The position numbers were made by a program, and so were the translations under genes. From NCBI GenBank assembly GCA_963850045.1, contig CAWKJL010000003.1, positions 965,288 to 1,029,287 on the forward strand: 64,000 bases of DNA, read 5' to 3'. The notes beneath the pieces are model-generated. The model saw only the letters and a list, made by a program, of their open reading frames with translations. It did no database searches and had not been told where the DNA came from. Shown here piece after piece: positions 1 through 64,000 of this stretch; within the stretch, counting starts at the first letter, position 1; every line of letters starts with the position of its first letter. The DNA is from an uncultured Chloroflexia bacterium (GTDB lineage: Bacteria; Chloroflexota; Limnocylindria; Limnocylindrales; CSP1-4).

Positions 1-385
1 CGGCCAGCGGTGCGGCCGCCGGGCCGGCGCCGGCGCCTGCGGGCGGGGCGGCCACGGCGGCCACGGGTCGCTCATCGGAGCCGGCCGGCCCGTCGGCTGG
101 CACGACCGACGGTTTCGCCGGCGCGGTCGTCGCCGGGGCGGAGGCCTCGTCGCTGGTGTCGATGATCGCGATCTCGGCCTCGTTGGGGACCGTCTCGCCC
201 TCCTGGACCAGGATCTCCTTGAGGATGCCCGCGAACGGCGACGGGACCTCGGCGTTCACCTTGTCGGTGATGACCTCGAGCAGCGGCTCGTACTTATCGA
301 CGTGGTCGCCGGGCTGCTTCAGCCATTTGCCGATCGTGCCCTCGGCGACGCTCTCGCCGAGTTGGGGCATCGTTACCTTGGCCAC
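1..385 (-). CDS. Dihydrolipoamide acyltransferase (E2) of a 2-oxoacid dehydrogenase complex. Only the N-terminal lipoyl domain is present; the rest lies beyond the window start.
   Basis: Absent from the ORF track because it runs off the window. My reverse translation from GTG 385 / ATG 370 gives (VAKVT)MPQLGESVAEGTIGKWLKQPGDHVDKYEPLLEVITDKVNAEVPSPFAGILKEILVQEGETVPNEAEIAIID followed by an Ala/Pro linker. This is a canonical lipoyl domain with the lipoyl-Lys in TDKV. Confidence 0.85.
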   Translation of the reverse strand, partial: MAKVTMPQLGESVAEGTIGKWLKQPGDHVDKYEPLLEVITDKVNAEVPSPFAGILKEILVQEGETVPNEAEIAIIDTSDEASAPATTAPAKPSVVPADGPAGSDERPVAAVAAPPAGAGAGPAAAPLA

Positions 386-487
386 GTTCGCTGGTCCTCC
401 GAGTCGCGTGATCCGATCGAGGCGTGACGCGCCGGTCGTTCCGCGTAGTGTCCCCCATCCGGGCAACGCGGGTCGAGTGGCCGCGAG

Positions 488-3400
488 GTGACGGCCGGGT
501 GGGACGATGGGCATGATGGCGCACATGGACGCGGCGGGAGTCCCCGGGTGACACGCTGGGCTCGGGCGATCGGGATCCGGCGCGGCGAGGGCCGGACCGT
601 GCTCCTCGTCGCGACACTGTTCGCAGCCCTGGAGCTCGGTCGCGGCTTCGGCGAGATCGGCGTCGACACGCTGGTCGTCAAGCGGTTCGGGGCAGGTTCC
701 CTGCCGTACCTGTTCATCGGGCTCGGGACGGTCAGCCTCATCGCGTCGCTGTTCTACGGCGGGGCGCTCGGCCGGCTGCCGCGGATCCGGCTCTTCAGCG
801 GCATCTTCGGCGCGGCGGCCGTCGCGCTGGTGGTCGAGCGAGTCCTGATCGAGACCGGGCATCCGGCGAGCATCGCCCTGGCCTATCTCACGGTCTACGC
901 CGTCGGCGCCATCGCCGTGACCATCGTCTGGACCATGGCCGCGTCGGTGTTCGACGCGCGGCAGGCCAAGCGCCTGTTCCCGCTCTGCACCGGCGCGGCC
1001 ATCGCGGGCAGCTTCGTGGGCACGCTCCTCTCCGGGCCCACGGCGCGGGCGCTGGGCACGCCGTCGCTCCTGGTCATCGAGGCCATCCTGCTGACCGTCG
1101 TCGGGCTGCTCGTCGTCGCGGTCGCGCGGACGACCACGGTGCGAGTGCCGCCGCGCCGGCGCGGCGGGTCGATCGTCGCGGACCTGCGGTTGGGCTTCGA
1201 CTCGGTCATGCGCTCGCCGCTGATGCGCCTGGTCGCGGTGGCCTATGTGCTGCTGGCCATCCTCGCCTCGTCCGTGACCTACCCGTTCATGCAGGCCGCG
1301 TCGGGCACGTTCACGACCGAGGCCGACCTCGCGACCGCCCTGGGCCTCCTGTCGGCGAGCGTGACCGCCACCTCGTTCGTGGTGTCGCTGCTGGTCGCCA
1401 ACCGCGTCTACGCCCGGTTCGGGGTCGCCGGTGCCGCGCTGGTCCTGCCGCTGGTCTACCTGGGCGGGTTCGGCATCTGGATCGTCGCCTTCTCGATGAC
1501 GACCGCCGCCCTCTTCCGGTTCACCCAGCAGACCACCCAGCGTGGGCTGTCGAACGCGGCATGGAGCGCGTTCTATAACGTCGTCCCCTCCGAGCGGCGC
1601 GCACAGGTCCTCGCCTTCAACGACGGCGTGCCCGGCCAGGTCGGGACGATCCTGTCCGGACTGCTGCTGATCGCGGCCGGCTCGGTGCTGGCGAGGGACC
1701 AGGTCTTCTGGCTGGGCGCGGTGACCGCCGTCGCCTGCACGATCGTCGTCGTCGGGATCCGGCGCCGCTATGCGGGGAGCCTGCTCCAGACGCTGCGGGC
1801 CGGGCTCGGCGAGCAGGTCCTCGAGGGTGGGCCGGGCCTCACCGCGCTGACCCGCGATCCCGCGGTCGCCGACGCCCTGGTCCAGGCCCTGGGCGCGCCC
1901 GAGCCCGGCGTGCGCCGGATGTCGGCCTCGCTGCTCGGCCAGACCTCGTCACCCGGGGCGGCGGCAAACCTCGCCGGTGCGCTCGCCGATGACGATCCGA
2001 GCGTCCGCGTCGCCGTGCTCGAGGCGATCGCGACGCTGGGCGGCGATGCCACGGTCGCCGACGCCGTCCGAATGCAGCTGGCGGATCCTGAGCCGATGGT
2101 CCGAGCCGCGGCCGTGCGGACGCTGACCGCGATCGCTGTCCTCGCCGACGACCCCGCCGGCGCCATCCCGGCGGTGACCGGGCTCGCCGACGACGACAGC
2201 CCGGCGGTGCGGGCAGCGGTCGCCAGCTCGATGCTGGCGGGCGGCCACGACGAGGCCTCCGTGCGGGTGATCGAGGAGCTGCTCGAGGACCCGGACGAAG
2301 CGTGCCGGATCGCCGGCCTCGACGCTGTCGGCCGCCTCGGCGACACGGTCCCGCTCGAGCGCGTACGCCCGCTCCTGGTCGACCGGGCGTTCACCGTACG
2401 CGTGGCCGCGCTCGAGGCGCTCACCGGAGCCCGCGATCCGCAAGCGATCGTCCCCGACCTCATCGTCGCGCTGAATGACCCGGTCTCCGACGTCCGGGTC
2501 GCAGCGGCTCGGATCCTCGCTGCCTTCGAGACCGCACCGCCCGGCGTCGTCGAGGTGCTGGCCACCGATTCCGCACGGGCCCAGGCCGCCGCTCTGACGG
2601 CCCTCGTCGGGCACGGCCCGGAGGTCCGCGCGGAGGTCATCGACTGGGCCGGCGGACGGCTGACCCGGGCGAACGATCTCCGGAGAGCGCGCCTCGCGCT
2701 TGGCGACGGCGCCGGCACGGGCTCCGACGCGGACGCCGCGGCCACGCCCGAGACCGCGTTCCTCGCGGCCATCCTCGAGCACCGCGAGCACGACCTCGCC
2801 AACCTCGCGCTCGGCGCCCTGGTCGTGCTCGGCGCGCCGGAGGCCGGTGGCGTGATCCGCCGCTGCCTGCGGTCGCGGGACACCGAGACCCGGGCACAGG
2901 CGATCGAAGCCCTCGAATCGATCGGCGACCCGCGGCTGAGCGGCGCGCTGGTCGGGCTGCTCGAAGAGGCCCCGTCCGCGCCGCAGGATCGCGCTGACGC
3001 GCTGCGCCGACTGGCCGATGATGACGACCCGTGGATCGCGCGCATGGCGCGCACGATCTCGACAGGAGACGCGGACATGCCGGAGACCAGTCGGACGCTC
3101 GGCGACCTCGAGACCATGCTCTTTCTGCGCCGCGTGCCGCTCTTCGAGGGGCTCGACCCCGAGGACCTCCAGCGGATCGCGTCGACCGCGGTCGAGCACG
3201 TCTACCCGGCGGGCGAGGCCCTGGTCCGCGAAGGGGACGTCGGCGACACGCTCATCGTCATCGTGGAGGGCTCGGTCCGCGTCGTGAAGGCCGAACCGGA
3301 CGGCTCCGAGCGCCTGATCCGCACGTACGCCGCGGGCGACCACATCGGCGAGCTCGCGGTGCTGCGCGAGGCCCCGCGTGCGGCGACGGTCCTCGCCGAG

Positions 3401-3520
3401 GCCGACGGCGTCCGCGGGCTCGTGATCGGCGGCGACGGCCTCAAGGCCATCCTGCGCGAGCGACCGGACGCGGCCATGGCCATGCTCGCGACGCTCTCGG
3501 AGCGGATCAGCAGGCAATAG
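488..3520 (+). CDS. Multidomain membrane protein: about 12 TM helices (MFS/TLC-like), HEAT (PBS-lyase type) repeats, and a C-terminal cyclic-nucleotide-binding (CAP_ED) domain.
   Basis: 1010-aa ORF. The N-terminal half is about 12 hydrophobic segments. The middle has at least 7 repeats of the D-x-x-x-VR-x-A-A-x-x-L type (DDDPSVRVAVLEAIATLG, DPEPMVRAAAVRTL, DDDSPAVRAAVASSM and others). The tail LFLRRVPLFEGLDPEDLQRIA...GDHIGELAVLREAPRAATVLA is a clear cNMP-binding fold. The start is uncertain (GTG 548 is an alternative). Confidence 0.8.
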   Translation: MTAGWDDGHDGAHGRGGSPRVTRWARAIGIRRGEGRTVLLVATLFAALELGRGFGEIGVDTLVVKRFGAGSLPYLFIGLGTVSLIASLFYGGALGRLPRIRLFSGIFGAAAVALVVERVLIETGHPASIALAYLTVYAVGAIAVTIVWTMAASVFDARQAKRLFPLCTGAAIAGSFVGTLLSGPTARALGTPSLLVIEAILLTVVGLLVVAVARTTTVRVPPRRRGGSIVADLRLGFDSVMRSPLMRLVAVAYVLLAILASSVTYPFMQAASGTFTTEADLATALGLLSASVTATSFVVSLLVANRVYARFGVAGAALVLPLVYLGGFGIWIVAFSMTTAALFRFTQQTTQRGLSNAAWSAFYNVVPSERRAQVLAFNDGVPGQVGTILSGLLLIAAGSVLARDQVFWLGAVTAVACTIVVVGIRRRYAGSLLQTLRAGLGEQVLEGGPGLTALTRDPAVADALVQALGAPEPGVRRMSASLLGQTSSPGAAANLAGALADDDPSVRVAVLEAIATLGGDATVADAVRMQLADPEPMVRAAAVRTLTAIAVLADDPAGAIPAVTGLADDDSPAVRAAVASSMLAGGHDEASVRVIEELLEDPDEACRIAGLDAVGRLGDTVPLERVRPLLVDRAFTVRVAALEALTGARDPQAIVPDLIVALNDPVSDVRVAAARILAAFETAPPGVVEVLATDSARAQAAALTALVGHGPEVRAEVIDWAGGRLTRANDLRRARLALGDGAGTGSDADAAATPETAFLAAILEHREHDLANLALGALVVLGAPEAGGVIRRCLRSRDTETRAQAIEALESIGDPRLSGALVGLLEEAPSAPQDRADALRRLADDDDPWIARMARTISTGDADMPETSRTLGDLETMLFLRRVPLFEGLDPEDLQRIASTAVEHVYPAGEALVREGDVGDTLIVIVEGSVRVVKAEPDGSERLIRTYAAGDHIGELAVLREAPRAATVLAEADGVRGLVIGGDGLKAILRERPDAAMAMLATLSERISRQ

Positions 3521-3530
3521 CATTCGGTCG

Positions 3531-6186
3531 ATGACCCAGACCGCCGACTCCGGCGACCCCGAGGCACGCGGCCCGCTGCCCGTCGGCACCGTCACGTTCC
3601 TGCGCACCGACGTCGAGGGCTCGATGGCGCTCGCCCGAGCACTGGGCCCGGCGTGGGACGCCGTCAACGCGATCCACCTCGCGATCATCCGTGCGGCCGT
3701 CGCGGCACACGATGGACGCGTGGTTCGAACCGAGGGCGACGCCGTCTTCGCGGTCTTCGCCGAGGCCGGTGCCTCGGTGGCCGCGGGCGTCGAGGCGCAG
3801 CGGGTGCTCATCGCGGAGCCGTGGCCGGGCACGTCGCCGCTCCGGGTGCGGATGGGCCTGCATACGGGCGAGGCGCACCTCGCTGGTGACGACTACGGCG
3901 GCTTCGACGTCAACCGGGCCGCCCGGGTCGCGGCAGTCGGTCACGGCGGCCAGATCGTCCTGTCGGGCCCGACCGCAGACCTGGTCGCGTACGCTCTTCC
4001 TGCCGGCACCTCGCTCAGGGAGCTCGGACGTTTCGTGCTCAAGGACGTGCCGCGCCCCGAGCGCCTCGTCCAGCTCGACGTCGCGGACCTGCCGAGCGAG
4101 TTCCCGCCCCTGCGCGCCGGCCAGGCGACGGTGGGCAACCTGGACGAGCGTCTCACGAGCTTCATCGGGCGCGACCGGGAGTTGGCGGAGCTCGCCGACG
4201 TGGTCGCCACGACGCGCCTCGTGACCCTGACCGGACCGGGCGGGATCGGAAAGTCGAGTCTCGCGGTGGAGGTCGCTCGACAGGTCCAGGGCGGACTACC
4301 CGGACGGCGTCTGGTTCGTCGCGCTCGCCGACCTCGATGACCCAGCCGACGTGATGGGCCACATCGCCCGCTCGCTCGGTTTGTTCGATGGCTCGACCAG
4401 GAGCGCGGCTGAGGCGCTGCCGGGCTTCCTGGCGGAGCGAGCGACGTTCCTGGTCCTCGACAACTTCGAACAGGTGCTCGAAGCGGCGGGCGCCCTCCCG
4501 GGACTCCTCCGGGGAGCGCCAGGCCTGCGCATCATCACGACCAGCCGGGCGCCCCTCCATGTCGCTGGTGAGCAGGAGTACCCGGTCGCGCCGCTCGGTC
4601 GCACGGACCCGGAGGCGGCGGTCCGCCTCTTCGGCGAGCGCGCGCGGGCGGTCCGCCCCGGCTGGGACGCGGGCGATGACACGCCGGTCGTCAGCGAGAT
4701 CTGCGCCCTGCTCGACGGACTGCCACTGGGAGTCGAGCTCGCGGCGGCGCGCGTCAGCCTGCTGCCCCTCCCGTCGATCCGGGACCGGTTGGCCGCGCAT
4801 CTTCCGCTCCCGGGCAGTGGGCCGCGAGACGCACCGGCTCGCCAGCGGACGCTCGACGGAGCCGTCGCCTGGAGCCACGACCTGCTCGAGCCCCGGCTCC
4901 AGGGGATCCTCGGACGGTTGTCGGTCTTCGAGGGCGGGTTCGCCGACGAGCAGGCCGCGATGGTCGCGGCCGGCGACGACCACGCCGACCTCCTCGACGA
5001 TCTGGCCGCCCTCGTCGACCAGAGCCTCGTCGAGCGCGATCCCACCAGCCCGGGGGTCAGGTTCCGCCTGCTGGAGACCGTCCGATCCTTCGCAGCAGGA
5101 CGGCTTGCCGCGACTGGGACCGCCGACGCCACCCGCCGGCGCCACGCTGACGCATTCCTGGCCCTGGCCGGCGAGGCCAAACGTCACGAGGCCACGATGG
5201 CCCGAGCGATGTGGCTCGAACGCCTGGCGTCCGACGAGGCCAATCTCCGCGCGGCCGTCCGGTGGTGCGTGGACGCCGGCGAGGCCGAACTGGCGCTTCG
5301 GTTCGTCGGCGACCTGTGGCGGTTCTGGCAGGCGGACGGCCGACTGGCAGAGGGGCGCGTCCTCGCGACCCGCGTCCTCGAGATGCCCGGCTCCGAGGCC
5401 CCGAAGCTCGCCCGGATGTGGGCGCTCGGCGCCGCCGGCAGCCTCGCCTACTGGCAGGCCGACCTGGCCGCGACCCGCACGCTGTACCAAGAGCAGGTCG
5501 AACTCGCCCGGACGCTCGAGGACGATCGCGGGCTCGCGGACGCGCTGTTCAACCTGGCCCATGTGGACCTCCTCGACCAGAGCGACCCGAGCGCGGGACG
5601 CCGCAGCATCGAGGAGGCGCGGCAGCGGTACCGCGCTCTCGGCGACGAGAGAGGAGCAGCTCGGACGGACTGGGCGCTCGGGAATGCCGACATGGAAGCC
5701 GGCGACATCGAGTCGGCGCTTGCGATCTTCCGGGCCAGTCGTGACCGGTTCGTCGCGCTGGGCGATCCCCAATACACGCACATGGCGGCAGCGAGCCTCG
5801 CCTGGGCCGAGTTCCGCGCCGGCGACCAGACGGCAGCCGCACGTTGGGCACTCACCGGGTTGCATGAGGCATACGCGACCCACGACCTCGCGACGGCCAC
5901 GATCTCGCTGCACATCGGCGTGCTGGTCGCCGTGATGTTCGGGCAACCGGAGGTGGCGGCTCGCTTGACCGGCGCCTTCGATGCGAGCTGCGAGCGCTAT
6001 GGCGTCCGACCACCAGCGGCACTCGAACGCTTCCTGAAGGTGACCGACCCGTTCGGGATGGCGCGTCAGTCCCTGTCACCCGCCGCCTGGGACCTGGCCT
6101 ATGGCGCGGGTCGGCGGATGACGCTCGGTGAGGCGGTCGACCTCGCGACGTCGATGGCGCCATCCGACGTCCGATCGACGTCTTGA
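3531..6186 (+). pseudogene. Class III adenylate/guanylate cyclase domain + STAND/NB-ARC-like P-loop NTPase + TPR region. One gene split by a net +1 frame disruption near 4289-4296.
   Basis: ORF 3531-4340 has cyclase motifs (VTFLRTDVEGSMAL, RTEGDAVFAVF, VRMGLHTGE, DYGGFDVNRAARV) and then Walker A LTGPGGIGKSSL. The next frame continues seamlessly as YPDGVWFVALADLDDPADVMGHIARSLGL, then Walker B FLVLDNFEQV and IITTSRAPL (ORF 4351-6186), followed by TPR-like helices. Confidence 0.8.
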
Positions 6187-6222
6187 TCCGGGCCGCCCGC
6201 GGCGAGCTTCCGGGTCGCCGGC

Positions 6223-7206
6223 TCAGTAGGCGGCGAGCTTGCGGATCCCCGCCGCGATCTTCTCGGGGTCGACCATGAACCAGTCCTCCAGGACGTGGTT
6301 GTACGGGACGCCCGGGACCTCGGGGCCGGCGATCCGCGTCACCGGGCCGTCGAGGTAGTCGAAGGCCTCCTCGGCGACGATCGCGGCCACCTCGGCGCCG
6401 TAGCCGCCGAACTTGTTGTCCTCGTAGACGATCAGGCACTTGCCGGTCTTGCGGACGCTGTCGAGCACGGTCTCGCGGTCGAGCGGGCGGAGCGTCCGCA
6501 GGTCGATGACCTCGACGCTGATCCCGTCCTCCGCCACGCGGTCCGCCGCCTCGAGGGCGTAGTGGGCCATCAGCCCGTACGCCACCACCGTCACCTGCGA
6601 GCCCGGGTGGGTGACCGCGGCCCTGCCCAACGGGATGACGTAGTCCGTGTCCGGCACCTCGCCACGGACCGAGCGGTACATCTTCTTGTGCTCGAAGAAG
6701 AGCACCGGGTCGTCGTCGCGGATGGCCGAGCGCAGCAGGCCGCGCGCGTCGTACGGGGTGGATGGCACCACCACCTTGAGGCCCGGAACGTGGGTGAAGA
6801 ACGCCTCGACGCTCTGCGAGTGGTAGAGCGCGCCATGGACGCCACCGCCGTACGGGGCGCGGATCGTCATCGGGACGCTGTAGCCGTTGTTCGAGCGATA
6901 GCGCATCCGGGCCGCCTCGGACACGATCTGGTTGAAGGCCGGATGGATGAAGTCCGCGAACTGGATCTCGGCGACCGGCCGAAGCCCGTTCACCGCCGCC
7001 CCGATCGAGGCGCCCACGATCATCGACTCGGTCAGCGGCGTGTCGATGACCCGCTCCTCGCCGAACTCGGCCCACAGGCCGTCGGTCGCCAGGAACACGC
7101 CGCCCTTCTTGCCGACGTCCTCGCCGAGCACGATGACCGACTCGTCGCGACGCATCTCCTCGGCGAGCGTCTCGCGGATGGCGTCGATGAACGTGCGGGT
7201 CGGCAT
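6223..7206 (-). CDS. 2-oxoacid (branched-chain/pyruvate/acetoin type) dehydrogenase E1 component, beta subunit
   Basis: 327 aa. The stretch TFIDAIRETLAEEMRRDESVIVLGEDVGKKGGVF...VIDTPLTESMIVGASIGAAVNGLRPVAEIQFADF is the typical transketolase-like E1 beta sequence. The start codon shares base 7206 with the E1 alpha stop (7206-7208). Confidence 0.95.
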   Translation of the reverse strand: MPTRTFIDAIRETLAEEMRRDESVIVLGEDVGKKGGVFLATDGLWAEFGEERVIDTPLTESMIVGASIGAAVNGLRPVAEIQFADFIHPAFNQIVSEAARMRYRSNNGYSVPMTIRAPYGGGVHGALYHSQSVEAFFTHVPGLKVVVPSTPYDARGLLRSAIRDDDPVLFFEHKKMYRSVRGEVPDTDYVIPLGRAAVTHPGSQVTVVAYGLMAHYALEAADRVAEDGISVEVIDLRTLRPLDRETVLDSVRKTGKCLIVYEDNKFGGYGAEVAAIVAEEAFDYLDGPVTRIAGPEVPGVPYNHVLEDWFMVDPEKIAAGIRKLAAY

Positions 7207-8237
7207 CAGGGCAGCACCGGCAGGTCGGGGTCGATCGCGTAGACGTAGCGCATCGCCGTCGCGGGATCCGGGTCGGGCTCCGCCTCGGCGTGGTCCGTGG
7301 CGTCGTCGACGGCGGCCTTGATCTCGGCCCCGAGTCGCGCCTCGATCTCGTCGGTCAGCACCCCCCCGCCGCGGAGCTGCTCGCGGAAGCGCGGCAGCGG
7401 ATCGCGCTCGCGCTCGGCCGTCAGCTCCTCGGCGGAGCGGTACTTGGTCTGCTGGTCGTCGGACGAATGCGCGGTCAGGCGCGTCACCTTCGCCTCGATC
7501 AGGGTCGGCCCGTCGCCGGCGCGCGCCCGGGCGACCGCATCGCGGGCCGCCGCGTAGCAGCCCAGGACGTCGACGCCGTCCACGACGACACCGGGGATGC
7601 CATAGCCGGCCGCCCGGTCCGCGACGTCCTCGACGGAGACCTCCATCGCCGCCGGGACGCTGATGGCGTACCCGTTGTTCTCGACCACGAACACGAACGG
7701 CAGCTTGTGGATCGCCGCGAAGTTGAGGCCCTCGTGGACGTCGCCCTGGTTCGACGAGCCCTCCCCCATCGAGGTCATCGCGACCTGGCCGGTCTTGCGG
7801 ATCTTGGCCGCGAGCGCGATCCCGACCGCATGCAGGAGCTGGGTCGCGACCGGCGAGCTGACGGAGAGGAGGTTGTGCTCACGCGAGCCGTAGTGACCGG
7901 GCATCTGGCGCCCGCCCGACGACGGGTCGCTCGCGGTCGCGTACTGCGCGGTCATGATGTCCCGCGCGCTCATCCCGAACGTGAGGCAGGTCGCGATCGA
8001 GCGGTAGAACGGTGCGATCCAGTCGTGCCCCTTCTCGAACGCCATGGCGATGCCGACCTGCGCACCCTCGTGGCCCTGGCCGCTGATCACGAAGGGGATC
8101 CGACCGGCCCGGTTGAGGATCCACATCCGCTCGTCGACGGCGCGCGCCAGCGCGACCAGCCGGTACATCTCGACCAGGTCGGCGTCGGTCAGGCCGACCG
8201 AGTCGGCGAGCGCGGATGCTCCCCGGGTCACCGCCAT
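7206..8237 (-). CDS. 2-oxoacid dehydrogenase E1 component, alpha subunit (TPP-dependent)
   Basis: 343 aa. It carries the TPP-binding region GEGSSNQGDVHEGLNFAAIHKLPFVFVVENNGYAIS and lies immediately upstream of E1 beta on the same strand. Confidence 0.95.
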   Translation of the reverse strand: MAVTRGASALADSVGLTDADLVEMYRLVALARAVDERMWILNRAGRIPFVISGQGHEGAQVGIAMAFEKGHDWIAPFYRSIATCLTFGMSARDIMTAQYATASDPSSGGRQMPGHYGSREHNLLSVSSPVATQLLHAVGIALAAKIRKTGQVAMTSMGEGSSNQGDVHEGLNFAAIHKLPFVFVVENNGYAISVPAAMEVSVEDVADRAAGYGIPGVVVDGVDVLGCYAAARDAVARARAGDGPTLIEAKVTRLTAHSSDDQQTKYRSAEELTAERERDPLPRFREQLRGGGVLTDEIEARLGAEIKAAVDDATDHAEAEPDPDPATAMRYVYAIDPDLPVLP

Positions 8238-8301
8238 CGGACCGATGGGCCTCCTCGTGTCGTCGACCGTCGTGGCGCCGGAGCTCGCGACGCCGTTCGC
8301 A

Positions 8302-9744
8302 TCAGAAGTTGATCGACTGCCCGTCGACGGCCATCGCGGCCTCGCCGACGACCTCGGAAAGGGTCGGGTGTGGATGTGTCGCCCGGCCGATCTCCCACGG
8401 GGCGGCCTCGAGCGTGAACCCGAGACTGGCCTCGGCGATCAGGTCGGTCGCGTGCGGGCCGATGAGGTGGACGCCGATCGTGTCGCCGGTCGTCGTGTCG
8501 GCGATGACCTTGGCGAAGCCCTCGTACTCGCCCCCGATGATCGCCTTGGCGATCGCCTGGAACGGGACCTTGCCGACCTTGTACGGGGTGCCCGCGGCCT
8601 TGACCTGCTCCTCGGTCAGCCCGATCGAGGCGATCTCCGGGCGGCAGTAGGTCGCCCGCGGCTGGGCCGCGTAGTCCATCTCGTGGACGTCCTTCTCGCC
8701 GGCGATCGTGTGCGCCGCGGTGATCCCCTCGTGGGCCGCGGTGTGGGCGAGCCACAGCCCGCCGATCGCGTCGCCGATGGCGTAGACGTGGGGCTCCTTC
8801 GTCCGCATGTGGCCGTTCGTCTTGATCACGCCCCGGTCCGTCTCGACCTTGGTGGTCTCGAGGCCGATGTCCTCGATGTTGGCGGCGCGTCCCGTGGCGA
8901 CGAGCATCAGCTCCGCCCGGAGCTCGGCCGGCTCCTTGCCCTCCGGCCCGACCATCACGCAGATCCCGTCCTGGTCGGACGTCACCGACGCCGGGTCGAA
9001 GCGGGCGTTGGTCATGACCGTGATGCCGCGCTTCGTGAAGCTGCGCTCGAGGACCTTGCTGACCTCGCCGTCCTCGAGTGGCACGATCGCGGGCAGGTAC
9101 TCGAGCACCGTGACCTTGACGCCGACATCGTGGAACATCGAGGCGAACTCGACCCCGACCGCACCGGCGCCGACGATGACGATGTCCTTCGGCAGCGAAT
9201 CCATCCGGAGGACGTCGTCGCTGGTGACGATGCGCTTGCCGTCCGGGGTGAGCCCCGGGAGCGACTTCACCCGCGACCCGGTCGCGATGATCACGTCCGT
9301 GGCGTTCAGGACGCGATCGCCGCCCTTGCCGGGCGTCCCGTCCTCGCCGGGCTGGCTGACCCGGATCTTGCCCGGCCCGTCCAGGCGGCCGCGGCCTTCG
9401 ATCCAGGTCACCTTGTTCTTGTCGATGAGGGTCTTGAGCCCGGTCCACATGCGCTTGACCACGGCATCGCGGCGGGCCGCCATCGCGGCGTAGTCGACGA
9501 CGGCCTCACCCGGCAGGTTCAGGCCGTAGTCCTTGGCGTGCCGGATGCGATCGGCGAACGCGGCCAATTCGAGGAGGGCCTTGGTCGGGATGCACCCGCG
9601 ATGGAGGCATGTCCCCCCGATCTTGTCCTGGTCGACGAGCGCGACCTTCAGGCCGAGCTGGGCGGCACGGAACGCCGCCGTGTACCCGCCGGTGCCCGCG
9701 CCGAGCACGACGAGGTCGAAGTCATTGGAAGAGCCGACGGCCAT
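8302..9744 (-). CDS. lpdA: Dihydrolipoyl dehydrogenase (E3)
   Basis: 480 aa. FAD-binding motif DLVVLGAGTGGY, redox-active disulfide GGTCLHRGCIPTK, and a C-terminal HAHPTLSE-type interface motif (THPHPTLSE). Confidence 0.95.
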   Translation of the reverse strand: MAVGSSNDFDLVVLGAGTGGYTAAFRAAQLGLKVALVDQDKIGGTCLHRGCIPTKALLELAAFADRIRHAKDYGLNLPGEAVVDYAAMAARRDAVVKRMWTGLKTLIDKNKVTWIEGRGRLDGPGKIRVSQPGEDGTPGKGGDRVLNATDVIIATGSRVKSLPGLTPDGKRIVTSDDVLRMDSLPKDIVIVGAGAVGVEFASMFHDVGVKVTVLEYLPAIVPLEDGEVSKVLERSFTKRGITVMTNARFDPASVTSDQDGICVMVGPEGKEPAELRAELMLVATGRAANIEDIGLETTKVETDRGVIKTNGHMRTKEPHVYAIGDAIGGLWLAHTAAHEGITAAHTIAGEKDVHEMDYAAQPRATYCRPEIASIGLTEEQVKAAGTPYKVGKVPFQAIAKAIIGGEYEGFAKVIADTTTGDTIGVHLIGPHATDLIAEASLGFTLEAAPWEIGRATHPHPTLSEVVGEAAMAVDGQSINF

Positions 9745-9907
9745 GGGTCAGGGTGCCTCGGATAGCCGGCGGTCCAGCGGCCCCGATCGGTCGTCGACGG
9801 GCCGGACGGTCGGAAGGATCATGGAGGTCGATGGTACGCGTGCCGTCGAGCGTCCCGCAACCGTCGGGCTGCCCGCTCCGGCGGGTCGAGCCGGGGCGAC
9901 CCGGTGC

Positions 9908-9913
9908 TAGACT
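9908..9913 (+). promoter_or_regulatory. Candidate -10 box TAGACT upstream of plsY
   Basis: A TANNNT hexamer sits 39 nt upstream of ATG 9953, with AGGAG before the start codon. I found no clear -35 element. Pattern match only. Confidence 0.25.
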
Positions 9914-9952
9914 CCGCCCTTCGGGCGTCCGCCCCCACGAACAGGAGCCTCG

Positions 9953-10597
9953 ATGGATCCGGCGATCCTCCGCCTCGTCGTCCTGATGCTCACCGCATAC
10001 CTCATCGGCTCGATCCCGATGGGCGTCCTGGCGGCCCGGTTCTCCGGCGGACCGGACCCGCGGACCATCGGGTCCGGGCGGACCGGCGGCACCAACACGC
10101 TCCGCGCCCTCGGCCGCAAGTGGGCGGTGGTCGTGGTGATCGGCGACCTCCTCAAAGGCGTGATCCCGGTCCTGCTGGCCAGGGTCGTCACCGGCGGCGA
10201 CCCGCTGGCCGAGGTCCTGTGCGGCGGCGCGGCCGTGGCCGGTGCGATCTGGTCGGTCTTCGTCGGGTTCCGCAGCGGCCGCGGGGTCGGGACCGGCGTC
10301 GGCACGATGCTCGTCATCCAGCCCGTGGCGGTCCTGCTCGCCACCCCGGTGTTCGTGGTCGTGATCCTGCTGACCCACTACGTGTCGCTCGGGTCGCTGC
10401 TGGGGTCCGCCGCGATGTTCCCCGCGATGCTGCTGGTCTTCATGATCGTCCCCGAGACGCCGCTCCCCTACGTGCTCTACTCGGCGGTCGGCGCGGCGCT
10501 GATCTGGCTCGCCCACGCCGACAACATCGACCGCCTGCTGCACGGCACCGAGCGCAAGTTCGACCTGGGCCTGCTCGCGGGGAAGCGCCCGAGCTGA
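9953..10597 (+). CDS. plsY: Glycerol-3-phosphate acyltransferase PlsY
   Basis: 214 aa. The sequence AYLIGSIPMGVLAARFSGGPDPRTIGSGRTGGTNTLRALG contains the PlsY signature (SGN/TxGATN-like) within a multi-TM protein. Confidence 0.9.
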   Translation: MDPAILRLVVLMLTAYLIGSIPMGVLAARFSGGPDPRTIGSGRTGGTNTLRALGRKWAVVVVIGDLLKGVIPVLLARVVTGGDPLAEVLCGGAAVAGAIWSVFVGFRSGRGVGTGVGTMLVIQPVAVLLATPVFVVVILLTHYVSLGSLLGSAAMFPAMLLVFMIVPETPLPYVLYSAVGAALIWLAHADNIDRLLHGTERKFDLGLLAGKRPS

Positions 10598-10611
10598 CTC
10601 TTTGAATCGAA

Positions 10612-10640
10612 CGATCCGGGTCGGCTGACGACCCGGATCG
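10612..10640. terminator. Perfect hairpin between the convergent plsY and zinc-ribbon genes (probable bidirectional terminator)
   Basis: The arms cgatccgggtcg and cgacccggatcg form a 12-bp perfect stem around the loop gctga. A second 8-bp GC hairpin (gcgggccg / cggcccgc) follows near 10657-10680. There is no long U tract, which is usual for high-GC genomes. Confidence 0.45.
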
Positions 10641-10693
10641 GGATCACGCTGGTTCGGCGGGCCGTTGGTCGGCCCGCACCGAGAGGACCTGGA

Positions 10694-11071
10694 CTAGCCC
10701 CGCTGGCTGCGGAAGCAGTCGCTGCAGTAGACGGGCTTGCCGCTCGTCGGACGGAAGGGGACCTGAGCCTCCTTGCCGCAGGACGAGCAGGTGGCGCTGA
10801 ACATCTCGCGGGGGCCGCGATCGCGGGAGCCGTAGCTGCCGCCACCACCGCCGTACCCGCCTGACGCGCCGGCCGAGTAGCCGCCGCCGGAGCTGTAGCC
10901 GCCATAGGACCCGCCGCCCTCCGCGTTGCGGGCGGCCTTGCGGCTGGCGCGACACGACGGGCAACGACGGGGCTCGGTAAAGCCACGCTGCGCGTAGAAG
11001 TCCTGCTCGGAAGCGGTGAAGACGAACTCCTGTCCACAGTCCGCGCAGGTCAGGTTCTTGTCGTTGTACAC
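10694..11071 (-). CDS. Zinc-ribbon / CxxC-x17-CxxC protein with a Gly/Tyr/Ser-rich central linker
   Basis: 125 aa with a GTG start. The N-terminal part has CADCGQEF...RRCPSCR. The central part is GGGSYGGYSSGGGYSAGASGGYGGGGGSYG. The C-terminal part has CSSCGKEAQVPFRPTSGKPVYCSDC, with CxxC pairs 17 residues apart. Confidence 0.8.
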   Translation of the reverse strand: MYNDKNLTCADCGQEFVFTASEQDFYAQRGFTEPRRCPSCRASRKAARNAEGGGSYGGYSSGGGYSAGASGGYGGGGGSYGSRDRGPREMFSATCSSCGKEAQVPFRPTSGKPVYCSDCFRSQRG

Positions 11072-11079
11072 GAAACAGA

Positions 11080-11140
11080 GACTCCTCTCGGTAGCCGGCG
11101 CGAGCCCGTCGGGTTTCTCGCGTCAGCCGTGAGAGGAGTC
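11080..11140 (-). promoter_or_regulatory. Structured 5' leader whose outer stem pairs with the Shine-Dalgarno sequence of the zinc-ribbon gene
   Basis: On the mRNA strand, GACUCCUCUC (11140-11131) pairs perfectly with GAGAGGAGUC (11089-80). The latter contains the GAGGAG SD sequence about 10 nt before GTG 11071. Nested inner stems are cgcgag/ctcgcg and ccc/ggg. Confidence 0.4.
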
Positions 11141-11259
11141 CGAGTTCGTGTCGAGCTACGGTCTGGCCGTGGACGCGCTCCACGGCATTTACGAGCGGGA
11201 TGGTACAAACCGGACCGGCGGTTGCCTAGCCCCGACTTTCGGCCGTTTCGTGCGGGACG

Positions 11260-12916
11260 TCAGGCCGGATCCTCGGGCGGGGCGACCGAGAACTGGCGCC
11301 GCGCGGACTCGAGATACGTCTCGACCTCCCGCTGGCGACGCGCCTCATCCCAGCCGAGGACGTCGCCGAGCAGATCGGCGACCCGCGGCGCCACGGCGGC
11401 TCCCCGATCCGGGAGCTCCTGCGAGAGCCGGGTCCGCCGGGTCAGGACGTCGTCGACCGAGAGCGCGATCTCGCGGCGCGCTGCCCACGGCACCTCGGCC
11501 TCGAGGAACGGCCGGCCCTCGACGAGCGGACGGACGAGGTCGAGCGAGCGCCCGAGCTCGAGCACGTCCGGCGCCTCGGAGCCGTGGCGTGCCACGAGCC
11601 GTTCCGCAGCCCCGGGCGAGACCGCGGCAAGGTCAGCGCCGGCGCCGAGATCCGCCGCCAGGCGGTCGAGCTGGTCACGGTCGGCGGCGCCGACCAGCCG
11701 ATGGTCCGCGGTCCGGCTTGGCCTGGCGCGGACGGCGTGCGCGCCGAGGACCGCATCGATGACGTCGCTGGCCATCACGCGGTAGGTCGTGTACTTGCCG
11801 CCGCCGATCCGGACGACGCCGTTCGCCTCCACCGTCACGCGGTGCTCGCGCGACGCTTTGACCGTCGAGCCGTCGGATGGCGCGATCAGCGGCCGAAGGC
11901 CCGCGTACGTGCCGACGACGTCCTCCCGTCGCAGGTCGACGTCCATCGTCGCGTTGACGGTGTCGAGGAGATGGGTCACCTCCCAAGCGGCGGCGGCGGG
12001 TTCCTCGTTCGGACCCTCGTACGGCGCATCGGTCGTGCCGATGAGCCAGTGCTCCGGCCAGGGGACGAGGAAGACGATCTTGCCCGGCACGCGCACGGTC
12101 AGCCCGACCGTGTTCGGGATGCGGGCGCGCGGCACGACGAGATGCGCGCCGCGGCTCGGCAGGATGCGCATCGAGCCGCCGCCGAACGGGTGGTCGGCGC
12201 TGGCCTCCCAGACGCCGGTGGCGTCCACGACGGCCGAGGTGCGGATCTCGAGGTCGGTGCCGGTCAGCAGGTCGCGGGCGAGGACCGCCTCGATGGAGCC
12301 GGCGGACACGCCGGCGCGGAGGCCGGTGGCGCGGACCCTGGTGACCGCCAAGGCCGCCGGCGGCGACCGCGGTGCGAGCCACCGCGAGCGTGTAGCGGGC
12401 GTCGTCCTCGACGCCGTCGTGGTACAGGAGCCCGCCGCGCAGGCCGTCCGTCCGGAGGGTCGGGGCGAGCTCGAGGGTGGCGCCGCGCGACAGGCGCCGG
12501 TGCCAGCCGCCGTCGTGCCGCGCGCCGAGGATGTCGTACAGGGTCAGGCCGGCGTCATAGAACGCCTTCGTGGCGAACGGGATCCCGTAGATCGGGAACA
12601 GCAGCGGTTCGAGGCGAACGAGGTGCGGCGCGAGGTCGAGCAGCCTCGACCGTTCGGCGAGCGCCTCACGGACCAGCCCGAAGCGGAACTGCTCGAGATA
12701 GCGGAGGCCGCCGTGGATCAGGCGCGACGAGCGCGACGAGGTTCCCGAGGCGATGTCGTCCTGCTCGATGAGCGCGGCCCGCATGCCGCGCGACACGGCG
12801 TCGAGGAGCGCGCCGTTGCCGACGATGCCGCCACCGACGATGACGACGTCCCAGGTGCCATCGGCGAGGGTCTCGAGATCGGAGCGGCGACCGGCGACCG
12901 GGTCGGCCGCCATCAC
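11260..12916 (-). pseudogene. glpD: FAD-dependent glycerol-3-phosphate dehydrogenase, net +1 frame disruption near 12352-12360
   Basis: The N-terminal ORF (WDVVIVGGGIVGNGALLDAVSRG...SSRSSRLIHGGLRYLE...YTLAVARTAVAAGG) and the C-terminal ORF (AVTRVRATGL...SRGAHLVVP...GGKYTTYR...) join directly in adjacent frames. Confidence 0.85.
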
Positions 12917-13155
12917 GTCCGCGGCTCGTCCCCCCGCTCGTCGACCGGCCGGCGCGAGATCCGCCAGAGCAGCCAGCCCGTGCCGACGATCAGGACGATG
13001 ATCGCGAGCGGCGTGTGGAAGACGACCTCCTGGACGGTCGTCGGCAGCAGGCTCGTGAGCACGGCGAGGCCGAGGACGACCGCGACCACGACCAGCGCGA
13101 CGATCGCGACCTCGCGCCAGCCCGGCTGCCGGCCCGACGTGCTCGGTTCAGCCAC
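12913..13155 (-). CDS. Small two-TM membrane protein (hypothetical)
   Basis: 80 aa with two hydrophobic helices. Its GTG start overlaps the upstream Nnr stop (GTGGCTGA), and its stop overlaps the glpD start (ATGA). This suggests translational coupling. I recognise no homology. Confidence 0.4.
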   Translation of the reverse strand: MAEPSTSGRQPGWREVAIVALVVVAVVLGLAVLTSLLPTTVQEVVFHTPLAIIVLIVGTGWLLWRISRRPVDERGDEPRT

Positions 13156-13936
13156 GATCGGCCTCGGGCGGGATGCCGATCGGCGCGACCAGGACCTTGC
13201 CCGCGTGCGCGACGCCGCGGCGGGTGAGCAGGCCGGTCTTCGGACGGTGGAAGGTGATCGTCAGGTCGGCCCGGACCGCCGGCTCCGACGGCTCGCCGCT
13301 CGAGAGGTCGATGGCAGTCGGGGTGTCGACCGCCACGACCGGGATGCCGCCGGCGCGGGCCTTGACGATGAGCTCGACAGCGGACCGGATCGGGTCGCGC
13401 AGCGGTCCGCTGACCCCGGTGCCGAGCAGGGCGTCGACGATGACGGCGGCCTTCTCGATCCCTTTCCCGAAGATCGCGACATCGCGGGCGACCGGCAGGT
13501 GGACCTTGCGGATGCCCGTGTCGCGCGCGATGCGGTCCCAGTTGCGGGCACTGACAGCGCCGGACGGGCGGGCTTCCGGCGCGACGAGCCCGACGATGAC
13601 CGAGGCGCCCGCGAGCGCGAGCCGGCGAGCGGCCACGAGCCCGTCGCCGCCGTTGTTGCCGGGACCGCACAGGATCACGATCGGGCCGGTGCCCCAGCGA
13701 CCGAGGTCCACCGCGAGCGCCCGCACCGCGGCCGCGACGGCCGTTCCCGCGTGCTCCATCAGACGCTCCTGCGGGATCCCCAGCGCCTGTGCCCGCAGGT
13801 CCGTCCCGGTCATCGCCTCGCCGGTGATCGGCGGCAGCGCGGCCTGCGCCGCCCAGTGCGCACGAAGCCCGCGCAGGTCCGCCTCGAAGATCGACGGGTC
13901 GTTGGCGGGGAGGGCGGGATCGACGGCGGTGGGCAT
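13148..13936 (-). CDS. NAD(P)H-hydrate epimerase (YjeF N-terminal domain family)
   Basis: ILCGPGNNGGDGLVAARRLA...VDALLGTGVSGPLRDP...VVAVDTPTAIDLSSG is the typical YjeF_N sequence. I prefer the ATG at 13936 over the TTG at 13957. Confidence 0.8.
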   Translation of the reverse strand: MPTAVDPALPANDPSIFEADLRGLRAHWAAQAALPPITGEAMTGTDLRAQALGIPQERLMEHAGTAVAAAVRALAVDLGRWGTGPIVILCGPGNNGGDGLVAARRLALAGASVIVGLVAPEARPSGAVSARNWDRIARDTGIRKVHLPVARDVAIFGKGIEKAAVIVDALLGTGVSGPLRDPIRSAVELIVKARAGGIPVVAVDTPTAIDLSSGEPSEPAVRADLTITFHRPKTGLLTRRGVAHAGKVLVAPIGIPPEADRG

Positions 13937-13963
13937 CGCCGGCCAAGCGTAGCCCAACGGTCG

Positions 13964-14872
13964 TCAGTCCATCCGCAGCCGGGCTGACCGGTCCGCCCGG
14001 AGTTCGATGAGGCCGTCGCGGGCCAGGCCGTCGAGGGCCAGGTCCACCGCCGACCGGTCGTGGACGCCGATCGGCGCGTCGATCGTGCTGAAGGCGTCGC
14101 CGTCCGCCGCTCGCAGGCGGTCCAGCACCCGGCCGCGCAGCCAGCGGGTGGTCGATGGGAACGGGATGGCCGGTCGCCGCGGGGTCGCAGAGCCGGCCGT
14201 GCTGCGCGGCGCACGGGCCGCCGTGGGCTCGGAGGAGGCCGAGGCGCACCACGGGCGCGCCGGGCAGGACCCACAGTCCGTCCGACCGGCGCGACAGAGC
14301 GTCGCGCCGAGGTCCATCAGCGCGTGCGTCCAGGCGGCCGGGGCGTCAGGCGGTACCGAGGCATCCGCCATGGCCTGGACCTGTCGAGCCGTCGGCGCGG
14401 CGCCGTCCTCGGCAGCGATGCGGGTCAGCACCCGGCGGACGTTGGTGTCGACCGCGCCGACCGGGACGCCGAAGGCGATCGCCGCCACCGCCCGCGCGGT
14501 ATACGGGCCGATGCCAGGGAGCGATTCGAGCGTCGCGACGTCGGACGGCACCCGTCCGCCGTGGTCGCGGACGATGATCCGCGCGGCGCGCCACAGGTTC
14601 ATGCCGCGGCGGTCGTAGCCGAGGCCCTGCCACTCGCGCAGGACGTCGGCAGGGGTCGCGGCCGCGAGCGACTCGACCGTCGGGAACCTGGCCATGAACC
14701 GTTCCCATCGATCGGCGGCGCGGGCCGCCTGCGTCTGCTGGGCGATGGCCTCGGACACGAGCACGGCGTACGGGTCGGAGGTCCGCCGGAACGCGAGTGT
14801 CCGGCCCGTGGCGGCGTACCAGTCGAGGATCGCGCGCTGCGCGTCGAGCGGGACCGCGCGCGGCTCGTCCAT
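13964..14872 (-). CDS. mutY: A/G-specific adenine DNA glycosylase (MutY-like, HhH-GPD with an Fe-S cluster loop)
   Basis: Contains a HhH motif LESLPGIGPYTARAVAAIAFG, the VDTNVRRVL motif and the C-x6-C-x2-C-x5-C loop CRAGRTDCGSCPARPWC. The short C-terminal region with RWLRGRVLDRLR resembles actinobacterial MutY. Confidence 0.8.
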   Translation of the reverse strand: MDEPRAVPLDAQRAILDWYAATGRTLAFRRTSDPYAVLVSEAIAQQTQAARAADRWERFMARFPTVESLAAATPADVLREWQGLGYDRRGMNLWRAARIIVRDHGGRVPSDVATLESLPGIGPYTARAVAAIAFGVPVGAVDTNVRRVLTRIAAEDGAAPTARQVQAMADASVPPDAPAAWTHALMDLGATLCRAGRTDCGSCPARPWCASASSEPTAARAPRSTAGSATPRRPAIPFPSTTRWLRGRVLDRLRAADGDAFSTIDAPIGVHDRSAVDLALDGLARDGLIELRADRSARLRMD

Positions 14873-14964
14873 CGACGCATGATGCCACCCGGTGCGCTGG
14901 TGATCGCCGGGTGAGCCGGCGGGGGTAGAGTCAGCGCACGCATCCCAGCGACCAGGAGTCCGTC

Positions 14965-15682
14965 ATGACCATCGCCGCGTCCACCTTCGGCGGGTTCTCG
15001 CCCGACGCGATCGACTTCCTCGCCGAGCTCGCCCAGAACAACGACCGGGCGTGGTTCCAGCCACGCAAGGCCGAGTACGAGCGCCTCCTGAAGGAACCGA
15101 TGGAGCAGCTCTGCGTCGCGCTTGACGCGTCATTCCGAGCGAACGGCATCCCGCTGTCCGCGGACCCGGCGAAGTCGCCGTTCCGGATCTACCGGGACGT
15201 CCGCTTCTCGAAGGACAAGCGGCCGTACAAGACTGCCGTGGCCGCGAGCTTCGGCTGGTCGGGCGACGGCAACGAGTCGCCCGGGCGCGTCGCACGCGGA
15301 CAACGTCCACGCGAGCGGCGGCTACTTCCACCTGCAACCCGGCGAGATCTACGTCGGCGGCGGGGTGTGGCACCCGGAGCCGAGCTGGCTCAAGGGCTTC
15401 CGCGACCGGATCGTGAACGACCCGGACGGCTTCCTGGAGATCGTCGAGGCCCCGGCGTTCCGCGGGATGTTCGGCAGCGTCAGCGATGACGGGGAGTCGC
15501 TGAAGCGGGTGCCGACCGGCTACCCGGCGGATCACCCGGCCGCCGACCTGCTCCGGAAGAAGAACGTCACCTTCGGGCGCCGGCTGTCGGACGCCGAAGC
15601 GACGAGCCCTGACCTCCCGTCGGTCATCACGGCGTCGTTCGCGGTCGGCACCCCGCTCCTGCGCTACCTGGCGACCATCTGA
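14965..15682 (+). pseudogene. DUF2461 (TIGR02453) family protein, net +1 frame disruption near 15280-15292
   Basis: The N-terminal part reads FSPDAIDFLAELAQNNDRAWFQPRKAEYE...FRIYRDVRFSKDKRPYK. The C-terminal part, in the next frame, reads GGYFHLQPGEIYVGGGVWHPEP...LKRVPTGYPADHPAADLLRKKN. Confidence 0.75.
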
Positions 15683-16624
15683 GTGCGCTTCGGTGCCGCG
15701 TTCTGGATCAACCGCACCGACTGGCCGTCGCTCCGCGATGCGTGCCTTGCGGTGGAGCGCGCCGGCTGGGACAGCCTCTGGGTGGACGACCACCTGCTCG
15801 CCGACGAGGGCGACCCGACCGACGCCAAGCTTGAGGGCTGGGCCACGCTCTCGGCGCTCGCCGTCCTGACCGAGCGCGTGCGGCTCGGCCTTCTCGTCGG
15901 GGCCAACACGTTCCGGAACCCGGGCCTGACCGCGAAGCTGGCCACGACCGTCGACCATCAGTCGGACGGGCGACTCGTCCTCGGCCTCGGCGGCGGCTGG
16001 TTCGATCGCGAGCACGACGCGTTCGGGATCGACTTCGGATCCGGGTTCGGCGAGCGGCTCGACCGGCTCGACGAGGCGGTCGGCCTCATCCGACGGCTGC
16101 TCGACGGCGAGCGGGTCACGCACGACGGCCGCTTCTACCGGATGCACGACGCCATCTGCGAGCCGCGGCCCGTCCAGGCGCGGCTCCCGATCCTGATCGG
16201 CGGGTCCGGGCCCACCAAGACGCTCCGGACGACGGCGCGCGACGCCGATCTGTGGAACGCCTACGGCTCGCCCGAGCGGGTCGCCGAGACCAGCGAGATC
16301 CTGCGCGAGCGCTGCGCGGAGATCGGCCGGCGCTTCGAGGCGATCGAGCGGACCGTGACCGTCCACGCCGTCGTCCGCGACGACCCGACGCGCGCGGAGG
16401 CCGCGTGGGACGAGATCTCGCGGATCCACGGCCTCGCGGACCGCATGGGCTCCGACGGCAGCGAACGTGGCCTGTCGGTGGGCGGCAGCCCGCAGGAGGT
16501 GGCCGCCTACGTCGACGGCTACCGCCGGATCGGTGTCGCGGAGGTCATCGTGGTGTTCCGTTCGCCGTTCGACCACGAGACCATCGAGCGGATCGGCGAG
16601 GTCCGGGCCGCGCTCGGCGCCTGA
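15683..16624 (+). CDS. LLM-class (luciferase-like) F420-dependent oxidoreductase
   Basis: 313 aa. WVDDHLL, TLSALAVLTERVRLGLLVGANTFRNPGLTAK and GRLVLGLGGGWFDREHDAFG are typical. The GTG start directly follows the DUF2461 stop codon. Confidence 0.85.
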   Translation: MRFGAAFWINRTDWPSLRDACLAVERAGWDSLWVDDHLLADEGDPTDAKLEGWATLSALAVLTERVRLGLLVGANTFRNPGLTAKLATTVDHQSDGRLVLGLGGGWFDREHDAFGIDFGSGFGERLDRLDEAVGLIRRLLDGERVTHDGRFYRMHDAICEPRPVQARLPILIGGSGPTKTLRTTARDADLWNAYGSPERVAETSEILRERCAEIGRRFEAIERTVTVHAVVRDDPTRAEAAWDEISRIHGLADRMGSDGSERGLSVGGSPQEVAAYVDGYRRIGVAEVIVVFRSPFDHETIERIGEVRAALGA

Positions 16625-16627
16625 CCG

Positions 16628-18043
16628 TCAGCCGCCTTCAGGTCGCAGCAGCCGGCGGATCCCCTCGGTCGGCGCCCACAGCCAGGACGGCATGTAGGTC
16701 GCGGCGTAGGTGAACTCCGCGGTCTCCTTGTCGATCTCGAACGCGCGGAGGAGCGCCGCGTCGATGACCGAGGGCTCGCCCGCCTCGCGCAGGCCGTCGC
16801 GGTACGCACCGAGGAAGCGCTCCTGAGCACGCGGGACCCAGCCGGCGAGGTCGAGGCCCGGCTGCTCGAGCGGGCCGCCGTTCCGTGCCTCGGCACGACG
16901 GCCGGCGGTGCCCGCCACATGGTCCAGCGACAGGAGCATCACCGCGAGGTCGCGGAGCGGCGAGCGGTGGGCGCGCCGCGTCTCGATCGGGTCGAGCGGG
17001 TCGCCCTCGAAGTCGACCACGCGGTAGCCGTCGGGCGCGACCAGGACCTGGCCGAGGTGCAGGTCGCCGTGCGCCCGGATCACGCGCGGCACCGACGACA
17101 GCCCGTCGAAGACCGTGAAGGACTCGGCGATCTCGGGGGCGAGGTCGCGCAGCAGCGTCCGGGTCTCGCCGCTGGTCGCGGCGATCGCCTCGTCGAGGTG
17201 GGCGCGGGCCGCCGTCGCCCAGCCGCGGATCTCGGCCCGGGTCGCGTCGCGCGGCGCAAGCTCGGGGATGTCCGGGCGCGAGGCGAGCGCGACGTGCAGG
17301 CCGGCCGTCAGCGCGCCGACGTCCGCCGCGACCTCGGTCGCGAACTCGAGGCTGACCTCGCCGGGAGCGAGGAGCCAGGCCACCAGCGCCTCGGCCAATG
17401 ACTCGAACAGGTCTGTGCCGTCGGCGACGAACGCCTGGGCGACGGCAACGGTCGCCAGTCCCTCGCTTGCCGAGACCAGCTCGACGTAGCCGGCGAGCGG
17501 CGGGACGGCCGGGAACCCGGCCTCCTCCGAGAGGAACGCGACGAGCTCGAGCTCCGGGTTCAGCCCGGCATGGAGCCGGCGGTACGTCTTGAGCAGCACG
17601 GCCTCGTCGAGCACGACCGACGTGTTGGACTGGTCCGCGCCGAGCGCACGTTCCGTGGCATCGGCCATCCCCGCGGTCATGGCCGGCCCGGGCCGACAGA
17701 CGATGGCGGCGGTCGGCGTGGACACCGGCCCGCCGTCGGCCGGGATCGCCCCGATCACGCGGCCATCGGCCATGGCCGCCGCGAGCGCCCGCCAGGCTCC
17801 GTCGCCGGGCTCGGCAGGCCGCAGCGGACGCCCGGTCAGCGCGATCGTGTACCGCTGCGACGACCCGTCGTCGAGCCCGAACCGCGCGATGGCGAGGAGA
17901 TGGGGCGCGCGAGCATCGAGCTCGAAGGCGTCCTCGAGCTCGATGGAGACGATCGTCCGGGCCTTGGCCGCGAACCAGCGCTCGGCGGCGAGCGCGTCCC
18001 GGTCGAGGCGCCCGAGGGCGGCCTCGACGGCCGCCCGGGTCAC
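16628..18043 (-). CDS. Maltokinase-like (Pep2/Mak type) phosphotransferase
   Basis: 471 aa. The APH-type catalytic loop is HGDLHLGQVLVAPDGYRVVDFEGDP. The N-terminal cap region (WFAAKART...) is typical of trehalose-synthase-associated maltokinases. Confidence 0.7.
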   Translation of the reverse strand: MTRAAVEAALGRLDRDALAAERWFAAKARTIVSIELEDAFELDARAPHLLAIARFGLDDGSSQRYTIALTGRPLRPAEPGDGAWRALAAAMADGRVIGAIPADGGPVSTPTAAIVCRPGPAMTAGMADATERALGADQSNTSVVLDEAVLLKTYRRLHAGLNPELELVAFLSEEAGFPAVPPLAGYVELVSASEGLATVAVAQAFVADGTDLFESLAEALVAWLLAPGEVSLEFATEVAADVGALTAGLHVALASRPDIPELAPRDATRAEIRGWATAARAHLDEAIAATSGETRTLLRDLAPEIAESFTVFDGLSSVPRVIRAHGDLHLGQVLVAPDGYRVVDFEGDPLDPIETRRAHRSPLRDLAVMLLSLDHVAGTAGRRAEARNGGPLEQPGLDLAGWVPRAQERFLGAYRDGLREAGEPSVIDAALLRAFEIDKETAEFTYAATYMPSWLWAPTEGIRRLLRPEGG

Positions 18044-18050
18044 GCCCGCG

Positions 18051-19502
18051 TCAGACGCCAGTGTTGATCATGATGTGCTTGACGAACGTGTAGTCCTCGA
18101 GCGCGTACTTCGAGCCGTCCTTGCCCCAGCCGGACTGCTTGACACCGCCGTGCGGGGTCTCGGACGTGAGCGTGAAGTGCTCGTTCACCCAGACGTGGCC
18201 GAACTCGAGCGCCTTGGCGACGCGCATCGCCCGACCGATGTCGCTGGTGAAGATCGACGACGCGAGCCCGTAGGGCGTGTCGTTCGCCCACGCCACCGCC
18301 TGCTCCTCGTCGCTGAAGCGCTGGACGGTGACCACCGGGCCGAAGATCTCGTCCTGGATGATCTCCGACTTCTGGTCCGGGCCGGCGATGACGGTCGGGG
18401 CGTAGTAGGCGCCGGCGCGGTCCGGGCGTTCGCCGCCGACCACGACCTCGGCCGATCCGCGGGCGCGGTCGACCATGCCCTGGACCTTGTCTGCCTGCGC
18501 CTGCGCGATGAGCGAGCCCATCTCGATGTCGTCGCCTTCGGCCGGGTCGCCCCACTTGATGGTCTTGACCTGGTCGGCGAGCGCCGAGACGAACTGGTCG
18601 TAGACCGCCGGTCCCGCGATGACGCGCGTCGCGGCCGTGCAGTCCTGGCCGGCGTTCCAGTAGCCGGCGAACCGCAGGGTCTCGGCCGCGAGGTTCACGT
18701 CCGCGTCGTCGAAGACGATGATCGGCGCCTTGCCGCCGAGCTCAAGATGGAGCCGCTTGACCGAGTCCGACGCGATGCGCGCGATGCGCTTGCCGGTCGA
18801 GGTGTCACCGGTGATCGACACCATGCGGACCTTCGGGTGCCCGACGAGCGCGTCGCCGATGTCGCTGCCCGCGCCCGACAGGACGTTGACGACGCCCGGG
18901 GGCAGGATCTCGTTGAGGATCTCCGCGAACGCGAGGGCGGTCAGCGGGGTCCGCGCCGACGGCTTGAGGACCACGGTGTTGCCGGTCGCGAGCGCCGGAC
19001 CGAGCTTCCACGAGGCCATGTACAGCGGGTAGTTCCAGGGGGCGATCGAGGCGACGACGCCGATCGGGTCGCGCCGGATGATCGAGGTGTGACCGGCCGC
19101 GAACTCGTTGGCGGCGAGGCCGTCCATCACCCGGCTCGCGCCCGCGAAGAACCGGAACAGGTCGGCGCAGACGGCCATCTCGTCGATCGCGGCGCCGACC
19201 GGCTTGCCCGCGTTCGCGCTCTCGAGCCGCCCGAGCTCGTCGCCGCGCGCCTCGAGCGCGTCGGCGATCTTGAGCAGGAGCAGCGAGCGGTCCTGCGGGG
19301 TCGTCTTCTTCCAGGACTGGAACGCGGTGTCAGCGGCCTCGACCGCGCGGTCGACGTCCTCGGCCGAGCTGGCCGGGACGCTCGCGATCGCCTGGTCGTT
19401 GGCCGGGTTGATGACCTCGGCCGTGCGGCCGTCGGCGGCATCGACGAACTCGCCGCCGATGAGCTGCTTGTAGGTCTTGACGCGCTCGGCGACGTCGGTC
19501 AT
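18051..19502 (-). CDS. NAD(P)-dependent aldehyde dehydrogenase (aminobutyraldehyde/betaine-aldehyde-like family)
   Basis: 483 aa. Contains the catalytic Glu motif ELGGKAP and the catalytic Cys motif [10 protein letters not shown], and shows a full-length ALDH pattern. Confidence 0.9.
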
Positions 19503-19621
19503 CGGGGTGTCCTCCTGGAAGGTGACGGGGTCGTGTCAGTCCACGGGATGGTGCCGCCATCGTAGACCGCGCCGGGTAGCCCGTCCCGCCACGTGGGGCG
19601 AGGCCCGCAGCGGTCCATCGA

Positions 19622-20936
19622 TCAGGCCGTGACCGGCTGGCCCGTGATCGCGACGCGCTCGATGAGGTCCGCCGCCCGGACCGTGCCGGACCCCGACTTG
19701 ATCCGCGACGACATCTCCGACAGCCGGCGCGCCAGGGAGCGGTCGGCGAGCAGCTCGTCGATCGCGTCCGACAGCTCTTCGTCGCGGAAGTCGTACGTCG
19801 CCAGCCGCCGCCCGAACCCGGTCTCGTCGACGCGCTGGGCGTTGTCGACCTGGTCCCAGAACAGCGGCAGCACGATCATCGGCTTGCCGTGGTGGAACGC
19901 CTCCGTGACGGTGTTGTTGCCGCCATGCGTGATCACGAGGTCCACCAGCGGGAGGATCGCCGGCTGCGGCAGGAACCCCTCCCCCGTCTGGTTGTCGTGG
20001 AGCGTGATCTGGTCGGCGAGCGGCCCCTTCGAGACGATGACCCGGTGCTCGGTGGTGGCGAGCAGATCGACCAGGCGCTGCATCAGCCCGACGTCCGCGG
20101 ACCCGAGCGAGCCCAGCGACAGGTAGATCAGCGCGCCGTCGCGCTCCTGGAGGTGGGCCGGCAGCTCCCAGGTCGTGTCGGCGGCACGCACCGACGAATC
20201 CACCCGGTGCCAGGTCGGGGCCGAGCGCGCGGTCGCGCGGGTAGTCGGCCTCGGCCGGGTAGCCATAGATGTTCAGCCAGGGCGACTCGGCGGTGAAGTC
20301 CGGGCCGAGCGAGCCGTACGACAGCCCGGGCTCACCGTGGTCGCGGCAGAACGCGTCGAAGTCGGCCCACAGGTCGCCGTGCGTCCGGCGGACCTCCTCG
20401 AGGAAGGCCGGCCAGTCGCGCCGGTCCGCCGCCGGATAGCCCGAGGAGAACGGCGCGATGGCCGGGTCCTTGATCTCCGCCGGGTTGCACGACACGATGC
20501 GAACCCACGGCCGCCCCGACGCCCCGAGCGCCGGGAACGACACCACGTTGTCCTCGACGATGACATCCGGCCTGAGCTCGTCGAAGATCTCGAGGAGCCT
20601 CGAGTCGACGTACTTCGCACCGTCGACCAGCGCCTGGAACGTCGGGGCGATGAACTCCCCGAGCTGCTCGATGGTCGGCTTGCGGAAGACCGGGGACGTG
20701 TCGCGGATGAAGTCGATCCAGAACTGGCCGGGGATCTCGGGCTCGGCCGGCGGCGGCCCGAGCCGCATCAGTCGCTCCTCGAAGCCCTTCGCCTCGAGCG
20801 TCCCGGCGAACGATTCCTCGACCACGAACACGACCCGATGGCCCCGTGCGCGCAGCACCTGCCCGATGCCGACGCAGTTGTTCGTCGGTCCGTAGGCACC
20901 CTCTGGGAAGAAGACGACGGTCCGGGCGTCGGTCAC
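19622..20936 (-). pseudogene. GT1-family (UDP-glycosyltransferase / MGT-like) glycosyltransferase, net +1 frame disruption in the run at 20217-20220
   Basis: The N-terminal ORF reads VVFFPEGAYGPTNNCVGIGQVLRARGH.... The C-terminal ORF reads LVITHGGNNTVTEAFHHGKPMIVLPLFWDQVDNA, a UDPGT signature. The junction reads ...RALGP/TWHRV once one C of a CCCC run is removed. Confidence 0.8.
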
Positions 20937-20952
20937 GCTCGCGCGGGTCCGC

Positions 20953-21186
20953 TCAATGGCCGTGCAGCACGGTACGCAGCCGCTCGTACTCCGGCTCGTC
21001 GATCTCGCCCTTGGCGAGGCGGGTCCGCAATGCGTCCATCGCCGGGTCTCGTGGTCCCTCCGACGCGCTCCCGTGGAGCGCGCGCGCCAGCAGCACGATC
21101 AGGGCGTACGCGGCCGCGACGATGAGGACCATGACGGCGACGGTCGCGATGATCACCAGGATCTCGGCGCCACCGACGTTCGGCAT
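20953..21186 (-). CDS. Small membrane protein with a C-terminal SHOCT domain
   Basis: 77 aa. One TM helix is followed by LRTRLAKGEIDEPEYERLRTVL, which fits the SHOCT motif. A GGAGGGG SD sequence precedes the ATG. Confidence 0.65.
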   Translation of the reverse strand: MPNVGGAEILVIIATVAVMVLIVAAAYALIVLLARALHGSASEGPRDPAMDALRTRLAKGEIDEPEYERLRTVLHGH

Positions 21187-21288
21187 CTGACCCCTCCAGG
21201 CTTTCGAGAATGTGCCTATCGAGAGAGTAGCGTCCCGGCGTCCGGGCGCAAGCGCGAGGACCGGCGTCGCAGCGACGGTAGCGCCCGG

Positions 21289-22080
21289 CTATGCGCCCCC
21301 CACTGCGTCCGCGGCGCGACGCAGTGGCGCCCATGGCACGACCACCCGCTCGATGACCCCGACGAGGGCGTAGAGGAGCAGCGAGATGATCGCGGTCAGC
21401 AGCATGGCCGCGAAGACGAGGTCGGTCCGGAAGCTGTTCTGCGAGAGTTGCATCCAGATCCCGAGGCCGCTCGTGGCGCCGACGTACTCGCCGAAGATCG
21501 CCCCGATCACGGCGTAGACGACGCTGATCCGGAGTCCCGTGAACAGGTACGGCAGCGCCGCCGGCCAGCGCAGGCGGCGGAACGCCTGGGACGAGGTCGC
21601 GCCCATCGAGCGCATCAGGTCCATCGCGGCGGGATCGACCCGCCCGAACCCGTCGAGCAGCACGATCGTCACCGGGAAGAACGTGACGAGCACGACGATC
21701 ACGACCTTCGGCAGCAGCCCGAAGCCGAACCAGATCACGAAGAGCGGCGCGATCGCGACGATCGGGATGGTCTGGCTCGCGACGAGCAGCGGCTCGACCG
21801 CGCGGCGGACCGGTGTCCAGCGGTCGAGCGCGATGGCCGCGGCGATCGCGAGGCCCACCGAAACGGCGATGCCGACGATGGTCTCGACGAGCGTCGGGAC
21901 GAGATGGGCTGCCGCGGCCCCGCGGAACTCCCACAGGGCCGTGAGCACCCGCGACGGCGCCGGGAGCGTCACCGGGTCCATGCCGGCCAGCCGGACATAG
22001 GCCTCCCAGAGCGCGACCAGCGCGAGCACCAGGAGTGCCGGTGGCACCCAGCGTCGCCGGCGGTCGCCCCGGCCGGTCAT
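21289..22080 (-). CDS. ABC transporter permease (NitT/TauT / ThiX-like family)
   Basis: 263 aa with 6 TM segments and an EAA-like loop (MRSMGATSSQAFRRLRWPAALPY). Its start overlaps the stop of the upstream binding-protein gene (ATGA at 22077-22080). Confidence 0.85.
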   Translation of the reverse strand: MTGRGDRRRRWVPPALLVLALVALWEAYVRLAGMDPVTLPAPSRVLTALWEFRGAAAAHLVPTLVETIVGIAVSVGLAIAAAIALDRWTPVRRAVEPLLVASQTIPIVAIAPLFVIWFGFGLLPKVVIVVLVTFFPVTIVLLDGFGRVDPAAMDLMRSMGATSSQAFRRLRWPAALPYLFTGLRISVVYAVIGAIFGEYVGATSGLGIWMQLSQNSFRTDLVFAAMLLTAIISLLLYALVGVIERVVVPWAPLRRAADAVGGA

Positions 22081-23222
22081 GGCAGGTAGGCGTTCGAGAA
22101 CAGGGCCGCGTAGTCGGGTGGCGCGGCCAGGGGCTTGCCATTCGCGTCGGTGAGCAGGCCCTGGTCGTAGAGGAAGCCCGAATACCCTTGCCAGCGCTCC
22201 AGCGTCTGGCGCCCGACGGCGCCCTGGGCGTCGCGGAGGTAGCCGCCGTCGGCGAGGAACCGCTGGCTGGCGGCCGGGAGGTCGGGGCTGCCGTCGAAGA
22301 CGCCCGGGTTCTCGGCGACCAGGATGCCCGCGGCGTCATCCGGATGATCCGCCGCGTACTCGAACCCGCGGGCGGAGGCCGAGACAAAGGCCTTCGCAAG
22401 GTCCGGCTCCTTGTCCAGCCAGCGCTGGTCGCAGGCGAGGACCACCTGGTAGAAATCCGGGAACCCGTAGTCGGTGAAGGCAAACGTCCGCAACGGGATG
22501 CCACGCTGGCCGGCTTCGATGCCCTCCCACGCCGAGAACGTGATCACGAAGTCGGCGCGCTTCGCGTACAGGGCCTCATAGGCTGCCGTGTCGAGGGTCA
22601 CGGTCGTGAAATCGCCCTTGCCCCCATCGGCCTTGATCACGGCCTTCAGCGTCGGGTCCTCGTTCGGGTAGCCGAACCCGGCGTACGTCTTCCCGTCGAG
22701 GTCGCGCGGCCGCGTGATGGCCGACGACTCGAGGACCGCGATCTCCTGGGCGGTGTGCTGGAGGATGGCCATCACCGAGACGATCGGCGCTCCCGCGGCC
22801 GCCGCGAACGTCATCGCGTCCTGGAAGCTGATCCCGCATTCGGCCTGGCCGGCCGCGATGAGCGCCTCGGGGGTCGCGCTCGAATACGGCAGCACCTGGA
22901 GGTCCACCCCGGCGTCGCGGTACCAGCCCTTCGACCGGGCGACGAAGAACCCGGTGTGGTTCGTGTTCGGGGTCCAGTCGAGGGCGAGGCGGACCGGCCG
23001 GGCCGGACCGGTATACGCGGAGGCCGATGGCGACGATGCAGCCGATGGCGACGCCGACGGGCTGGAGACGGCGACATCCGTGGCCGTCGCCGACGGCGAC
23101 GGGGTCGTCGCGCCCGATCCGGCCGGTGCGGGTCCGCACGCGGCGAGGCCGAAGAGCAGTGCGCTGAGGAGGAACGGGCGCAGGCTCGGATGCCGGCCGG
23201 TGCGCGGTGAGCTTGTGGTCAT
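22077..23222 (-). CDS. ABC substrate-binding lipoprotein, NMT1/THI5 (ThiY-like, HMP/thiamine-precursor) family
   Basis: Lipobox LLFGLAACG, then LALDWTPNTNHTGFFVARSKGWYRDAGVDLQVLPY, which is typical of NMT1/THI5-like binding proteins. I place the start at ATG 23222 (GGAGAC SD 7 nt upstream) rather than the track start at 23276. A TPP riboswitch lies immediately upstream. Confidence 0.85.
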   Translation of the reverse strand: MTTSSPRTGRHPSLRPFLLSALLFGLAACGPAPAGSGATTPSPSATATDVAVSSPSASPSAASSPSASAYTGPARPVRLALDWTPNTNHTGFFVARSKGWYRDAGVDLQVLPYSSATPEALIAAGQAECGISFQDAMTFAAAAGAPIVSVMAILQHTAQEIAVLESSAITRPRDLDGKTYAGFGYPNEDPTLKAVIKADGGKGDFTTVTLDTAAYEALYAKRADFVITFSAWEGIEAGQRGIPLRTFAFTDYGFPDFYQVVLACDQRWLDKEPDLAKAFVSASARGFEYAADHPDDAAGILVAENPGVFDGSPDLPAASQRFLADGGYLRDAQGAVGRQTLERWQGYSGFLYDQGLLTDANGKPLAAPPDYAALFSNAYLP

Positions 23223-23287
23223 CGATGGTCTCCAGGAGACAGGGACGCCGCCTCCGGGTGCCGGGGACGGCGTCATCGATGACGTTC

Positions 23288-23378
23288 GGCCTGCTTCCTT
23301 CGCCGGTACGAGCCGGATCAGGTTCGGCGGGTCTGCGGCAGGTGCCGCACTCTCAGCGCATCAGCGCTCCCCGGAGGC
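23288..23378 (-). promoter_or_regulatory. TPP (THI-box) riboswitch
   Basis: The minus-strand RNA reads GGGGAGCGCUGAUGCGCUGAGAGUGCGGCACCUGCCGCAGACCCGCCGAACCUGAUCCGGCUCGUACCGGCGAAGGAAGC. The CUGAGA, ACCC, ACCUGAUCCGG and CCGGCGAAGGAA elements are the conserved THI-element core. A downstream GUCUCC-UG-GAGAC hairpin can sequester the SD sequence. Confidence 0.85.
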
Positions 23379-23672
23379 ATATGAAGTTGGTGGCACCGTA
23401 CCACGGCGGCCCGCATGGCGGCCGATCCCACCATTCGGGCGGCAGCCGGCGACACATGCCTCTGGCTGGCAGCCAATGAGATCAGCACCAATGGCTCCGA
23501 CGCCTGCCTATCGCTGGCGTTGAGCCAGCGACTCCGAGGAACGAGTCGATCGCGGGTCGCCATCGCTGGCGGACGGCCAGCACGCAAGCACCGGCGACGC
23601 TTCCACTGTCGGATTCGATGGCCCTGCGCCAGCGCGACACCCACCTCGGGCGAGGCGCGGCGATCCGCGGTT

Positions 23673-24048
23673 CTAGGTGACCTCGTGGCCAGCGGCGGTC
23701 GAGCGCCGACACGGCGGCCTCGAAGTCGGGCTCGTGGACCAGGACGTAGTCCGTGTCGTAGGACGAGATCGCGAAGATCGCGACGCCGGCGTCGCGGAGC
23801 GGGTCGGCGATCGCGGCGACGACGCCGATGAGGGTCATCACGAGCGGTCCCTGCACCTTGAAGGCGCGCCACGGGCCCTCGGCCGGCAGCCCGGCCGGGA
23901 CGGCGTCGCTCGCGCCGACGATCGACAGCTCGTCGGGCGTGCGCGTGATCGAGACGAACTCACCCGCGTCGTCGACCCAGGCCGGGATCGCGCTGTCGGC
24001 CGGCAGGCGGCAGACGGTCAGCCGCGTCTCGAGGACGGTCAGCCGCAC
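23673..24048 (-). pseudogene. ACT-domain protein (ACT_7/CASTOR-like), net +1 frame disruption near 23694-23700
   Basis: VRLTVLETRLTVCRLPADSAIPAWV...FVSITRTPDELSIVG...GPWRAFKVQGPLVMTLIGVVAAIADPLRDAGVAIFAISSYDTDYVLV is typical. After removing one base, the tail reads ...SALDAAGHEVT-stop (TAG at 23673-23675). As given, the frame runs on with no further similarity. Confidence 0.6.
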
Positions 24049-24890
24049 CGCTGCCGCAGCCAGGCGATGATGTCGTCGATGATCGCCGGCCCCTCGGGCT
24101 CGTTGTGGAGCTCGTGACGAAGCTCCGGGAAGGTTCGCCGCTCGACGCCCGGCACCGTCGCCAGGACCGCCGACGCATCCGTCGGGACGAGGCGGTCGGC
24201 CTCGCCGTGGAGGACCAGCGTCGGCATGCCGAACCCGCCGGGCACGGCGGCGAGGACGCGCTCCTGCTCGCGGAACGCTTCGACCGCAAACCGGGCGGTG
24301 CTCGACTGGACGCACAGCGGGTCGCCGACGGTCTTCGCGGCGACGGACGGGTCGCGCGAGAGGGTCGTGCCATCGATGTCGTTGGGGATGTCGAACGTCG
24401 GGCGCACCTTGGCGATCACGCCGGCCAGCGAGCGCTTCCAGGCGGGGATCGCGGACCCGAGGGCGGGCGCGCTCAGGACCGCGAGATCCGGCTTCGGCCG
24501 GTCGGTGAGGAGGTAGCCGGCGGAGATCAGGCCGCCGAGCGAGTGGCCGTAGATCGCGACGCACCGATCGGAGGACGCGCCCCGGACCGCCGCCAGCCGC
24601 TCGGCGAGGTCGTCGTGGAGCTGCGACCACCGTTCGACGTCGCCGCGCCGGCCGCCCGAGCCGCCCATCCCGCGATGGTCGTAGGCCCAGGTCTCGATGC
24701 CGGCCGCGCTCAGCTGGTCGCCGACGTGCTCGTAGCGTCCCGAGTGCTCGCCCAGGCCGTGGACGAGCAGGACCGACGCCCACGGCGCACCAGCCCACGC
24801 GCCCCCGGCCTCGGCCTCATCCGCCGGCCAGTGCCGGACGAGCAGGTCCGTGCCGTCGGCGGCGGCGACATGGCTGACGATCGATGGCAT
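24039..24890 (-). CDS. Alpha/beta hydrolase (lysophospholipase / monoacylglycerol-lipase-like)
   Basis: 283 aa. Contains VLLVHGLGEHSGRYEHV, the nucleophile elbow GHSLGG, and the C-terminal LHNEPE motif typical of the Hydrolase_4 family. Confidence 0.85.
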   Translation of the reverse strand: MPSIVSHVAAADGTDLLVRHWPADEAEAGGAWAGAPWASVLLVHGLGEHSGRYEHVGDQLSAAGIETWAYDHRGMGGSGGRRGDVERWSQLHDDLAERLAAVRGASSDRCVAIYGHSLGGLISAGYLLTDRPKPDLAVLSAPALGSAIPAWKRSLAGVIAKVRPTFDIPNDIDGTTLSRDPSVAAKTVGDPLCVQSSTARFAVEAFREQERVLAAVPGGFGMPTLVLHGEADRLVPTDASAVLATVPGVERRTFPELRHELHNEPEGPAIIDDIIAWLRQRCG

Positions 24891-24936
24891 CGGCGCAGCG
24901 TACGCGACCGAGGCGGCCGCGATGGGACGCGACCGC

Positions 24937-24942
24937 TAGCAT
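24937..24942 (+). promoter_or_regulatory. Candidate -10 box TAGCAT placed for a leaderless MBL-hydrolase transcript
   Basis: A TANNNT hexamer ends 6 nt before ATG 24949, and there is no SD sequence in between. This is the geometry of actinobacterial leaderless mRNAs. Pattern match only. Confidence 0.3.
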
Positions 24943-24948
24943 CGTCCG

Positions 24949-25780
24949 ATGGGTGTCGGCGACGGCTGGGTCGAGATCGGCGATCGGGTCTTCGTCCGCC
25001 GCTACGCGTTCTACGACCAGAACATCGGCGTGATCCTCGGCGGCCGTGAAGCGCTCGTCATCGACACCCGCTCCACCCATGCCCAGGCGCGCGAGATCCT
25101 CGCCGACCTGCGCGACCTGACCCATGACCCGGTCACGGTCGTCGTCGATACCCACGGTCACTTCGACCACGCGTACGGCAACCGGGTCTTCCGGCCCGCG
25201 ACCATCTGGGGCCATGAGGGCTGCGTGAGGTTCATGGACCGCACCGGCGAGCAGCGGCGCGGGCGGATCGCCCGCGAGGAGCCGGCCCTCGCCGACGACC
25301 TCCGCGAGGTCGTCATCGACCCGCCGGACCGGATCTTCTCGGAGCGCGCGACCATCGAGGTCGGCGGACGCGCCGTCGAGCTCGCCTACCTCGGTCGCGG
25401 CCACACCGACCACGACATCGTCATCGACGTGCCCGGGGCGGACGTCCTGTTCGCCGGCGACCTGATCGAGCAGGGCAACGTTCCGTTCTTCGGCGACGGC
25501 TATCCCGCTCGACTGGGTCGCGACGGCCGACGCCCTGGTCCCGCTCGTGAGCGGCGTCGTCGTGCCCGGCCACGGCGACCATGCCGGCCGCGCGTTCGCC
25601 GCGGCGCAGGCCGCCTCGATCGCCGCGCTCGTGGACCTCGCCCGCCGTGTCCACGACGACGGCATGACCCTCGACGACGCGGTCGCGGCGCACCCGTTCC
25701 CGGACCAGCCGCCCGGGGATGCCAGGAGCGGGTTCAAGCGGGCGCTCGCGCAGCTCCGAAGCGAGCTCGACCAGGGTTAG
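24949..25780 (+). pseudogene. MBL-fold metallo-hydrolase, net +1 frame disruption at the CCC run 25504-25506
   Basis: Contains VVVDTHGHFDHAYGN (an HxHxDH motif) and GRGHTDHDIVI. The junction reads FFGDGYP/LDWVATADALVPLVSGVVVPGHGD after removing one C. The second part is ORF 25547-25780. Confidence 0.8.
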
Positions 25781-26790
25781 TCGGCCACCCGCACGATCCA
25801 GCGGCCGCGGGCCTCGCCGGCCACGATCGCATCGAGCGCCGCGTCGAGCGTGTCGAGCGTGACCTCCCGGCAATGCACGCCCAGGTCGCGCGGCCGCAGG
25901 TCCGTCGCGAGGCGGTCCCATGTCCACCGCCGACGCTCGATCGGCATGTTGACCGAGTCCATGCCGAGCAGTGCCACGCCGCGCAGGATGAACGGGAAGA
26001 CCGTCGTCGCGAGCGCCGGACCGCCGGCGTTGCCGCTCGACGCGACGGCACCGCCGATGCGGAGCGTGCGCAGCACGTAGGGGAGCGTCGCGCCACCGAC
26101 CGCGTCCACGGCCCCGGCCCAACGCTCCGACTCGAGCGGCTTGCCCTCGGCGGTCACCTCGTCCCGCGTCAGGATCCCGGCCGCGCCGAGCGCGGTCAGC
26201 CGCGCGGCCTCGTCGGGCTTGCCGGTCGCCGCCCAGACCTCGTAGCCGCGCTCGGCCAGGATCGCGAGGGCCGTCCCGCCGACGCCGCCGCTGGCGCCCG
26301 TCACGAGGACCGGCCCGTCGGCCGGCGTCAGGCCGCGCTCCTCGAGCGCGACGACCGACATCGCCGCGGTGAACCCCGCGGTCCCGATGCTCATCGCGTC
26401 GCGCGGCGTCAGGCCGGGGGCCAGCGGCACGACCCAGCCGGCCGGCACCCGCTGGTACGGCGTGTAGCCGCCATGCCGCGACACGCCGATCTCGTAGCCG
26501 TGGGCGACGACCTTCGAGCCGACGGCGATCGAGGGATCCTCGCTCGCGATCACCTCGCCGGCGAGGTCGATCCCCGGGATGAGCGGGCTGATCCGGGCGA
26601 CCTTGCCGTCTGCCCGGGTGGCGAGCCCGTCCTTGAAGTTGACGCTCGACCATTCGACGCGGACCTCGACCTCGCCGGCAGGCAGGTCGGACTCGCGGAA
26701 GGTGCGGATGCCACGCTCGACGGCCGCCACGCCGTCGCGGTCGACCTTCTCGGCGACGTAGGCGGGGAACTCGGCGGGGATCGCGGTCAT
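25777..26790 (-). CDS. MDR-family NADPH-dependent oxidoreductase, AcuI/YhdH (acrylyl-CoA reductase-like) subgroup
   Basis: 337 aa. VEWSSVNFKDGLA, PLIPGIDLAGEV and VLVTGASGGVGGTALAIL are typical of the YhdH/AcuI group. Its stop codon overlaps the convergent MBL stop codon (TTAG / CTAA). Confidence 0.85.
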   Translation of the reverse strand: MTAIPAEFPAYVAEKVDRDGVAAVERGIRTFRESDLPAGEVEVRVEWSSVNFKDGLATRADGKVARISPLIPGIDLAGEVIASEDPSIAVGSKVVAHGYEIGVSRHGGYTPYQRVPAGWVVPLAPGLTPRDAMSIGTAGFTAAMSVVALEERGLTPADGPVLVTGASGGVGGTALAILAERGYEVWAATGKPDEAARLTALGAAGILTRDEVTAEGKPLESERWAGAVDAVGGATLPYVLRTLRIGGAVASSGNAGGPALATTVFPFILRGVALLGMDSVNMPIERRRWTWDRLATDLRPRDLGVHCREVTLDTLDAALDAIVAGEARGRWIVRVAD

Positions 26791-26895
26791 GGCGCGAATC
26801 GTACGTCGGGCGCCGCACCGTGCGGGCCAGCGTTGCGTTTCGGTGGCGAGCGTTGACGGTCGATGGTTGCGGAGCGCACTATCCCGTCGTTGTGA

Positions 26896-29468
<2,573 letters not shown>

Positions 29469-29527
29469 CGTCGCGCCCCGACGCCGCCGAGCGGGGGTTG
29501 TCGGGTAGCCGACACTTGCGCTCGCGG

Positions 29528-29554
29528 TGAAACATCGCCGACCATCGGGCGTCT
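29528..29554 (+). promoter_or_regulatory. Candidate ECF-type autoregulated promoter (TGAAAC - 16 nt - CGTCT)
   Basis: The -35-like TGAAAC is at 29528-29533. A 16-nt spacer follows, then CGTCT at 29550-29554, 8 nt before ATG 29563. This matches the generic GGAAC-N16/17-CGTC pattern of ECF promoters. Pattern match only. Confidence 0.45.
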
Positions 29555-29562
29555 CCTGCTGC

Positions 29563-30111
29563 ATGGATGACCTAGAGGTCCTGCCGGCCGCCATGGCCCT
29601 GCCGACCCCACGGACCCATGAGGTCGCCGGAGCGATCTACGACGACCTTCAGCGCGAGCTCTTCTCCTTCGCGCTGCACGCCTGCCGCGACCGCGAGACG
29701 GCCGAGGATCTCGTCCAGGAAGCGTTCGTCCGGCTGATGGTCGAGATCGACGCCGGGCGGATGCCGACCAACGTCCGTGCGTGGCTCTATCGGGTCGTCG
29801 CCAACCTCGCGGTCTCGCGGGGCCGGCGGGCGACCGTCGCAAGGCGGGGACTCCACGCGGTCCCCGAGCCCGAGGACGACCTTGGCCCGGAGCCCTCGTA
29901 CCTCGAGGGTGAGCGGCGCTCGGACCTCGAGGTGGTGCTCGGAGAGCTCGGCCCCGATGCCCGCACGGCCGTCCTGATGGCCGCGAACGGCTTCAGCGGC
30001 CTCGAGATCGCCGATGCCATCCGGCGCAGCCCGAGCGCCACCCGCACCCTGATGTGCCGCGCACGCATGCAACTCCGCGAACGCCTGACCGCGCTGGAGA
30101 CCACGGCATGA
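29563..30111 (+). CDS. ECF-family RNA polymerase sigma factor (sigma-70 regions 2 and 4)
   Basis: Region 2 is ETAEDLVQEAFVRLMVEIDAGRMPTNVRAWLYRVVANLAVSRGRR. The region 4 HTH is ARTAVLMAANGFSGLEIADAIRRSPSATRTLMCRARMQLRERL. The start could also be GTG 29527 or ATG 29593. Confidence 0.85.
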   Translation: MDDLEVLPAAMALPTPRTHEVAGAIYDDLQRELFSFALHACRDRETAEDLVQEAFVRLMVEIDAGRMPTNVRAWLYRVVANLAVSRGRRATVARRGLHAVPEPEDDLGPEPSYLEGERRSDLEVVLGELGPDARTAVLMAANGFSGLEIADAIRRSPSATRTLMCRARMQLRERLTALETTA

Positions 30112-33100
30112 TGGACCACGATCGAGCCCGCGAACTGGCGGCGGCCACCTTCGACTTCGAGCTCTCCGCCGCGGATCGGGCCGAGCTGCGCGACCACCTC
30201 GCCGGCTGCGCGCAGTGTCACGTCTTCAACGAAGGACTCGCGGCCGATGCCCGGGCGCTCGCTGGACTGCCGATCGCAGACGCGCCGCACGACCTCCGAT
30301 CGCGCATCGTGGACGGCGAGCCGGCCCCCGGACACGCGCCGGCGGCCGATCCCGGGACGATGGCGCCAAGGCGCCCCGCTCCGCTCGTGCCGGTCCGCTA
30401 CCGGCGACCGGCCGCCCTGGTCGCGAGCGCCGCCGTCGTCGTGGCGCTCATCGGCGGCCTGCTCCTCTGGGGGTCGCGACCGGGCGACGGCGGCGTCGCG
30501 GCGGTCAGCCCATCCCCCGACTCCCCCATCGCGTCCGGCTGGCGATCGCTCGGCCCGAACGCGTCACCCGGCGCCCCGGGCGCCCCCGGCGCGTCCGGCG
30601 AGCCCGGATCGGTCACGGCGACCGGTGATTGGCGCGCGGTCGCGGCGCTGGTCCCCGACGGCTCAGACTCCGCGGCCATCGACCTCGACGGCACGTTCCG
30701 GCTGACCAGCCTCGACGGCACGCCGCCGGCCGAGCTCGCGGCCCGCGTCCGCGTCGATCCGCCCGTCGCGCTCGCGGTGGCGCCCGAGCCGGACGGCAAC
30801 GGCGTCCGCCTGACGCCGAGCGAGGCGCTGACCCCGGGGACCGTCTACCGGTTCACGCTCGCCGGCCCGACCGGGGAGACCGTGGACTCGTGGGCCTTCC
30901 AGACGACCGCGCCGCTCCAGGTGGTCTCCACGCTCCCGGAGGACCACGAGACCAGCGTCCCGTTGAACACGGGCATCGAGATCACGTTCGACCAGGACGG
31001 CGTCACCGATGCCGCCTCGCACGTGACCATCGAGCCGACGACCTCGGGCCGCTTCGAGCAGCACGGCCGGGTCCTCGCCTTCGTCCCGGACGCCCTCAAG
31101 CCGGGCACGATCTACACGGTCACGGTCGCGCGCGGCACGACCGCCGGGCCGGGCGCCAAGCCGATGGCCAGCGACCTGCGGTTCCAGTTCGAGACCGACA
31201 AGCCGCAGCCCAGCGGTCAGGCTCGCGAACCCCAGTTCTCGGACGTCCTGTACGAATCCGGGACGTCCAGCCGCCCGGTCATCTCGATGTGGACGGACGA
31301 TGGCGAAGACACGCCGCCGGTCACGTCGGCCCAGCTGGACATCTACCGGTTCGGATCGCTCGATGCGGCGATCGCGGCCTACCGGCAACTGCAGGGATCC
31401 CCAGCTTGGGCGCAATGGGCCAACGAGCACCCCATCGACACCGGCCCGCTGACGAAGGTCGCCTCGCTCGATGCGAGTCTCGCGACACGTCCGCAGGGTG
31501 GCCCCTCGTGGACCGCGCTGCCGGAGCCGCTGCCGGCGGGCTGGTATCTCATCGAGCATCCGGCGACGCCCTACCCGGGCCAGGCCATCCTCCAGGTGAC
31601 CGATATCGCCTCGTATCTGCTGGTCACCGACACGAAGACCCTGCTCTGGACGAACGACCTCGCCACGGGCGGGCCGCTCCAGGGCGCGACGGTCGCCGTG
31701 GCCGGCGCCGGGTCGGATCTTGGCGCGACGGGCGCCGATGGCGTCCTCACGGTCGCGACCCCAGCCACGCTGCAGCCGCCAGCCCAGGACACCTGCGGGC
31801 AGGAGTGCATCAAGGTCGTCAGCGTCACCAAGGACGGTCGATCCTCCTTCGTCCCGGCATCGAACCCGAGCCCGGACGGCAAGGCCGGCTACGGCGGAGC
31901 GTCCGGCCACCGGTGGCTGACATTCGCGACCGATCGCACCCTCTATCGCCGCACGGACACGGTGAACCTGTGGGGGATGATCCGCGACCGCACCACGGGC
32001 AAGGTGCCGGCCGGCGTCGTGGTCAGGCTCCAGCCGATGGACGAGGACTTCGTGGCCACCGGTGCCCCGATCTCGACCTTGAGGCTGGCCCCACGGTCGA
32101 GCGGGGTGTTCAGCGGCAGCATCGCCCTGGCCGACGTCCCGGAAGGCTCGTACGAGCTCGAGCTGGTCGATGGGACCGAGGTGGTCCGGACGGCGAGCTT
32201 CCTGGTCGACCGGATCCTCAAGCCGGCGTACCGCATCGAGGTCGAGACCGGCCACCGTGCCTATGTCGTCGGCGAGCGGATCAAGTCGACGATCAAGGCC
32301 TCGTTCTTCGAGGGCTCACCGGTCCCGGGCGTCCCGCTTCGGGTGTCCCAGAGTGGCGACCGATCGGCCACGACCGACAAGACCGGCACGGCCGTCGTCA
32401 GGACGACCGCTCGACTCGAGGAGTCGAACGAGGGCGACCCGGAGGTCCAGACCGTCTCCGTGTCGCCGCGGCGAGCGGAGGAAGGGCAGATCCAGGGTTC
32501 CTCACGCGAGTTCCTCGTGTTCCCGAGCAGCCGCACGATCACGGCCGATTCCGGGATCTCGACGGGACGGGTCCGCGTCGCTGGCACCGTCAACGCGCTG
32601 GATCGCGCCGGTCTCGAACGCGCCCTCGCCGGCGATGCGTCGGTGTGGGAGGTGGATGCGCGCGGGGCGCCCGTCCGCGGCGTCACGGTGACCGCGACGT
32701 TCATGGAGCAGATCCCGGTCAAGACCCGGATCGGCACGGACTACGACATCATCGAGAAGACGACCGTGCCCGTCTACGAGTACACGACGAGGCAGCGAAA
32801 CGCCGGGTCGGTCCGAGTCAGGACGGACGCCAAGGGACGGTTCGCGGCATCGATCCCGGCCGGAAGCGGCCACCACGACTACACGGTCCTCCTCAAGGTC
32901 GCCGATCCGGACGGGCATACGGCACGGCGGACGACCTATGCCACCGACACTGCAGCACCGGTGTATGACGGATCGAGCCAGCCCGAACTGGTCCCGACGA
33001 ACGGCGTCGAACCGCCCGAGGGGTACAGCGTCGGCAGCCCGATCGATCTCACGCTGCGGGACCCGGCCCACCCGGCGGACACGACCAGTCGATACCTCTT

Positions 33101-35438
33101 CCACCTGACCCAGCAAGGCCTGCGCGACGTGGTCGTCCAGGGCTCACCGCGGTTCGTCGGCGCGTTCCAGTCGTGGGCGGTCCCGAACGTCTTCGTGACG
33201 GCCGTCCGCTTCACCGGGACCGGCTTCACCACGGCCGGGTACTCGGCCTCGTTCCGGACGGCGGACCGCAGCATCGACGTGCAGCTGACGCCGGACAAGG
33301 CGCGCTACGGCCCGCGCGACCAGGTGACGGTCGCGGTGCGGACGACCGATGCGGCCGGCAAGCCGATCGCGACGAGCGTCGTCCTCCGGGCCATCGACGA
33401 GAAGCTGTTCGCCATCGGCAGAGCCGAGGTCGACGACCCGCTCGGCGACATCTACGCGGCCCTCGACCCGGGCATCATCAGCAGCTACATCTCGCATCAG
33501 GGCCCGCCCGACTTCAGTGGCGGTGGCGGCGATACGACCGGCGGCGGCGGGGACGACTTCCGCGACGACTTCCGCGACAGCGTGCTGTTCAGGACGGTCG
33601 ATACCGGTGCGGACGGCCGGGCCTCGGCATCGTTCCGCCTCTCCGACGACCTGACGTCGTGGCGGATCCTCGGATCGGCGTTCACCACGGACGTCAAGGC
33701 CGGGACCGGTTCGACCGATATCGCCGTCGGGCTGCCGTTCTTCGTCGATGCCTCGATCGCGCCGGAGTATCTCTCACCGACCAGCCGACGATCCTCGCTC
33801 GCGCCTTCGGGACCGCCCTCCCGACGGGTGCCCGGGTGACGATCTCGGCGACCTCGCCGAGCCTCGGACTGAAGACCCGACCCGTCACGGTCGCCGCCTT
33901 CGCCGACGTCCCGATCCGGCTTCCGGCGCTGACCCTGGGCACGCACTCGGTGACGATCACGGCGACCTACGGGACCGGTCCGTCCGCCCGCACTGACCGG
34001 CTGGTCCGGACCTTCGCGGTCGTGCGTTCGCGCCTGGCCACGACCAGGACGGCCTATGTCGACCTCACCGGCACGATCCACCCCGACGGCGGTACCGGGC
34101 TGACGCGGGTGGTCGTCGCCGACAGCTCCGCCGGCCGTCACCTGCCGCTGCTGACCGAGCTGGCCGCCGGCGACGGCGTCCGCCTCGAGCGCGCCCTGGC
34201 GGCGGCGGCGGCCAGAGACCTGCTGATCTCTCGGTTCGGCGAGTCGGAAGCCGACGTCCCGGCCGGCGACTTCACCGGCGCTCGCTACCAGCAGGAGGAC
34301 GGCGGGATCTCGCTGGTCCCCGCCGGGAGCAGCGACCTCCAGACCTCCGTCCTGGTCGCCTTGACCGACCCGGGACCATTCTCCAAGGGCATGCTCACGC
34401 AGTACTTCCTGGCGGTCCAGGCCGACCCGAAGGCCACTCGCGAGCGCCAGGACTACGCCCTGGCCGGTCTGGCGGGTCTTCACGCCACGGTGCTCCCCCA
34501 GATCCAGGCGGCAGCAGCCGATGAGGGCCTGACCATCCGCGAGCGCCTGGTGCTCGGCATCGGGGCCGCCGCCCTGGGCGACGCGACGACGGCCCGGTCC
34601 ATCGCCCGCTCGCTGATCTCCCACTACGGCGAGCAGCAGGCCGGATGGGCCAGGCTGCGGGTCGGCACGACGACCGCGGACGGCGTCGAGGGCACCGCGT
34701 TGATGGCCATGCTCGCGGCGGCTACGGGCGACCCGCTCGCCCCGGCCTTCTGGGCCTATGTCGAGGCGAACCCCATGCCGGAACTGGTGGTCGACCTCCA
34801 TGCGATCGGCTACGTCGAACGGCTCCTCGAACGCCTTCCGCCGCGGCCCGCCAGCTTCGCCTACACGGTCGGCGGGACCCGCACGGTCGTGGACCTCAAG
34901 CCGGGCGGGACGTTCTCGATGGTCCTCACCGGGCCACAGCTGGCGTCCCTGGCCATCGAGCGCCTGACCGGGCTCGGTCGGCGTGACCACGGACTGGCGC
35001 GAGCCGGTCAAGGCGTCCACCATCGAACGCGATGCCGACATCACCGTGACCCGCACGGTCAGCCCGGGTGGCACCGTCAAGTCAGGCGACCTCGTCATCG
35101 TGAGCCTCAGGGTCCGGTTCGGGCAGCAGGCACCGACCGGCTGCCACCTGGTCACCGAGCTCGTGCCGTCCGGGCTGATCGCGGTCGGCCAGCTCGACGG
35201 CGTCTTCTACAGCGACGGCATCGACATGCCCGAGGGGGCCACGCCGCCGTTCGAGCAGATCGGCCAACGCCTGTCGTTCTGCGCCGAGAACGGGACGAAG
35301 GACCACGTCGACGACCTGCGCTACGAGGCCAGGGTCATCACACCCGGGACCTACACCTGGGAGCCGGCCGTCGTGGAGTCGCGGACCAGCGCGAACCATG
35401 CCGCCCTGACCGGGTCGAGGACGGTCACGATCCGCTGA
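30108..35438 (+). pseudogene. Zinc-binding anti-sigma (ZAS, zf-HC2) domain + TM helix + Ig-like domains + alpha-2-macroglobulin-like MG/bait/TED/receptor-binding ectodomain. About 1776 aa, with two frame disruptions near 33768-33776 and 34970-34972.
   Basis: The ATG overlaps the sigma-factor stop codon (ATGA). The N-terminal part LRDHLAGCAQCH carries Hx3Cx2C. The TM helix is AALVASAAVVVALIGGLLLW. The A2M hallmark FRDSVLFRTVDTGADGRASASFRLSDDLTSWRILGSAFTTDVKAGTGSTDIAVGLPFFVDASIAPEYL is present. The protein continues in ORF 33173-35563 (TDQPTILARAF...) and ends in ORF 34983-35438 (A2M receptor-domain-like, ...DLRYEARVITPGTYTWEPAVVES). Confidence 0.75.
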
Positions 35439-35447
35439 TCCGCCGGG

Positions 35448-36344
35448 CTAGCCCGCGACGGGCGTCGGGGTGGGGGTCGGCGTGGGCGTCGGCGTGGGTG
35501 TCGGCGTCGGTGGTGTCGGGGCCGGCCCCTCCTGCTGGCGCCACAGGTACTCGCGCAGCGTGAGGTTGCTGTCGTGGACCTTCGCGGCCGCGTCCCGCCC
35601 GACGTAGCGGTAGTGCCACGGCTCGTACATGTAGCACGTGACCGCGGTCTTGCCCTTGGGGTAGCTCATGATGAAGCCGTACTTCCACGCGTTCGCGGCC
35701 ATCCACGTGCCGGCCTTGCTCGTGGCCCAGTCGGACACGTTCCACGGGTCGGCGCCGCCGTAGCTCTTGAAGTCGAGGGCCGTGCCGAGCTGGTGCTCGC
35801 TGTGCCCCGCCCTGGCGCTCTCCTTGAGCGCGAAGGCGTAGCCGTGCGCCCGCACCCACGACGCGAAGGTCGCCTTCTGGGTCGTATAGCTGCGGAAGCC
35901 CGAGACCACGGCCATGCGCGCACCGGCGATGCGGGCCGCGGTGGCCATCGCCTTCAGGTCGGCGATCACCAGCAGCCGGACGCGTTCTCCACCGTTGAGC
36001 CCGGCCATCGTGGTCCAGCGCAGGTCCGTCGGCGCATAGCCCGAGCCGAGCCGCAGGCTGGAGTCCAGCACCGTGCGTGGCCATTGGCTGTACGAGCGCT
36101 GCTTGGTGAGGGTGTCCGCGACCTTGCATGCCGGAAGCGCCGGGGCCGTCGGGGCCGCCGAGGCTGTCGCCGCGAGCCCGGTCGCCAGCGCCACGACGAC
36201 GGCGAGGACGATCAGCGACGCAGCGGAAGCGCGGCCACGGGAGCGGGCGCGAGGCCCGGCGATGGTCGACGGGAAGGGCATGACGCGGCGAATCGTACGA
36301 CGGGGTATCGATCGATGGCCACTCCCCCGAACGTACCGGGGCAT
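35448..36344 (-). CDS. D-alanyl-D-alanine carboxypeptidase, VanY / peptidase M15B family, with a C-terminal (Thr-Pro)n tail
   Basis: Zn-ligand motifs are SGFRSY, SEHQLGTALDF and YEPWHYRYVG. A signal/TM segment LIVLAVVVALATGLAATASA is present. The start may be the internal ATG at 36281. Confidence 0.85.
   Translation of the reverse strand: MPRYVRGSGHRSIPRRTIRRVMPFPSTIAGPRARSRGRASAASLIVLAVVVALATGLAATASAAPTAPALPACKVADTLTKQRSYSQWPRTVLDSSLRLGSGYAPTDLRWTTMAGLNGGERVRLLVIADLKAMATAARIAGARMAVVSGFRSYTTQKATFASWVRAHGYAFALKESARAGHSEHQLGTALDFKSYGGADPWNVSDWATSKAGTWMAANAWKYGFIMSYPKGKTAVTCYMYEPWHYRYVGRDAAAKVHDSNLTLREYLWRQQEGPAPTPPTPTPTPTPTPTPTPTPVAG
35457..35525 (-). repeat. Coding (ACN-CCN)n microsatellite-like repeat encoding PTPPTPTPTPTPTPTPTPTP
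   Basis: On the plus strand this reads as repeated ggcgtcgg/ggtgtcgg units at the 3' end of the VanY gene. Confidence 0.8.
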
Positions 36345-36372
36345 CGCAACGCCGTTGCGGCGGGGAGCGAGG

Positions 36373-37946
36373 CTAGGGCGCGACGCTCGGTGTCGGCTCG
36401 GCCGGCAGCGACGGCGTCGGCTTCACGGTCGGCTTCGCGGTCGGCTTCTTCGTCGGCTTCGGAGTCGCCTTGGGCCTCGACGTCTTGTTGCCACAACTGC
36501 TCACGCCGCTGCCGCTCGGGGCCTTGGTGCTGCCCTTCGGGACCGCGTAGGTCTTGACCGGGAGCGATCCGTCGGTCGGGAACAGGGCTTTGGCGAGCGC
36601 CCGGATCTTCGCGATGTTCGGGATCTGGATCGACCCGCGCTGGTCATTTCCAGCGCCGACCAGCGGGTGGGCGATGACGGCCCGGTACGTGCCGGCCCGT
36701 CCGATCTTGGTGGCCGCATCGGCCAGGTCCGGCAGGAGCTTGCGGGGGACATTGGTGGTCACGGTCTGGCCGATCGCCTTGAGCAGGCCGATCGGATCGT
36801 TGACGAAGCCGCCCTTGACGACGCGGTCGCGGACGCCCGAGAGGACCTCCTGCTGGCGGGCGGCCCGGGTGAAGTCGCTCTCGCCGGCGGCCTTGCGCAC
36901 GCGCGCGTACGCCAGCGCCTGGTTCCCGGTGAGGTGGTGCTTGCCGGCCGTGATGGCGAAGCCGTTGGTGAACCCGTACTCGCGGTAGCGGACGTCGCAG
37001 AAGGCGTGGGCGACGTTCACGTCCACTCCGCCAAGGGTATTGACGACTTGACGAAGCCCTGCAGGGTCACCGCGGCGTAGTAGTCGACCTTGATGCCGAG
37101 CAGCTTGCCGAGGGCGCCGGTCAGGACGTCGAACCCGGTCCCGTCGTTTTGTGGGAACTGCTTCGGGTGCAGTCGGACATATGAGACGAGCCCGTTGATC
37201 TTGCCGCGGAACGTGCGGCCGTCCGCCAGCGGCACGTCGACCATGTCGCGCGGCACCGACACCATCGAGACGGTCTCGGTCGCCGGGTCCATCGAGACGA
37301 CGATCATCGTGTCGGTCGCGTACGTGTGACGGCCCACCCCGGCATCGACGCCGACGATCACGCCGGTGATCCGCGGGTCGGCGGGCACCGGCGTCGGCGA
37401 GGGCGAGGCGCTCGGCTCACCCGACGGCGAGGGCGACGCCGGGATGAGGTTGGCCGGGTCGGCCTCCGGCTGCTGCGACGGCAGGATCGCGGTGGCCGAC
37501 GGCTCGACGAAGACCTCGTCGGCGGTCTCGCGGGCGACCTCGGTCGCGTACCCGGCGTACGCCTGCGGCACGATGATCACGAGGAGGAGCAGGACGATCG
37601 GGAGGACGTCGCCCTTGCCCATCCGCGGCAGGCCGGGTGCGAACAGGCTGGATGCGACCGCGATGAGGCGCCACACGAGCAGGACGCCCTGGAACGCGAG
37701 CAGCCCCCAGATGACCTCGGATTCGAGGAGCGTGGCGACGAGCCGGGGTCCCGAGGTCGTCAGCGCGAGGTAGACGGCCACCGCCAGGGCCAGGATCGTC
37801 GGGGTCAGGAAGATCACGCCCAGCAGCCGCCGGCCGGCCACGACGTGGCCGAGCCCGGGGACGAAGGCGTCGAGGATGGCGGGGACGTAACGCGAGCGTC
37901 GGCTCGGCGTGGCGGACGCGACAGTGTCCGCGGCGTCGTCTGTCAC
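36373..37946 (-). pseudogene. LytR-CpsA-Psr (LCP) family cell-wall glycopolymer transferase, with a frame disruption near 37047-37050
   Basis: After N-terminal TM helices comes TDTMIVVSMDPATETVSMVSVPRDMVDVPL...GFDVLTGALGKLLGIKVDYYAAVTLQGFVK. The next frame continues as (LVNTLGG)VDVNVAHAF...GKHHLTGNQALAYARVRK...DFTRAARQQEVL. The C-terminal tail is Lys/Pro/Thr-rich. Confidence 0.85.
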
Positions 37947-38261
37947 CGGCGCAGGGTAGCAGCACTCGCCCGGACAGGCGCTGGAGGCGCCGGTCGGTCC
38001 TATGCCCGACTAGTACGGTCGGGCGGGGTAAGCGGCCCACCCAGTGAGGTAGTGTGAGGTCAGCGGGGGCTGGACACATCTTCGACGATGCCGCCTCCGA
38101 GGGACCCTTGACCTCAAGAACCAGGCCCGCGTCCCACCGGTTCATGGTGTTCTGTCAGGTCATCGCGGTGATCTCGTGGCTCGCCAGCCCGGTCGCCGGA
38201 CTTGCCGCGAGCCCCGCCCCGACGCCCGATGCGACGCCGACCGCGACCCAGCCCGCCGTCG

Positions 38262-38430
38262 ACCCGAGCGCCGAGCCCACCGCCGAGCCGACACGCCGAG
38301 CCCACCGCCGAGCCCACCGCCGAGCCGACCGCCGAGCCGACGCCGAGCCGAGCGCCGAGCCGACCGCCGAGCCGAGCGCCGAGCCGAGCGCGGAGCCGAG
38401 CGCGGAGCCCACGCCGGAGCCGACCCCCGC
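38262..38430 (+). repeat. Tandem 12-nt coding repeat (gccgagccSacc/agc) encoding (AEPT/AEPS)n
   Basis: Direct reading of the sequence shows about 13 units. The segment 38292-38342 is read out of frame (RRAHRRAHRRADRRAD) between a +1 and a -1 event. Confidence 0.85.
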
Positions 38431-39930
38431 GGCCACCCCGGCGCCCGTCACCGACACGTACATCGTGACCTTCGCGCCGGGCACCTCGGCCGCCGCCCAG
38501 GCGGCCAGCCTGGCCGCCGCCGGGGCGACCGCCACGGACGTCGATCGCGGTCCTGCGCATGCAGGTGGTCGACATCGCCCGCGGCTCGGACACGATCGCG
38601 GCCCTGCGCGCCGACGGCAACGTCACCCGGGTCGAGGCCGACCGGGTGCGCAGCGCCGAGGCGGCCCCCGACGACCCGCGCTACGACGACCAGTGGTCGC
38701 TGCGGACCATCGGCTGGGACCAGCTCTACGGCTCCGTCCAGCCGCAGGGCAGCGCGGTGGTGGCCGTGCTCGACACCGGGGTCGACGGGAGCACCCCCGA
38801 CCTGGCCGGCCAGCTGGTCCCCGGCACCAGCGTCCTCGACGGCTCCGACGGGCGGACCGACCCCAACGGCCACGGCACGGCCATGGCCGGCATCATCGCC
38901 GCCGCCAGCGGCAACGGCACGGCCATCGCCGGCATCGGCTACCAGGGCGTCCGGGTCATGCCCGTCACGGTCCTCGGGCCCGACGGCCTGGGCCAGGACA
39001 GCGACATCATCGCGGGCATCGTCTGGGCGGTCGGCCACGGCGCCGACGTGATCAACATGTCGTTCAGCAACCCGGGCTTCTCGACCGGCCTGCAGGCGGC
39101 CGTCGACTACGCCTGGGCGCACGACGTGGTGGTCGTCGCGGCGGCCGGCAACGACGCCTCGCACACGGCCACCTTCCCGGCCGGCGACCGCGCCGTGGTG
39201 GGCGTCTCCAACACCGACCGGGACGACCGCCTCGACCCGTCCTCGAACGACGGCGACAGCGTCTTCCTGGCCGCCCCGGGCAGCGACATCGCGACGCTCC
39301 TGCCGGGCGGCGGCACGACCAGCGTGTCGGGCACCTCGGCCTCCTCGGCCGAGGTGGCCGCCGCGGCCGCCCTGCTGCGGGCCATCGACCCGGGCGCCAG
39401 CAACGGGGTCATCGTGTCGCGCCTGGCGCGCACCGCCGCCGCGGTCGGCACGGTCGCCCAGACCGGCAACGGCCGGCTCGACCTGGCCCGCGCCGCGGCC
39501 GACACGGGGACCGACTTCGTGCAGCCCGTGGGCGCCACCCCGATCGGCTCGGGCGGGCCGTTCGTGGGGCCGTACGTGATCGCCGCGGCCGCGGTGAATG
39601 CCGCGACCACCACGCTGAACGGCGTGATCACGCCGATCTCGGTCGCCCCGGGTGGCTCGATCACCCTCGTGATGAACGTCACGACCAATGGGGCGGGCGC
39701 CGCCGCCCGCTGGTACTCGTCGCGCTGGGCGCTGGCCACTGCGCCGCCAGCGGTCGCTGCGATGACCTGCGTGAACCACCCGAACCATGACGGCCCGGGC
39801 ACGTTCTCCGAGACCATGACCATCACCGCGCCGGCCGCGGCCGGGAACTACAACCTCTACCTACTCGCCTACAACGCCGACGACTGCTTGACCGGGCCGA
39901 GCGCCCTGTTCACCCGCGCGAACGCCCTGG

Positions 39931-42900
39931 ACAACGTCGCCCCGACGGCCACGATCGATCTCCGGGCGGCATCGGACAGCGGCGTCTCGAATTCGGACGA
40001 CCTGACCAACGCTGCGAGCCCCATCTTCGACGTGACCTTCAGCGAGACGGTAGCAGGGCTGGCCGCGGGCGACTTCTCCAACGTCGGGACGGCAACCGGC
40101 TGTGTCTTCGGCGCCCCGGCCGGCGCGGCCGCTGCGTACAACGTCACGGTCACGGGCTGTTCTGAGGGCACCCTCATCGTGCGGCTCGCCGCCAACGGGG
40201 TCCTCGACACCGCCGGCAACGGCAATGCCCTGACGAACGGGCCGACCGTCACGATCGACCGGACCGGGCCGAGCGTCACCATCAACCAGGCGGCCGCGCA
40301 GCCGGACCCGACCAACGCCAGCCCGATCAACTACACGGTCGTCTTCAGCGAGCCCGCCACCGGCTTCATCACCGGCGACGTCACGGTCGCGGGGACCTCA
40401 GGCGGGGCCAAGACCGGGACGGTCACGGGCGGCCCGACCACCTACAACGTGGCGGTCACCGGGATGACCACGTCGGGCACCGTCATCGCCACGATCGCGG
40501 CGGCGCGGGCGACCGACCTGGCCGGCAACAACAACATCGCGTCCACCTCGACCGACAACACGGTGACCTGGGACGTGGTCGCCCCGACCGTGACCATCAA
40601 CCAGGCGGCGGGCCAGCCTGACCCGACCAATGGGGCCACGATCAACTACACGGTCGTGTTCAGCAAGCCGGTCACCGGCTTCACGACGGGCGATGTGACC
40701 GTCGCCGGGACCTCGGGCGGGGTCAAGACCGGCACGGTCACGGGCGGCCCGACCACCTACAACGTGGCGGTCACCGGGATGACGTCGTCCGGGACGGTCA
40801 TCGCCACGATCGCCGGAGGCGTCGCGATCGACGCCGCGGGCAACAACAACGCCGCGTCGACCTCGGTCGACAACACGGTCACGTGGGACAACACCGCGCC
40901 GACGGTCACCATCAACCAGGCGGCCGCACAGGTCGACCCGACCAACGGGGCGACGATCAACTTCACGGTCACGTTCAGCGAGGCGGTGGTCGGCTTCGCG
41001 ACCGGCGACGTGTCCTTCACCGGCAGCACGGCCGGTGGCGCCCTGGTCGGGACCGTCAGCGGCGCCGGTCCCGTCTACAACGTCGCGGTCACAGGGATGA
41101 CCAGCTCGGGTACCGTCGTCGCGTCGCTCGGTGCCGGCGTGGCCGCAGATCCGGCCGGCAACCCCAACGCCGCATCCACCTCGGCCGACAACACGGTCAC
41201 GTGGGACAACGTCGCGCCGACGGTCACCATCAACCAGGCAGCGGCCCAGGCCGACCCGACGAAGACCAGCCCGATCAACTTCACCGTCGTCTTCAGCGAG
41301 CCGGTGCTCAACTTCGTCACGGGCGACGTCACGTTCGGTGGGACCGCGGGCGGGGCCAAGGTGGGCACCGTCACCGGCGCCGGGACGACCTACAACGTGG
41401 CCGTCACCGGGATGACCACCACCGGGACGGTCATCGCCACCATCACGGCGGCCAAGGCGAACGACCCCGCCGGCAACAACAACCTGGCGTCCACGTCCAC
41501 GGACAACACGGTCACCTGGGACGTCACCGCCCCGACCGTGACGATCAACCAGGCGGTCGGGCCAGGCTGACCCGACCAACGGGGCGACGATCAATTACAC
41601 GGTCACGTTCAACGAGGCCGTCACCGGGTTCACCACGGGCGACGTGACGATCGCCGGGACCTCGGGCGGGATCAAGACCGGGACGGTCACCGGCGGCCCG
41701 ATCATCTACAACGTCGCGGTCACCGGCATGACGTCGTCCGGCACCGTCATCGCCACGGTCGCGGCCAGCGTCGCGACGGACCTCGCCGGCAACAACAACG
41801 CCGCCTCCACCTCGGTCGACAACACCGTGACGTGGGACAACGTCGCCCCGACGGTGACGATCAACCAGGCGGCCGCACAGGTCGACCCGACGAACGCGAG
41901 CCCGATCAACTTCACGGTCACGTTCAGTGAGGCCGCCACCGGGTTCACGACCGGTGACGTCACGTTCGGCGGCACCGCCGGCGGGCCTCTCGTCGGCACC
42001 GTCACCGGCGGCCCGATCATCTACAACGTCGCGGTCACGGGCATGACCATCTGCGGGCACGGTCATCGCCACGCTCGGCGCCGGTGTCGCGACGGACCTC
42101 GCCGGCAACAACAACGCCGCCTCGACCTCGGTCGACAACACCGTGACCTGGGACAACGTCGCCCCGACGGCCGTCATCGACCTCCGGGCCGCGTCGGACA
42201 GCGGCGTTTCGAACTCGGACGACATCACCAACGCCGCGAGCCTGATCTTCGATGTGACCTTCAGCGAGTCCGTGGTCGGGCTGGCAGCGAACGACTTCTC
42301 CAACGTCGGGACCGCGACGGGTTGCGTCGTGGGCGCACCGGCCGGCGCCGGCGCGGCCTATTCGGTGACGTTGACCGCCTGCGCGCAGGGAACGGTGATC
42401 CTCCGGCTGCGTGCCGCCGCCGTGACCGACGCGGCGACCAACGCCAATGCCGTGACCGACGGCCCGACCGTGACCGTCGACCGGACCGGGCCGACCGTCA
42501 CGATCAACCAGGCCGCCGCGCAGCCCGACCCGACCAGCGTGAGCCCGATCAACTACACGGTCGTGTTCAACGAGGCTGCGGCCGGCTTTGCCACGGGCGA
42601 CGTCACGGTCGGCGGGACCTCGGGCGGGGTCAAGACCGGGGCCGTGACCGGTGGCCCGGCGACCTACAACGTGGCGGTCAGCGGGATGACCACGTCCGGC
42701 ACGGTGGTCGCGACCATCGCGGCCGGTGTCGCGACCGACCTCGCCGGGAACGCCAGCGCCGCCGCGACCACCACCGACAACATCGTCACCTGGGACGTCA
42801 TCAGCCCGACCGTCACGATCAACCAGGCGGCCGCCCAGCCCGATCCGACCAATGCCAGTCCGATCAACTTCACGGTCACCTTCAGCGAGGCCGCCACCGG

Positions 42901-43745
42901 GTTCACGACCGGCGACGTCACGTTCGGCGGCACCGCCGGAGGGCCCCTCGTCGGCACGGTCACCGGCGGCCCGATCATCTACAACGTGGCGGTCACCGGG
43001 ATGACCGACTGCGGGCACGGTCATCGCCACGCTCGGCGCCGGGGTCGCGACGGACCTTGCCGGCAACGCGAACGCCGCCTCGACCTCGGTCGACAACACC
43101 GTGACCTGGGACAACGTCGCCCCGAGCGTGACCATCAACCAGGCGGCCGCGCAGCCGGACCCGACCAATGCCAGTCCGATCAACTTCACGGTCGTCTTCA
43201 GCGAGCCGGTGACCGGCTTCATCACCGGCGACGTGACCCTCGCGGGAACCGCAGGCGGGGCGCTCACGGGCACGGTCACCGGCGGCCCGACCACGTACAA
43301 CGTGGCCGTGACCGGCATGACCACGTCGGGCACGGTCGTCGCCACGATCGCGGCCGCCAAGGCCTTGGACCTCGCCGGCAACGACAACACGGCGTCCACC
43401 TCGGCCGACAACACCGTCACCTGGGACAACGTTGCGCCTACGGTCACGATCAACCAGGCGGCCGCGCAGGCCGACCCGACCAACGCGAGCCCGATCAACT
43501 ACACGGTGGTGTTCAGCGAGCCGGTCACCGGCTTCGTCACCGGCGACGTGACGGTCGGTGGGACATCGGGCGGGGCCAAGACCGGCACGGTCACGGGCGG
43601 CCCGACCACCTACAACGTCGCCGTGACCGGCATGACCACCTCGGGCACCGTCATCGCCACGATCGCGGCGGCCCGAGCGACCGACCTGGCCGGCAACAAC
43701 AACACCGCGTCCACCTCGACCGACAACACGGTGACCTGGGACCGG
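39931..43745 (+). repeat. Coding tandem array of roughly 315-nt (105-aa) Ig-like domain repeats arranged as two super-repeats. Each super-repeat has one 'IDLRAASDSGVSNSDD' type unit followed by 6 or 4 'TINQAAAQPDPTN' type units.
   Basis: The atcaaccagg motif recurs at 40281, 40596, 40911, 41229, 41544 and 41860, and again at 42503, 42818, 43134 and 43449 (period 315-318 nt). The B-type units start near 39931 and 42150. Confidence 0.85.
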
Positions 43746-45437
43746 GCGACCCACCTCGCCTTCCAGCAGCAGCCGACCGACACCGTCCACGGGAGCGCGA
43801 TCAGTCCGACCGTGACGGTCGCCATCCTCGATGACAACGGCCTGGTCGTGACCGAGAAGGCCGGGTCCATCACGCTGACCCCGTCGGCGCCGGGTGCCCT
43901 CGAGGTCTCGCCGGTGACGATCGCGGTGGTCAACGGCGTCGCGACGTTCACCGGGCTGATCGCCGATCAGGTCGGCACCTACACCCTGGACGCGACCAGT
44001 GCCGGGCTCGTCGGGACGACGAGCGCGTCGTTCGACGTCACCACGGCCGCCCTGATCGTCACGGCCACCAACCGGTCCAAGGTCTACGGCCAGACCGTCG
44101 TGTTCGCGGGCACGGAGTTCACGACCAGCGGGCTGCTCGGGACCGACACGGTCGACAGCGTCACGCTGACGAGCCCGGGTGCCGCCTCGACGGCGACCGT
44201 CGCAGGCGGCCCGTACGCCATCACGCCGTCGGCCGCCGTCGGGAGCGGCCTCTCGAACTACGCCATCACCTACGTCGCCGGCAGCCTGACCGTGACCACC
44301 GCCCCGCTGACGATCGAGGCCGATGATCGGACGAAGACGTACGGCCAGACGGTCGTCTTCGCCGGGACCGAGTTCACGACCAGCGGCCTGCTCAACGGCG
44401 ACACCGTGACGAGCGTGACCCTGACGAGCCTCGGGGCGGCGCCCACCGCCACGGTCGCCGGCAGCCCGTACGCCATCACCCCGAGCGCCGCGATCGGCAC
44501 CGGGCTCTCGAACTACGCGATCGCCTACGCCGACGGCGACCTGACCGTGACCACCGCCCTGCTGACGGTGACGGCGGACGATCGCTCGAAGACGTACGGG
44601 CAGACCGTGGTCTTCGCCGGGACCGAGTTCAGCACGACCGGCCTGCTCAATGCCGACGCCGTCGACACGGTCACCTTGACGAGCGGCGGCGCCCCGTCGA
44701 CCGCCACGGTCGCCGGCAGCCCGTACGCGATCACCCCGTCGGCTGCGACCGGGACTGGTCTCTCGAACTACGCGATCACGTACGTCGACGGCGCCCTGAC
44801 GGTGACCGCGGCCACCCTGACGATCACCGCGCACGACCGATCGAAGGTCTACGGCCAGACGGTCGTCTTCGCCGGAACGGAGTTCAGCGCGACCGGCCTG
44901 CTCAATGCGGACACCGTCACGAGCGTCACGCTGACCAGCCCGGGCGCCGTCGCGACCGCGACCGTGGCCGGCAGCCCGTACGCCATCACCCCGTCGGCTG
45001 CGGTCGGCACTGGCCTGGGCAACTACGCGATCACGTATGTCGACGGCGCGCTGACCGTGACCCCGGCCGCGCTCACCGATCACCGCGGACGACCGGACGA
45101 AGACGTACGGCCAGACGGTCGTCTTCGCCGGCACCGAGTTCTCGACCACGGGTCTCCTCAATGCCGACGTGGTCGACAGCGTGACCCTCACGAGCCCGGG
45201 CGCCCTCGCGACCGCCACGGTCGCCGGCAGCCCCTACTTCATCACGCCGTCGGCGGCCGTCGGGACCGGGCTCGGCAACTACACGATCACGTATGCGACC
45301 GGCGAGCTGACGGTGACCAAGGCCGCGCTGACCATCACCGCCGACGACCGTTCGAAGGTGTACGGCACCGTGGCGGTCTTCGCCGGCACCGAGTTCTCGA
45401 CCGCCGGCCTCCTGAACGCTGATGCGGTCGATACCGT

Positions 45438-46045
45438 CACGCTGACCAGCCCGGGCGCGCTCGCCACCGCGACCGTGGCCGGCAGCCCGTACCCGATCAC
45501 CCCGTCGGCCGCGACCGGCACCGGCCTCGGCAACTACACGATCACCTACGTCGACGGCGAGCTGACCGTGACCCAGGCGACGGCGGTCATCGTGGTGACC
45601 GGCTACTCGGTCGTCTACGACGCGCTGCCCCACACCGCCACGGGCACGGCCACGGGCGTGCTCGGCGAGGACCTCTCGGCCGGCCTCGACCTGACGGCCA
45701 CGACGCACACCGCGGTGGGCGCCTCGACCGACCCCTGGACCTTCACCGACCCGGCCGGCAACTACGCGCCGGACGCGGGCACGGTCGACACCGAGATCAC
45801 CCCCGCCCCGCTGACCGTCACCGCCGACGACCGGACCAAGACCTACGGCCAGACGGTGGTCTTCGCCGGCACCGAGTTCACCACCAGCGGCCTGCTCGGG
45901 GCCGACAGCGTCGACAGCGTCACGCTCACGAGCGCGGGCGCCGCGCCGACCGCCACCGTGGCCGGCAGCCCGTACGCGATCACCCCGAGCGCCGCGACCG
46001 GCACCGGGCCTCGGCAACTACACGATCACCTATGTCGACGGCGCG
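45438..46045 (+). repeat. Copy 1 of a near-identical intragenic segmental duplication of about 610 bp
   Basis: It aligns base for base with 46953-47567 (offset 1515 nt). I saw only a handful of substitutions by eye, including the 15-nt divergent patch (ctcggcaactacacg versus ctgtcgaactacgcg) shortly before the end. Confidence 0.8.
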
Positions 46046-46952
46046 CTGACGGTCACGAAGGCGCCGATGACGATCAAGGCCAACGACCGGACCAAGACCT
46101 ACGGCCAGACGGTCGTGTTCGCCGGCACCGAGTTCACCATCGAGCGGCCTGCTCAACGCCGACACCGTGACGAGCGTCACCCTCGACCAGCCCGGGCGCC
46201 GCGGCCGACGGCCACCGTGGCCGGCAGCCCGTACGCCGATCACCCCGTCGGCGGCCGTCGGCACCGGCCTCGGCAACTACACCATCACCTACGTCGACGG
46301 CGAGCTGACGGTCGATCCCGGCCGCGCTGACCATCACCGCCGACGACCGGACCAAGACCTACGGCCAGACCGTGGTCTTCGCCGGCACCGAGTTCACCAC
46401 GACGGGCCTGCTCAACGCGGACATCGTCGACAGCGTGACGCTGACCAGCCCCGGCGCCGCGGCGACCGCGACCGTGGCCGGCAGCCCGTACGCCGATCAC
46501 CGCCGTCGGCCGCGGTCGGCACCGGCCTCGGCAACTACACGATCACCTACGTCGACGGCGCGCTGACCGTCACGCCGGCAGCGCTCACCATCACCGCCGA
46601 CGACCGGACCAAGATCTACGGCCAGACGGTCGTCTTCGCCGGCACCGAGTTCATCGACCAGCGGGCCTGCTCAACGCCGACAGCGTCGACAGCGTCACCC
46701 TGGCCAGCCCGGGCGCCGCGCCGACCGCGACCGTGGCCGGCAGCCCGTACGCCATCACCCCGAGCGCCGCGACCGGCACCGGGCCTCGGCGAACTACGCG
46801 ATCACCTATGTCGACGGCGCGCTGACGGTCACGCCGGCGCCGCTGACGATCGAGGCCGACGACCGGACCAAGACCTACGGCCAGACGGTCGTGTTCGCCG
46901 GCACCGAGTTCACCTTCAGCGGCCTGCTGAACGCCGACACCGTGACCGAGCG

Positions 46953-47567
46953 TCACGCTGACCAGCCCGGGCGCGCTCGCCACCGCGACCGTGGCCGGCA
47001 GCCCGTACCCGATCACCCCGTCGGCCGCGACCGGCACCGGCCTCGGCAACTACACGATCACCTACGTCGACGGCGAGCTGACCGTGACCCAGGCGACGGC
47101 GGTCATCGTGGTGACCGGCTACTCGGTCGTCTACGACGCGCTGCCCCACACCGCCACGGGCACGGCCACGGGCGTGCTCGGCGAGGACCTCTCGGCCGGC
47201 CTCGACCTGACGGCCACGACGCACACCGCGGTGGGCGCCTCGACCGACCCCTGGACCTTCACCGACCCGGCCGGCAACTACGCGCCGGACGCGGGCACGG
47301 TCGACACCGAGATCACCCCTGCCCCGCTGACCGTCACCGCCGACGACCGGACCAAGACCTACGGCCAGACCGTGGTCTTCGCGGGCACCGAGTTCACCAC
47401 CAGCGGCCTGCTCGGGGCCGACAGCGTCGACAGCGTCACGCTCACGAGCGCGGGCGCCGCGCCGACCGCCACCGTGGCCGGCAGCCCGTACGCCATCACC
47501 CCGAGCGCCGCGACCGGCACCGGGCCTGTCGAACTACGCGATCACCTATGTCGACGGCGCGCTGACG
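46953..47567 (+). repeat. Copy 2 of the near-identical intragenic duplication of about 610 bp
   Basis: See copy 1. Both copies include the same extra G in caccgggcct. Confidence 0.8.
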
Positions 47568-48575
47568 GTGGATCTCGCCTCCCTGACCATCACCGCGGAC
47601 GACATCTCGAAGCTGCCCGGGCTCACCTACACGTTCACCGGCACGGAGTTCACGACCGTCGGACTCCAGAATGCGGACACCGTCGATTCGGCGACCCTCG
47701 TGAGCGCGGGCGCCCCGGCATTGGCGCCACCGGGCACCTACCCGATCTTCATCTCCGCCGCCATCGGGACCGGCCTCGCGAACTACACGATCACCTACGT
47801 GCAAGGCACCTTCAACGTCGGGAACGCCACGCCGGCCGTCGGTGACACCGATATCAGCACGACCGCGACCACGGCCGTCGATGGCGCGGTCTCGGTCGTC
47901 GATCCGGACCCCGGCCAGACCGTGACGGTGACGATCACGGTCGCGCCGACCCACGGGACCGCGACGGTCGCCGCCGACGGGTCGTTCACCTACACGCCGA
48001 CCGGCACCTACACGGGCGACGACACCTTCACGATCCAGGGCTGCGACGACTTCGCGCCGCCCGCGTGCGACACGGGCACGGTCACGGTCTCGGTCTACCC
48101 GGTCGCGGTCGCCGACGCCCAGGTGACGAGCCAGGGCAAGACCGTCGAGGTCGATGTCCAGGCGAACGACATCGGCGATGCCGGGCTTCCGCAGATCGTC
48201 AGCGGGCCGGCCCATGGCACGGCGAAGATCGGCTCGATCATCTACACGCCGGATGCCGGCTTCAGCGGCACGGACCACGTCGTCTACCGGATCTGCAGCC
48301 CCAACGACCCGGCACTCTGCGATGACGCGACCCTGACGATCACGGTCGCCGAGGCCCCGCCCGCAACCGACGGCGATCCAGTTGATCGCCTCGCCCATCG
48401 GCCCGATCCGATCGTCGCTGATCTGGCTGGCGATCATGGCCGGCCTGGTGGCCGCCGTGGGTGCCGGCGCCGTGTTCGCGACCGCCCGGCGTCGTCAGCG
48501 CGCCTGACGTCGCACCCGCGGGAGCGCCGCGAGCCTGCGCCTGAGCGGCATGCGGTATCATCGCCGCCGCTCCAC

Positions 48576-48650
48576 TGGCGAGTGGCCAAGCGGTAAGGCG
48601 CCTGACTCTGGATCAGGAGATCGAAGGTTCGAATCCTTCCTCGCCAGCCA
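48576..48650 (+). tRNA. tRNA-Gln (anticodon CUG), CCA encoded
   Basis: I folded it by hand. The acceptor stem is TGGCGAG/CTCGCCA (the U1-A72 pair is typical of tRNA-Gln). The D arm is GCC-AAGCGGTAA-GGC. The anticodon stem is CCTGA/TCAGG with loop CTCTGGA. The T arm is GAAGG-TTCGAAT-CCTTC. The discriminator is G, followed by CCA. A TATCAT -10-like box lies at 48556-48561. Confidence 0.9.
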
Positions 48651-48853
48651 ACAGCCCGACTCGCGCTGAACGGAGCTGCCCACCCCTTTCCTCGTCGTGT
48701 CGTGCAGCACGAGCGTGCGCGTGCGGCCGGTCCACGGAGTGGGTCGGACGGGCCGGACGGCCCGCCGATGGGTGACCTTCGTCCCTCGTCCGGCTCCGGG
48801 CCGACGCCCAGACTCGCCGGATCAACCACCGATCCACGGCTCGGAGGCGCGAG

Positions 48854-49255
48854 ATGACTCGGGTCCTCGTCGTCCATCACGACCTCGATCTGGCCGGCCA
48901 GGAGGTCGATTCGCTGCGCCGCTACGGCTATGACGTCGTCGAGTGCGGCGGACCGACCCGCAATCGCTGTCCGGTGCTCGCGGGACACCCGTGCGACCTC
49001 GCGGAGCGGGCTGACGTCCTCGTGTACGACGTCTGGGCGAGCGGCGACGCCGAAGGGTCCAAGACCCTGATCGAAAACATCCGCGACGTCCACCCGGACA
49101 CGCCGGTCGTCCTGACGGCGCCGGGTGTCGCGCTCAGCTGGGAGGAGACGACCGGCACCCACGCCGTGACCGTGCTCCTCGGCCAGCCGACCGGCGCCCG
49201 CCTCGACGAAGCGATCAAGGCTGCGCTCGCGCCACAGGCGGCGCCGGAAACGTGA
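48854..49255 (+). CDS. Stand-alone receiver-like (CheY-fold-like) protein with a Cys-containing insertion (hypothetical)
   Basis: 133 aa, with a GGAGG SD sequence. The beta-alpha pattern runs RVLVVHHDLDLAGQEVDSLRRYGYDVVEC...ADVLVYDVWASGD...PVVLTAPG. The canonical acidic pair is HHD, and CGGPTRNRCPVLAGHPC is inserted. This is a pattern-based call. Confidence 0.5.
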   Translation: MTRVLVVHHDLDLAGQEVDSLRRYGYDVVECGGPTRNRCPVLAGHPCDLAERADVLVYDVWASGDAEGSKTLIENIRDVHPDTPVVLTAPGVALSWEETTGTHAVTVLLGQPTGARLDEAIKAALAPQAAPET

Positions 49256-49261
49256 AGCGCG

Positions 49262-50108
49262 CTAGCCAGCCTGCGCGTTCGGTTCGGCCGGCCAGTACTG
49301 CTCGCTGACGATCGCATCGCGGGCGAATCCGCGCCTCGCGAGGATCAGTTCGGTGGCGGCGATGACCCCGGGATTCCCACAGAGATAGGCGACGCTGTCG
49401 GCCGGAGCCAGTCCGTGGACATCGCACAGCTCGTCAAGGCGGGCGTCGATCCGGCCGGTGAGCCCGGTCCAGCCGGCATTGTCGGGATGGGTCGGGCGGG
49501 AGATCAGCGGCGAGTAGCGGAACCGGGTCGGGCCGCCAGCGATCCCCTCGATCCGGTCGCGGTAGGCAAGCTCCCCGACGCGCGCGACGCCGTGGACGAC
49601 GACCGCGCGCGGTGTTTCGTCGTCGTTGCGGGGCCGGGCGGCGTCGTCGGCCGCCAGCGCCTCGAGCATCGAAACCAACGGGGCGATCCCGGTTCCGGTG
49701 GCGATGAACAGGTGGGCCCGGGGGTCGCCCGGGCCGGAGCGTGAAGAGGCCCTTCGCCCGGCCGAGGCGGAGGCGGGCGCCGACCGGAAGCGCCCACAGC
49801 CGAGGCGTGAACGTGCCGCCGTCCACGAGGCGGACGAGGAACTCGAGGTCGCGACCCCGCCCCGCCGCGGATGCCGTCGAGTACGGCCGTTGGACCAGCC
49901 GGCCATCGACCATCAGGCCCAGCGCGAAGTACTGGCCAGGCTCGAACGGGAGTGCGCCGACGTCCGGCCGGACCGTGAACCGGGCGACCGTCTCTGTCAG
50001 GTCGATCCGGGCCATCAGCGTCGCGTTCGGCTCCGCATCCGGCCCAGCCGACCTGCCAGCGGTGCCCGCCGGGCGAGCGGCCGTCGTGAGCCGACCCACC
50101 TCGGTCAT
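49262..50108 (-). pseudogene. Ferredoxin-NADP(+) reductase-like FAD/NAD(P)-binding oxidoreductase, net +1 frame disruption near 49728-49735
   Basis: The N-terminal frame reads FEPGQYFALGL...RPYSTASA...LEFLVRLVDGGTFTPRLW...GLFTLRPG. The next frame reads DPRAHLFIATGTGIAPLVSMLE...AYLCGNPGVI...SEQYW. It lies directly downstream of the ferredoxin gene. Confidence 0.8.
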
Positions 50109-50116
50109 GTCCACCG

Positions 50117-50407
50117 TCAGGCGGCGGCAGCGACGCGCTCGACCGCTTCGCGAGCCGCCTCGGGGTCGAGGTACCAGGTCGCGTCGATCCGGGCGAACTG
50201 GGCCCAGGGCGGCGGGAGCCGATCGGCACGGAAGATCGCCTGGTTCGGGCACGCGCTCTCGCAGGAGCCGCAGTCGATGCAGCCGTCCGGGTCGATGTAG
50301 AACTTGCGGTCGACCGACGGGTCGGCCGTGATGCAGTCGACCGGACAGACGGCCACGCACGACTGGTCGCTGTTGTCGATGCACGGTTCGGCGATGACGT
50401 AGGCCAT
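50117..50407 (-). CDS. Ferredoxin (FdxA-like, 3Fe-4S/4Fe-4S type)
   Basis: 96 aa. MAYVIAEPCIDNSDQSCVAVCPVDCI...DPDGCIDCGSCESACPNQAI carries the characteristic Cys pattern. Confidence 0.9.
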   Translation of the reverse strand: MAYVIAEPCIDNSDQSCVAVCPVDCITADPSVDRKFYIDPDGCIDCGSCESACPNQAIFRADRLPPPWAQFARIDATWYLDPEAAREAVERVAAAA

Positions 50408-50559
50408 GGTGAGTCCTCCGGATGCGGATCGAGATCGATGGCCGCGCGGCGAGCATCCCTGCTGCCGACGACCCGTTCCGACACTGGCGGTGACCGATGT
50501 GAGGGTCCTGTGCGGCAGATGTGCGTTCGCTCATCTCCGTCAGCGCGGGCGGAGCGCCG

Positions 50560-51885
50560 ACGCCTCAGTCCGCGGCGTGGCCCGTCGCTCGCCCGCGGCA
50601 GCGAGACGAGGAACCGCGCACCGCCTCCGGGTGCGTCGTCCACCGCGATGGTCCCATCGTGCGCAGCGGCGATCCGTTGGGCGATCGCGAGCCCCAGTCC
50701 GGTCCCGCCCGCGCGGTCACGCCGGACGCCGGGCAGGCGGGTGAACGGTTCGAACACACGATCACGCTCGGCGACGCGGGATCCCCGGCCCTTCATCGAT
50801 CACCGTGAGCTCGACTCGGCGGTCCGATCGTCGGACCGCCACGCGGACCGTCGTCCCTGGCGGCGTGTGGTCGAGCGCGTTGTCGATGAGGATGAGGACG
50901 AGCTGGGTCAGCCGATCGCGATCGCCCGACACGGATGCCGATGTCCCGGGTTCGTCGCCGGACTCGAACCGCAGTTCGATCGCTGCGCATCGCGGCCAGG
51001 GCACCCGCCTGCCGGACGGCGTCCAGCGCGACCGCCCCGAGGTCGGTCGGGCGTCGGACGATGACGAGGCCCGCCGCCTCCGATGACGCGATCTGCAGGA
51101 GGTCGCCGACGAGGCGTGAGAGCCGGTCGGTCTCCGTCACGATGTCGGCGACGAGCACGTGGCCCACCGTCGTTGACGAGCCCTTCCCGTTCGAGGACCT
51201 CGGCGTTGGCGCGGATGATCGCCGGCGGCGTCTTGAGCTCGTGCGATGCGTCCGCGACGAACCGCCGCTGGGCGGCCATCGACCGCCGGATCGGAACGAG
51301 GGCACGACCGGTGACCAGCATCGTGACGACCGCCGCGCCGAACAGGCCGACGACACCGACCAGGGCGATCGCCGCGACCAGGCTGTTCGACTGCTGGTCG
51401 TGGAGCGTCATCACGAAGCCACCCTGGACGTATCCGATCGGCGGCTGGCCCGGCGCCGACACCACGGGCTCGGTCAACAGCCTGACCTCGACCCCGCCGA
51501 CGTCCACCGTCCGAAGGTCACGGCCGTTCGCGCCGGCCGCCGCGACGGCAGCCGGGTCGGGCAGGCCGGGGAGGTTGACTCGCGACGGGTTGGCGATCTC
51601 GTGGCCGGTCGCGTCGAGGTACAGGAGCAGCGTGTCGGCAGCGGCGGGCGATGCGTCGTCCGATTCGCCCGACGCTTCGCCACTGGGAAGCTCGCCGTCG
51701 AGTCGCGTGACCGCCGCATCGACCGTCGAGGCGAGCGCCCGATCCACGTCCAGGTCGAGCGCTCGAAGCCCGACGAAGGCCGTGGCGGCGCCGATCATCA
51801 CGATCAGCGTGGCGACCAGCGCGAGCGTGGTGACGAACAGGCGGCGCCGGGTCGCCCCGAGCAGCCGCGCGGTCGGTTCGGTCAT
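50560..51885 (-). pseudogene. Sensor histidine kinase (HisKA + HATPase_c) with three net +1 frame disruptions near 51190, 50998 and 50781. The 3' end is uncertain.
   Basis: Four consecutive ORF pieces read as one kinase. The pieces cover TM1, an extracytoplasmic loop and TM2, then the H-box RRFVADASHELKTPPAIIRANAEVL. Next come TETDRLSRLVGDLLQIAS, the N-box LTQLVLILIDNALDHTP, and TVIDEGPGIP. The last piece reads RVFEPFTRL...GGTGLGLAIAQRIAAAHDGTIAV...ARFLVSLP. The last frame has no nearby stop codon as the sequence stands. Confidence 0.75.
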
Positions 51886-51893
51886 CGGTGCGA

Positions 51894-52568
51894 TCAGGGC
51901 TCCGCGCGGAGGGTGTAGCCCACGCCGCGCACCGTCCGGAGCCAGTCCGCCCGCCCCAGGTCGCCGAGCTTGCGGCGAAGGTAGTGGACATACAGGTCGA
52001 CGACGTTCGAGTAGACGTCCGGCTCCGCTCCCCACACGGCATCGAGGATCTGCTGCCGCGTGAGGACCTGGCCGGCATGGCGGATGAAGAAGCCGAGCAG
52101 GGCGAACTCGCGCGCCGACAGGTCGACCGTCCGGTCACCGACCTGGGCGACGTGACGGAGCTCGTCGAGGCTCAGGTCGCCGGCCTGCAGCGGTCGCTCG
52201 GGCGGACTCGTCGATCGCCTGCCAAGGGCGTTGATCCTCGCGATGAGCTCAGCGAACGCGAACGGCTTCGGCAGGTAGTCGTCGGCGCCGGCCTCCAAGC
52301 CGGCGACCCGGTCCTCGATCGATCCCAACGCCGTCAGCATCAACACGGGCGTGGTCATGCCCGTCGCCCGCAGGAGGCCGAGCAGCGTCACCCCGTCGAT
52401 GTCCGGCAGCATCCGGTCGAGGACGACGACGTCGTACGGCCCCCGCTGGGCGAGGGCGACCGCGGTCACGCCGTCCGGGGCGACGTCGACGACGTGGCGC
52501 TCGGCCGTCAGGACCCGATGGATCAGGGCCGCCATCTTCGGCTCGTCTTCGACCAGCAGGATCCGCAT
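51894..52568 (-). CDS. OmpR/PhoB-family response regulator
   Basis: The receiver domain is MRILLVEDEPKMAALI...VVVLDRMLPDIDG...LMLTALG...DDYLPKPF. The winged-helix domain is LSAREFALLGFFIRHAG...VDLYVHYLRRKL...TVRGVGYTL. I place the start at ATG 52568. Confidence 0.9.
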   Translation of the reverse strand: MRILLVEDEPKMAALIHRVLTAERHVVDVAPDGVTAVALAQRGPYDVVVLDRMLPDIDGVTLLGLLRATGMTTPVLMLTALGSIEDRVAGLEAGADDYLPKPFAFAELIARINALGRRSTSPPERPLQAGDLSLDELRHVAQVGDRTVDLSAREFALLGFFIRHAGQVLTRQQILDAVWGAEPDVYSNVVDLYVHYLRRKLGDLGRADWLRTVRGVGYTLRAEP

Positions 52569-52645
52569 ATCCGGCATCCTGCGCCGCGCATGCGGGGGAG
52601 TCGAGGCCTTGCGGGCCTGTCTTTGAAGCTTCTCATCCGGGCCAC

Positions 52646-52984
52646 ATGGCCCACTCATCGCGCTGGCCGAGCCTGTCCTCATCACCCCCACCCGCGATGA
52701 GGTCCGTCCACATGGTCAGCAAGATCGCCCTGTTCGTCGCGTCACTCGCCGCCTCGCTCGCCCTCGCCGGGGCACTCGCATCGGCCGGTTTCGCGCCCGG
52801 GGCCACTCCTGCCACCGCCGCCTCGCCGACCGTCGCACCGACGACGCCCGATGTCGCGGCCGAGCCACGGGTCCAGGTCGACACCGTCTACGTCGCGCCG
52901 CCGGCGAAGCAGAAGACGATCACGGTCCACAAGGTCGTCAAGGCCGCCCGCGGGGAGTCGGACGGGGAAGGGGGCGGAGACTGA
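52646..52984 (+). CDS. Small secreted or membrane-anchored protein (hypothetical), first gene of the ApbE operon
   Basis: The signal/TM segment is VSKIALFVASLAASLALAGALASA. An Ala/Pro/Thr linker follows, then RVQVDTVYVAPPAKQKTITVHKVVK. The real start is probably an internal ATG (52697 or 52712). Its stop overlaps the next start (TGATG). Confidence 0.5.
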   Translation: MAHSSRWPSLSSSPPPAMRSVHMVSKIALFVASLAASLALAGALASAGFAPGATPATAASPTVAPTTPDVAAEPRVQVDTVYVAPPAKQKTITVHKVVKAARGESDGEGGGD

Positions 52985-53375
52985 TGCCCGGCATCCGGGA
53001 CGGGCGGCCGCCGCGAGGAGCCCCGCCCACGGCGGCGCAAGGAGCCGCGACGGTCCGCAAGCCATCGGCCACGACGCCCAAGGCCCGGCCCGACGCTCGT
53101 CCCCTGCGGATCGCGTTCGGGATGGGTGCCGTGGCCACGGCAAGTGCCCTGATCACCGCGTTCGCGGCACCGGGCGCGGGCACCGCGACCACCAGCGTGC
53201 AGACGACGGTGACCGAACCCGCGGCCCCGCGCCGTCGGTCACGCACGTCATCCAGTACGTCCAGCTCAAGCCGGGACAGACGGCGCCACCGAAGGCCGTG
53301 GTCAAGCAGGCGCCCGCGCTTCCCCCGAAGGTCGTCGTCGTCACCACCACCCGACAGTCGGGCGGGAAACCGTGA
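52984..53375 (+). pseudogene. Second small membrane-anchored protein, a distant paralog-like partner of the preceding gene. Frame disruption near 53225-53235.
   Basis: The TM helix is LRIAFGMGAVATASALITAFAAPGAG. The tail in the adjacent frame is VTHVIQYVQLKPGQTAPPKAVVKQAPALPPKVVVVTTTRQSGGKP-stop. It has the same layout as the upstream protein: TM helix, linker, then a short V/K/P-rich beta-like segment. Confidence 0.45.
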
Positions 53376-54399
53376 TCGCGACCGGGTTCGCGGATCCGGT
53401 CTCGCTCGTGGCCGGCGAACGGGCCGCATCGTGCAGACAGCGGCCCGCCTCGGTGTCGACGAGACGGTCCTCGTGTACGGCCGAGCGACCGATGCTCGGC
53501 GGTCTCGTCGGCATCCACCTCTACCCCGGTCGCCGCGGCCGCCACCGAGGTCCGGCCCGACGTGACGCGGACCGACTGCTCGACCGCATGGAGGTCTGGG
53601 CAGCGGCGTCTCACCCGCTTCTCCCCGACTTCCGACCTGGTCCGCCTGAATACCTGGCCTTCGATGCGCGCCCCGGTCCGTCCGACCCTTGCCGCCGTCA
53701 TGGACTGGGGACGAGAGGCCCAGGGACTCAGCGACGGCATCGTCGACATCGCCCTCCTCGACGCGCGCCTCGAGGCCGAGGGCATCGGATCGCCACCGAC
53801 GTCGTCCGCGCTCGCGAGCCCGGCGGCTCGCGCCGCTGGTCGATGGACCGAGGGCCGCGTCGGACGGACGTGCTCAGGCCGGTGGGCCTGACGTTCGACC
53901 TCGATGGCGTCGCCAAGGGCTGGCTTGGCCGATCGGGCCCTTCGGCGGCTGGCCGCCTACCCATCGGCCGTCGTCGATGCGGACGGCGACATCGCGATCA
54001 GGCTCGGGCCCGGCCGGCGGATGCGGTTCGGTGTGGCCGACCCGCGGACGACCGGGCGATGCTCGTCGAACTCGAGCTGTGCGGACCGACGAGCGGGGTC
54101 GCCGCGGCGTTCGGGCTCGCGACGTCCGGGACGTCGGTCCATCGATGGACGGTCGCAGGCGGCCGTCGCACCATCTCATCGATCCCCGGACGGGTCGTCC
54201 GGCCCGGACCGACCTGGTCCAGGCGACCATCCTGGCCGGTTCCGCGCGGGAGGCCGAGGCGATCGCCAAGACCGCCGTGATCATCGGTTCCGAGTCGGCC
54301 CTCGAGCGTCTGGATCGCCACGGGGTCCATGCGGCGATCCTCCTGACGGATCGGGGAGACGTTCTCGTGACCCCGTCCACGTTGGGCTGGCTGTCATGA
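53372..54399 (+). pseudogene. FAD:protein FMN transferase (ApbE family) with about five frame disruptions
   Basis: ApbE motifs are spread over three frames. They read PMLGGLVGIHLY; LLDRMEVWAAA / LTRFSPTSDLVRLN; VGLTFDLDGVAKGWL / ADRALRRLAAYPSAVVDADGDIAI; then DDRAMLVELEL...LATSGTSVHRW / HHLIDPRTGRPA...VQATILAGSAREAEAIAKTAVI. The GTG start overlaps the upstream stop (GTGA). Confidence 0.75.
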
Positions 54400-55176
54400 A
54401 GTTCCGGGGGTTCGACGCGCGGACGCAGGCGACCCGTTGGGGCCTGTTCGCCGTCGCCGTCGGCATCGTCATCGGCGCGACCGCGCCGACCGCCATCGCG
54501 GGGCTCGCTGGAGCGTGGGAGGCGAACCGGTCCAGCCTGCCATGGGTCTTCGAGCGGACCTTCGCGTTCCTTGCCTACGGCGCCGTCGCGGGCTCGGTGA
54601 TCTACGGTCTGCTCCTGTCGACGAAGGTCCTCGACGCGGTCGCCCATCGCCCGATCACCTTCGCCTTGCACCAGGACCTGGCCTCGTTCGGCGTCGGCCT
54701 CGCGGCCATCCACGGGATGCTCCTCGCGCTCGACAAGAGCGTCCCGTTCAGCCTCGCCGAGATCGCCGTCCCCGGTCTGGCTCCGTACGCGCCGATGTGG
54801 GTTGCGGCCGGCCAGGTCGCGTTCTACCTGATGGCCGCCGTCCTCGCGAGCTTCTACCTGCGGCGGCGACATCGGGCAACGCGCCTGGCGCCTCTTCCAC
54901 TATCTGACGTTCCTGGCCTTCATCGGGGCGACCGCCCACGGGCTGGGAGCGGGGACCGACAGCGCGTCGCCGTGGGCCTGGTGGCTCTACGTCGGGTCGT
55001 CGGTGGTCGTCCTGTTCCTGTTCGTCTACCGGATCACCAGCGCCGTCGTCGGTGGGTCATCGCGTCCTTCCCGCACAGCAGGGCCGATCCGGTCCGCTGT
55101 AGGCCCGATGGCCCCCCGGAACGGGCAGTCCGGCCGGGACGCACGGGGCGAGCCCTGCCATAGACTCGCTCGATGA
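54396..55176 (+). pseudogene. Ferric-reductase-like (FRD / MsrQ-like) di-heme transmembrane protein, net +1 frame disruption near 54866-54872
   Basis: It has 6 TM segments with two His pairs: FALHQDLASFGVGLAAIHGML, and, after the frame change, WRLFHYLTFLAFIGATAHGL. The ATG overlaps the ApbE stop codon (ATGA). The stop codon TGA at 55174-55176 overlaps an ATG at 55173. Confidence 0.7.
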
Positions 55177-55269
55177 GCGCCACATCGGCCCGGCGCCCCC
55201 GCGCACGCCACGACGGAACCACCGACGAGCTCGATCGACCGGACTGCGCGCCACCTCGTCGACCGCGCG

Positions 55270-57600
55270 ATGCTGCCGATGACCGTGGCAGGGCTCCTGG
55301 CCGGGATCGGGCTGACGTGGGCGGGGAATACCGACGCGGCTGATCTCGCCTGGACGATCCCTTCGGTCGTGGTCGCGGTGCGACTCGCATGGGCGATCGT
55401 GCGCGATCTCGCGCGCGGCGAGCTCGGCGTCGATCTCATCGCGATCCTGGCCATCGCCGGGGCACTCCTGCTCGGCGAGCCGTTCGCCGCGGCGGTCATC
55501 GCCGTCATGCTTGCGACCGGCGAGGCGTTGGAGCGCTACGCGCAGGGCCGCGCGCACCGCGAGCTGACCGCGCTGCTCGGACGGGCACCGCGGGACGTCC
55601 AGCGATATCACGATGGCCGGCTCGAGACGACCCCGATCGAGGCCGTCGTTCCCGGTGACCTGCTCGCGATCCGCCCTGGCGAAGTCGTGCCGGTCGACGG
55701 GATGGTCGTCGGGAGCCCGGCCGTCCTCGACGAATCCGCGCTCACCGGCGAGTCCCGCCTGGTGACCCGCGAGGAAGGCGACCTGGTCTCCTCAGGGACC
55801 GTCAACGCCGGGTCCTCGTTCGATCTTCGTGCCGCCGCCACGGCCGCCGAGAGCGCGTACGCCGGGATCGTCCGTCTCGTCGAGGAGGCACAGCACAGCA
55901 AGGCGCCGTTCGTCCGCCTCGCGGATCGCTACGCCCTCATCTTCGTCCCGTTCACGCTGGCCATCTCCGCGGCGGCCTGGCTGCTCTCCGGCGACCCCGT
56001 TCGCGGGCTGGCCGTGCTGGTCGTGGCGACCCCGTGCCCGCTCCTGCTCGCCGCGCCGATCGCGATCGTCGCCGGGATCTCCCGGGCGGCGCGCCGCGGC
56101 GTGATCGTCAAGGGCGGCGGGCCGCTCGAAACACTGGCGCGGGCTCGCGTCATCCTGTTCGACAAGACCGGGACACTGACCGCCGGCCGGCCAAGGCTGG
56201 CCGCGATCGACGTCGGTCCGGCCACGGAGCCCGGGGCCATCGACCAGGGTGAGGTCCTCCGGCTGGCGGCCTCGGTCGAGCAGCTGTCACCCCATGTGCT
56301 CGCCGGTTCGATCGTCCACGGAGCTCGCGACCGGGGCCTGGTCGTGTCGATGCCGGACGATGTCGTCGAGACGCCGGGGGCCGGCGTGGTCGGCACGGTC
56401 GACGGCCGGGAGGTCGCGGTCGGGACAGCGGAGTTCTGCGCCGGCGAGGGCGGGCTGCCCGGATGGGCACGCGACGTTCGTCGCCGGGCCGCGATCGATG
56501 GGTCGACCTGTGCCTTCGTCCGGATCGATGGGGCCGTTCGCGGCGCACTGGTGATGGACGACCCGCTCCGCCCCGAGACCCCACGAGCGATCCGCTCCCT
56601 GCGGCGGATCGGGTTCACCCGGATCGTGATGGTCACTGGCGACAACGCGTCGGTCGCCGATATCGTCGGATCGGCCATCGGCGTCGACGCGATCCTGGCC
56701 GATCGGGTGCCGTCCGAGAAGGTCGAGGCCGTCCGCGCCGAGCGGTCGGACGCCGCCGGGCCGATCGTGATGGTCGGCGATGGGCTCAACGACGCACCAG
56801 CCCTCGCACTCGCCGACGTTGGCGTGGCGATGGGGGCCCGCGGCGCGAGCGCGTCCTCCGAGGCAGCCGACATCGTCATCACCGTGGACCGGCTGGATCG
56901 CCTGACCGAGGCGGTCCAGATCGCGCGGCGGGCGCGCTCGATCGCCATCCAGAGCGTGGTCGTCGGGATGGGGCTGTCCATCGTGGCGATGGCGGCCGCC
57001 GCCCTCGGGCTGCTCCCGGTCGTCGCCGGAGCGATCCTCCAGGAGGCCATCGATGTCGTCGTGATCCTCAACGCGCTCCGCGCCCTGCGCGGCGGCGTGG
57101 AGGTGCCGGTCCAGATCCCCGGCTGGACCGAGACCAGCGCACGGCTGCGGGCTGCGCACCTCGAACTCGAACCATCCATCGCCCGGATCCGCGCGACGGC
57201 CGATGTCCTTGACAACCTGCCGCCGGCGGCCGCCCTGACTGCCGTCGAGGAGATCCGCCGGTTCGTGTCGGATGACCTCCTGCCGCACGAGGAGCTGGAG
57301 GATCGGACCATCTACCCGATGCTGGCCACGGCGATGGGCTCGGACGACGCGACCGCGTCCATGCACGGGACGCACCAGGAGATCTTCCGGCGCGCGCGAC
57401 TGCTCGATCGCCTGGTCCGGGACCTCCCGCCGGAGGGCCCGAGCGGCGGCGACCGGACGGATCTGCAGCGCCTCCTGTACGGCATGGAAGCGATCCTGCG
57501 CTTGCACCAGGCGCAGGAGGAGGACCTCTACCAGTCGATCGGCGACAGCGCCGCGCCGACCGAACGACCGACCTCCGCGGCGGCGCCAGCCCGCTCCTGA
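55270..57600 (+). CDS. P1B-5-type heavy-metal P-type ATPase with a C-terminal hemerythrin-like (HHE) domain
   Basis: Contains LTGES, the TM motif VATPCPLLLAAP (TPCP), DKTGTLT and GDGLNDAPAL. There is no N-terminal HMA domain. The C-terminal part has LLPHEELEDRTIYPML, SMHGTHQEIF and LRLHQAQEEDLY. The true start may be ATG 55173 (ATGA-coupled to the upstream gene), with one more +1 disruption before about 55340. Confidence 0.85.
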   Translation: MLPMTVAGLLAGIGLTWAGNTDAADLAWTIPSVVVAVRLAWAIVRDLARGELGVDLIAILAIAGALLLGEPFAAAVIAVMLATGEALERYAQGRAHRELTALLGRAPRDVQRYHDGRLETTPIEAVVPGDLLAIRPGEVVPVDGMVVGSPAVLDESALTGESRLVTREEGDLVSSGTVNAGSSFDLRAAATAAESAYAGIVRLVEEAQHSKAPFVRLADRYALIFVPFTLAISAAAWLLSGDPVRGLAVLVVATPCPLLLAAPIAIVAGISRAARRGVIVKGGGPLETLARARVILFDKTGTLTAGRPRLAAIDVGPATEPGAIDQGEVLRLAASVEQLSPHVLAGSIVHGARDRGLVVSMPDDVVETPGAGVVGTVDGREVAVGTAEFCAGEGGLPGWARDVRRRAAIDGSTCAFVRIDGAVRGALVMDDPLRPETPRAIRSLRRIGFTRIVMVTGDNASVADIVGSAIGVDAILADRVPSEKVEAVRAERSDAAGPIVMVGDGLNDAPALALADVGVAMGARGASASSEAADIVITVDRLDRLTEAVQIARRARSIAIQSVVVGMGLSIVAMAAAALGLLPVVAGAILQEAIDVVVILNALRALRGGVEVPVQIPGWTETSARLRAAHLELEPSIARIRATADVLDNLPPAAALTAVEEIRRFVSDDLLPHEELEDRTIYPMLATAMGSDDATASMHGTHQEIFRRARLLDRLVRDLPPEGPSGGDRTDLQRLLYGMEAILRLHQAQEEDLYQSIGDSAAPTERPTSAAAPARS

Positions 57601-57636
57601 GCCGAGCGCGAGATCACCCCACGCGAACAGGCCCGT

Positions 57637-58890
57637 TCACGTCGTCAGCCGGATCTCGCCGGTCGCCTGGTCGATGTGGATCGGCAGGGCGGTCAGCGGC
57701 TGGTCGGTCGGGCCCGCGATGGCCCGGGCGCCATGCTTCGGATCGAACGTCGCTCCGTGGCATGGGCAGATCAGCAGACTCGACGACGGGTCGTACTCGA
57801 CCTCGCAGCCGGCGTGCGTGCAGGTCAGGTCGTACGCGACGAGCTTGCCGCTCGGCAGCAGGAGCACGGCGCTCGGATCGCCGGTCGTCGGATCGGCGAA
57901 GCCAAGGGGGCGATCGCGTGTGACGTGGCTGACGCTGCCGATGACCGTGCCGGTCGGCGGCGCGGTCGCCGCTGCCGCCACGGGCTCGGAGCTCGCCCCG
58001 GCCGACGCAGCTGGGGTCGGTCGGGGTGTGGGCGACCCATTCGGCGCGTCCGACCCGCTCGACCCCGTCGACGCCAACCCGGGTCGTCGGTCGGTCGGAC
58101 CGCGGAAGATCGGCCCGAGCAGCCCGGCCGCCGACGCGAGGAGGATCGCGACGCCACCGAGGACACCGGCTTCGAGGACGGCTCGCCTCGTCACGTCCAC
58201 GTCCTGCTCGGGGACCGGCCGGCCCCGAGCGGTCGCGAGTCGGAGCCGCTCCATCTCGCGAGGCGTCCGTGCCGGTCCGGGCTCCGGGAGCCATGCGCTG
58301 ATCGTGAACATCCCACCGGTGCCGGCGAGGGCCAGGGTGATCCACCCGACGGCGTACGGCAGATCCGGCCCGTAGTAATAGGGCTTGACGGCCCAGGACG
58401 CCGTCAGCCAGAAGAGGATCGCCAGAAGCGCTCCGAGTGCCGCACTCGCCCTGAACAGGAGTCCGGTCAGGGTCCCCAGGCCGACGGCGATCTCGGCCAG
58501 GCTGATCCCGAGGCCGACCGCGACGGGGAACGGTTCGCCGAAGGCGACCACCAGCGGCCCGACCGGCGAGCTGTGGGCAAAGGCCACCATCTGCGCACCG
58601 ATGGACCCGGGACCACTCGCGTTGAGGAATGCCGGGTCGAGCAGCTTGTCGAGGCCGGCATACAGGAACGTCACCCCAAGGAAGATCCGCAGCGGGAGCA
58701 GGGCCACAGGCGAGATCCCGGTCAGTCGTCCTGTCTCCGCCCACCTCATCTCGAGCGGCCCGACGGTGGCTGGCGGCGTTCCCGGACGCGCGACGAAGTC
58801 GGGTCCACGGGGCGATGCCCGTCGTCGTGCGTTGCCGCGAGCGCTCATGGATCTCCTCGTTGGCGGAACCCGAGACTGGGCCGCCACCAT
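57637..58890 (-). CDS. DoxX/DoxD-like membrane domain fused to a C-terminal Rieske [2Fe-2S] domain
   Basis: The N-terminal part has 4 TM segments (LLPLRIFLGVTFLYAGLDKLLDP...). It is followed by a Tat-like/TM segment (TRRAVLEAGVLGGVAILLASAAG) and a Pro/Ser linker. The Rieske ligands are CTHAGC...CPCHGATFD. The start is uncertain. Confidence 0.8.
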   Translation of the reverse strand: MVAAQSRVPPTRRSMSARGNARRRASPRGPDFVARPGTPPATVGPLEMRWAETGRLTGISPVALLPLRIFLGVTFLYAGLDKLLDPAFLNASGPGSIGAQMVAFAHSSPVGPLVVAFGEPFPVAVGLGISLAEIAVGLGTLTGLLFRASAALGALLAILFWLTASWAVKPYYYGPDLPYAVGWITLALAGTGGMFTISAWLPEPGPARTPREMERLRLATARGRPVPEQDVDVTRRAVLEAGVLGGVAILLASAAGLLGPIFRGPTDRRPGLASTGSSGSDAPNGSPTPRPTPAASAGASSEPVAAAATAPPTGTVIGSVSHVTRDRPLGFADPTTGDPSAVLLLPSGKLVAYDLTCTHAGCEVEYDPSSSLLICPCHGATFDPKHGARAIAGPTDQPLTALPIHIDQATGEIRLTT

Positions 58891-59004
58891 GAGACCCAGA
58901 TGAATGAGAGGGGCGCGTCGACGGCTCCCGCGCGCCGATGCGGCTACGATCGGTCCAGAGGCGGCCCGGGACCGGGCCGGCCAGCGACATGAGGGTGTGT
59001 CGGC

Positions 59005-59691
59005 GTGCGGATCCTGGTCGTCGAGGACGAACCCGCGATCTCAGCCGCGGTGCGCACGGCGCTCGCGGGAAGCGGCTACGCGGTCGACGTCGCCGAAGAC
59101 GGTCTCGAAGCCATCGACTGGGCGGAGTCGTACCCGTACGACCTCCTGATCCTCGACGTCGTCCTCCCGGGGCTGGACGGTTTCGCGGTCTGCGCACGGC
59201 TCCGGGAGCGCGGCCTCACCGTCCCGATCCTGATGCTGACCGCGCTGGACAAGCTCCAGGATCGCGTCACCGGACTCGACCGCGGGGCCGACGACTACCT
59301 GGTCAAGCCGTTCGCGATGGCCGAGCTGCGCGCCCGGGTCCGCGCCCTTGCGCGCCGAGGGACCGAGGGGCGACTGCCCACCATCAAGGTCCATGACCTT
59401 GAGCTTGACCCGGCCACGCAGGTCGTCCGCCGAGGCGGTGAGACGATCAGCCTGTCGGTCCGTGAATTCGCGATGCTCGAACTCTTTGCCAGGCATCCAG
59501 GGCACGTGTTCCACCGTGATCGCCTGATCGACAAGCTCTGGAACGCCGACTTCTCGCCCGAATCGAACATCGTGGAGGTCTACGTCCGCAATCTCCGGCG
59601 CAAGATCGACGGCGGCCGCAGGAACGGGCTGATCCAGACGGTCCGAGGATCCGGCTACCGTCTGCGGGCCGACCCTCCACCGCCGCGCTGA
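59005..59691 (+). CDS. OmpR/PhoB-family response regulator
   Basis: GTG start. The receiver domain is RILVVEDEPAISAAV...LLILDVVLPGLDG...LMLTALD...DDYLVKPF. The winged-helix domain is LSVREFAMLELFARHPG...VEVYVRNLRRKI...TVRGSGYRL. Confidence 0.9.
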   Translation: MRILVVEDEPAISAAVRTALAGSGYAVDVAEDGLEAIDWAESYPYDLLILDVVLPGLDGFAVCARLRERGLTVPILMLTALDKLQDRVTGLDRGADDYLVKPFAMAELRARVRALARRGTEGRLPTIKVHDLELDPATQVVRRGGETISLSVREFAMLELFARHPGHVFHRDRLIDKLWNADFSPESNIVEVYVRNLRRKIDGGRRNGLIQTVRGSGYRLRADPPPPR

Positions 59692-60678
59692 TGTTCGACC
59701 GCGCCCGATATCGACTGACCCTGCTCTACATCGCGATCTTCGTGATCGTCCTTGGCGGTCTTCAGCGCCGTGTTCTACGTCGCGCTCGCCACGGTCCTGC
59801 AACCGACCCTGGACGTCGATCCGGATGTCCCGAACCTTGCCGCGGCACAGATCGCGTACACGGCCACGATCCAGCGCATCGGCATCGCCCTGGTCGCGGC
59901 CGATGTCGCCGTGGTCGGGCTCGTCGGGATCGTCGCGTGGCTGCTCGCGACCCGGACGCTCCGCCCGATCCAGGACGCCCACCGGCGGCAACGCCGGTTC
60001 GTGGCGGACGCCTCGCACGAGATGCGGACGCCGCTCGCGGGGATCCGTGCGACGGCCGAGGGGGCCTTGGAAGGCAACGGGTCGACCGCGGAGATGCGCT
60101 CGAGTCTCGAGGCGATCGTCGAGTCGACCGAGCGGATGGCGCGGCTGACCAACGACCTCCTGCTCCTGGCGCGGACGGACGACCGTCTCCTCGAACCGCG
60201 CCTGGAGACGTTCGATCTCTCCGTCGCGGTCGCCGAGGTCCTCGATGCGGCTCGGCAGGCGTCGCCGGCGAACCGCGCCGCCGAGGTGCGGTTCGCCTCG
60301 GACCTTCTCGTGTCAGGCGACGCGGAGGAGCTGCGACGGGCGGTGGCGAACCTGATCGACAACGCGTATCGGTATGGCGGGCCGGACGGCACCGTGCGGG
60401 TCACGACGCGGGCGTCGGATGGCGATGCGATCGTCGAGGTGGCAGACGGCGGGCCGGGGATCCCCGCGACCGATCTGGCCCGGATCTTCGACCCGTTCTA
60501 CCGCGTCCGGGCCGACGCAGGCGGACCGGCAGGGAGTGGCCTCGGGCTCGCGATCGCACGGAGCATCGTCGAACGGAGCGGGGGCAGCCTGTCGGTCGCG
60601 AGCAGGATCGGTGCCGGAACGACGTTCGTGCTCAGCCTGCCCAGGTCCGATGCGCGGGCCGCGCGGCCCGGTCAGTGA
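59691..60678 (+). pseudogene. Sensor histidine kinase, net +1 frame disruption near 59748-59756
   Basis: The ATG overlaps the response-regulator stop codon (TGATG). TM1 (MFDRARYRLTLLYIAIFVIVL) is in one frame. The remainder is in the next frame: VFSAVFYVALA..., the H-box RRFVADASHEMRTPLAGIRA, the N-box LRRAVANLIDNAYRYG, and VADGGPGIP...GSGLGLAIARSIVERSGGSLSV...TTFVLSLP. Confidence 0.85.
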
Positions 60679-60705
60679 GCCGCTGCGCCGCGTCGGCTCA
60701 TCCGC

Positions 60706-63189
60706 TCATCGACCGATCGTCACCGTGACCTCCGGACGCTCAGCCTCCACGACGATGACCGTGGCCTGATCCGGGCCTTGCTCGCGCTGGATCAGTCGGC
60801 CACCGGCGATGTCGATCCGGCCGACCGTGCCGCCGAGCGCGAGCTCCACTCGCTCGGGCGGGGTGGCCGCGACCACGAGTCGGGCGGAACCGTCGGCGTC
60901 GAGTCGCCGCTCGAGAAGCTCGCCGGTGGCATGGCGCAGGATCCGGCCCGCCTCAAGGTCGATCCCGACCGGCAGGAGTCGGGCGCCACGTCCGGCGAAC
61001 GAGATGCCGGGCAGCGCGATCGGCATGACCGCGCGCTCGTCCGATCCCGGTGGCGTGAACGTCACCCGCGTCACCGCCGGCAGCTCGACCGGATTGACGA
61101 CGCAGACCACCCCGCCGGCCGATCCGGACAGCTCGAGCGCGACCACCGGGAGCATGTCCGCGACCGCGGCTCGTGGCCCCGCGGACCGCTCGACGAGGCT
61201 GGCGACGAACCGGAACTGGTCGGGGCCGCCGATCGGGTGGTACTGGAGCCGGAACCCGAGGACCGTGGCCGACCCGGCACCGATCGGGCGGCGGAAGCCG
61301 ACGACGGCGCCATCCTCGGACCAGGCGATGGCGGTCGCGTCCGCCGGCGGTGCGAGTCGTGTCGGGCTGCCCTGCACCGCGACCGCGCCGTCGCCTTCGA
61401 GACGGACCTGGCTCCAGCCCGTCGGGGCTGGCTCGAACGCCGGGAACAGCGGCGCCGCCGACGGCTCGAACAGCAGGCGGGCGAGCTCGTCGCTGGGCTC
61501 CATGCGGGCATCGAGCACGGGTACCGCAGGCAGGATGATGAGGTCGCCGCCTCGCCGTACCCAGTCGCAGATCCGACGCTGCGTCGACGCATCCAGGAAC
61601 GCGAGCCCGGGGAGCCAGAGCTGCCCCGCCCTGTCCCACGCCTCGGCGGGGCTCCGCTCGAGGTCGAGCATCCCCCAGCTCACGTTCGCCAGCGTCAGCA
61701 GGACGGACAGGCTGTTCGCGTTGCCCAGGCCGAACTCGCCGTTCGAGAACATCCCGTCGAGGGCGGCCCCGACGTCCGCGAACGCCGCCCCGCCACCCAC
61801 CAGCGCGGCACTCTCGTACGGCGTATAGCAGGCGATCCACGTGTCGCGCAGCGGCTCGGCGGCCAGGAGGACCGGCTCGATCGCCCTGGTGACACGGATC
61901 TGCCGGGCGAGGACGGCGGCGTGCCCGCGGAGGTGCCCGTCGAGCGCGATCGGCGCATCCAGGTCGTAGCCCCGCCCCGAGCCGAGCTCGTACCCGGGCG
62001 GATTCTCGCCGCCGACCAGCATGAACACGTTGAAGCCGCGGATGCCGCGGGCGAGCGTCACGGCGTACAGCAGCTCCATGACGGAGGACGGCAGGAACGA
62101 GCTGTTCGAGCCCTGCAGCTCCATCGTGAATGCCGGGCCCTGCCTGGCGCCCCGCCACATGTGATAGGTCTCGTGGCAGGCGATCACGTGCGCGACCTTC
62201 TGCTCGGTGCTCTGCGTCGAGGAGAACAACGAGATGTAGCACTCGTTCGTGAGCTCGAGGTCCGGGAGGTGTTCTCGAGCGAACTCGGCGAACTTCGACG
62301 CCTGGAGTGGTCGGAGGTACGGGAAGATCATGGAGACCGGACCGCCGTACCCGGCGTCCTTCGCGGCGCGATCGAGCGCGGCTACGTACCCATCGATCCC
62401 GTGGAGCTTGAAGTCGAGCCAGTCGATGGATCGCGCGAGGGCGGCGCGATCGTCCAGCGCGTCGCGCGGTGGCGCCACGTCCACCGGGGTCCGCCAGCGG
62501 GTCCGATGCGCCGCGTTGATCGCGTCGAGCGAACCGTGGCGGGCCAGGAGCCACGCGGCATACCGCGACGGCCCACCGTCGACGGGTGCGACGAGGTACG
62601 GGTTGTAATCGAGGGCGAGCGGATCCCCGAGCTGCTGCCAGTACGACGGTTCGTCGTCGAGCTGGAGATGCACGATCGGGCCGCCCGCGGACCGCATGTA
62701 TGGCGCGACCTCGGCGATCGACCGCGCGAGCCAATCCGTCGCCGGCCCCGCGTAGCCCGGGTGGCCATAGGTCAGGGCCGGGTACGGTCGGCCCTCGCCG
62801 GCGGGACGGCCGGCGGCGTCGAGGGCGACGATGGACGGGTCCATCCTCCAGAGCCACGCCGGGATGCCGCCGTCGCGCCACTCGTTGGTGATGAACGGCC
62901 CGGGCCGGTAGATGCACTCGAGGCCGGCCGCGGCGATGGCCTCGAGGGCGCCGTGCAGGTCGCGCTCGGGGAGCGTTCGCCCGGTGAAGTCGACGGCCCC
63001 GGCGGTCGGCTCGTGCCAGTTCCACGGCACGTAGATGCTGACGCCCTCGAACCCGAGGTCTCGCACCTGGCGCAACCGGTCGGACCAGGCCCGCTTCGGG
63101 ACCCGGAAGTAGTGGAATTCGCCGGTGAACCGGTACCGATCCATCGGCGAGTGGACCGGCGCGGTGGTGGTCATGCCCCGATGATGCAC
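60706..63189 (-). CDS. Glycoside hydrolase family 35-like (beta-galactosidase-like) protein
   Basis: 827 aa. GEFHYFRVPKRAWSDRLRQVRDLGFEGVSIYVPWNWHEPTAGAVDFTG...IYRPGPFITNEWRDGGIPAWL and HLQLDDEPSY match the GH35 N-terminal catalytic-barrel pattern. Confidence 0.75.
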   Translation of the reverse strand: MHHRGMTTTAPVHSPMDRYRFTGEFHYFRVPKRAWSDRLRQVRDLGFEGVSIYVPWNWHEPTAGAVDFTGRTLPERDLHGALEAIAAAGLECIYRPGPFITNEWRDGGIPAWLWRMDPSIVALDAAGRPAGEGRPYPALTYGHPGYAGPATDWLARSIAEVAPYMRSAGGPIVHLQLDDEPSYWQQLGDPLALDYNPYLVAPVDGGPSRYAAWLLARHGSLDAINAAHRTRWRTPVDVAPPRDALDDRAALARSIDWLDFKLHGIDGYVAALDRAAKDAGYGGPVSMIFPYLRPLQASKFAEFAREHLPDLELTNECYISLFSSTQSTEQKVAHVIACHETYHMWRGARQGPAFTMELQGSNSSFLPSSVMELLYAVTLARGIRGFNVFMLVGGENPPGYELGSGRGYDLDAPIALDGHLRGHAAVLARQIRVTRAIEPVLLAAEPLRDTWIACYTPYESAALVGGGAAFADVGAALDGMFSNGEFGLGNANSLSVLLTLANVSWGMLDLERSPAEAWDRAGQLWLPGLAFLDASTQRRICDWVRRGGDLIILPAVPVLDARMEPSDELARLLFEPSAAPLFPAFEPAPTGWSQVRLEGDGAVAVQGSPTRLAPPADATAIAWSEDGAVVGFRRPIGAGSATVLGFRLQYHPIGGPDQFRFVASLVERSAGPRAAVADMLPVVALELSGSAGGVVCVVNPVELPAVTRVTFTPPGSDERAVMPIALPGISFAGRGARLLPVGIDLEAGRILRHATGELLERRLDADGSARLVVAATPPERVELALGGTVGRIDIAGGRLIQREQGPDQATVIVVEAERPEVTVTIGR

Positions 63190-63302
63190 CGCGCGGCCGG
63201 GTCGCCGGGACGCGATGGGTGCCGAAGGACGAGGCGTGGCAGATCCTCGCGGCGATCATGTCCCCAGGTGTTGCATCGCGATCCACCCGGCGTGAGATGA
63301 AC

Positions 63303-64000
63303 CTAGGGTCGGGACGCGCCCGGGATCGCGACCCGAGTCTCACGCAGTGCGGCAATGACGGTCGCCGTCGTGAAGGTCCGTCGTGTGTCCGCGTACACGC
63401 GTCCGGCCTCGGCGCGCGTCCACGGATCGTGCGCCCGGGCGGCTGTCAGCCGGAGCATGGGCGCCGAGGCCCACGATCCGTCTTCGTCTTGCGACAGGCA
63501 GATCGCTTCCGCCAAGGCCTGGGTGCGGGTCGGACCGACTCCGAGCACGTCGCCGAGCAACGCACTCGCGCGAAGTGCGAGCGCACGCTCGAATGCGGTC
63601 TCGTTGACGGTTCCCTCGCGAACCCATGCCGCTGCGCGGACCCTGTCATACGACCAACCGGCTGATTCCACGAGGCTCAGATTCGCCCACGTCGAGTACC
63701 AGGGCGTGGTCCACCAAAACGAATTCCAGCCTCCCATGCCGGTCTGCTTCTCCACGACCGACCGTCGTGAGGTTTCGGCCAAGTCGGACGCGCCAAGTTC
63801 CCGGATGGCGCGGACGACGATCGGCGTGACATCAGGGTGGCTGTCCAGCCACGAGTCGCCCGCGGAAAGCTCACGGAACGTCGCAAAGCCGCCATCGCGC
63901 CGCCGGAACGAGGCCAACGCCGTCAGGCAATGCGGAGAGACCTGCCAGCCATTGGCACGGAGGAACAAGATGGTCCACGCCGAGGTATCGGCATCGCTCT
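63303..64000 (-). CDS. Prenyltransferase / squalene-cyclase-repeat (alpha/alpha-toroid) protein. Partial: the 5' end lies beyond the window end.
   Basis: The frame stays open to the window edge (...SDADTSAWTILFLRANGWQV...), and DADTSAW resembles the DxDDTA motif. Repeated aromatic/Gly motifs are present (RRDGGFATF, QTGMGGWNSFWW, QDEDGSWAS). Confidence 0.6.
   Translation of the reverse strand, partial: SDADTSAWTILFLRANGWQVSPHCLTALASFRRRDGGFATFRELSAGDSWLDSHPDVTPIVVRAIRELGASDLAETSRRSVVEKQTGMGGWNSFWWTTPWYSTWANLSLVESAGWSYDRVRAAAWVREGTVNETAFERALALRASALLGDVLGVGPTRTQALAEAICLSQDEDGSWASAPMLRLTAARAHDPWTRAEAGRVYADTRRTFTTATVIAALRETRVAIPGASRP

Follow-up and report, generated by a model that had tools for sequence, protein, structure and literature searches.

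The question raised by this locus is whether two adjacent genes lying between the E2 and E1beta genes of a 2-oxoacid dehydrogenase complex in an uncultured Chloroflexia bacterium work together, and to what they might respond. We consider the best explanation, at a probability of roughly 0.62, to be that gene 1 and gene 2 (hereafter the cassette) form one signalling unit acting as a STAND-gated cyclic-nucleotide relay. In the window, by which we mean the whole 64,000-nucleotide stretch of DNA analysed, the ATG of gene 2 at 3531 lies 10 nt past the stop codon of gene 1, as had been claimed from the sequence earlier, and this spacer indicates an operon junction (the gaps between the called genes in relatives are 5–10 nt). 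The orientation predicted for the cassette, opposite to that of the dehydrogenase genes, was also found, with E2, E1beta, E1alpha and E3 all on the minus strand (Table 1). E2 starts at about 371 (ATG) or 385 (GTG) and its translation reads MPQLGESVAEGTIGKWLK...; the gene was confirmed by tblastn against itself and relatives, in which it carries Biotin_lipoyl, E3_binding and 2-oxoacid_dh domains. On its left the cassette is bordered by the conserved E2 and on its right by the conserved E1beta, the latter 98–99% identical to those of loci L001–L003. The E2/gene 1 intergenic region shares 90–98% DNA identity with L001, and a search of it for a sigma-70-like promoter gave no match.

Table 1. Features of the cassette and its flanks, in window coordinates.
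Feature	Position	Strand	Basis or remark
E2 (dihydrolipoamide acyltransferase) 5' part, lipoyl domain	1..385	-	Continues beyond window start
Divergent E2/gene 1 intergenic region	386..487 (to 547 if the gene 1 GTG start is 548)		Direct sequence reading
Gene 1	488..3520	+	ORF, Pfam, AF2 model, Foldseek
Gene 1 membrane domain, aa 35-444, 12 long helices, predicted MFS fold	590..1819	+	DSSP of model, Foldseek
Gene 1 HEAT-repeat solenoid, aa 451-860	1838..3067	+	HEAT_2, 9e-32
Gene 1 cyclic-nucleotide-binding domain (cNBD), aa 871-1010	3098..3517	+	cNMP_binding, 8e-19
Gene 1/gene 2 spacer, 10 nt, CATTCGGTCG	3521..3530	+	Direct sequence reading
Gene 2	3531..6186	+	Pfam, NCBIfam, AF2 and Foldseek
Gene 2 class III cyclase catalytic domain, aa 16-190	3576..4100	+	Guanylate_cyc
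Gene 2 STAND NTPase module, aa 206-530	4146..5121	+	AAA_16 and nSTAND1
Frameshift site, one surplus G in G-run, CAGGGCGG for expected CAG GCG G	4287..4290	+	Translation, homologue alignment
Gene 2 TPR sensor region, aa 531-884, most divergent part	5122..6183	+	TPR_12
E1beta of 2-oxoacid dehydrogenase complex	6223..7206	-	Transket_pyr, Transketolase_C
E1alpha	7206-8237	-	E1_dh, 2e-88
E3 dihydrolipoamide dehydrogenase	8302-9744	-	Synteny and tblastn

The gene 1 ORF encodes 1010 aa and has 612 homologues with E <1e-10. Since homologues are about 20 aa shorter, translation may in truth begin at the GTG at 548. Pfam matches to HEAT_2 (five stretches), HEAT (1e-19) and cNMP_binding (residues 904–991), together with an AF2 model (pLDDT 77) of 12 long helices, about 25 solenoid helices and a cNBD beta-barrel at 901–981, bear out the original prediction of a protein with some 12 transmembrane helices, HEAT repeats and a cNMP-binding domain, the modelled solenoid being longer than the seven repeats first counted as a minimum. 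The N-terminal domain has weak sequence scores (TLC, E=0.005; MFS_1, E=0.03), but TLC reaches 5e-6 in homologues and lies above the Pfam cut-off in P0061 and P0081. A phmmer search of this domain against the PDB gave no match, and its family comprises 4872 clusters at 50% identity (E<=1e-3). The top Foldseek match of the modelled domain is the Arabidopsis ATP/ADP translocator AtNTT1 (9j3l/9j3m; target-normalised TM-score 0.64–0.68), and the predicted fold is closest to the plastid/bacterial nucleotide translocator (NTT/TLC); nucleotide transport by gene 1 is a guess, since the NTT/TLC sequence match is weak. The solenoid matches AlphaRep and HEAT structures (1e-61 to 1e-18) and is the most variable part of the protein, with a column entropy of 1.91 bits versus 1.31 for the transmembrane domain and 1.00 for the cNBD. 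The phosphate-binding cassette of the cNBD, GELAVLREAPRAATV, is PKA-like, its PRAATV motif matching the PKA type, and the best solved relatives of the domain are the PKA and PKG regulatory domains and CRP. Binding residues are intact, with G954, E955, L956, A957, R964 and A966 invariant (14 sequences, alignment A1), and the cNBD is 98% identical to that of L001 with a dN/dS of 0.04. It should be noted that this architecture, for which no characterised counterpart had been named when the locus was first described, is already in the literature as the uncharacterised NTT-HEAT-cNBD fusions of Major et al. (2017; PMC5381601), who proposed that NTT activity is under cAMP control.

Gene 2 encodes 884 aa once one base is removed (see below), and the cyclase, NB-ARC-type STAND and TPR regions assigned to it earlier were recovered by Pfam (Guanylate_cyc, 19–153; AAA_16/nSTAND1 from residue 209; TPR_12) and by AF2 and Foldseek, with NCBIfam matches to AfsR, FxSxx_TPR and LipJ. 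The cyclase domain retains the metal-binding D27 and D70 as well as D121, N128 and R132; N128 is found in 37/43 homologues and the other four residues are invariant among them. The closest solved cyclase is the Ma1120 adenylyl cyclase (4.6e-27, 31–33% identity, target-normalised TM-score 0.78). The Arg reported at the substrate-selecting Lys position is present (R66), but it is the family norm and not an anomaly (38 R, 1 K and 4 G in the 43 homologues); the product could nonetheless differ from cAMP, because the base-selecting position is Arg and not Lys. In the STAND module a P-loop NBD is followed by helical and winged-helix domains, with the Walker A motif GPGGIGKS at aa 235–242 and both Walker A K241 and Walker B D310 conserved in 43/43 sequences; it matches AfsR (4e-17) and plant NLRs in sequence, and PH0952 (6mfv), Apaf-1, CED-4 and the NRC1 NB-ARC in structure. 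The TPR region matches LGN/Pins-type arrays, and shares just 51% aa identity with L001 versus 96–98% for the flanks. Its entropy is 1.87 bits, with more variation on alternate helices and a 40-aa periodicity. Gene 2 is the hypervariable unit in the window.

The two genes are strongly coupled. In a non-redundant set of 59 loci that have gene 1 complete, about 54 have the genes side by side, with two gene orders and three contexts represented: gene 2 lies directly downstream in 46 (39 in the dehydrogenase slot and 7 elsewhere) and directly upstream in a further 4–6, which belong to a separate paralogous clade with reversed order. Likewise, in a distant Anaerolineales genome, the gene directly after a gene 1 homologue (34% identical) encodes a protein with Zn-ribbon, cyclase, AAA_16 and TPR domains, and in five proteins of 2025–2158 aa the transmembrane, HEAT, cNBD, cyclase, AAA_16 and TPR domains form one chain. 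These fusions are mutually divergent (46–48% identical to the query fusion P0323), two were verified as single 6.4-kb ORFs (JGI contigs), and their genes lie in ordinary neighbourhoods. This obligatory adjacency and the natural fusions support the earlier proposal that the cyclase supplies the cNMP bound by the membrane protein next to it. Two loci depart from the pattern: at the paralogous locus L025 gene 1 is adjoined by a STAND-TPR-LuxR protein without a cyclase, and no partner accompanies the distant homologue L054. Where the two genes are fused there seems to be no need for a diffusible messenger, and the cNBD might serve instead for feedback control of the cyclase.

A new finding is that each gene has been swapped, independently of the other, for very divergent alleles among close relatives. 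Compared at the DNA level with L001, L002 and L003, the flanks and gene 1 are 90–95% identical and gene 2 is 55–75% identical, and the alignment places the boundaries of gene 2 divergence at 3531–3550 and exactly at the E1beta stop codon. The dS of gene 2 is 0.66–1.02, whereas the dehydrogenase genes on either side have values of 0.22–0.36 and gene 1 reaches about 0.39, with higher values for L003. The closest gene 2 (73% identical) occupies the same slot in a distant genome, where the identity of gene 1 is just about 50%. Loci L043 and L061 present the reverse case, gene 1 being replaced and gene 2 retained; sometimes the NTPase-TPR part of gene 2 alone is replaced, and between L021 and L050 the breakpoint lies within gene 2. 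Replacement has been repeated and is by recombination anchored in the conserved neighbours, and both genes are under purifying selection (dN/dS within the same allele lineage of 0.10–0.23 for gene 2 and 0.13–0.24 for gene 1). Such independent reassortment is easier to reconcile with a small diffusible molecule connecting the two proteins than with tight protein–protein co-evolution, and the turnover of alleles points to a variable biotic ligand as the trigger.

The cassette had been thought to be an inserted accessory module, but it is no recent insertion: it is long established and vertically placed in the E2–E1beta slot of this core metabolic operon of soil Chloroflexota, where it is found across Ca. 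Limnocylindria down to about 45–50% gene 1 identity. Its position in the wider locus (E3-E1alpha-E1beta, then the cassette, then E2-lipA) is kept class-wide, its GC content is similar to that of the flanks, and searches found no viral copies in IMG/VR viral contigs and no gene 1 in PLSDB plasmids. Sequence co-variation between the genes gave a Pearson coefficient of 0.32 and a Spearman coefficient of 0.11. A mobile defence-island reading is rejected, as a conserved position with sequences lacking co-variation had been named beforehand as refuting it.

A role in defence is possible but unproven, and merits consideration because such hypervariability of the sensor is a usual mark of biotic or conflict selection on a locus. 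The tentative alternative here is a dedicated anti-phage abortive-infection system, in which the TPR array would sense a phage protein as in Avs, the cyclase would make a cNMP alarm as in Pycsar/Pucsar, and the NTT-like effector would drain nucleotides or depolarise the cell, the trading of ancient alleles among species then reflecting an arms race. Avs has the same effector-STAND-TPR layout, here joined with a cyclase and a cNBD-transmembrane partner, the gene 1 cNBD matches the PycTIR cNBD at 9e-12, and both the hypervariable sensor gene and the concentration of its variability on alternate TPR helices are in keeping with this reading. In addition, STAND-fused cyclases fall within a predicted 'immune clade 1' in a preprint of 2026 (bioRxiv 10.64898/2026.08.12.744502), but the main text of a STAND survey published in Nature in 2026 makes no mention of cyclases. 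That the cassette belongs to Pycsar or Avs, the likeness first drawn for it, was not borne out: PADLOC models matched neither gene to a defence family beyond shared domains, with PycC at E=0.004 only and no match to the Avs models. Further points against the anti-phage reading are that the unit is fixed class-wide in a housekeeping operon and is not a patchy island gene, that additional neighbouring genes are ordinary regulators, that the surroundings of the fusion genes are likewise ordinary, that viral and plasmid copies were missing from the collections searched, and that replacement affects effector and sensor genes equally often, which is atypical of known systems.

It is unlikely that the cassette is instead a decaying remnant, with gene 2 a pseudogene that owes its low identity to relatives (58–61% to the gene 2 of the nearest genomes) to lost constraint. 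The reading frame is indeed broken by an extra G, 11 codons past Walker A, where a +1 disruption had been noted, and were this real the unit would be dead in the source organism. However, removing one base gives a full-length protein with all catalytic and Walker residues intact, restores the consensus ...ARxxxxxxPDGxWFV... without a gap and keeps the homologue consensus length through the junction. The insertion sits in a G-run at 4287–4289, and comparable breaks occur in 12/57 gene 2 loci, every one of them from a long-read MAG (Microflora Danica type), and in about 7/62 gene 1 loci, whereas those loci examined from short-read MAGs are unbroken; an error of long-read assembly is the probable cause of the frameshift. 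Moreover, gene 2 divergence shows saturated synonymous change older than the species split, and neutral decay since that split would be capped at the flanking dS of about 0.25.

We regard as quite improbable a housekeeping regulator of energy or carbon metabolism, with the cyclase reporting a metabolic state tied to the dehydrogenase complex and cAMP tuning nucleotide or solute exchange (the idea of Major et al. for NTT-HEAT-cNBD proteins, PMC5381601), since although the class-wide slot, the purifying selection and relatives of gene 2 considered physiological (Rv0386-type mycobacterial and Sinorhizobium cyclases, 37–42% identical) agree with it, many ancient alleles, mutually 50–60% identical, cross species while the flanks remain 90–95% identical, which is unexpected for such regulators, and the pair is also intact, adjacent or fused, at loci without dehydrogenase genes, so that its link to the operon is positional and not obligatory.

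In the STAND-gated relay that we favour, gene 2 would be kept inactive as an ADP-bound NB-ARC-type STAND protein until its TPR array engages a ligand, which is probably a peptide or protein; binding would then cause nucleotide exchange and oligomerisation. Class III cyclases need two catalytic domains in a dimer to build an active site at their interface, and oligomerisation would juxtapose the N-terminal cyclase domains. The product would be a 3',5'-cNMP, most probably cAMP, which would bind the PKA-type cNBD at the C-terminus of gene 1, and the HEAT solenoid would relay the switch to the NTT-like 12-helix transporter, whose cargo is perhaps a nucleotide. The product, the direction of control, the cargo and the trigger are all inferred, and the cassette may represent a relay in which cAMP gates an NTT-like transporter in response to a polymorphic trigger.

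Gene 1, which encodes the membrane/HEAT/cNBD protein (cNBD, cyclic-nucleotide-binding domain), and gene 2, which encodes the cyclase–STAND–TPR protein, sit together at the junction between the E2 and E1β genes of a 2-oxoacid dehydrogenase operon, in a region whose G+C content of 72% is similar to that of the surroundings. The original prediction had regarded this position as that of an inserted accessory module. We surveyed 69 loci fetched from relatives using tblastn, of which 59 were non-redundant with a complete gene 1, and found the pair in the same slot in 41 of these 59. The nearest relatives are Chloroflexota MAGs (Candidatus Limnocylindria/Limnocylindrales or "uncultured Chloroflexia"), many of them from one long-read soil project. 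The gene order (E2 ← gene 1 → gene 2 → ← E1β ← E1α ← E3) is identical in the three nearest loci, L001–L003, where gene 1 is 87–92% identical, and is retained in L004–L006 at gene 1 identities of 69%, 66% and 57%. This conservation makes the cassette an old and vertically kept resident of the slot and no recent insertion.

Features of the cassette, the flanking operon and the rest of the window
Feature	Position	Strand	Remark
E2 lipoyl domain	~371/385 to window start	-	Left flank
Gene 1	488-3520	+	ORF, 1010 aa
Gene 2	Starts at ATG 3531	+	Ten bases past the gene 1 stop
E1β	6223-7206	-	Right flank
E1α	7206-8237	-	Flanking operon
E3	8302-9744	-	Flanking operon
TPP riboswitch (RF00059)	23277-23383	-	67.6 bits, E=4e-11 (whole-window Rfam scan)
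tRNA-Gln (anticodon CTG)	48576-48650	+	Sole tRNA in the window

A number of smaller features were noted around the pair. One to three extra minus-strand genes (1–3 kb) lie between gene 2 and E1β in L013, L043, L061, L056, L047 and L023; judged by sequence motifs, without Pfam confirmation, these look like ordinary regulators (an ECF-type sigma factor, a ~366-aa protein, a response-regulator-like protein and a conserved ~135-aa protein). The gene 2 and E1β stop codons are 36 nt apart in the window (6187–6222), and in most relatives these convergent genes overlap by 7 nt. The arms of a 33-nt inverted repeat (3550–3582 / 6189–6221, 79% complementary) lie very close to the two ends of gene 2, the right arm being inside the 36-nt spacer which is specific to the window; we rejected this repeat as a functional element because blastn-short found no counterpart in any relative, and it is probably a chance product of GC-rich DNA. 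A 111-aa ORF starting with GTG opposite E2 (156–491, plus strand) has no Pfam match and is probably spurious. Promoter and terminator scans gave nothing informative, and the Rfam scan produced no match in the cassette or close to it.

The true start of gene 1 may be the GTG at 548, homologues being ~20 aa shorter. Pfam places HEAT repeats (PF13646/PF02985; HEAT_2 at 9e-32 in five stretches, HEAT at 1e-19) and then a cNBD (PF00027; cNMP_binding at 8e-19, residues 904–991) in a single chain, and the N-terminal 440 residues score weakly (TLC E=0.005, MFS_1 E=0.03). The TLC model (PF03219) reaches 16 bits against a cut-off of 21 in the window protein, and is above the cut-off in two gene 1 homologues, P0061 and P0081 (25–26 bits), and in P0378, a long fusion protein described below (23.9 bits). 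An AlphaFold2 model (pLDDT 77) has twelve long helices (residues 35–444), ~25 solenoid helices (451–860) and a β-barrel cNBD (901–981). Foldseek matched the membrane part best to the Arabidopsis ATP/ADP translocator AtNTT1 (target-normalised TM-score 0.64–0.68), followed by other MFS carriers; a phmmer search of the PDB with the membrane domain returned chance matches only, and no NTT chain. An exhaustive search showed that this membrane domain family comprises 4,872 clusters at 50% identity. The best solved relatives of the cNBD are the regulatory domains of PKA and PKG, and it contains the phosphate-binding cassette GELAVLREAPRAATV, which is of the PKA type; residues G954, E955, L956, A957, R964 and A966 are invariant in our alignment of 14 gene 1 sequences.

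The gene 2 protein has Pfam matches to Guanylate_cyc (PF00211; residues 19–153, 6.4e-6, 26.3 bits against a cut-off of 21.9), AAA_16/nSTAND1 (from residue 209) and TPR_12, with partial NCBIfam matches to AfsR, FxSxx-TPR and LipJ, and its homologues carry NB-ARC and HTH_77. It was also matched to the Ma1120 adenylyl cyclase by profile (4.6e-27) and by Foldseek (target-normalised TM-score 0.78). The model (pLDDT 79, pTM 0.70) resembles the archaeal STAND–TPR protein PH0952 (6mfv), Apaf-1, CED-4 and plant NB-ARC proteins including NRC1, and also matches TPR arrays of the LGN/Pins type. D27 and D70 (metal-binding), D121, R132, the Walker A K241 and the Walker B D310 are invariant in all 43 intact homologues, N128 is found in 37 of them, and the window protein likewise has all of the class III catalytic residues. 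By HMM, fold and its metal-binding Asp and Asn/Arg residues, gene 2 encodes a class III nucleotide cyclase, and it is at the same time an NB-ARC/AP-ATPase-type STAND NTPase, in which the P-loop NBD leads into helical and winged-helix domains and a repeat sensor. The domain and operon layout first read from the DNA is therefore borne out by the ORFs, Pfam matches, models and flanks. The arginine flagged earlier at the base-selecting "Lys" position represents the family norm, with R in 38 of the 43 homologues (K in one and G in four); the other member of this adenine-selecting Lys/Asp pair, D121, is invariant, and in the fusion proteins the position is Arg in one and Gln in another.

The gene 2 reading frame changes eleven codons past Walker A, where there is one surplus G in the run at 4287–4289 (CAGGGCGG), and dropping one base gives an 884-aa protein with a junction length equal to the homologue consensus. 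Split genes were found in 12 of 57 gene 2 loci (L004, L015, L017, L019, L024, L026, L046, L051, L052, L058, L063 and L065) and in ~7 of 62 gene 1 loci. All twelve of the gene 2 breaks are in MAGs of the long-read soil project, and the short-read MAG loci spanning gene 2 are all intact; the surplus base sits in a homopolymer, and gene 2 is otherwise free of degeneration. For the +1 disruption originally reported, we put the odds at about three to one in favour of an assembly indel over a genuine and very recent mutation. This pattern of splits bears on the trust that can be placed in frameshifts found in long-read MAG data. A GC3 frame plot of the window for further frameshifts was too noisy to separate these from operon junctions, and the result was not used.

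Gene 2 lies directly downstream of gene 1 in 46 of the 59 loci, with seven of these 46 outside the dehydrogenase locus, and directly upstream in four to six loci which form a separate paralogous gene 1 clade. In two further loci there is a 3-kb gap between the genes, and in one of these (L066:12923–16300) it contains a second gene 2-like copy broken into three ORFs, one with the cyclase motif, one with the Walker A region and one with the remainder; tandem duplication or an earlier allele replacement may have left this copy behind. Four loci were negative for gene 2 by tblastn (L059, L025, L054 and L029, the last being too short to judge). Nonetheless, in the Anaerolineales locus L059, where gene 1 is 34% identical, a Zn-ribbon/Guanylate_cyc/AAA_16/TPR protein begins one base past the gene 1 stop. 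In L025 (6876–9929) an AAA_16–TPR–GerE (LuxR) protein with no cyclase is found directly upstream of the paralogous gene 1, and we note that the partner position is held here by a STAND–TPR protein with a transcriptional output. No partner gene was found next to gene 1 in L054.

The link between the genes is best supported by the exhaustive search with the membrane domain, which also recovered two proteins of ~2,130–2,154 aa which combine TM, HEAT, cNBD, cyclase, AAA_16 and TPR regions in one chain, in the order of gene 1 followed by gene 2. Five such fusions are known to us, P0323, which was used as the query, and four others from three data sources that are 46–48% identical to it. The fusion junction is seamless, consisting of the last cNBD helix, ~25 residues and the cyclase motif, and two of the fusions are single 6.4-kb ORFs on JGI contigs with unremarkable neighbourhoods. 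Co-occurrence in two gene orders and several contexts, together with this "Rosetta-stone" evidence, provides good support for the gene 1 and gene 2 proteins working together, and the suggestion that the cyclase is coupled to the neighbouring cNMP-binding membrane protein is thus upheld. The searchable literature gave us no report of such a conserved pair, of its fused forms or of a 2-oxoacid dehydrogenase operon in which alleles are swapped independently; nearest to the pairing are a 2017 paper on protein architecture (PMC5381601) and a remark on STAND-fused cyclases in a 2026 preprint (bioRxiv 10.64898/2026.08.12.744502).

Our preferred reading, to which we give a probability of roughly 60%, is that the pair forms a STAND-gated cyclic-nucleotide relay, a proposal which makes no assumption about its biological role. 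Direct observation here covers how the two genes are built, which residues they conserve, the selection acting on them, their linkage and fusion, and the replacement of their alleles. The gene 2 TPR array would bind a ligand, after which the NB-ARC module would swap its nucleotide and oligomerise, allowing the cyclase domains to dimerise and yield a cNMP; class III cyclases form active sites only on dimerising. The cNMP would then bind to the gene 1 cNBD, and the HEAT solenoid would relay the switch to the putative NTT-like transporter. Relatedness to Ma1120, a conserved Asp and a receptor of the PKA type all favour cAMP as the product, less firmly so in view of the Arg, and the PKA-like PRAATV cassette together with the Ma1120 relatedness favours a purine cNMP over the cCMP or cUMP of Pycsar. 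We infer this product, and likewise the trigger, cargo and direction of control of the relay.

The window differs from L001–L003 in a way that is confined to gene 2. DNA identity is ~90–95% across E2, gene 1, E1β, E1α and E3, and 55–75% in gene 2, with the drop beginning at ~3531–3550 and the recovery coming exactly at the E1β stop codon. Amino acid identities with these three loci are 98–99% for E1β, 89–92% for gene 1 and 58–61% for gene 2. Nei–Gojobori dS values are 0.22–0.36 for the flanking dehydrogenase genes and 0.66–1.02 for gene 2 (those of the gene 1 domains are 0.23–0.39 against L001 and L002, and higher against L003), and we judge the gene 2 pS of 0.44–0.56 to be about the ceiling for codons with such a GC3 bias. 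The gene 2 alleles therefore predate the genomes in which they occur, a pattern which neither decay nor local positive selection explains. Pseudogene decay was rejected because gene 2, unlike its flanks, has reached synonymous saturation, the catalytic residues are all intact, and gene 2 dN/dS is 0.10–0.23 within the same allele lineage (L012/L036 and L043/L061), with gene 1 at 0.13–0.24; both proteins are under purifying selection. Between the window and its relatives, gene 2 dN/dS climbs from 0.25 in the cyclase to 0.4–0.55 in the TPR region. Column variability is highest in the HEAT (1.91 bits) and TPR (1.87) regions and lowest in the cyclase (1.08) and cNBD (1.00), and within the TPR array every second helix is the more variable one, giving a period of 40 residues.

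The closest gene 2 among 5.8 billion proteins is 73% identical and occupies the same slot in a distant genome, where gene 1 is ~50% and E1α and E3 are 82–84% identical. Neighbour-joining trees of gene 1 and gene 2 are incongruent, and their pairwise distances are weakly correlated (Pearson 0.32, Spearman 0.11). Other pairs of loci differ elsewhere in the cassette: between L043 and L061 it is gene 1 that has diverged (59–79% DNA and 64% amino acid identity, dS ~1.0), with flanks at 90–97% and gene 2 at 86–94%, and between L012 and L014 both genes have been replaced. L021 and L050 share 92% identity and a flank-like dS in the cyclase domain, and the NTPase (71%) and TPR region (46%) have a dS of ~0.9, which indicates a breakpoint within gene 2. 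Gene 1 is thus replaced independently of gene 2, and such free reassortment would be expected if a small molecule links the two proteins and they do not co-evolve through a shared interface. Chimeric assembly was rejected as the cause, since the pattern also appears when a short-read MAG (L061) is compared with a long-read one (L043), and identity returns to 90–95% on both sides exactly at the gene ends. Gene conversion from the paralogous pair with the reverse gene order is also unlikely, as the slot alleles cluster apart from that clade by neighbour-joining. It should be noted that two loci from the same MAG (Co_metawrap_1992), L028:11073–14197 and L044:1–3125, overlap at the gene 1/gene 2 junction with 81.8% DNA identity, so that the bin is mixed or the population has two alleles, and that assemblies from short reads seem to be interrupted within the cassette.

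Divergence confined to genes with sharp bounds and conserved flanks, and alleles older than species with incongruent phylogenies, are also features of the capsule/O-antigen, hsdS and pherotype (comQXP, agr) loci. However, the genes concerned here encode a cytoplasmic sensor–cyclase and a transporter instead of surface or signal-peptide functions, and they reassort independently without co-variation. We found no DGR-like template/variable repeat pair in positions 1–12000, in which the cassette differs from DGR-diversified STAND sensors (PMC10907252).

With HEAT_2 repeats and a C-terminal PF00027 domain behind a probable NTT/TLC-like membrane domain, gene 1 has the layout of the NTT–HEAT–cNBD fusions described by Major et al. 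(2017; PMC5381601), who found this architecture in many phyla and the related NTT–HEAT form in chlamydiae as well, and whose speculation was that an adenylate cyclase regulates transport through its cAMP, but who reported no linked cyclase gene. The membrane domain of gene 1 represents a divergent branch of this family, with TLC below the cut-off and the fold alone matching AtNTT1, and the cassette differs further in its obligatory STAND–cyclase partner, its fusions and its allele turnover. Control of a membrane transport domain by a C-terminal cNBD is known from the sperm Na+/H+ exchanger SLC9C1, SthK/MloK1 and the M. tuberculosis MFS–cNBD proteins Rv3239c and Rv3728, and it is the NTT-like MFS fold and the long HEAT solenoid between transporter and cNBD which set gene 1 apart. 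In terms of architecture, Foldseek ranks SLC9C1 first among its whole-chain matches, but with a whole-chain TM-score of ~0.13 the resemblance is one of analogy and not homology.

Among cyclases, gene 2 is homologous over the N-terminal two-thirds to the Rv0386/Rv1358/Rv2488c type (cyclase–ATPase–TPR–LuxR), and its first 481 aa align across 97% of their length with a 'LuxR family' protein of Mycobacterium sp. JS623 at 41.6% identity. Rv0386 has Gln/Asn in place of the canonical Lys at the base-selecting position, and the absence of this Lys is shared with gene 2 (Arg) and one fusion (Gln). As had been predicted, gene 2 lacks the LuxR HTH of these mycobacterial relatives, with GerE not detected by Pfam at E≤0.01 in either part of the split gene (the same method detects GerE in the L025 neighbour); its cyclase is the sole output, and it is paired with a cNMP-binding transporter. 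With Avs and other NLR-like STAND proteins, PH0952, MalT and AfsR (a match of 4e-17), gene 2 has in common an N-terminal output, an NB-ARC-type NTPase and a C-terminal TPR sensor, as well as variability that peaks at the sensor end. In this case the output is a nucleotide cyclase, not a nuclease, protease or DNA-binding domain, and Avs3 (8dgc) matches poorly (query-normalised TM-score 0.18). Outputs of the cyclase kind go unmentioned in the main text of a STAND survey from 2026.

Whether the relay serves defence or physiology is less clear. It may belong to an undescribed immune or biotic-conflict family in which a STAND–TPR sensor fused to a cyclase produces a cNMP that opens a putative NTT-like nucleotide transporter as the effector, and which would be fixed class-wide and owe its diversity to independent, flank-anchored swaps in which species exchange ancient alleles of the sensor and of the effector, and not to the gain and loss of islands; this we hold to be rather unlikely. 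A dedicated anti-phage function is in our opinion unlikely. The STAND–TPR layout and the logic of a cyclase with a cNBD effector keep a defence-type role alive, genes facing variable biotic partners typically keep and exchange ancient alleles at a fixed locus, as is seen here, and a recent preprint predicts an immune clade of STAND-fused cyclases (bioRxiv 10.64898/2026.08.12.744502). The likeness to Pycsar/Pucsar is of the same kind, as both are two-gene operons in which a class III-fold cyclase would signal through a 3',5'-cNMP to a cNBD-fused effector, and the gene 1 cNBD resembles that of PycTIR (9e-12). However, defining features of Pycsar and Avs were looked for and are lacking. A PADLOC scan of both proteins returned shared-domain matches only and assigned no defence family: no Avs model was hit, and beyond mad8 (2e-5, in the NTPase region) there was only PycC, which covers just 55 residues of gene 2 (E=0.0039, 14.6 bits), so this is not a PycC-type cyclase. 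The cassette also differs from Pycsar in the fusion of the cyclase to a STAND–TPR sensor, in an effector made up of a 12-helix NTT-like transporter and HEAT solenoid where those of Pycsar are 3TM or TIR proteins, and in being fixed at a core locus. Profiles of the two genes found no relatives in IMG/VR viral contigs, and in PLSDB plasmids gene 1 recovered cNBD-domain matches only and gene 2 remote Rv0386-like and Sinorhizobium cyclases, without a mobile pair. The failure to match a PADLOC family, this lack of viral and plasmid copies, the housekeeping neighbourhoods, the class-wide conservation of the pair, and an effector gene which is swapped as readily as the sensor all count against an anti-phage function. 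A purely metabolic housekeeping role seems very improbable.

The cassette is a new combination of known parts in which the functional link is well supported and the allele turnover is striking. It joins two themes that have been separate until now, NLR-like STAND sensing and 3',5'-cNMP signalling to a membrane effector, and the STAND–cyclase partner provides the widespread NTT–HEAT–cNBD proteins with a testable input in terms of the cNMP made, the trigger and the cargo. If the immune or biotic-conflict reading were true, it would give a first function to NTT–HEAT(–cNBD) proteins, which are also found in cyanobacteria, chlamydiae and oomycetes. For a soil lineage that is abundant but uncultured, adjacent genes in a core operon, each independently swapped for alleles older than the species, represent a population-genetic pattern out of the ordinary, and one which is accessible in existing long-read soil metagenomes.

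What the first reader, a model, noticed from the sequence alone, without database searches (positions are those of the whole stretch)
29528..35438. ECF sigma factor co-transcribed with a zinc anti-sigma domain fused to a full alpha-2-macroglobulin-like ectodomain
What the sequence shows. The sigma-factor stop codon and the next ATG overlap (ATGA at 30108-30111). The downstream protein starts with a textbook ZAS motif (H-x3-C-x2-C in LRDHLAGCAQCH), followed by one TM helix and then about 1650 extracytoplasmic residues. These residues carry the hallmarks of bacterial A2M: MG-type Ig domains, a Gly/Asp-rich bait-like stretch (SGGGGDTTGGGGDDFRDDFRD), the conserved F-x-D-S-x-x-F...LSDDLTSWR...GLPFFVD block, a TED-like helical region and a receptor-binding-like C-terminal domain. 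A TGAAAC-N16-CGTCT motif sits just upstream of the sigma gene.

Established knowledge. A2Ms are protease traps that change conformation after bait cleavage. Anti-sigma factors release their sigma factor after extracytoplasmic signals or regulated proteolysis.

Inference. This could be a protease-sensing switch in which attack on the A2M bait is transduced into ECF sigma activation. I am not aware of a described anti-sigma/A2M fusion.

Caveat. There are two single-base frame disruptions, at about 33770 and 34971.
Basis: partly seen in the sequence, partly recalled or inferred. Interest (0 to 1): 0.7.

Follow-up and report, generated by a model that had tools for sequence, protein, structure and literature searches.

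The report
Anti-sigma factor fused to macroglobulin ectodomain
A soil Chloroflexota genome encodes a stress sigma factor followed by a membrane protein whose inner end is a zinc anti-sigma domain and whose outer end is a complete but thioester-less alpha-2-macroglobulin; the fusion is conserved and apparently undescribed, and may let the cell sense protease attack at its surface.

Summary
An ECF sigma gene (29563-30111) overlaps by ATGA a 1775-residue gene (30108-35438). That gene encodes a zinc anti-sigma domain (four invariant ligands; related to RsiW, RslA, ChrR), one membrane helix, a disordered tether and a full bacterial alpha-2-macroglobulin (A2M) fold. AlphaFold2 gave pLDDT 87; Foldseek matched ECAM and Salmonella A2M at about 1e-46, and the N-terminal part matched ECAM MG0-NIE-MG1.

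Three corrections:
- The thioester CxEQ is absent from all 93 aligned relatives.
- The Gly/Asp "bait" loop is disordered and correctly placed but strongly conserved, unlike a classical bait.
- The two frame breaks are single-base indels. At least eight further sites and a multiply shifted repeat gene in the window show the same defect, so they are almost certainly assembly errors.

The fusion is conserved in one clade of Limnocylindria MAGs. Of 23 fused loci, 20 have the sigma gene directly upstream. All 20 carry an AAC-N16-CGTC promoter with the start codon exactly 9 nt after it, which suggests leaderless, autoregulated transcription. Unfused, membrane-anchored paralogs often carry the same promoter.

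Protease sensing by regulated proteolysis is plausible but untested. I found no published description. Verdict: a new variant of a known kind, interest about 0.6.

The parts
29528..29562 (+). ECF-type promoter. TGAAAC (-35) is at 29528-33, followed by a 16-nt spacer and CGTCT (-10) at 29550-54. Nine further bases lead to the sigma start codon, so the mRNA is probably leaderless.
   Evidence: This is the only strict match in the window (0.18 expected) and the top PWM score (25.0, next 16.8). The motif is present upstream of sigma in 20 of 20 related loci, against 3.8% per region by chance. An in-frame start codon lies exactly 9 nt after CGTC in 20 of 20.
29563..30111 (+). ECF (group 4) sigma factor, 182 aa
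   Evidence: Pfam Sigma70_r2 and Sigma70_r4_2. NCBIfam TIGR02937 sigma70-ECF scores 58 bits against a cut-off of 42.9. The closest solved relatives are M. tuberculosis SigH/SigE and B. subtilis SigW.
30108..35438 (+). The anti-sigma/A2M fusion gene. It encodes 1775 aa once the two single-base frame breaks are bridged. Its start overlaps the sigma stop codon (ATGA).
   Evidence: More than 150 homologs were found, most 1750-1800 aa long and covering 100% of the query.
30108..30317 (+). Cytoplasmic class-I zinc anti-sigma domain (residues 1-70). It has four predicted helices and the ligands H4, H30, C34 and C37.
   Evidence: H4, L10, H30, C34 and C37 are invariant in 57 fused homologs. The N-terminal profile matches RsiW (6.5e-8), RslA (5.7e-6) and ChrR (2.6e-3). 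Pfam zf-HC2 hits 32 of 32 members. AlphaFold2 places helices at 4-16, 21-33, 35-52 and 61-70 with pLDDT above 90.
30411..30470 (+). Single transmembrane helix (residues 102-121). Arg-rich sequence precedes it, so the N-terminus is inside the cell.
   Evidence: The sequence is RYRRPAALVASAAVVVALIGGLLLW. Positions A108, A109, V112, A113, G117, L119 and W121 are conserved within the fused clade.
30471..30632 (+). Pro/Ser/Gly-rich tether outside the membrane (residues 122-175), predicted disordered
   Evidence: pLDDT is below 50 over residues 113-171. The segment is variable in sequence and length.
30642..31877 (+). N-terminal ectodomain (residues 179-590). It resembles MG0-NIE-MG1 of bacterial A2M and includes a Big_5 domain.
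   Evidence: Pfam Big_5 at 267-363, E 7.4e-15. The best Foldseek match is ECAM MG0-NIE-MG1, 4zjg, E 2.5e-13.
31878..33494 (+). Macroglobulin (MG) domain array and bait-region domain (residues 591-1129). It contains the most variable, disordered loop of the protein at residues 941-970 (32928-33017).
   Evidence: Pfam MG2 at 606-700 and A2M_BRD at 971-1102. The model is low-confidence at residues 359-367, which equal protein residues 948-956.
33495..33578 (+). Disordered Gly/Asp-rich loop at the canonical bait position (residues 1130-1157), with a conserved GGDT(T/A)GGG(G)D core
   Evidence: It lies between the Pfam A2M_BRD and A2M hits. pLDDT is below 50. Column entropy is 0.6-0.9 bits against a mean of 1.76, and the core is also conserved in unfused paralogs.
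33773..33774 (+). Frame break 1: a 1-nt deletion relative to the nearest relative (CTC-TCA against CTCGTCA)
34124..34834 (+). Helical TED-like domain (residues 1339-1575) without a thioester. The site reads PAGSSDLQ instead of (P)YGCxEQ.
   Evidence: AlphaFold2 predicts helices at model residues 750-986. Foldseek matches A2M, C3 and TEP proteins. No CxEQ is present in 93 relatives.
34972..34973 (+). Frame break 2: a 1-nt insertion relative to the nearest relative (GGGCTCG against GGG-TCG). It restores the original frame.
   Evidence: Identity to P0001 before, between and after the breaks is 77.8%, 80.7% and 76.0%.
35055..35381 (+). C-terminal bMG10 (receptor-binding-like) domain, residues 1649-1757
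   Evidence: Pfam bMG10, E 7e-6, 26.7 bits against a cut-off of 26.2. The ECAM match covers this region.

Best explanation
What it is (high confidence). This is a two-gene operon. A conserved ECF-type promoter probably drives a leaderless transcript encoding an ECF sigma factor and, translationally coupled to it, a single-pass membrane protein. The cytoplasmic N-terminus of that protein is a class-I zinc anti-sigma domain. Its 1650-residue extracytoplasmic part is a complete bacterial alpha-2-macroglobulin fold (MG0-NIE-MG1 through to TED and MG10) that has lost the thioester.

How it most likely works (inferred, moderate confidence).
1. At rest the anti-sigma domain holds the sigma factor at the membrane.
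2. The very large ectodomain keeps the membrane helix out of reach of the site-2 intramembrane protease.
3. Foreign proteases at the cell surface cut the ectodomain. Candidate sites are the disordered loop at the bait position, the hypervariable loop at 941-970, and the Pro/Ser/Gly tether.
4. The cut, perhaps followed by an A2M-type conformational change, removes or loosens the ectodomain.
5. The remaining stub is degraded by regulated intramembrane proteolysis and the sigma factor is released.
6. The sigma factor transcribes its own operon and the unfused A2M-like paralogs that carry the same promoter. Surface A2M is thus replaced as it is consumed.

The two frame breaks in this copy are most likely assembly errors.
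For: - Operon and coupling. ATGA overlap in the window. The sigma gene is directly upstream in 20 of the 23 loci that carry the anti-sigma domain, mostly with the same overlap.
- Promoter. AA[CT]-N16-CGTC is upstream of sigma in 20 of 20 loci, against 3.8% by chance, with the start codon 9 nt after it in 20 of 20.
- The A2M gene is a target. The same motif sits directly upstream of fused genes that lack an adjacent sigma gene (L007, L018) and of a derivative with the anti-sigma domain deleted (L082). With a PWM built only from sigma-upstream sites, 16 of 44 unfused paralogs score at least 12 upstream, against 0 of 44 in each of two controls.
- Anti-sigma domain. Four invariant zinc ligands, a predicted four-helix fold, and profile matches to RsiW, RslA and ChrR. 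RsiW is the textbook anti-sigma factor controlled by regulated proteolysis (own knowledge).
- Ectodomain. Confident A2M topology. The loop at the bait position, the 941-970 loop and the tether are all predicted disordered, so they should be accessible to proteases.
- Thioester-less A2Ms can still work. MagD, which lacks the thioester, is cut in its bait and traps the protease non-covalently (PMC5764988).
- Selection. The fusion is maintained across relatives of 45-78% identity, in one clade derived from unfused, membrane-anchored A2M-like proteins.
- Frame breaks. Other genes in the window have single Pfam domains running across frame changes. The nearest relative has its own shift elsewhere in the gene. 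Sequence identity does not fall after the breaks.
Against: - No experiment exists for any family member, and all sources are uncultured MAGs.
- The thioester is absent, so covalent trapping as in ECAM is excluded.
- The loop at the bait position is conserved rather than hypervariable. That fits a specific partner or a structural role better than a broad-spectrum bait.
- Three fused genes lack a same-strand sigma gene directly upstream: L007 and L018 have none, and L042 has a divergent sigma gene with its own anti-sigma gene. The domain has also been lost secondarily. The coupling is therefore not obligatory.
- Whether the genome has a site-2 protease was not checked.
- Zinc anti-sigma domains can also respond to cytoplasmic redox signals. 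RslA, the second-best match, does so (own knowledge).
Confidence: 0.45

Rival explanations
1. The A2M ectodomain is only the product, not the sensor. The sigma factor is released by another signal: oxidation or zinc loss at the cytoplasmic zinc anti-sigma domain (as in RsrA or RslA), or an unrelated envelope stress. The ectodomain is a surface protease shield. Fusion simply ties its synthesis one-to-one to the sigma factor and anchors it in the membrane.
For: All four zinc ligands are invariant. RslA, a membrane-bound redox-responsive zinc anti-sigma factor (own knowledge), is the second-best solved match. Unfused paralogs carry the same promoter, so A2M-like proteins are outputs of this sigma family whether fused or not. 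Related sigma genes next to unfused paralogs have their own anti-sigma factor with a different ectodomain (PD40 propeller in L033), so sensing can be done by another domain.
Against: This does not explain why a 1650-residue ectodomain stays joined to the anti-sigma domain across a whole clade, when unfused paralogs show that a plain membrane anchor is enough. Many zinc anti-sigma domains, such as RsiW and ChrR, are not redox sensors (own knowledge).
Confidence: 0.25
2. The A2M fold has been re-used as a sensor of something other than proteases, or as a structural surface protein. It might detect a specific partner protein, cell-wall state or a metal through the conserved Gly/Asp loop. Signalling would then follow ligand binding, as lysozyme binding to RsiV does.
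For: The thioester is lost in the whole family. The loop at the bait position has a conserved GGDT(T/A)GGG(G)D core, shared by fused and unfused clades, which is atypical of a bait. Cell-wall genes (VanY, LCP) lie just downstream in this window.
Against: The complete A2M domain set is kept, including the bait-region domain, TED and MG10. The downstream neighbours are not conserved in other loci. No ligand-binding site can be named.
Confidence: 0.15
3. In this particular genome the fusion gene is a pseudogene. The two frame breaks are real, so only the first 1222 correct residues, followed by a short out-of-frame tail (1243 in all), are made.
For: The sequence as given contains two single-base indels. 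The public gene call for this contig stops at 1243 aa (P0002).
Against: At least eight other sites in the same 64 kb show the same defect inside single conserved Pfam domains (DAO, DUF2461, HisKA, LCP, FNR, GT1), and one repeat gene has seven or more jumps. The close relatives are long-read Nanopore MAGs (PMC12313526), and one has its own shift at a different place. Codon-position GC follows the shifted frame. Identity to relatives is unchanged after the breaks. The two shifts cancel exactly.
Confidence: 0.05

Closest known systems
SigW-RsiW of Bacillus subtilis (ECF sigma factor with a zinc anti-sigma factor controlled by regulated intramembrane proteolysis)
   Same: The sigma and anti-sigma genes form one operon. 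The anti-sigma factor is single-pass with its N-terminus inside. Its N-terminal domain carries H-x3-C-x2-C and is the best solved match to the window's domain (5wuq_C, E 6.5e-8). SigW is among the solved relatives of the sigma factor. The promoter is of the same AAC...CGT type (own knowledge).
   Different: RsiW has a small ectodomain of roughly 100 residues, trimmed by the dedicated protease PrsW. Here the ectodomain is a 1650-residue A2M fold, and no site-1 protease is known. Proteolytic control has not been shown for this family.
ECAM (E. coli YfhM) and Salmonella A2M: bacterial type I alpha-2-macroglobulins
   Same: These are the best structural matches over the whole ectodomain (5a42 at 4.8e-47, 4u48 at 4e-46, 4ziq with TM-score 0.53). 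The match includes the bacteria-specific N-terminal MG0-NIE-MG1 module (4zjg). Both are anchored to the cytoplasmic membrane facing outwards.
   Different: ECAM has the CxEQ thioester, a lipoprotein anchor and a neighbouring pbpC gene, and occurs in Gram-negative bacteria (PMC5764988). The window protein has no thioester, a transmembrane helix with a cytoplasmic anti-sigma domain, and no conserved neighbour other than the sigma gene. It comes from Chloroflexota. Sequence identity to ECAM is only about 15%.
MagD of Pseudomonas aeruginosa: bacterial type II alpha-2-macroglobulin
   Same: It lacks the thioester yet keeps the A2M architecture and associates with the cytoplasmic membrane. It shows that a thioester-less A2M can be cut in its bait and hold a protease non-covalently (PMC5764988).
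   Different: [quoted passage not shown] No such operon is present here, and MagD has no link to a sigma factor.
Other ECF anti-sigma factors with large or unusual sensor domains, such as DdvA of Myxococcus xanthus (a CHAT-domain protein) and the PD40-propeller anti-sigma factors beside paralogous sigma genes in Limnocylindria
   Same: Each has a class-I zinc anti-sigma domain, one membrane helix and a large C-terminal domain. DdvA gives a weak match to the window's N-terminal profile (E 0.04). The Limnocylindria paralog aligns with the window's N-terminal 138 residues (anti-sigma domain through membrane helix) at 31% identity, E 1e-9.
   Different: The sensor domains are unrelated to A2M.

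Membership tests
ECF (group 4) sigma-70 factors | Only the sigma-2 and sigma-4 domains are present; regions 1 and 3 are absent | tested here: met
   Pfam finds Sigma70_r2 (residues 26-90) and Sigma70_r4_2 (122-171) and nothing else in 182 aa. NCBIfam TIGR02937 scores above its cut-off.
ECF (group 4) sigma-70 factors | Co-transcribed cognate anti-sigma factor and an autoregulated promoter with AAC in the -35 and CGT in the -10 | tested here: met
   ATGA overlap with the anti-sigma gene. The AA[CT]-N16-CGTC motif is conserved in 20 of 20 loci at a fixed 9 nt from the start codon. Promoter activity itself cannot be tested here.
Class I (zinc-binding, ZAS) anti-sigma domain | H-x3-C-x2-C plus a fourth upstream ligand | tested here: met
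   H4, H30, C34 and C37 are invariant in 57 fused homologs. The spacing resembles that of ChrR (own knowledge). Pfam zf-HC2 scores above its cut-off on the isolated domain and hits 32 of 32 members.
Class I (zinc-binding, ZAS) anti-sigma domain | Four-helix anti-sigma fold related to solved examples | tested here: met
   AlphaFold2 predicts four helices with pLDDT above 90. The profile matches RsiW (6.5e-8), RslA (5.7e-6) and ChrR (2.6e-3).
Class I (zinc-binding, ZAS) anti-sigma domain | Binds and inhibits its sigma factor; binds zinc | not testable with these tools
   This needs two-hybrid or co-purification assays and metal analysis.
Anti-sigma factors controlled by regulated intramembrane proteolysis (RseA, RsiW, RsiV type) | Single-pass membrane protein with the N-terminus inside and an ectodomain that blocks the site-2 protease | tested here: met
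   One hydrophobic helix at 102-121 is preceded by an Arg-rich segment and followed by 1654 residues outside the membrane.
Anti-sigma factors controlled by regulated intramembrane proteolysis (RseA, RsiW, RsiV type) | Sequential site-1 and site-2 cleavage on signal; a site-2 protease in the genome | not tested
   No cleavage data exist. The window was not screened for an M50 protease, and the rest of the genome is not available.
Alpha-2-macroglobulin / complement C3 / TEP superfamily | An array of MG domains, a bait-region domain, a CUB/TED insert and a C-terminal MG/receptor-binding domain | tested here: met
   Pfam MG2, A2M_BRD, A2M and bMG10. The AlphaFold2 model has pLDDT 87.1 and pTM 0.78. 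The listed best 50 Foldseek matches are all A2M, C3, C4, C5, TEP1, CD109 or A2ML1. The N-terminal part matches ECAM MG0-NIE-MG1.
Alpha-2-macroglobulin / complement C3 / TEP superfamily | Exposed, protease-sensitive bait region, typically hypervariable | tested here: inconclusive
   A disordered loop lies at the right position (residues 1130-1157), but its core is strongly conserved. A second disordered and truly hypervariable loop lies at 941-970. Cleavage has not been tested.
Alpha-2-macroglobulin / complement C3 / TEP superfamily | Internal thioester (CxEQ) in the TED | tested here: not met
   None of 93 aligned relatives has CxEQ at the TED site. The aligned site reads LPY[ASG]SSDLE, and PAGSSDLQ in the window.
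Bacterial type I A2M (ECAM / SaA2M) | Thioester, lipoprotein anchor and an adjacent pbpC gene | tested here: not met
   There is no thioester. The anchor is a transmembrane helix; a lipobox occurs only in a few unfused paralogs. No flanking gene family apart from sigma recurs in more than about 5 of 21 fused loci (contexts). The defining features are taken from PMC5764988.
Bacterial type II A2M (MagD) | Thioester-less A2M encoded in the six-gene magABCDEF operon | tested here: not met
   The lack of a thioester is shared, but no mag-like conserved neighbours are present. The defining features are taken from PMC5764988.

The most novel reading that the evidence does not exclude
The A2M fold works here as a true transmembrane receptor for proteolytic attack. 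Cleavage of an exposed loop would trigger the large conformational change typical of A2M proteins, and that change would be coupled, directly or through regulated proteolysis, to release of a sigma factor. This would be the first case of an A2M/complement-type protein wired to transcription.
Probability: 0.2. Interest if true: 0.85.

Novelty: new variant of a known kind. Interest (0 to 1): 0.62.

Why it matters
- **For sigma-factor signalling.** ECF sigma/anti-sigma pairs are a major route of bacterial signalling, yet the signal is unknown for most groups. A sensor domain whose biochemistry is well understood (cut by a protease, then change shape) gives a concrete, testable hypothesis for one family.
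- **For A2M biology.** Bacterial A2Ms have been described in Gram-negative bacteria, as periplasmic shields linked to PBP1c or the Mag complex. This family would extend them to Chloroflexota, with a transmembrane anchor, no thioester and a direct link to gene regulation.
- **For the open question of thioester-less (type II) A2Ms.** What these proteins are for is unresolved, and this family bears on it.
- **For practical use.** A protease-triggered sigma switch, if real, would be a compact part for engineered sensing.

Tried and rejected
- **Real pseudogene.** Rejected as the main reading. Frame shifts are spread over the whole window and lie inside single conserved domains.
- **Generic Ig-repeat surface protein.** Rejected by the structure model and fold search.
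- **Member of type I (ECAM) or type II (MagD) bacterial A2Ms.** Rejected. The thioester, pbpC adjacency and mag operon are all missing.
- **Hypervariable bait.** Not supported. The Gly/Asp loop is conserved.
- **Other conserved partner genes.** Clustering the flanking ORFs of 21 fused and 56 unfused loci found none apart from sigma.
- **Literature.** Searches for anti-sigma with macroglobulin, ECF with macroglobulin, zf-HC2 with A2M, macroglobulin with Chloroflexi, and Limnocylindria with sigma factor found nothing relevant. Neither did the main text of the ECF re-classification paper or of the class-I anti-sigma survey. The supplements of the re-classification paper were not available.
- **Source of the window.** Looking up the window's own ORF gave nothing.
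- **Regulon in the window.** A PWM scan found no convincing second promoter. The next best site lies inside a glycosyltransferase gene.
- **Juxtamembrane motif.** A conserved (V/I)A-x-x-x-PS motif after the membrane helix was considered as a possible signal-peptidase site. It also occurs in unfused members of the derived clade and was not pursued.
- **Not done.** ECF group assignment, a search for independent A2M/anti-sigma fusions outside this family, and a sigma:anti-sigma complex prediction.

Full report
**1. What is in the sequence**

The window has about 72% G+C. An ORF at 29563-30111 (+) encodes a 182-aa protein. Pfam finds Sigma70_r2 and Sigma70_r4_2 in it and nothing else, and it passes the NCBIfam sigma70-ECF model. 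Its closest solved relatives are M. tuberculosis SigH/SigE and B. subtilis SigW.

Its stop codon overlaps the next start codon (ATGA, 30108-30111). The downstream reading frame runs to about 33773, continues in another frame to about 34972, and returns to the first frame until the stop at 35438. Bridging the two breaks gives a 1775-residue protein.

**2. The frame breaks**

Compared with the closest relative (78% protein identity), the breaks are one missing base after 33773 and one extra base at about 34972. Both lie in DNA that is otherwise 87% identical.

They are not peculiar to this gene. I built a codon-position GC model of the whole window and then joined the translations on either side of each frame change. 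Single Pfam domains run across frame changes in several unrelated genes:

| Position | Strand | Domain or gene |
|---|---|---|
| ~12350 | - | DAO / glycerol-3-phosphate dehydrogenase |
| ~15291 | + | DUF2461 |
| ~37025 | - | LytR_cpsA_psr |
| ~51168 | - | HisKA |

Four further frame changes are inferred from the GC model and continuous joined translations, without a domain spanning the junction: a glycosyltransferase (~20210), a ferredoxin reductase whose FAD- and NAD-binding domains flank the break (~49727), and two membrane proteins (~54860 and ~59752). The repeat gene at 45080-48363 has seven or more frame jumps.

Further points:
- The 78% relative has its own shift at a different place, between the anti-sigma domain and the membrane helix.
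- Many relatives come from Nanopore long-read soil MAGs of the Microflora Danica project (PMC12313526).
- Identity to relatives is 77.8% before the breaks, 80.7% between them and 76.0% after them.

I conclude that the breaks are assembly errors. I rate a real pseudogene at about 5%.

**3. The N-terminal domain**

Residues 1-70 contain H30-x3-C34-x2-C37 and an upstream H4. All four are invariant in 57 fused homologs.
- The isolated domain passes Pfam zf-HC2, as do 32 of 32 homologs tested.
- A profile of the domain matches the solved anti-sigma factors RsiW (6.5e-8), RslA (5.7e-6) and ChrR (2.6e-3).
- AlphaFold2 predicts four helices with pLDDT above 90.

An Arg-rich segment precedes one hydrophobic helix (residues 102-121), which places the N-terminus in the cytoplasm. 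Several helix positions are conserved within the fused clade. A disordered Pro/Ser/Gly tether of about 50 residues follows.

**4. The ectodomain**

- Pfam finds Big_5, MG2, A2M_BRD, A2M and bMG10, with weaker bMG3 and MG4 hits.
- A family profile finds Salmonella A2M and E. coli ECAM among solved structures.
- An AlphaFold2 model of residues 590-1775 is confident (pLDDT 87.1, pTM 0.78). Its best matches are ECAM (5a42, 4.8e-47), Salmonella A2M (4u48, 4e-46) and trypsin-activated ECAM (4ziq, TM-score 0.53). Complement C3/C4/C5, A2ML1, CD109 and TEP1 follow. The model contains a helical TED-like domain.
- A model of residues 1-600 matches the bacteria-specific MG0-NIE-MG1 module of ECAM (4zjg, 2.5e-13).

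The ectodomain is therefore a complete bacterial-type A2M and not a string of generic Ig domains.

It departs from classical A2M in two ways:
- None of 93 relatives has the CxEQ thioester. The aligned site reads LPY[ASG]SSDLE.
- The Gly/Asp-rich stretch lies at the bait position, between the A2M_BRD and A2M hits, and is predicted disordered. Its GGDT(T/A)GGG(G)D core is nevertheless among the best conserved parts of the protein, in fused and unfused relatives alike. The most variable disordered loop is at residues 941-970.

**5. Conservation and origin**

- A protein search found more than 150 relatives, most 1750-1800 aa long and covering the full query. The sources name them only 'Ig-like domain-containing protein' or 'alpha-2-macroglobulin'.
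- A scan of one genome per species found 202 relatives. Nearly all of the 79 loci kept come from Chloroflexota/Limnocylindria MAGs; four are labelled Verrucomicrobiia, Methylomirabilota or Actinomycetota.
- 22 loci showed the anti-sigma domain by tblastn. L042 has it behind a frame shift, which makes 23.
- 20 of these 23 have the sigma gene directly upstream on the same strand.
- L007 and L018 have no adjacent sigma gene. L042 has a divergent sigma gene that comes with its own anti-sigma gene.
- Among the 56 unfused loci with an N-terminal ectodomain hit, none has a sigma gene directly upstream on the same strand. Three have a related sigma gene (48-49% identity) nearby, each with its own zinc anti-sigma factor. 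One of those carries a PD40 propeller ectodomain.
- In a distance tree, the basal branches are unfused proteins with a short signal anchor or a lipobox. The fused forms fill one derived clade with scattered losses. One loss (L082) is an in-frame deletion of the anti-sigma core that leaves the first ten residues joined to the membrane helix.
- No other flanking gene is conserved.

**6. Promoter**

The TGAAAC-N16-CGTCT site at 29528-29554 is the only strict match in the window (0.18 expected) and by far the best PWM score.
- The motif AA[CT]-N16-CGTC is present upstream of the sigma gene in 20 of 20 loci, against 3.8% per region by chance.
- In all 20, an in-frame ATG or GTG lies exactly 9 nt after CGTC. 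This points to a leaderless transcript.
- The same motif lies directly upstream of the fused genes that lack a neighbouring sigma gene and of the derivative with the anti-sigma domain deleted.
- With a PWM trained only on the sigma-upstream sites, 16 of 44 unfused paralogs score at least 12 upstream. The figure is 0 of 44 inside the gene and 0 of 44 on the opposite strand.

The A2M-like genes therefore look like targets of this sigma family. The association appears to be older than the fusion.

**7. Mechanism**

Shown by computation:
- operon structure;
- a conserved ECF-type promoter placed for a leaderless mRNA;
- a bona fide zinc anti-sigma domain inside the cell;
- a complete thioester-less A2M fold outside the cell;
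- conservation of the fusion;
- the same promoter on unfused paralogs.

Inferred:
- The anti-sigma domain sequesters the sigma factor.
- The huge ectodomain shields the membrane helix from the site-2 protease. The size-exclusion idea comes from RseA/RseP (own knowledge).
- Foreign proteases cut exposed loops or the tether.
- The stub is degraded and the sigma factor is freed.
- More sigma factor and more A2M are then made.

MagD shows that a thioester-less bacterial A2M can still be cut in its bait and hold a protease (PMC5764988).

The main rivals are these:
- The ectodomain is only an output and the signal is sensed elsewhere, for example by redox chemistry at the zinc site.
- The A2M fold senses something other than proteases. 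The conserved Gly/Asp loop fits this reading.

**8. Comparison with known systems, and novelty**

The system works like a SigW-RsiW-type pair, and its ectodomain is built like ECAM. It fails the defining tests for type I A2M (thioester, lipoprotein anchor, pbpC) and for type II A2M (mag operon).

I found no description of an anti-sigma/A2M fusion in the searchable literature. The searches were by keyword over open-access papers, and architecture databases could not be queried.

I class it as a new variant of a known kind: an ECF anti-sigma factor with a new sensor domain, or equally a bacterial A2M with a new anchoring and regulatory context.

Interest is 0.62. The architecture is solid and would surprise specialists in both fields. 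The function is untested and the organisms are uncultured.

Noticed in passing
window ~12350, ~15291, ~20210, ~37025, ~49727, ~51168, ~54860, ~59752, and 45080-48363: Single-base frame shifts occur throughout the window. At ~12350, ~15291, ~37025 and ~51168 a single Pfam domain (DAO, DUF2461, LCP, HisKA) runs across the frame change; the other sites (including FNR and GT1) are inferred from the codon-position GC model and continuous joined translations. One repeat gene has seven or more frame jumps. This is typical of an error-prone long-read assembly, and any gene call in this window should be checked for it.
   Followed up: yes
window 38122-48363 (+): A giant secreted subtilase (Peptidase_S8) followed by many Big_12 and MBG_2 repeats. 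It is more than 3000 aa long and multiply frame-shifted. It lies 2.7 kb downstream of the A2M fusion gene. It is also present in the 78% relative (L001) but not in L002, so a functional link to the A2M gene is unproven.
   Followed up: partly
window 35520-36218 (-) and 36394-37886 (-): A VanY-type D-Ala-D-Ala carboxypeptidase and a LytR_cpsA_psr cell-wall ligase (split by a frame shift) lie directly downstream on the opposite strand. These neighbours are not conserved in other loci.
   Followed up: partly
window 29550-29565; loci L001-L075 upstream of sigma: The sigma start codon (ATG or GTG) lies exactly 9 nt after the -10 CGTC in 20 of 20 loci. This implies a leaderless sigma mRNA. Most relatives have an extension of 6-10 codons before the conserved MDD that the window copy lacks.
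   Followed up: yes
L082:1386-1560 (protein P0053): This derivative has lost the anti-sigma core by an in-frame deletion. Its N-terminus MIDRERVRELL is joined directly to the membrane helix, and the ECF-type promoter is retained upstream.
   Followed up: partly
L033:213-2337 (-), L042:2002-3689 (-), L044:9045-11323 (+), L077:9934-11666 (-): Sigma genes of 48-49% identity lie next to A2M-like genes (unfused in L033, L044 and L077; fused in L042). Each comes with its own zinc anti-sigma factor carrying a different ectodomain (PD40 propeller in L033). This suggests an ancestral arrangement of a sigma/anti-sigma pair beside a sigma-controlled A2M gene.
   Followed up: partly
window 33495-33578 (residues 1130-1157): A conserved GGDT(T/A)GGG(G)D motif sits in a disordered loop at the bait position, in fused and unfused clades alike. 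It resembles a single RTX-like GGxGxD unit (from memory, untested). Its role is unknown.
   Followed up: partly
model of residues 590-1775: The AlphaFold2 model superposes better on protease-activated ECAM (4ziq, TM-score 0.53) than on native ECAM (5a42, 0.34). This could be a modelling bias, or it could reflect the lack of a thioester 'lock'.
   Followed up: no
window 50980-52638 (-) and 58999-60517 (+): Two pairs of an OmpR-type response regulator and a histidine kinase. Both kinase genes are interrupted by frame shifts.
   Followed up: no
window 27099-29459 (+): By inspection of the translated sequence, these look like MetY-like O-acetylhomoserine sulfhydrylase and MetX-like homoserine O-acetyltransferase genes. 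They lie directly upstream of the promoter, as in relative L001 (where Pfam finds Cys_Met_Meta_PP and Abhydrolase_1) but not L002.
   Followed up: no
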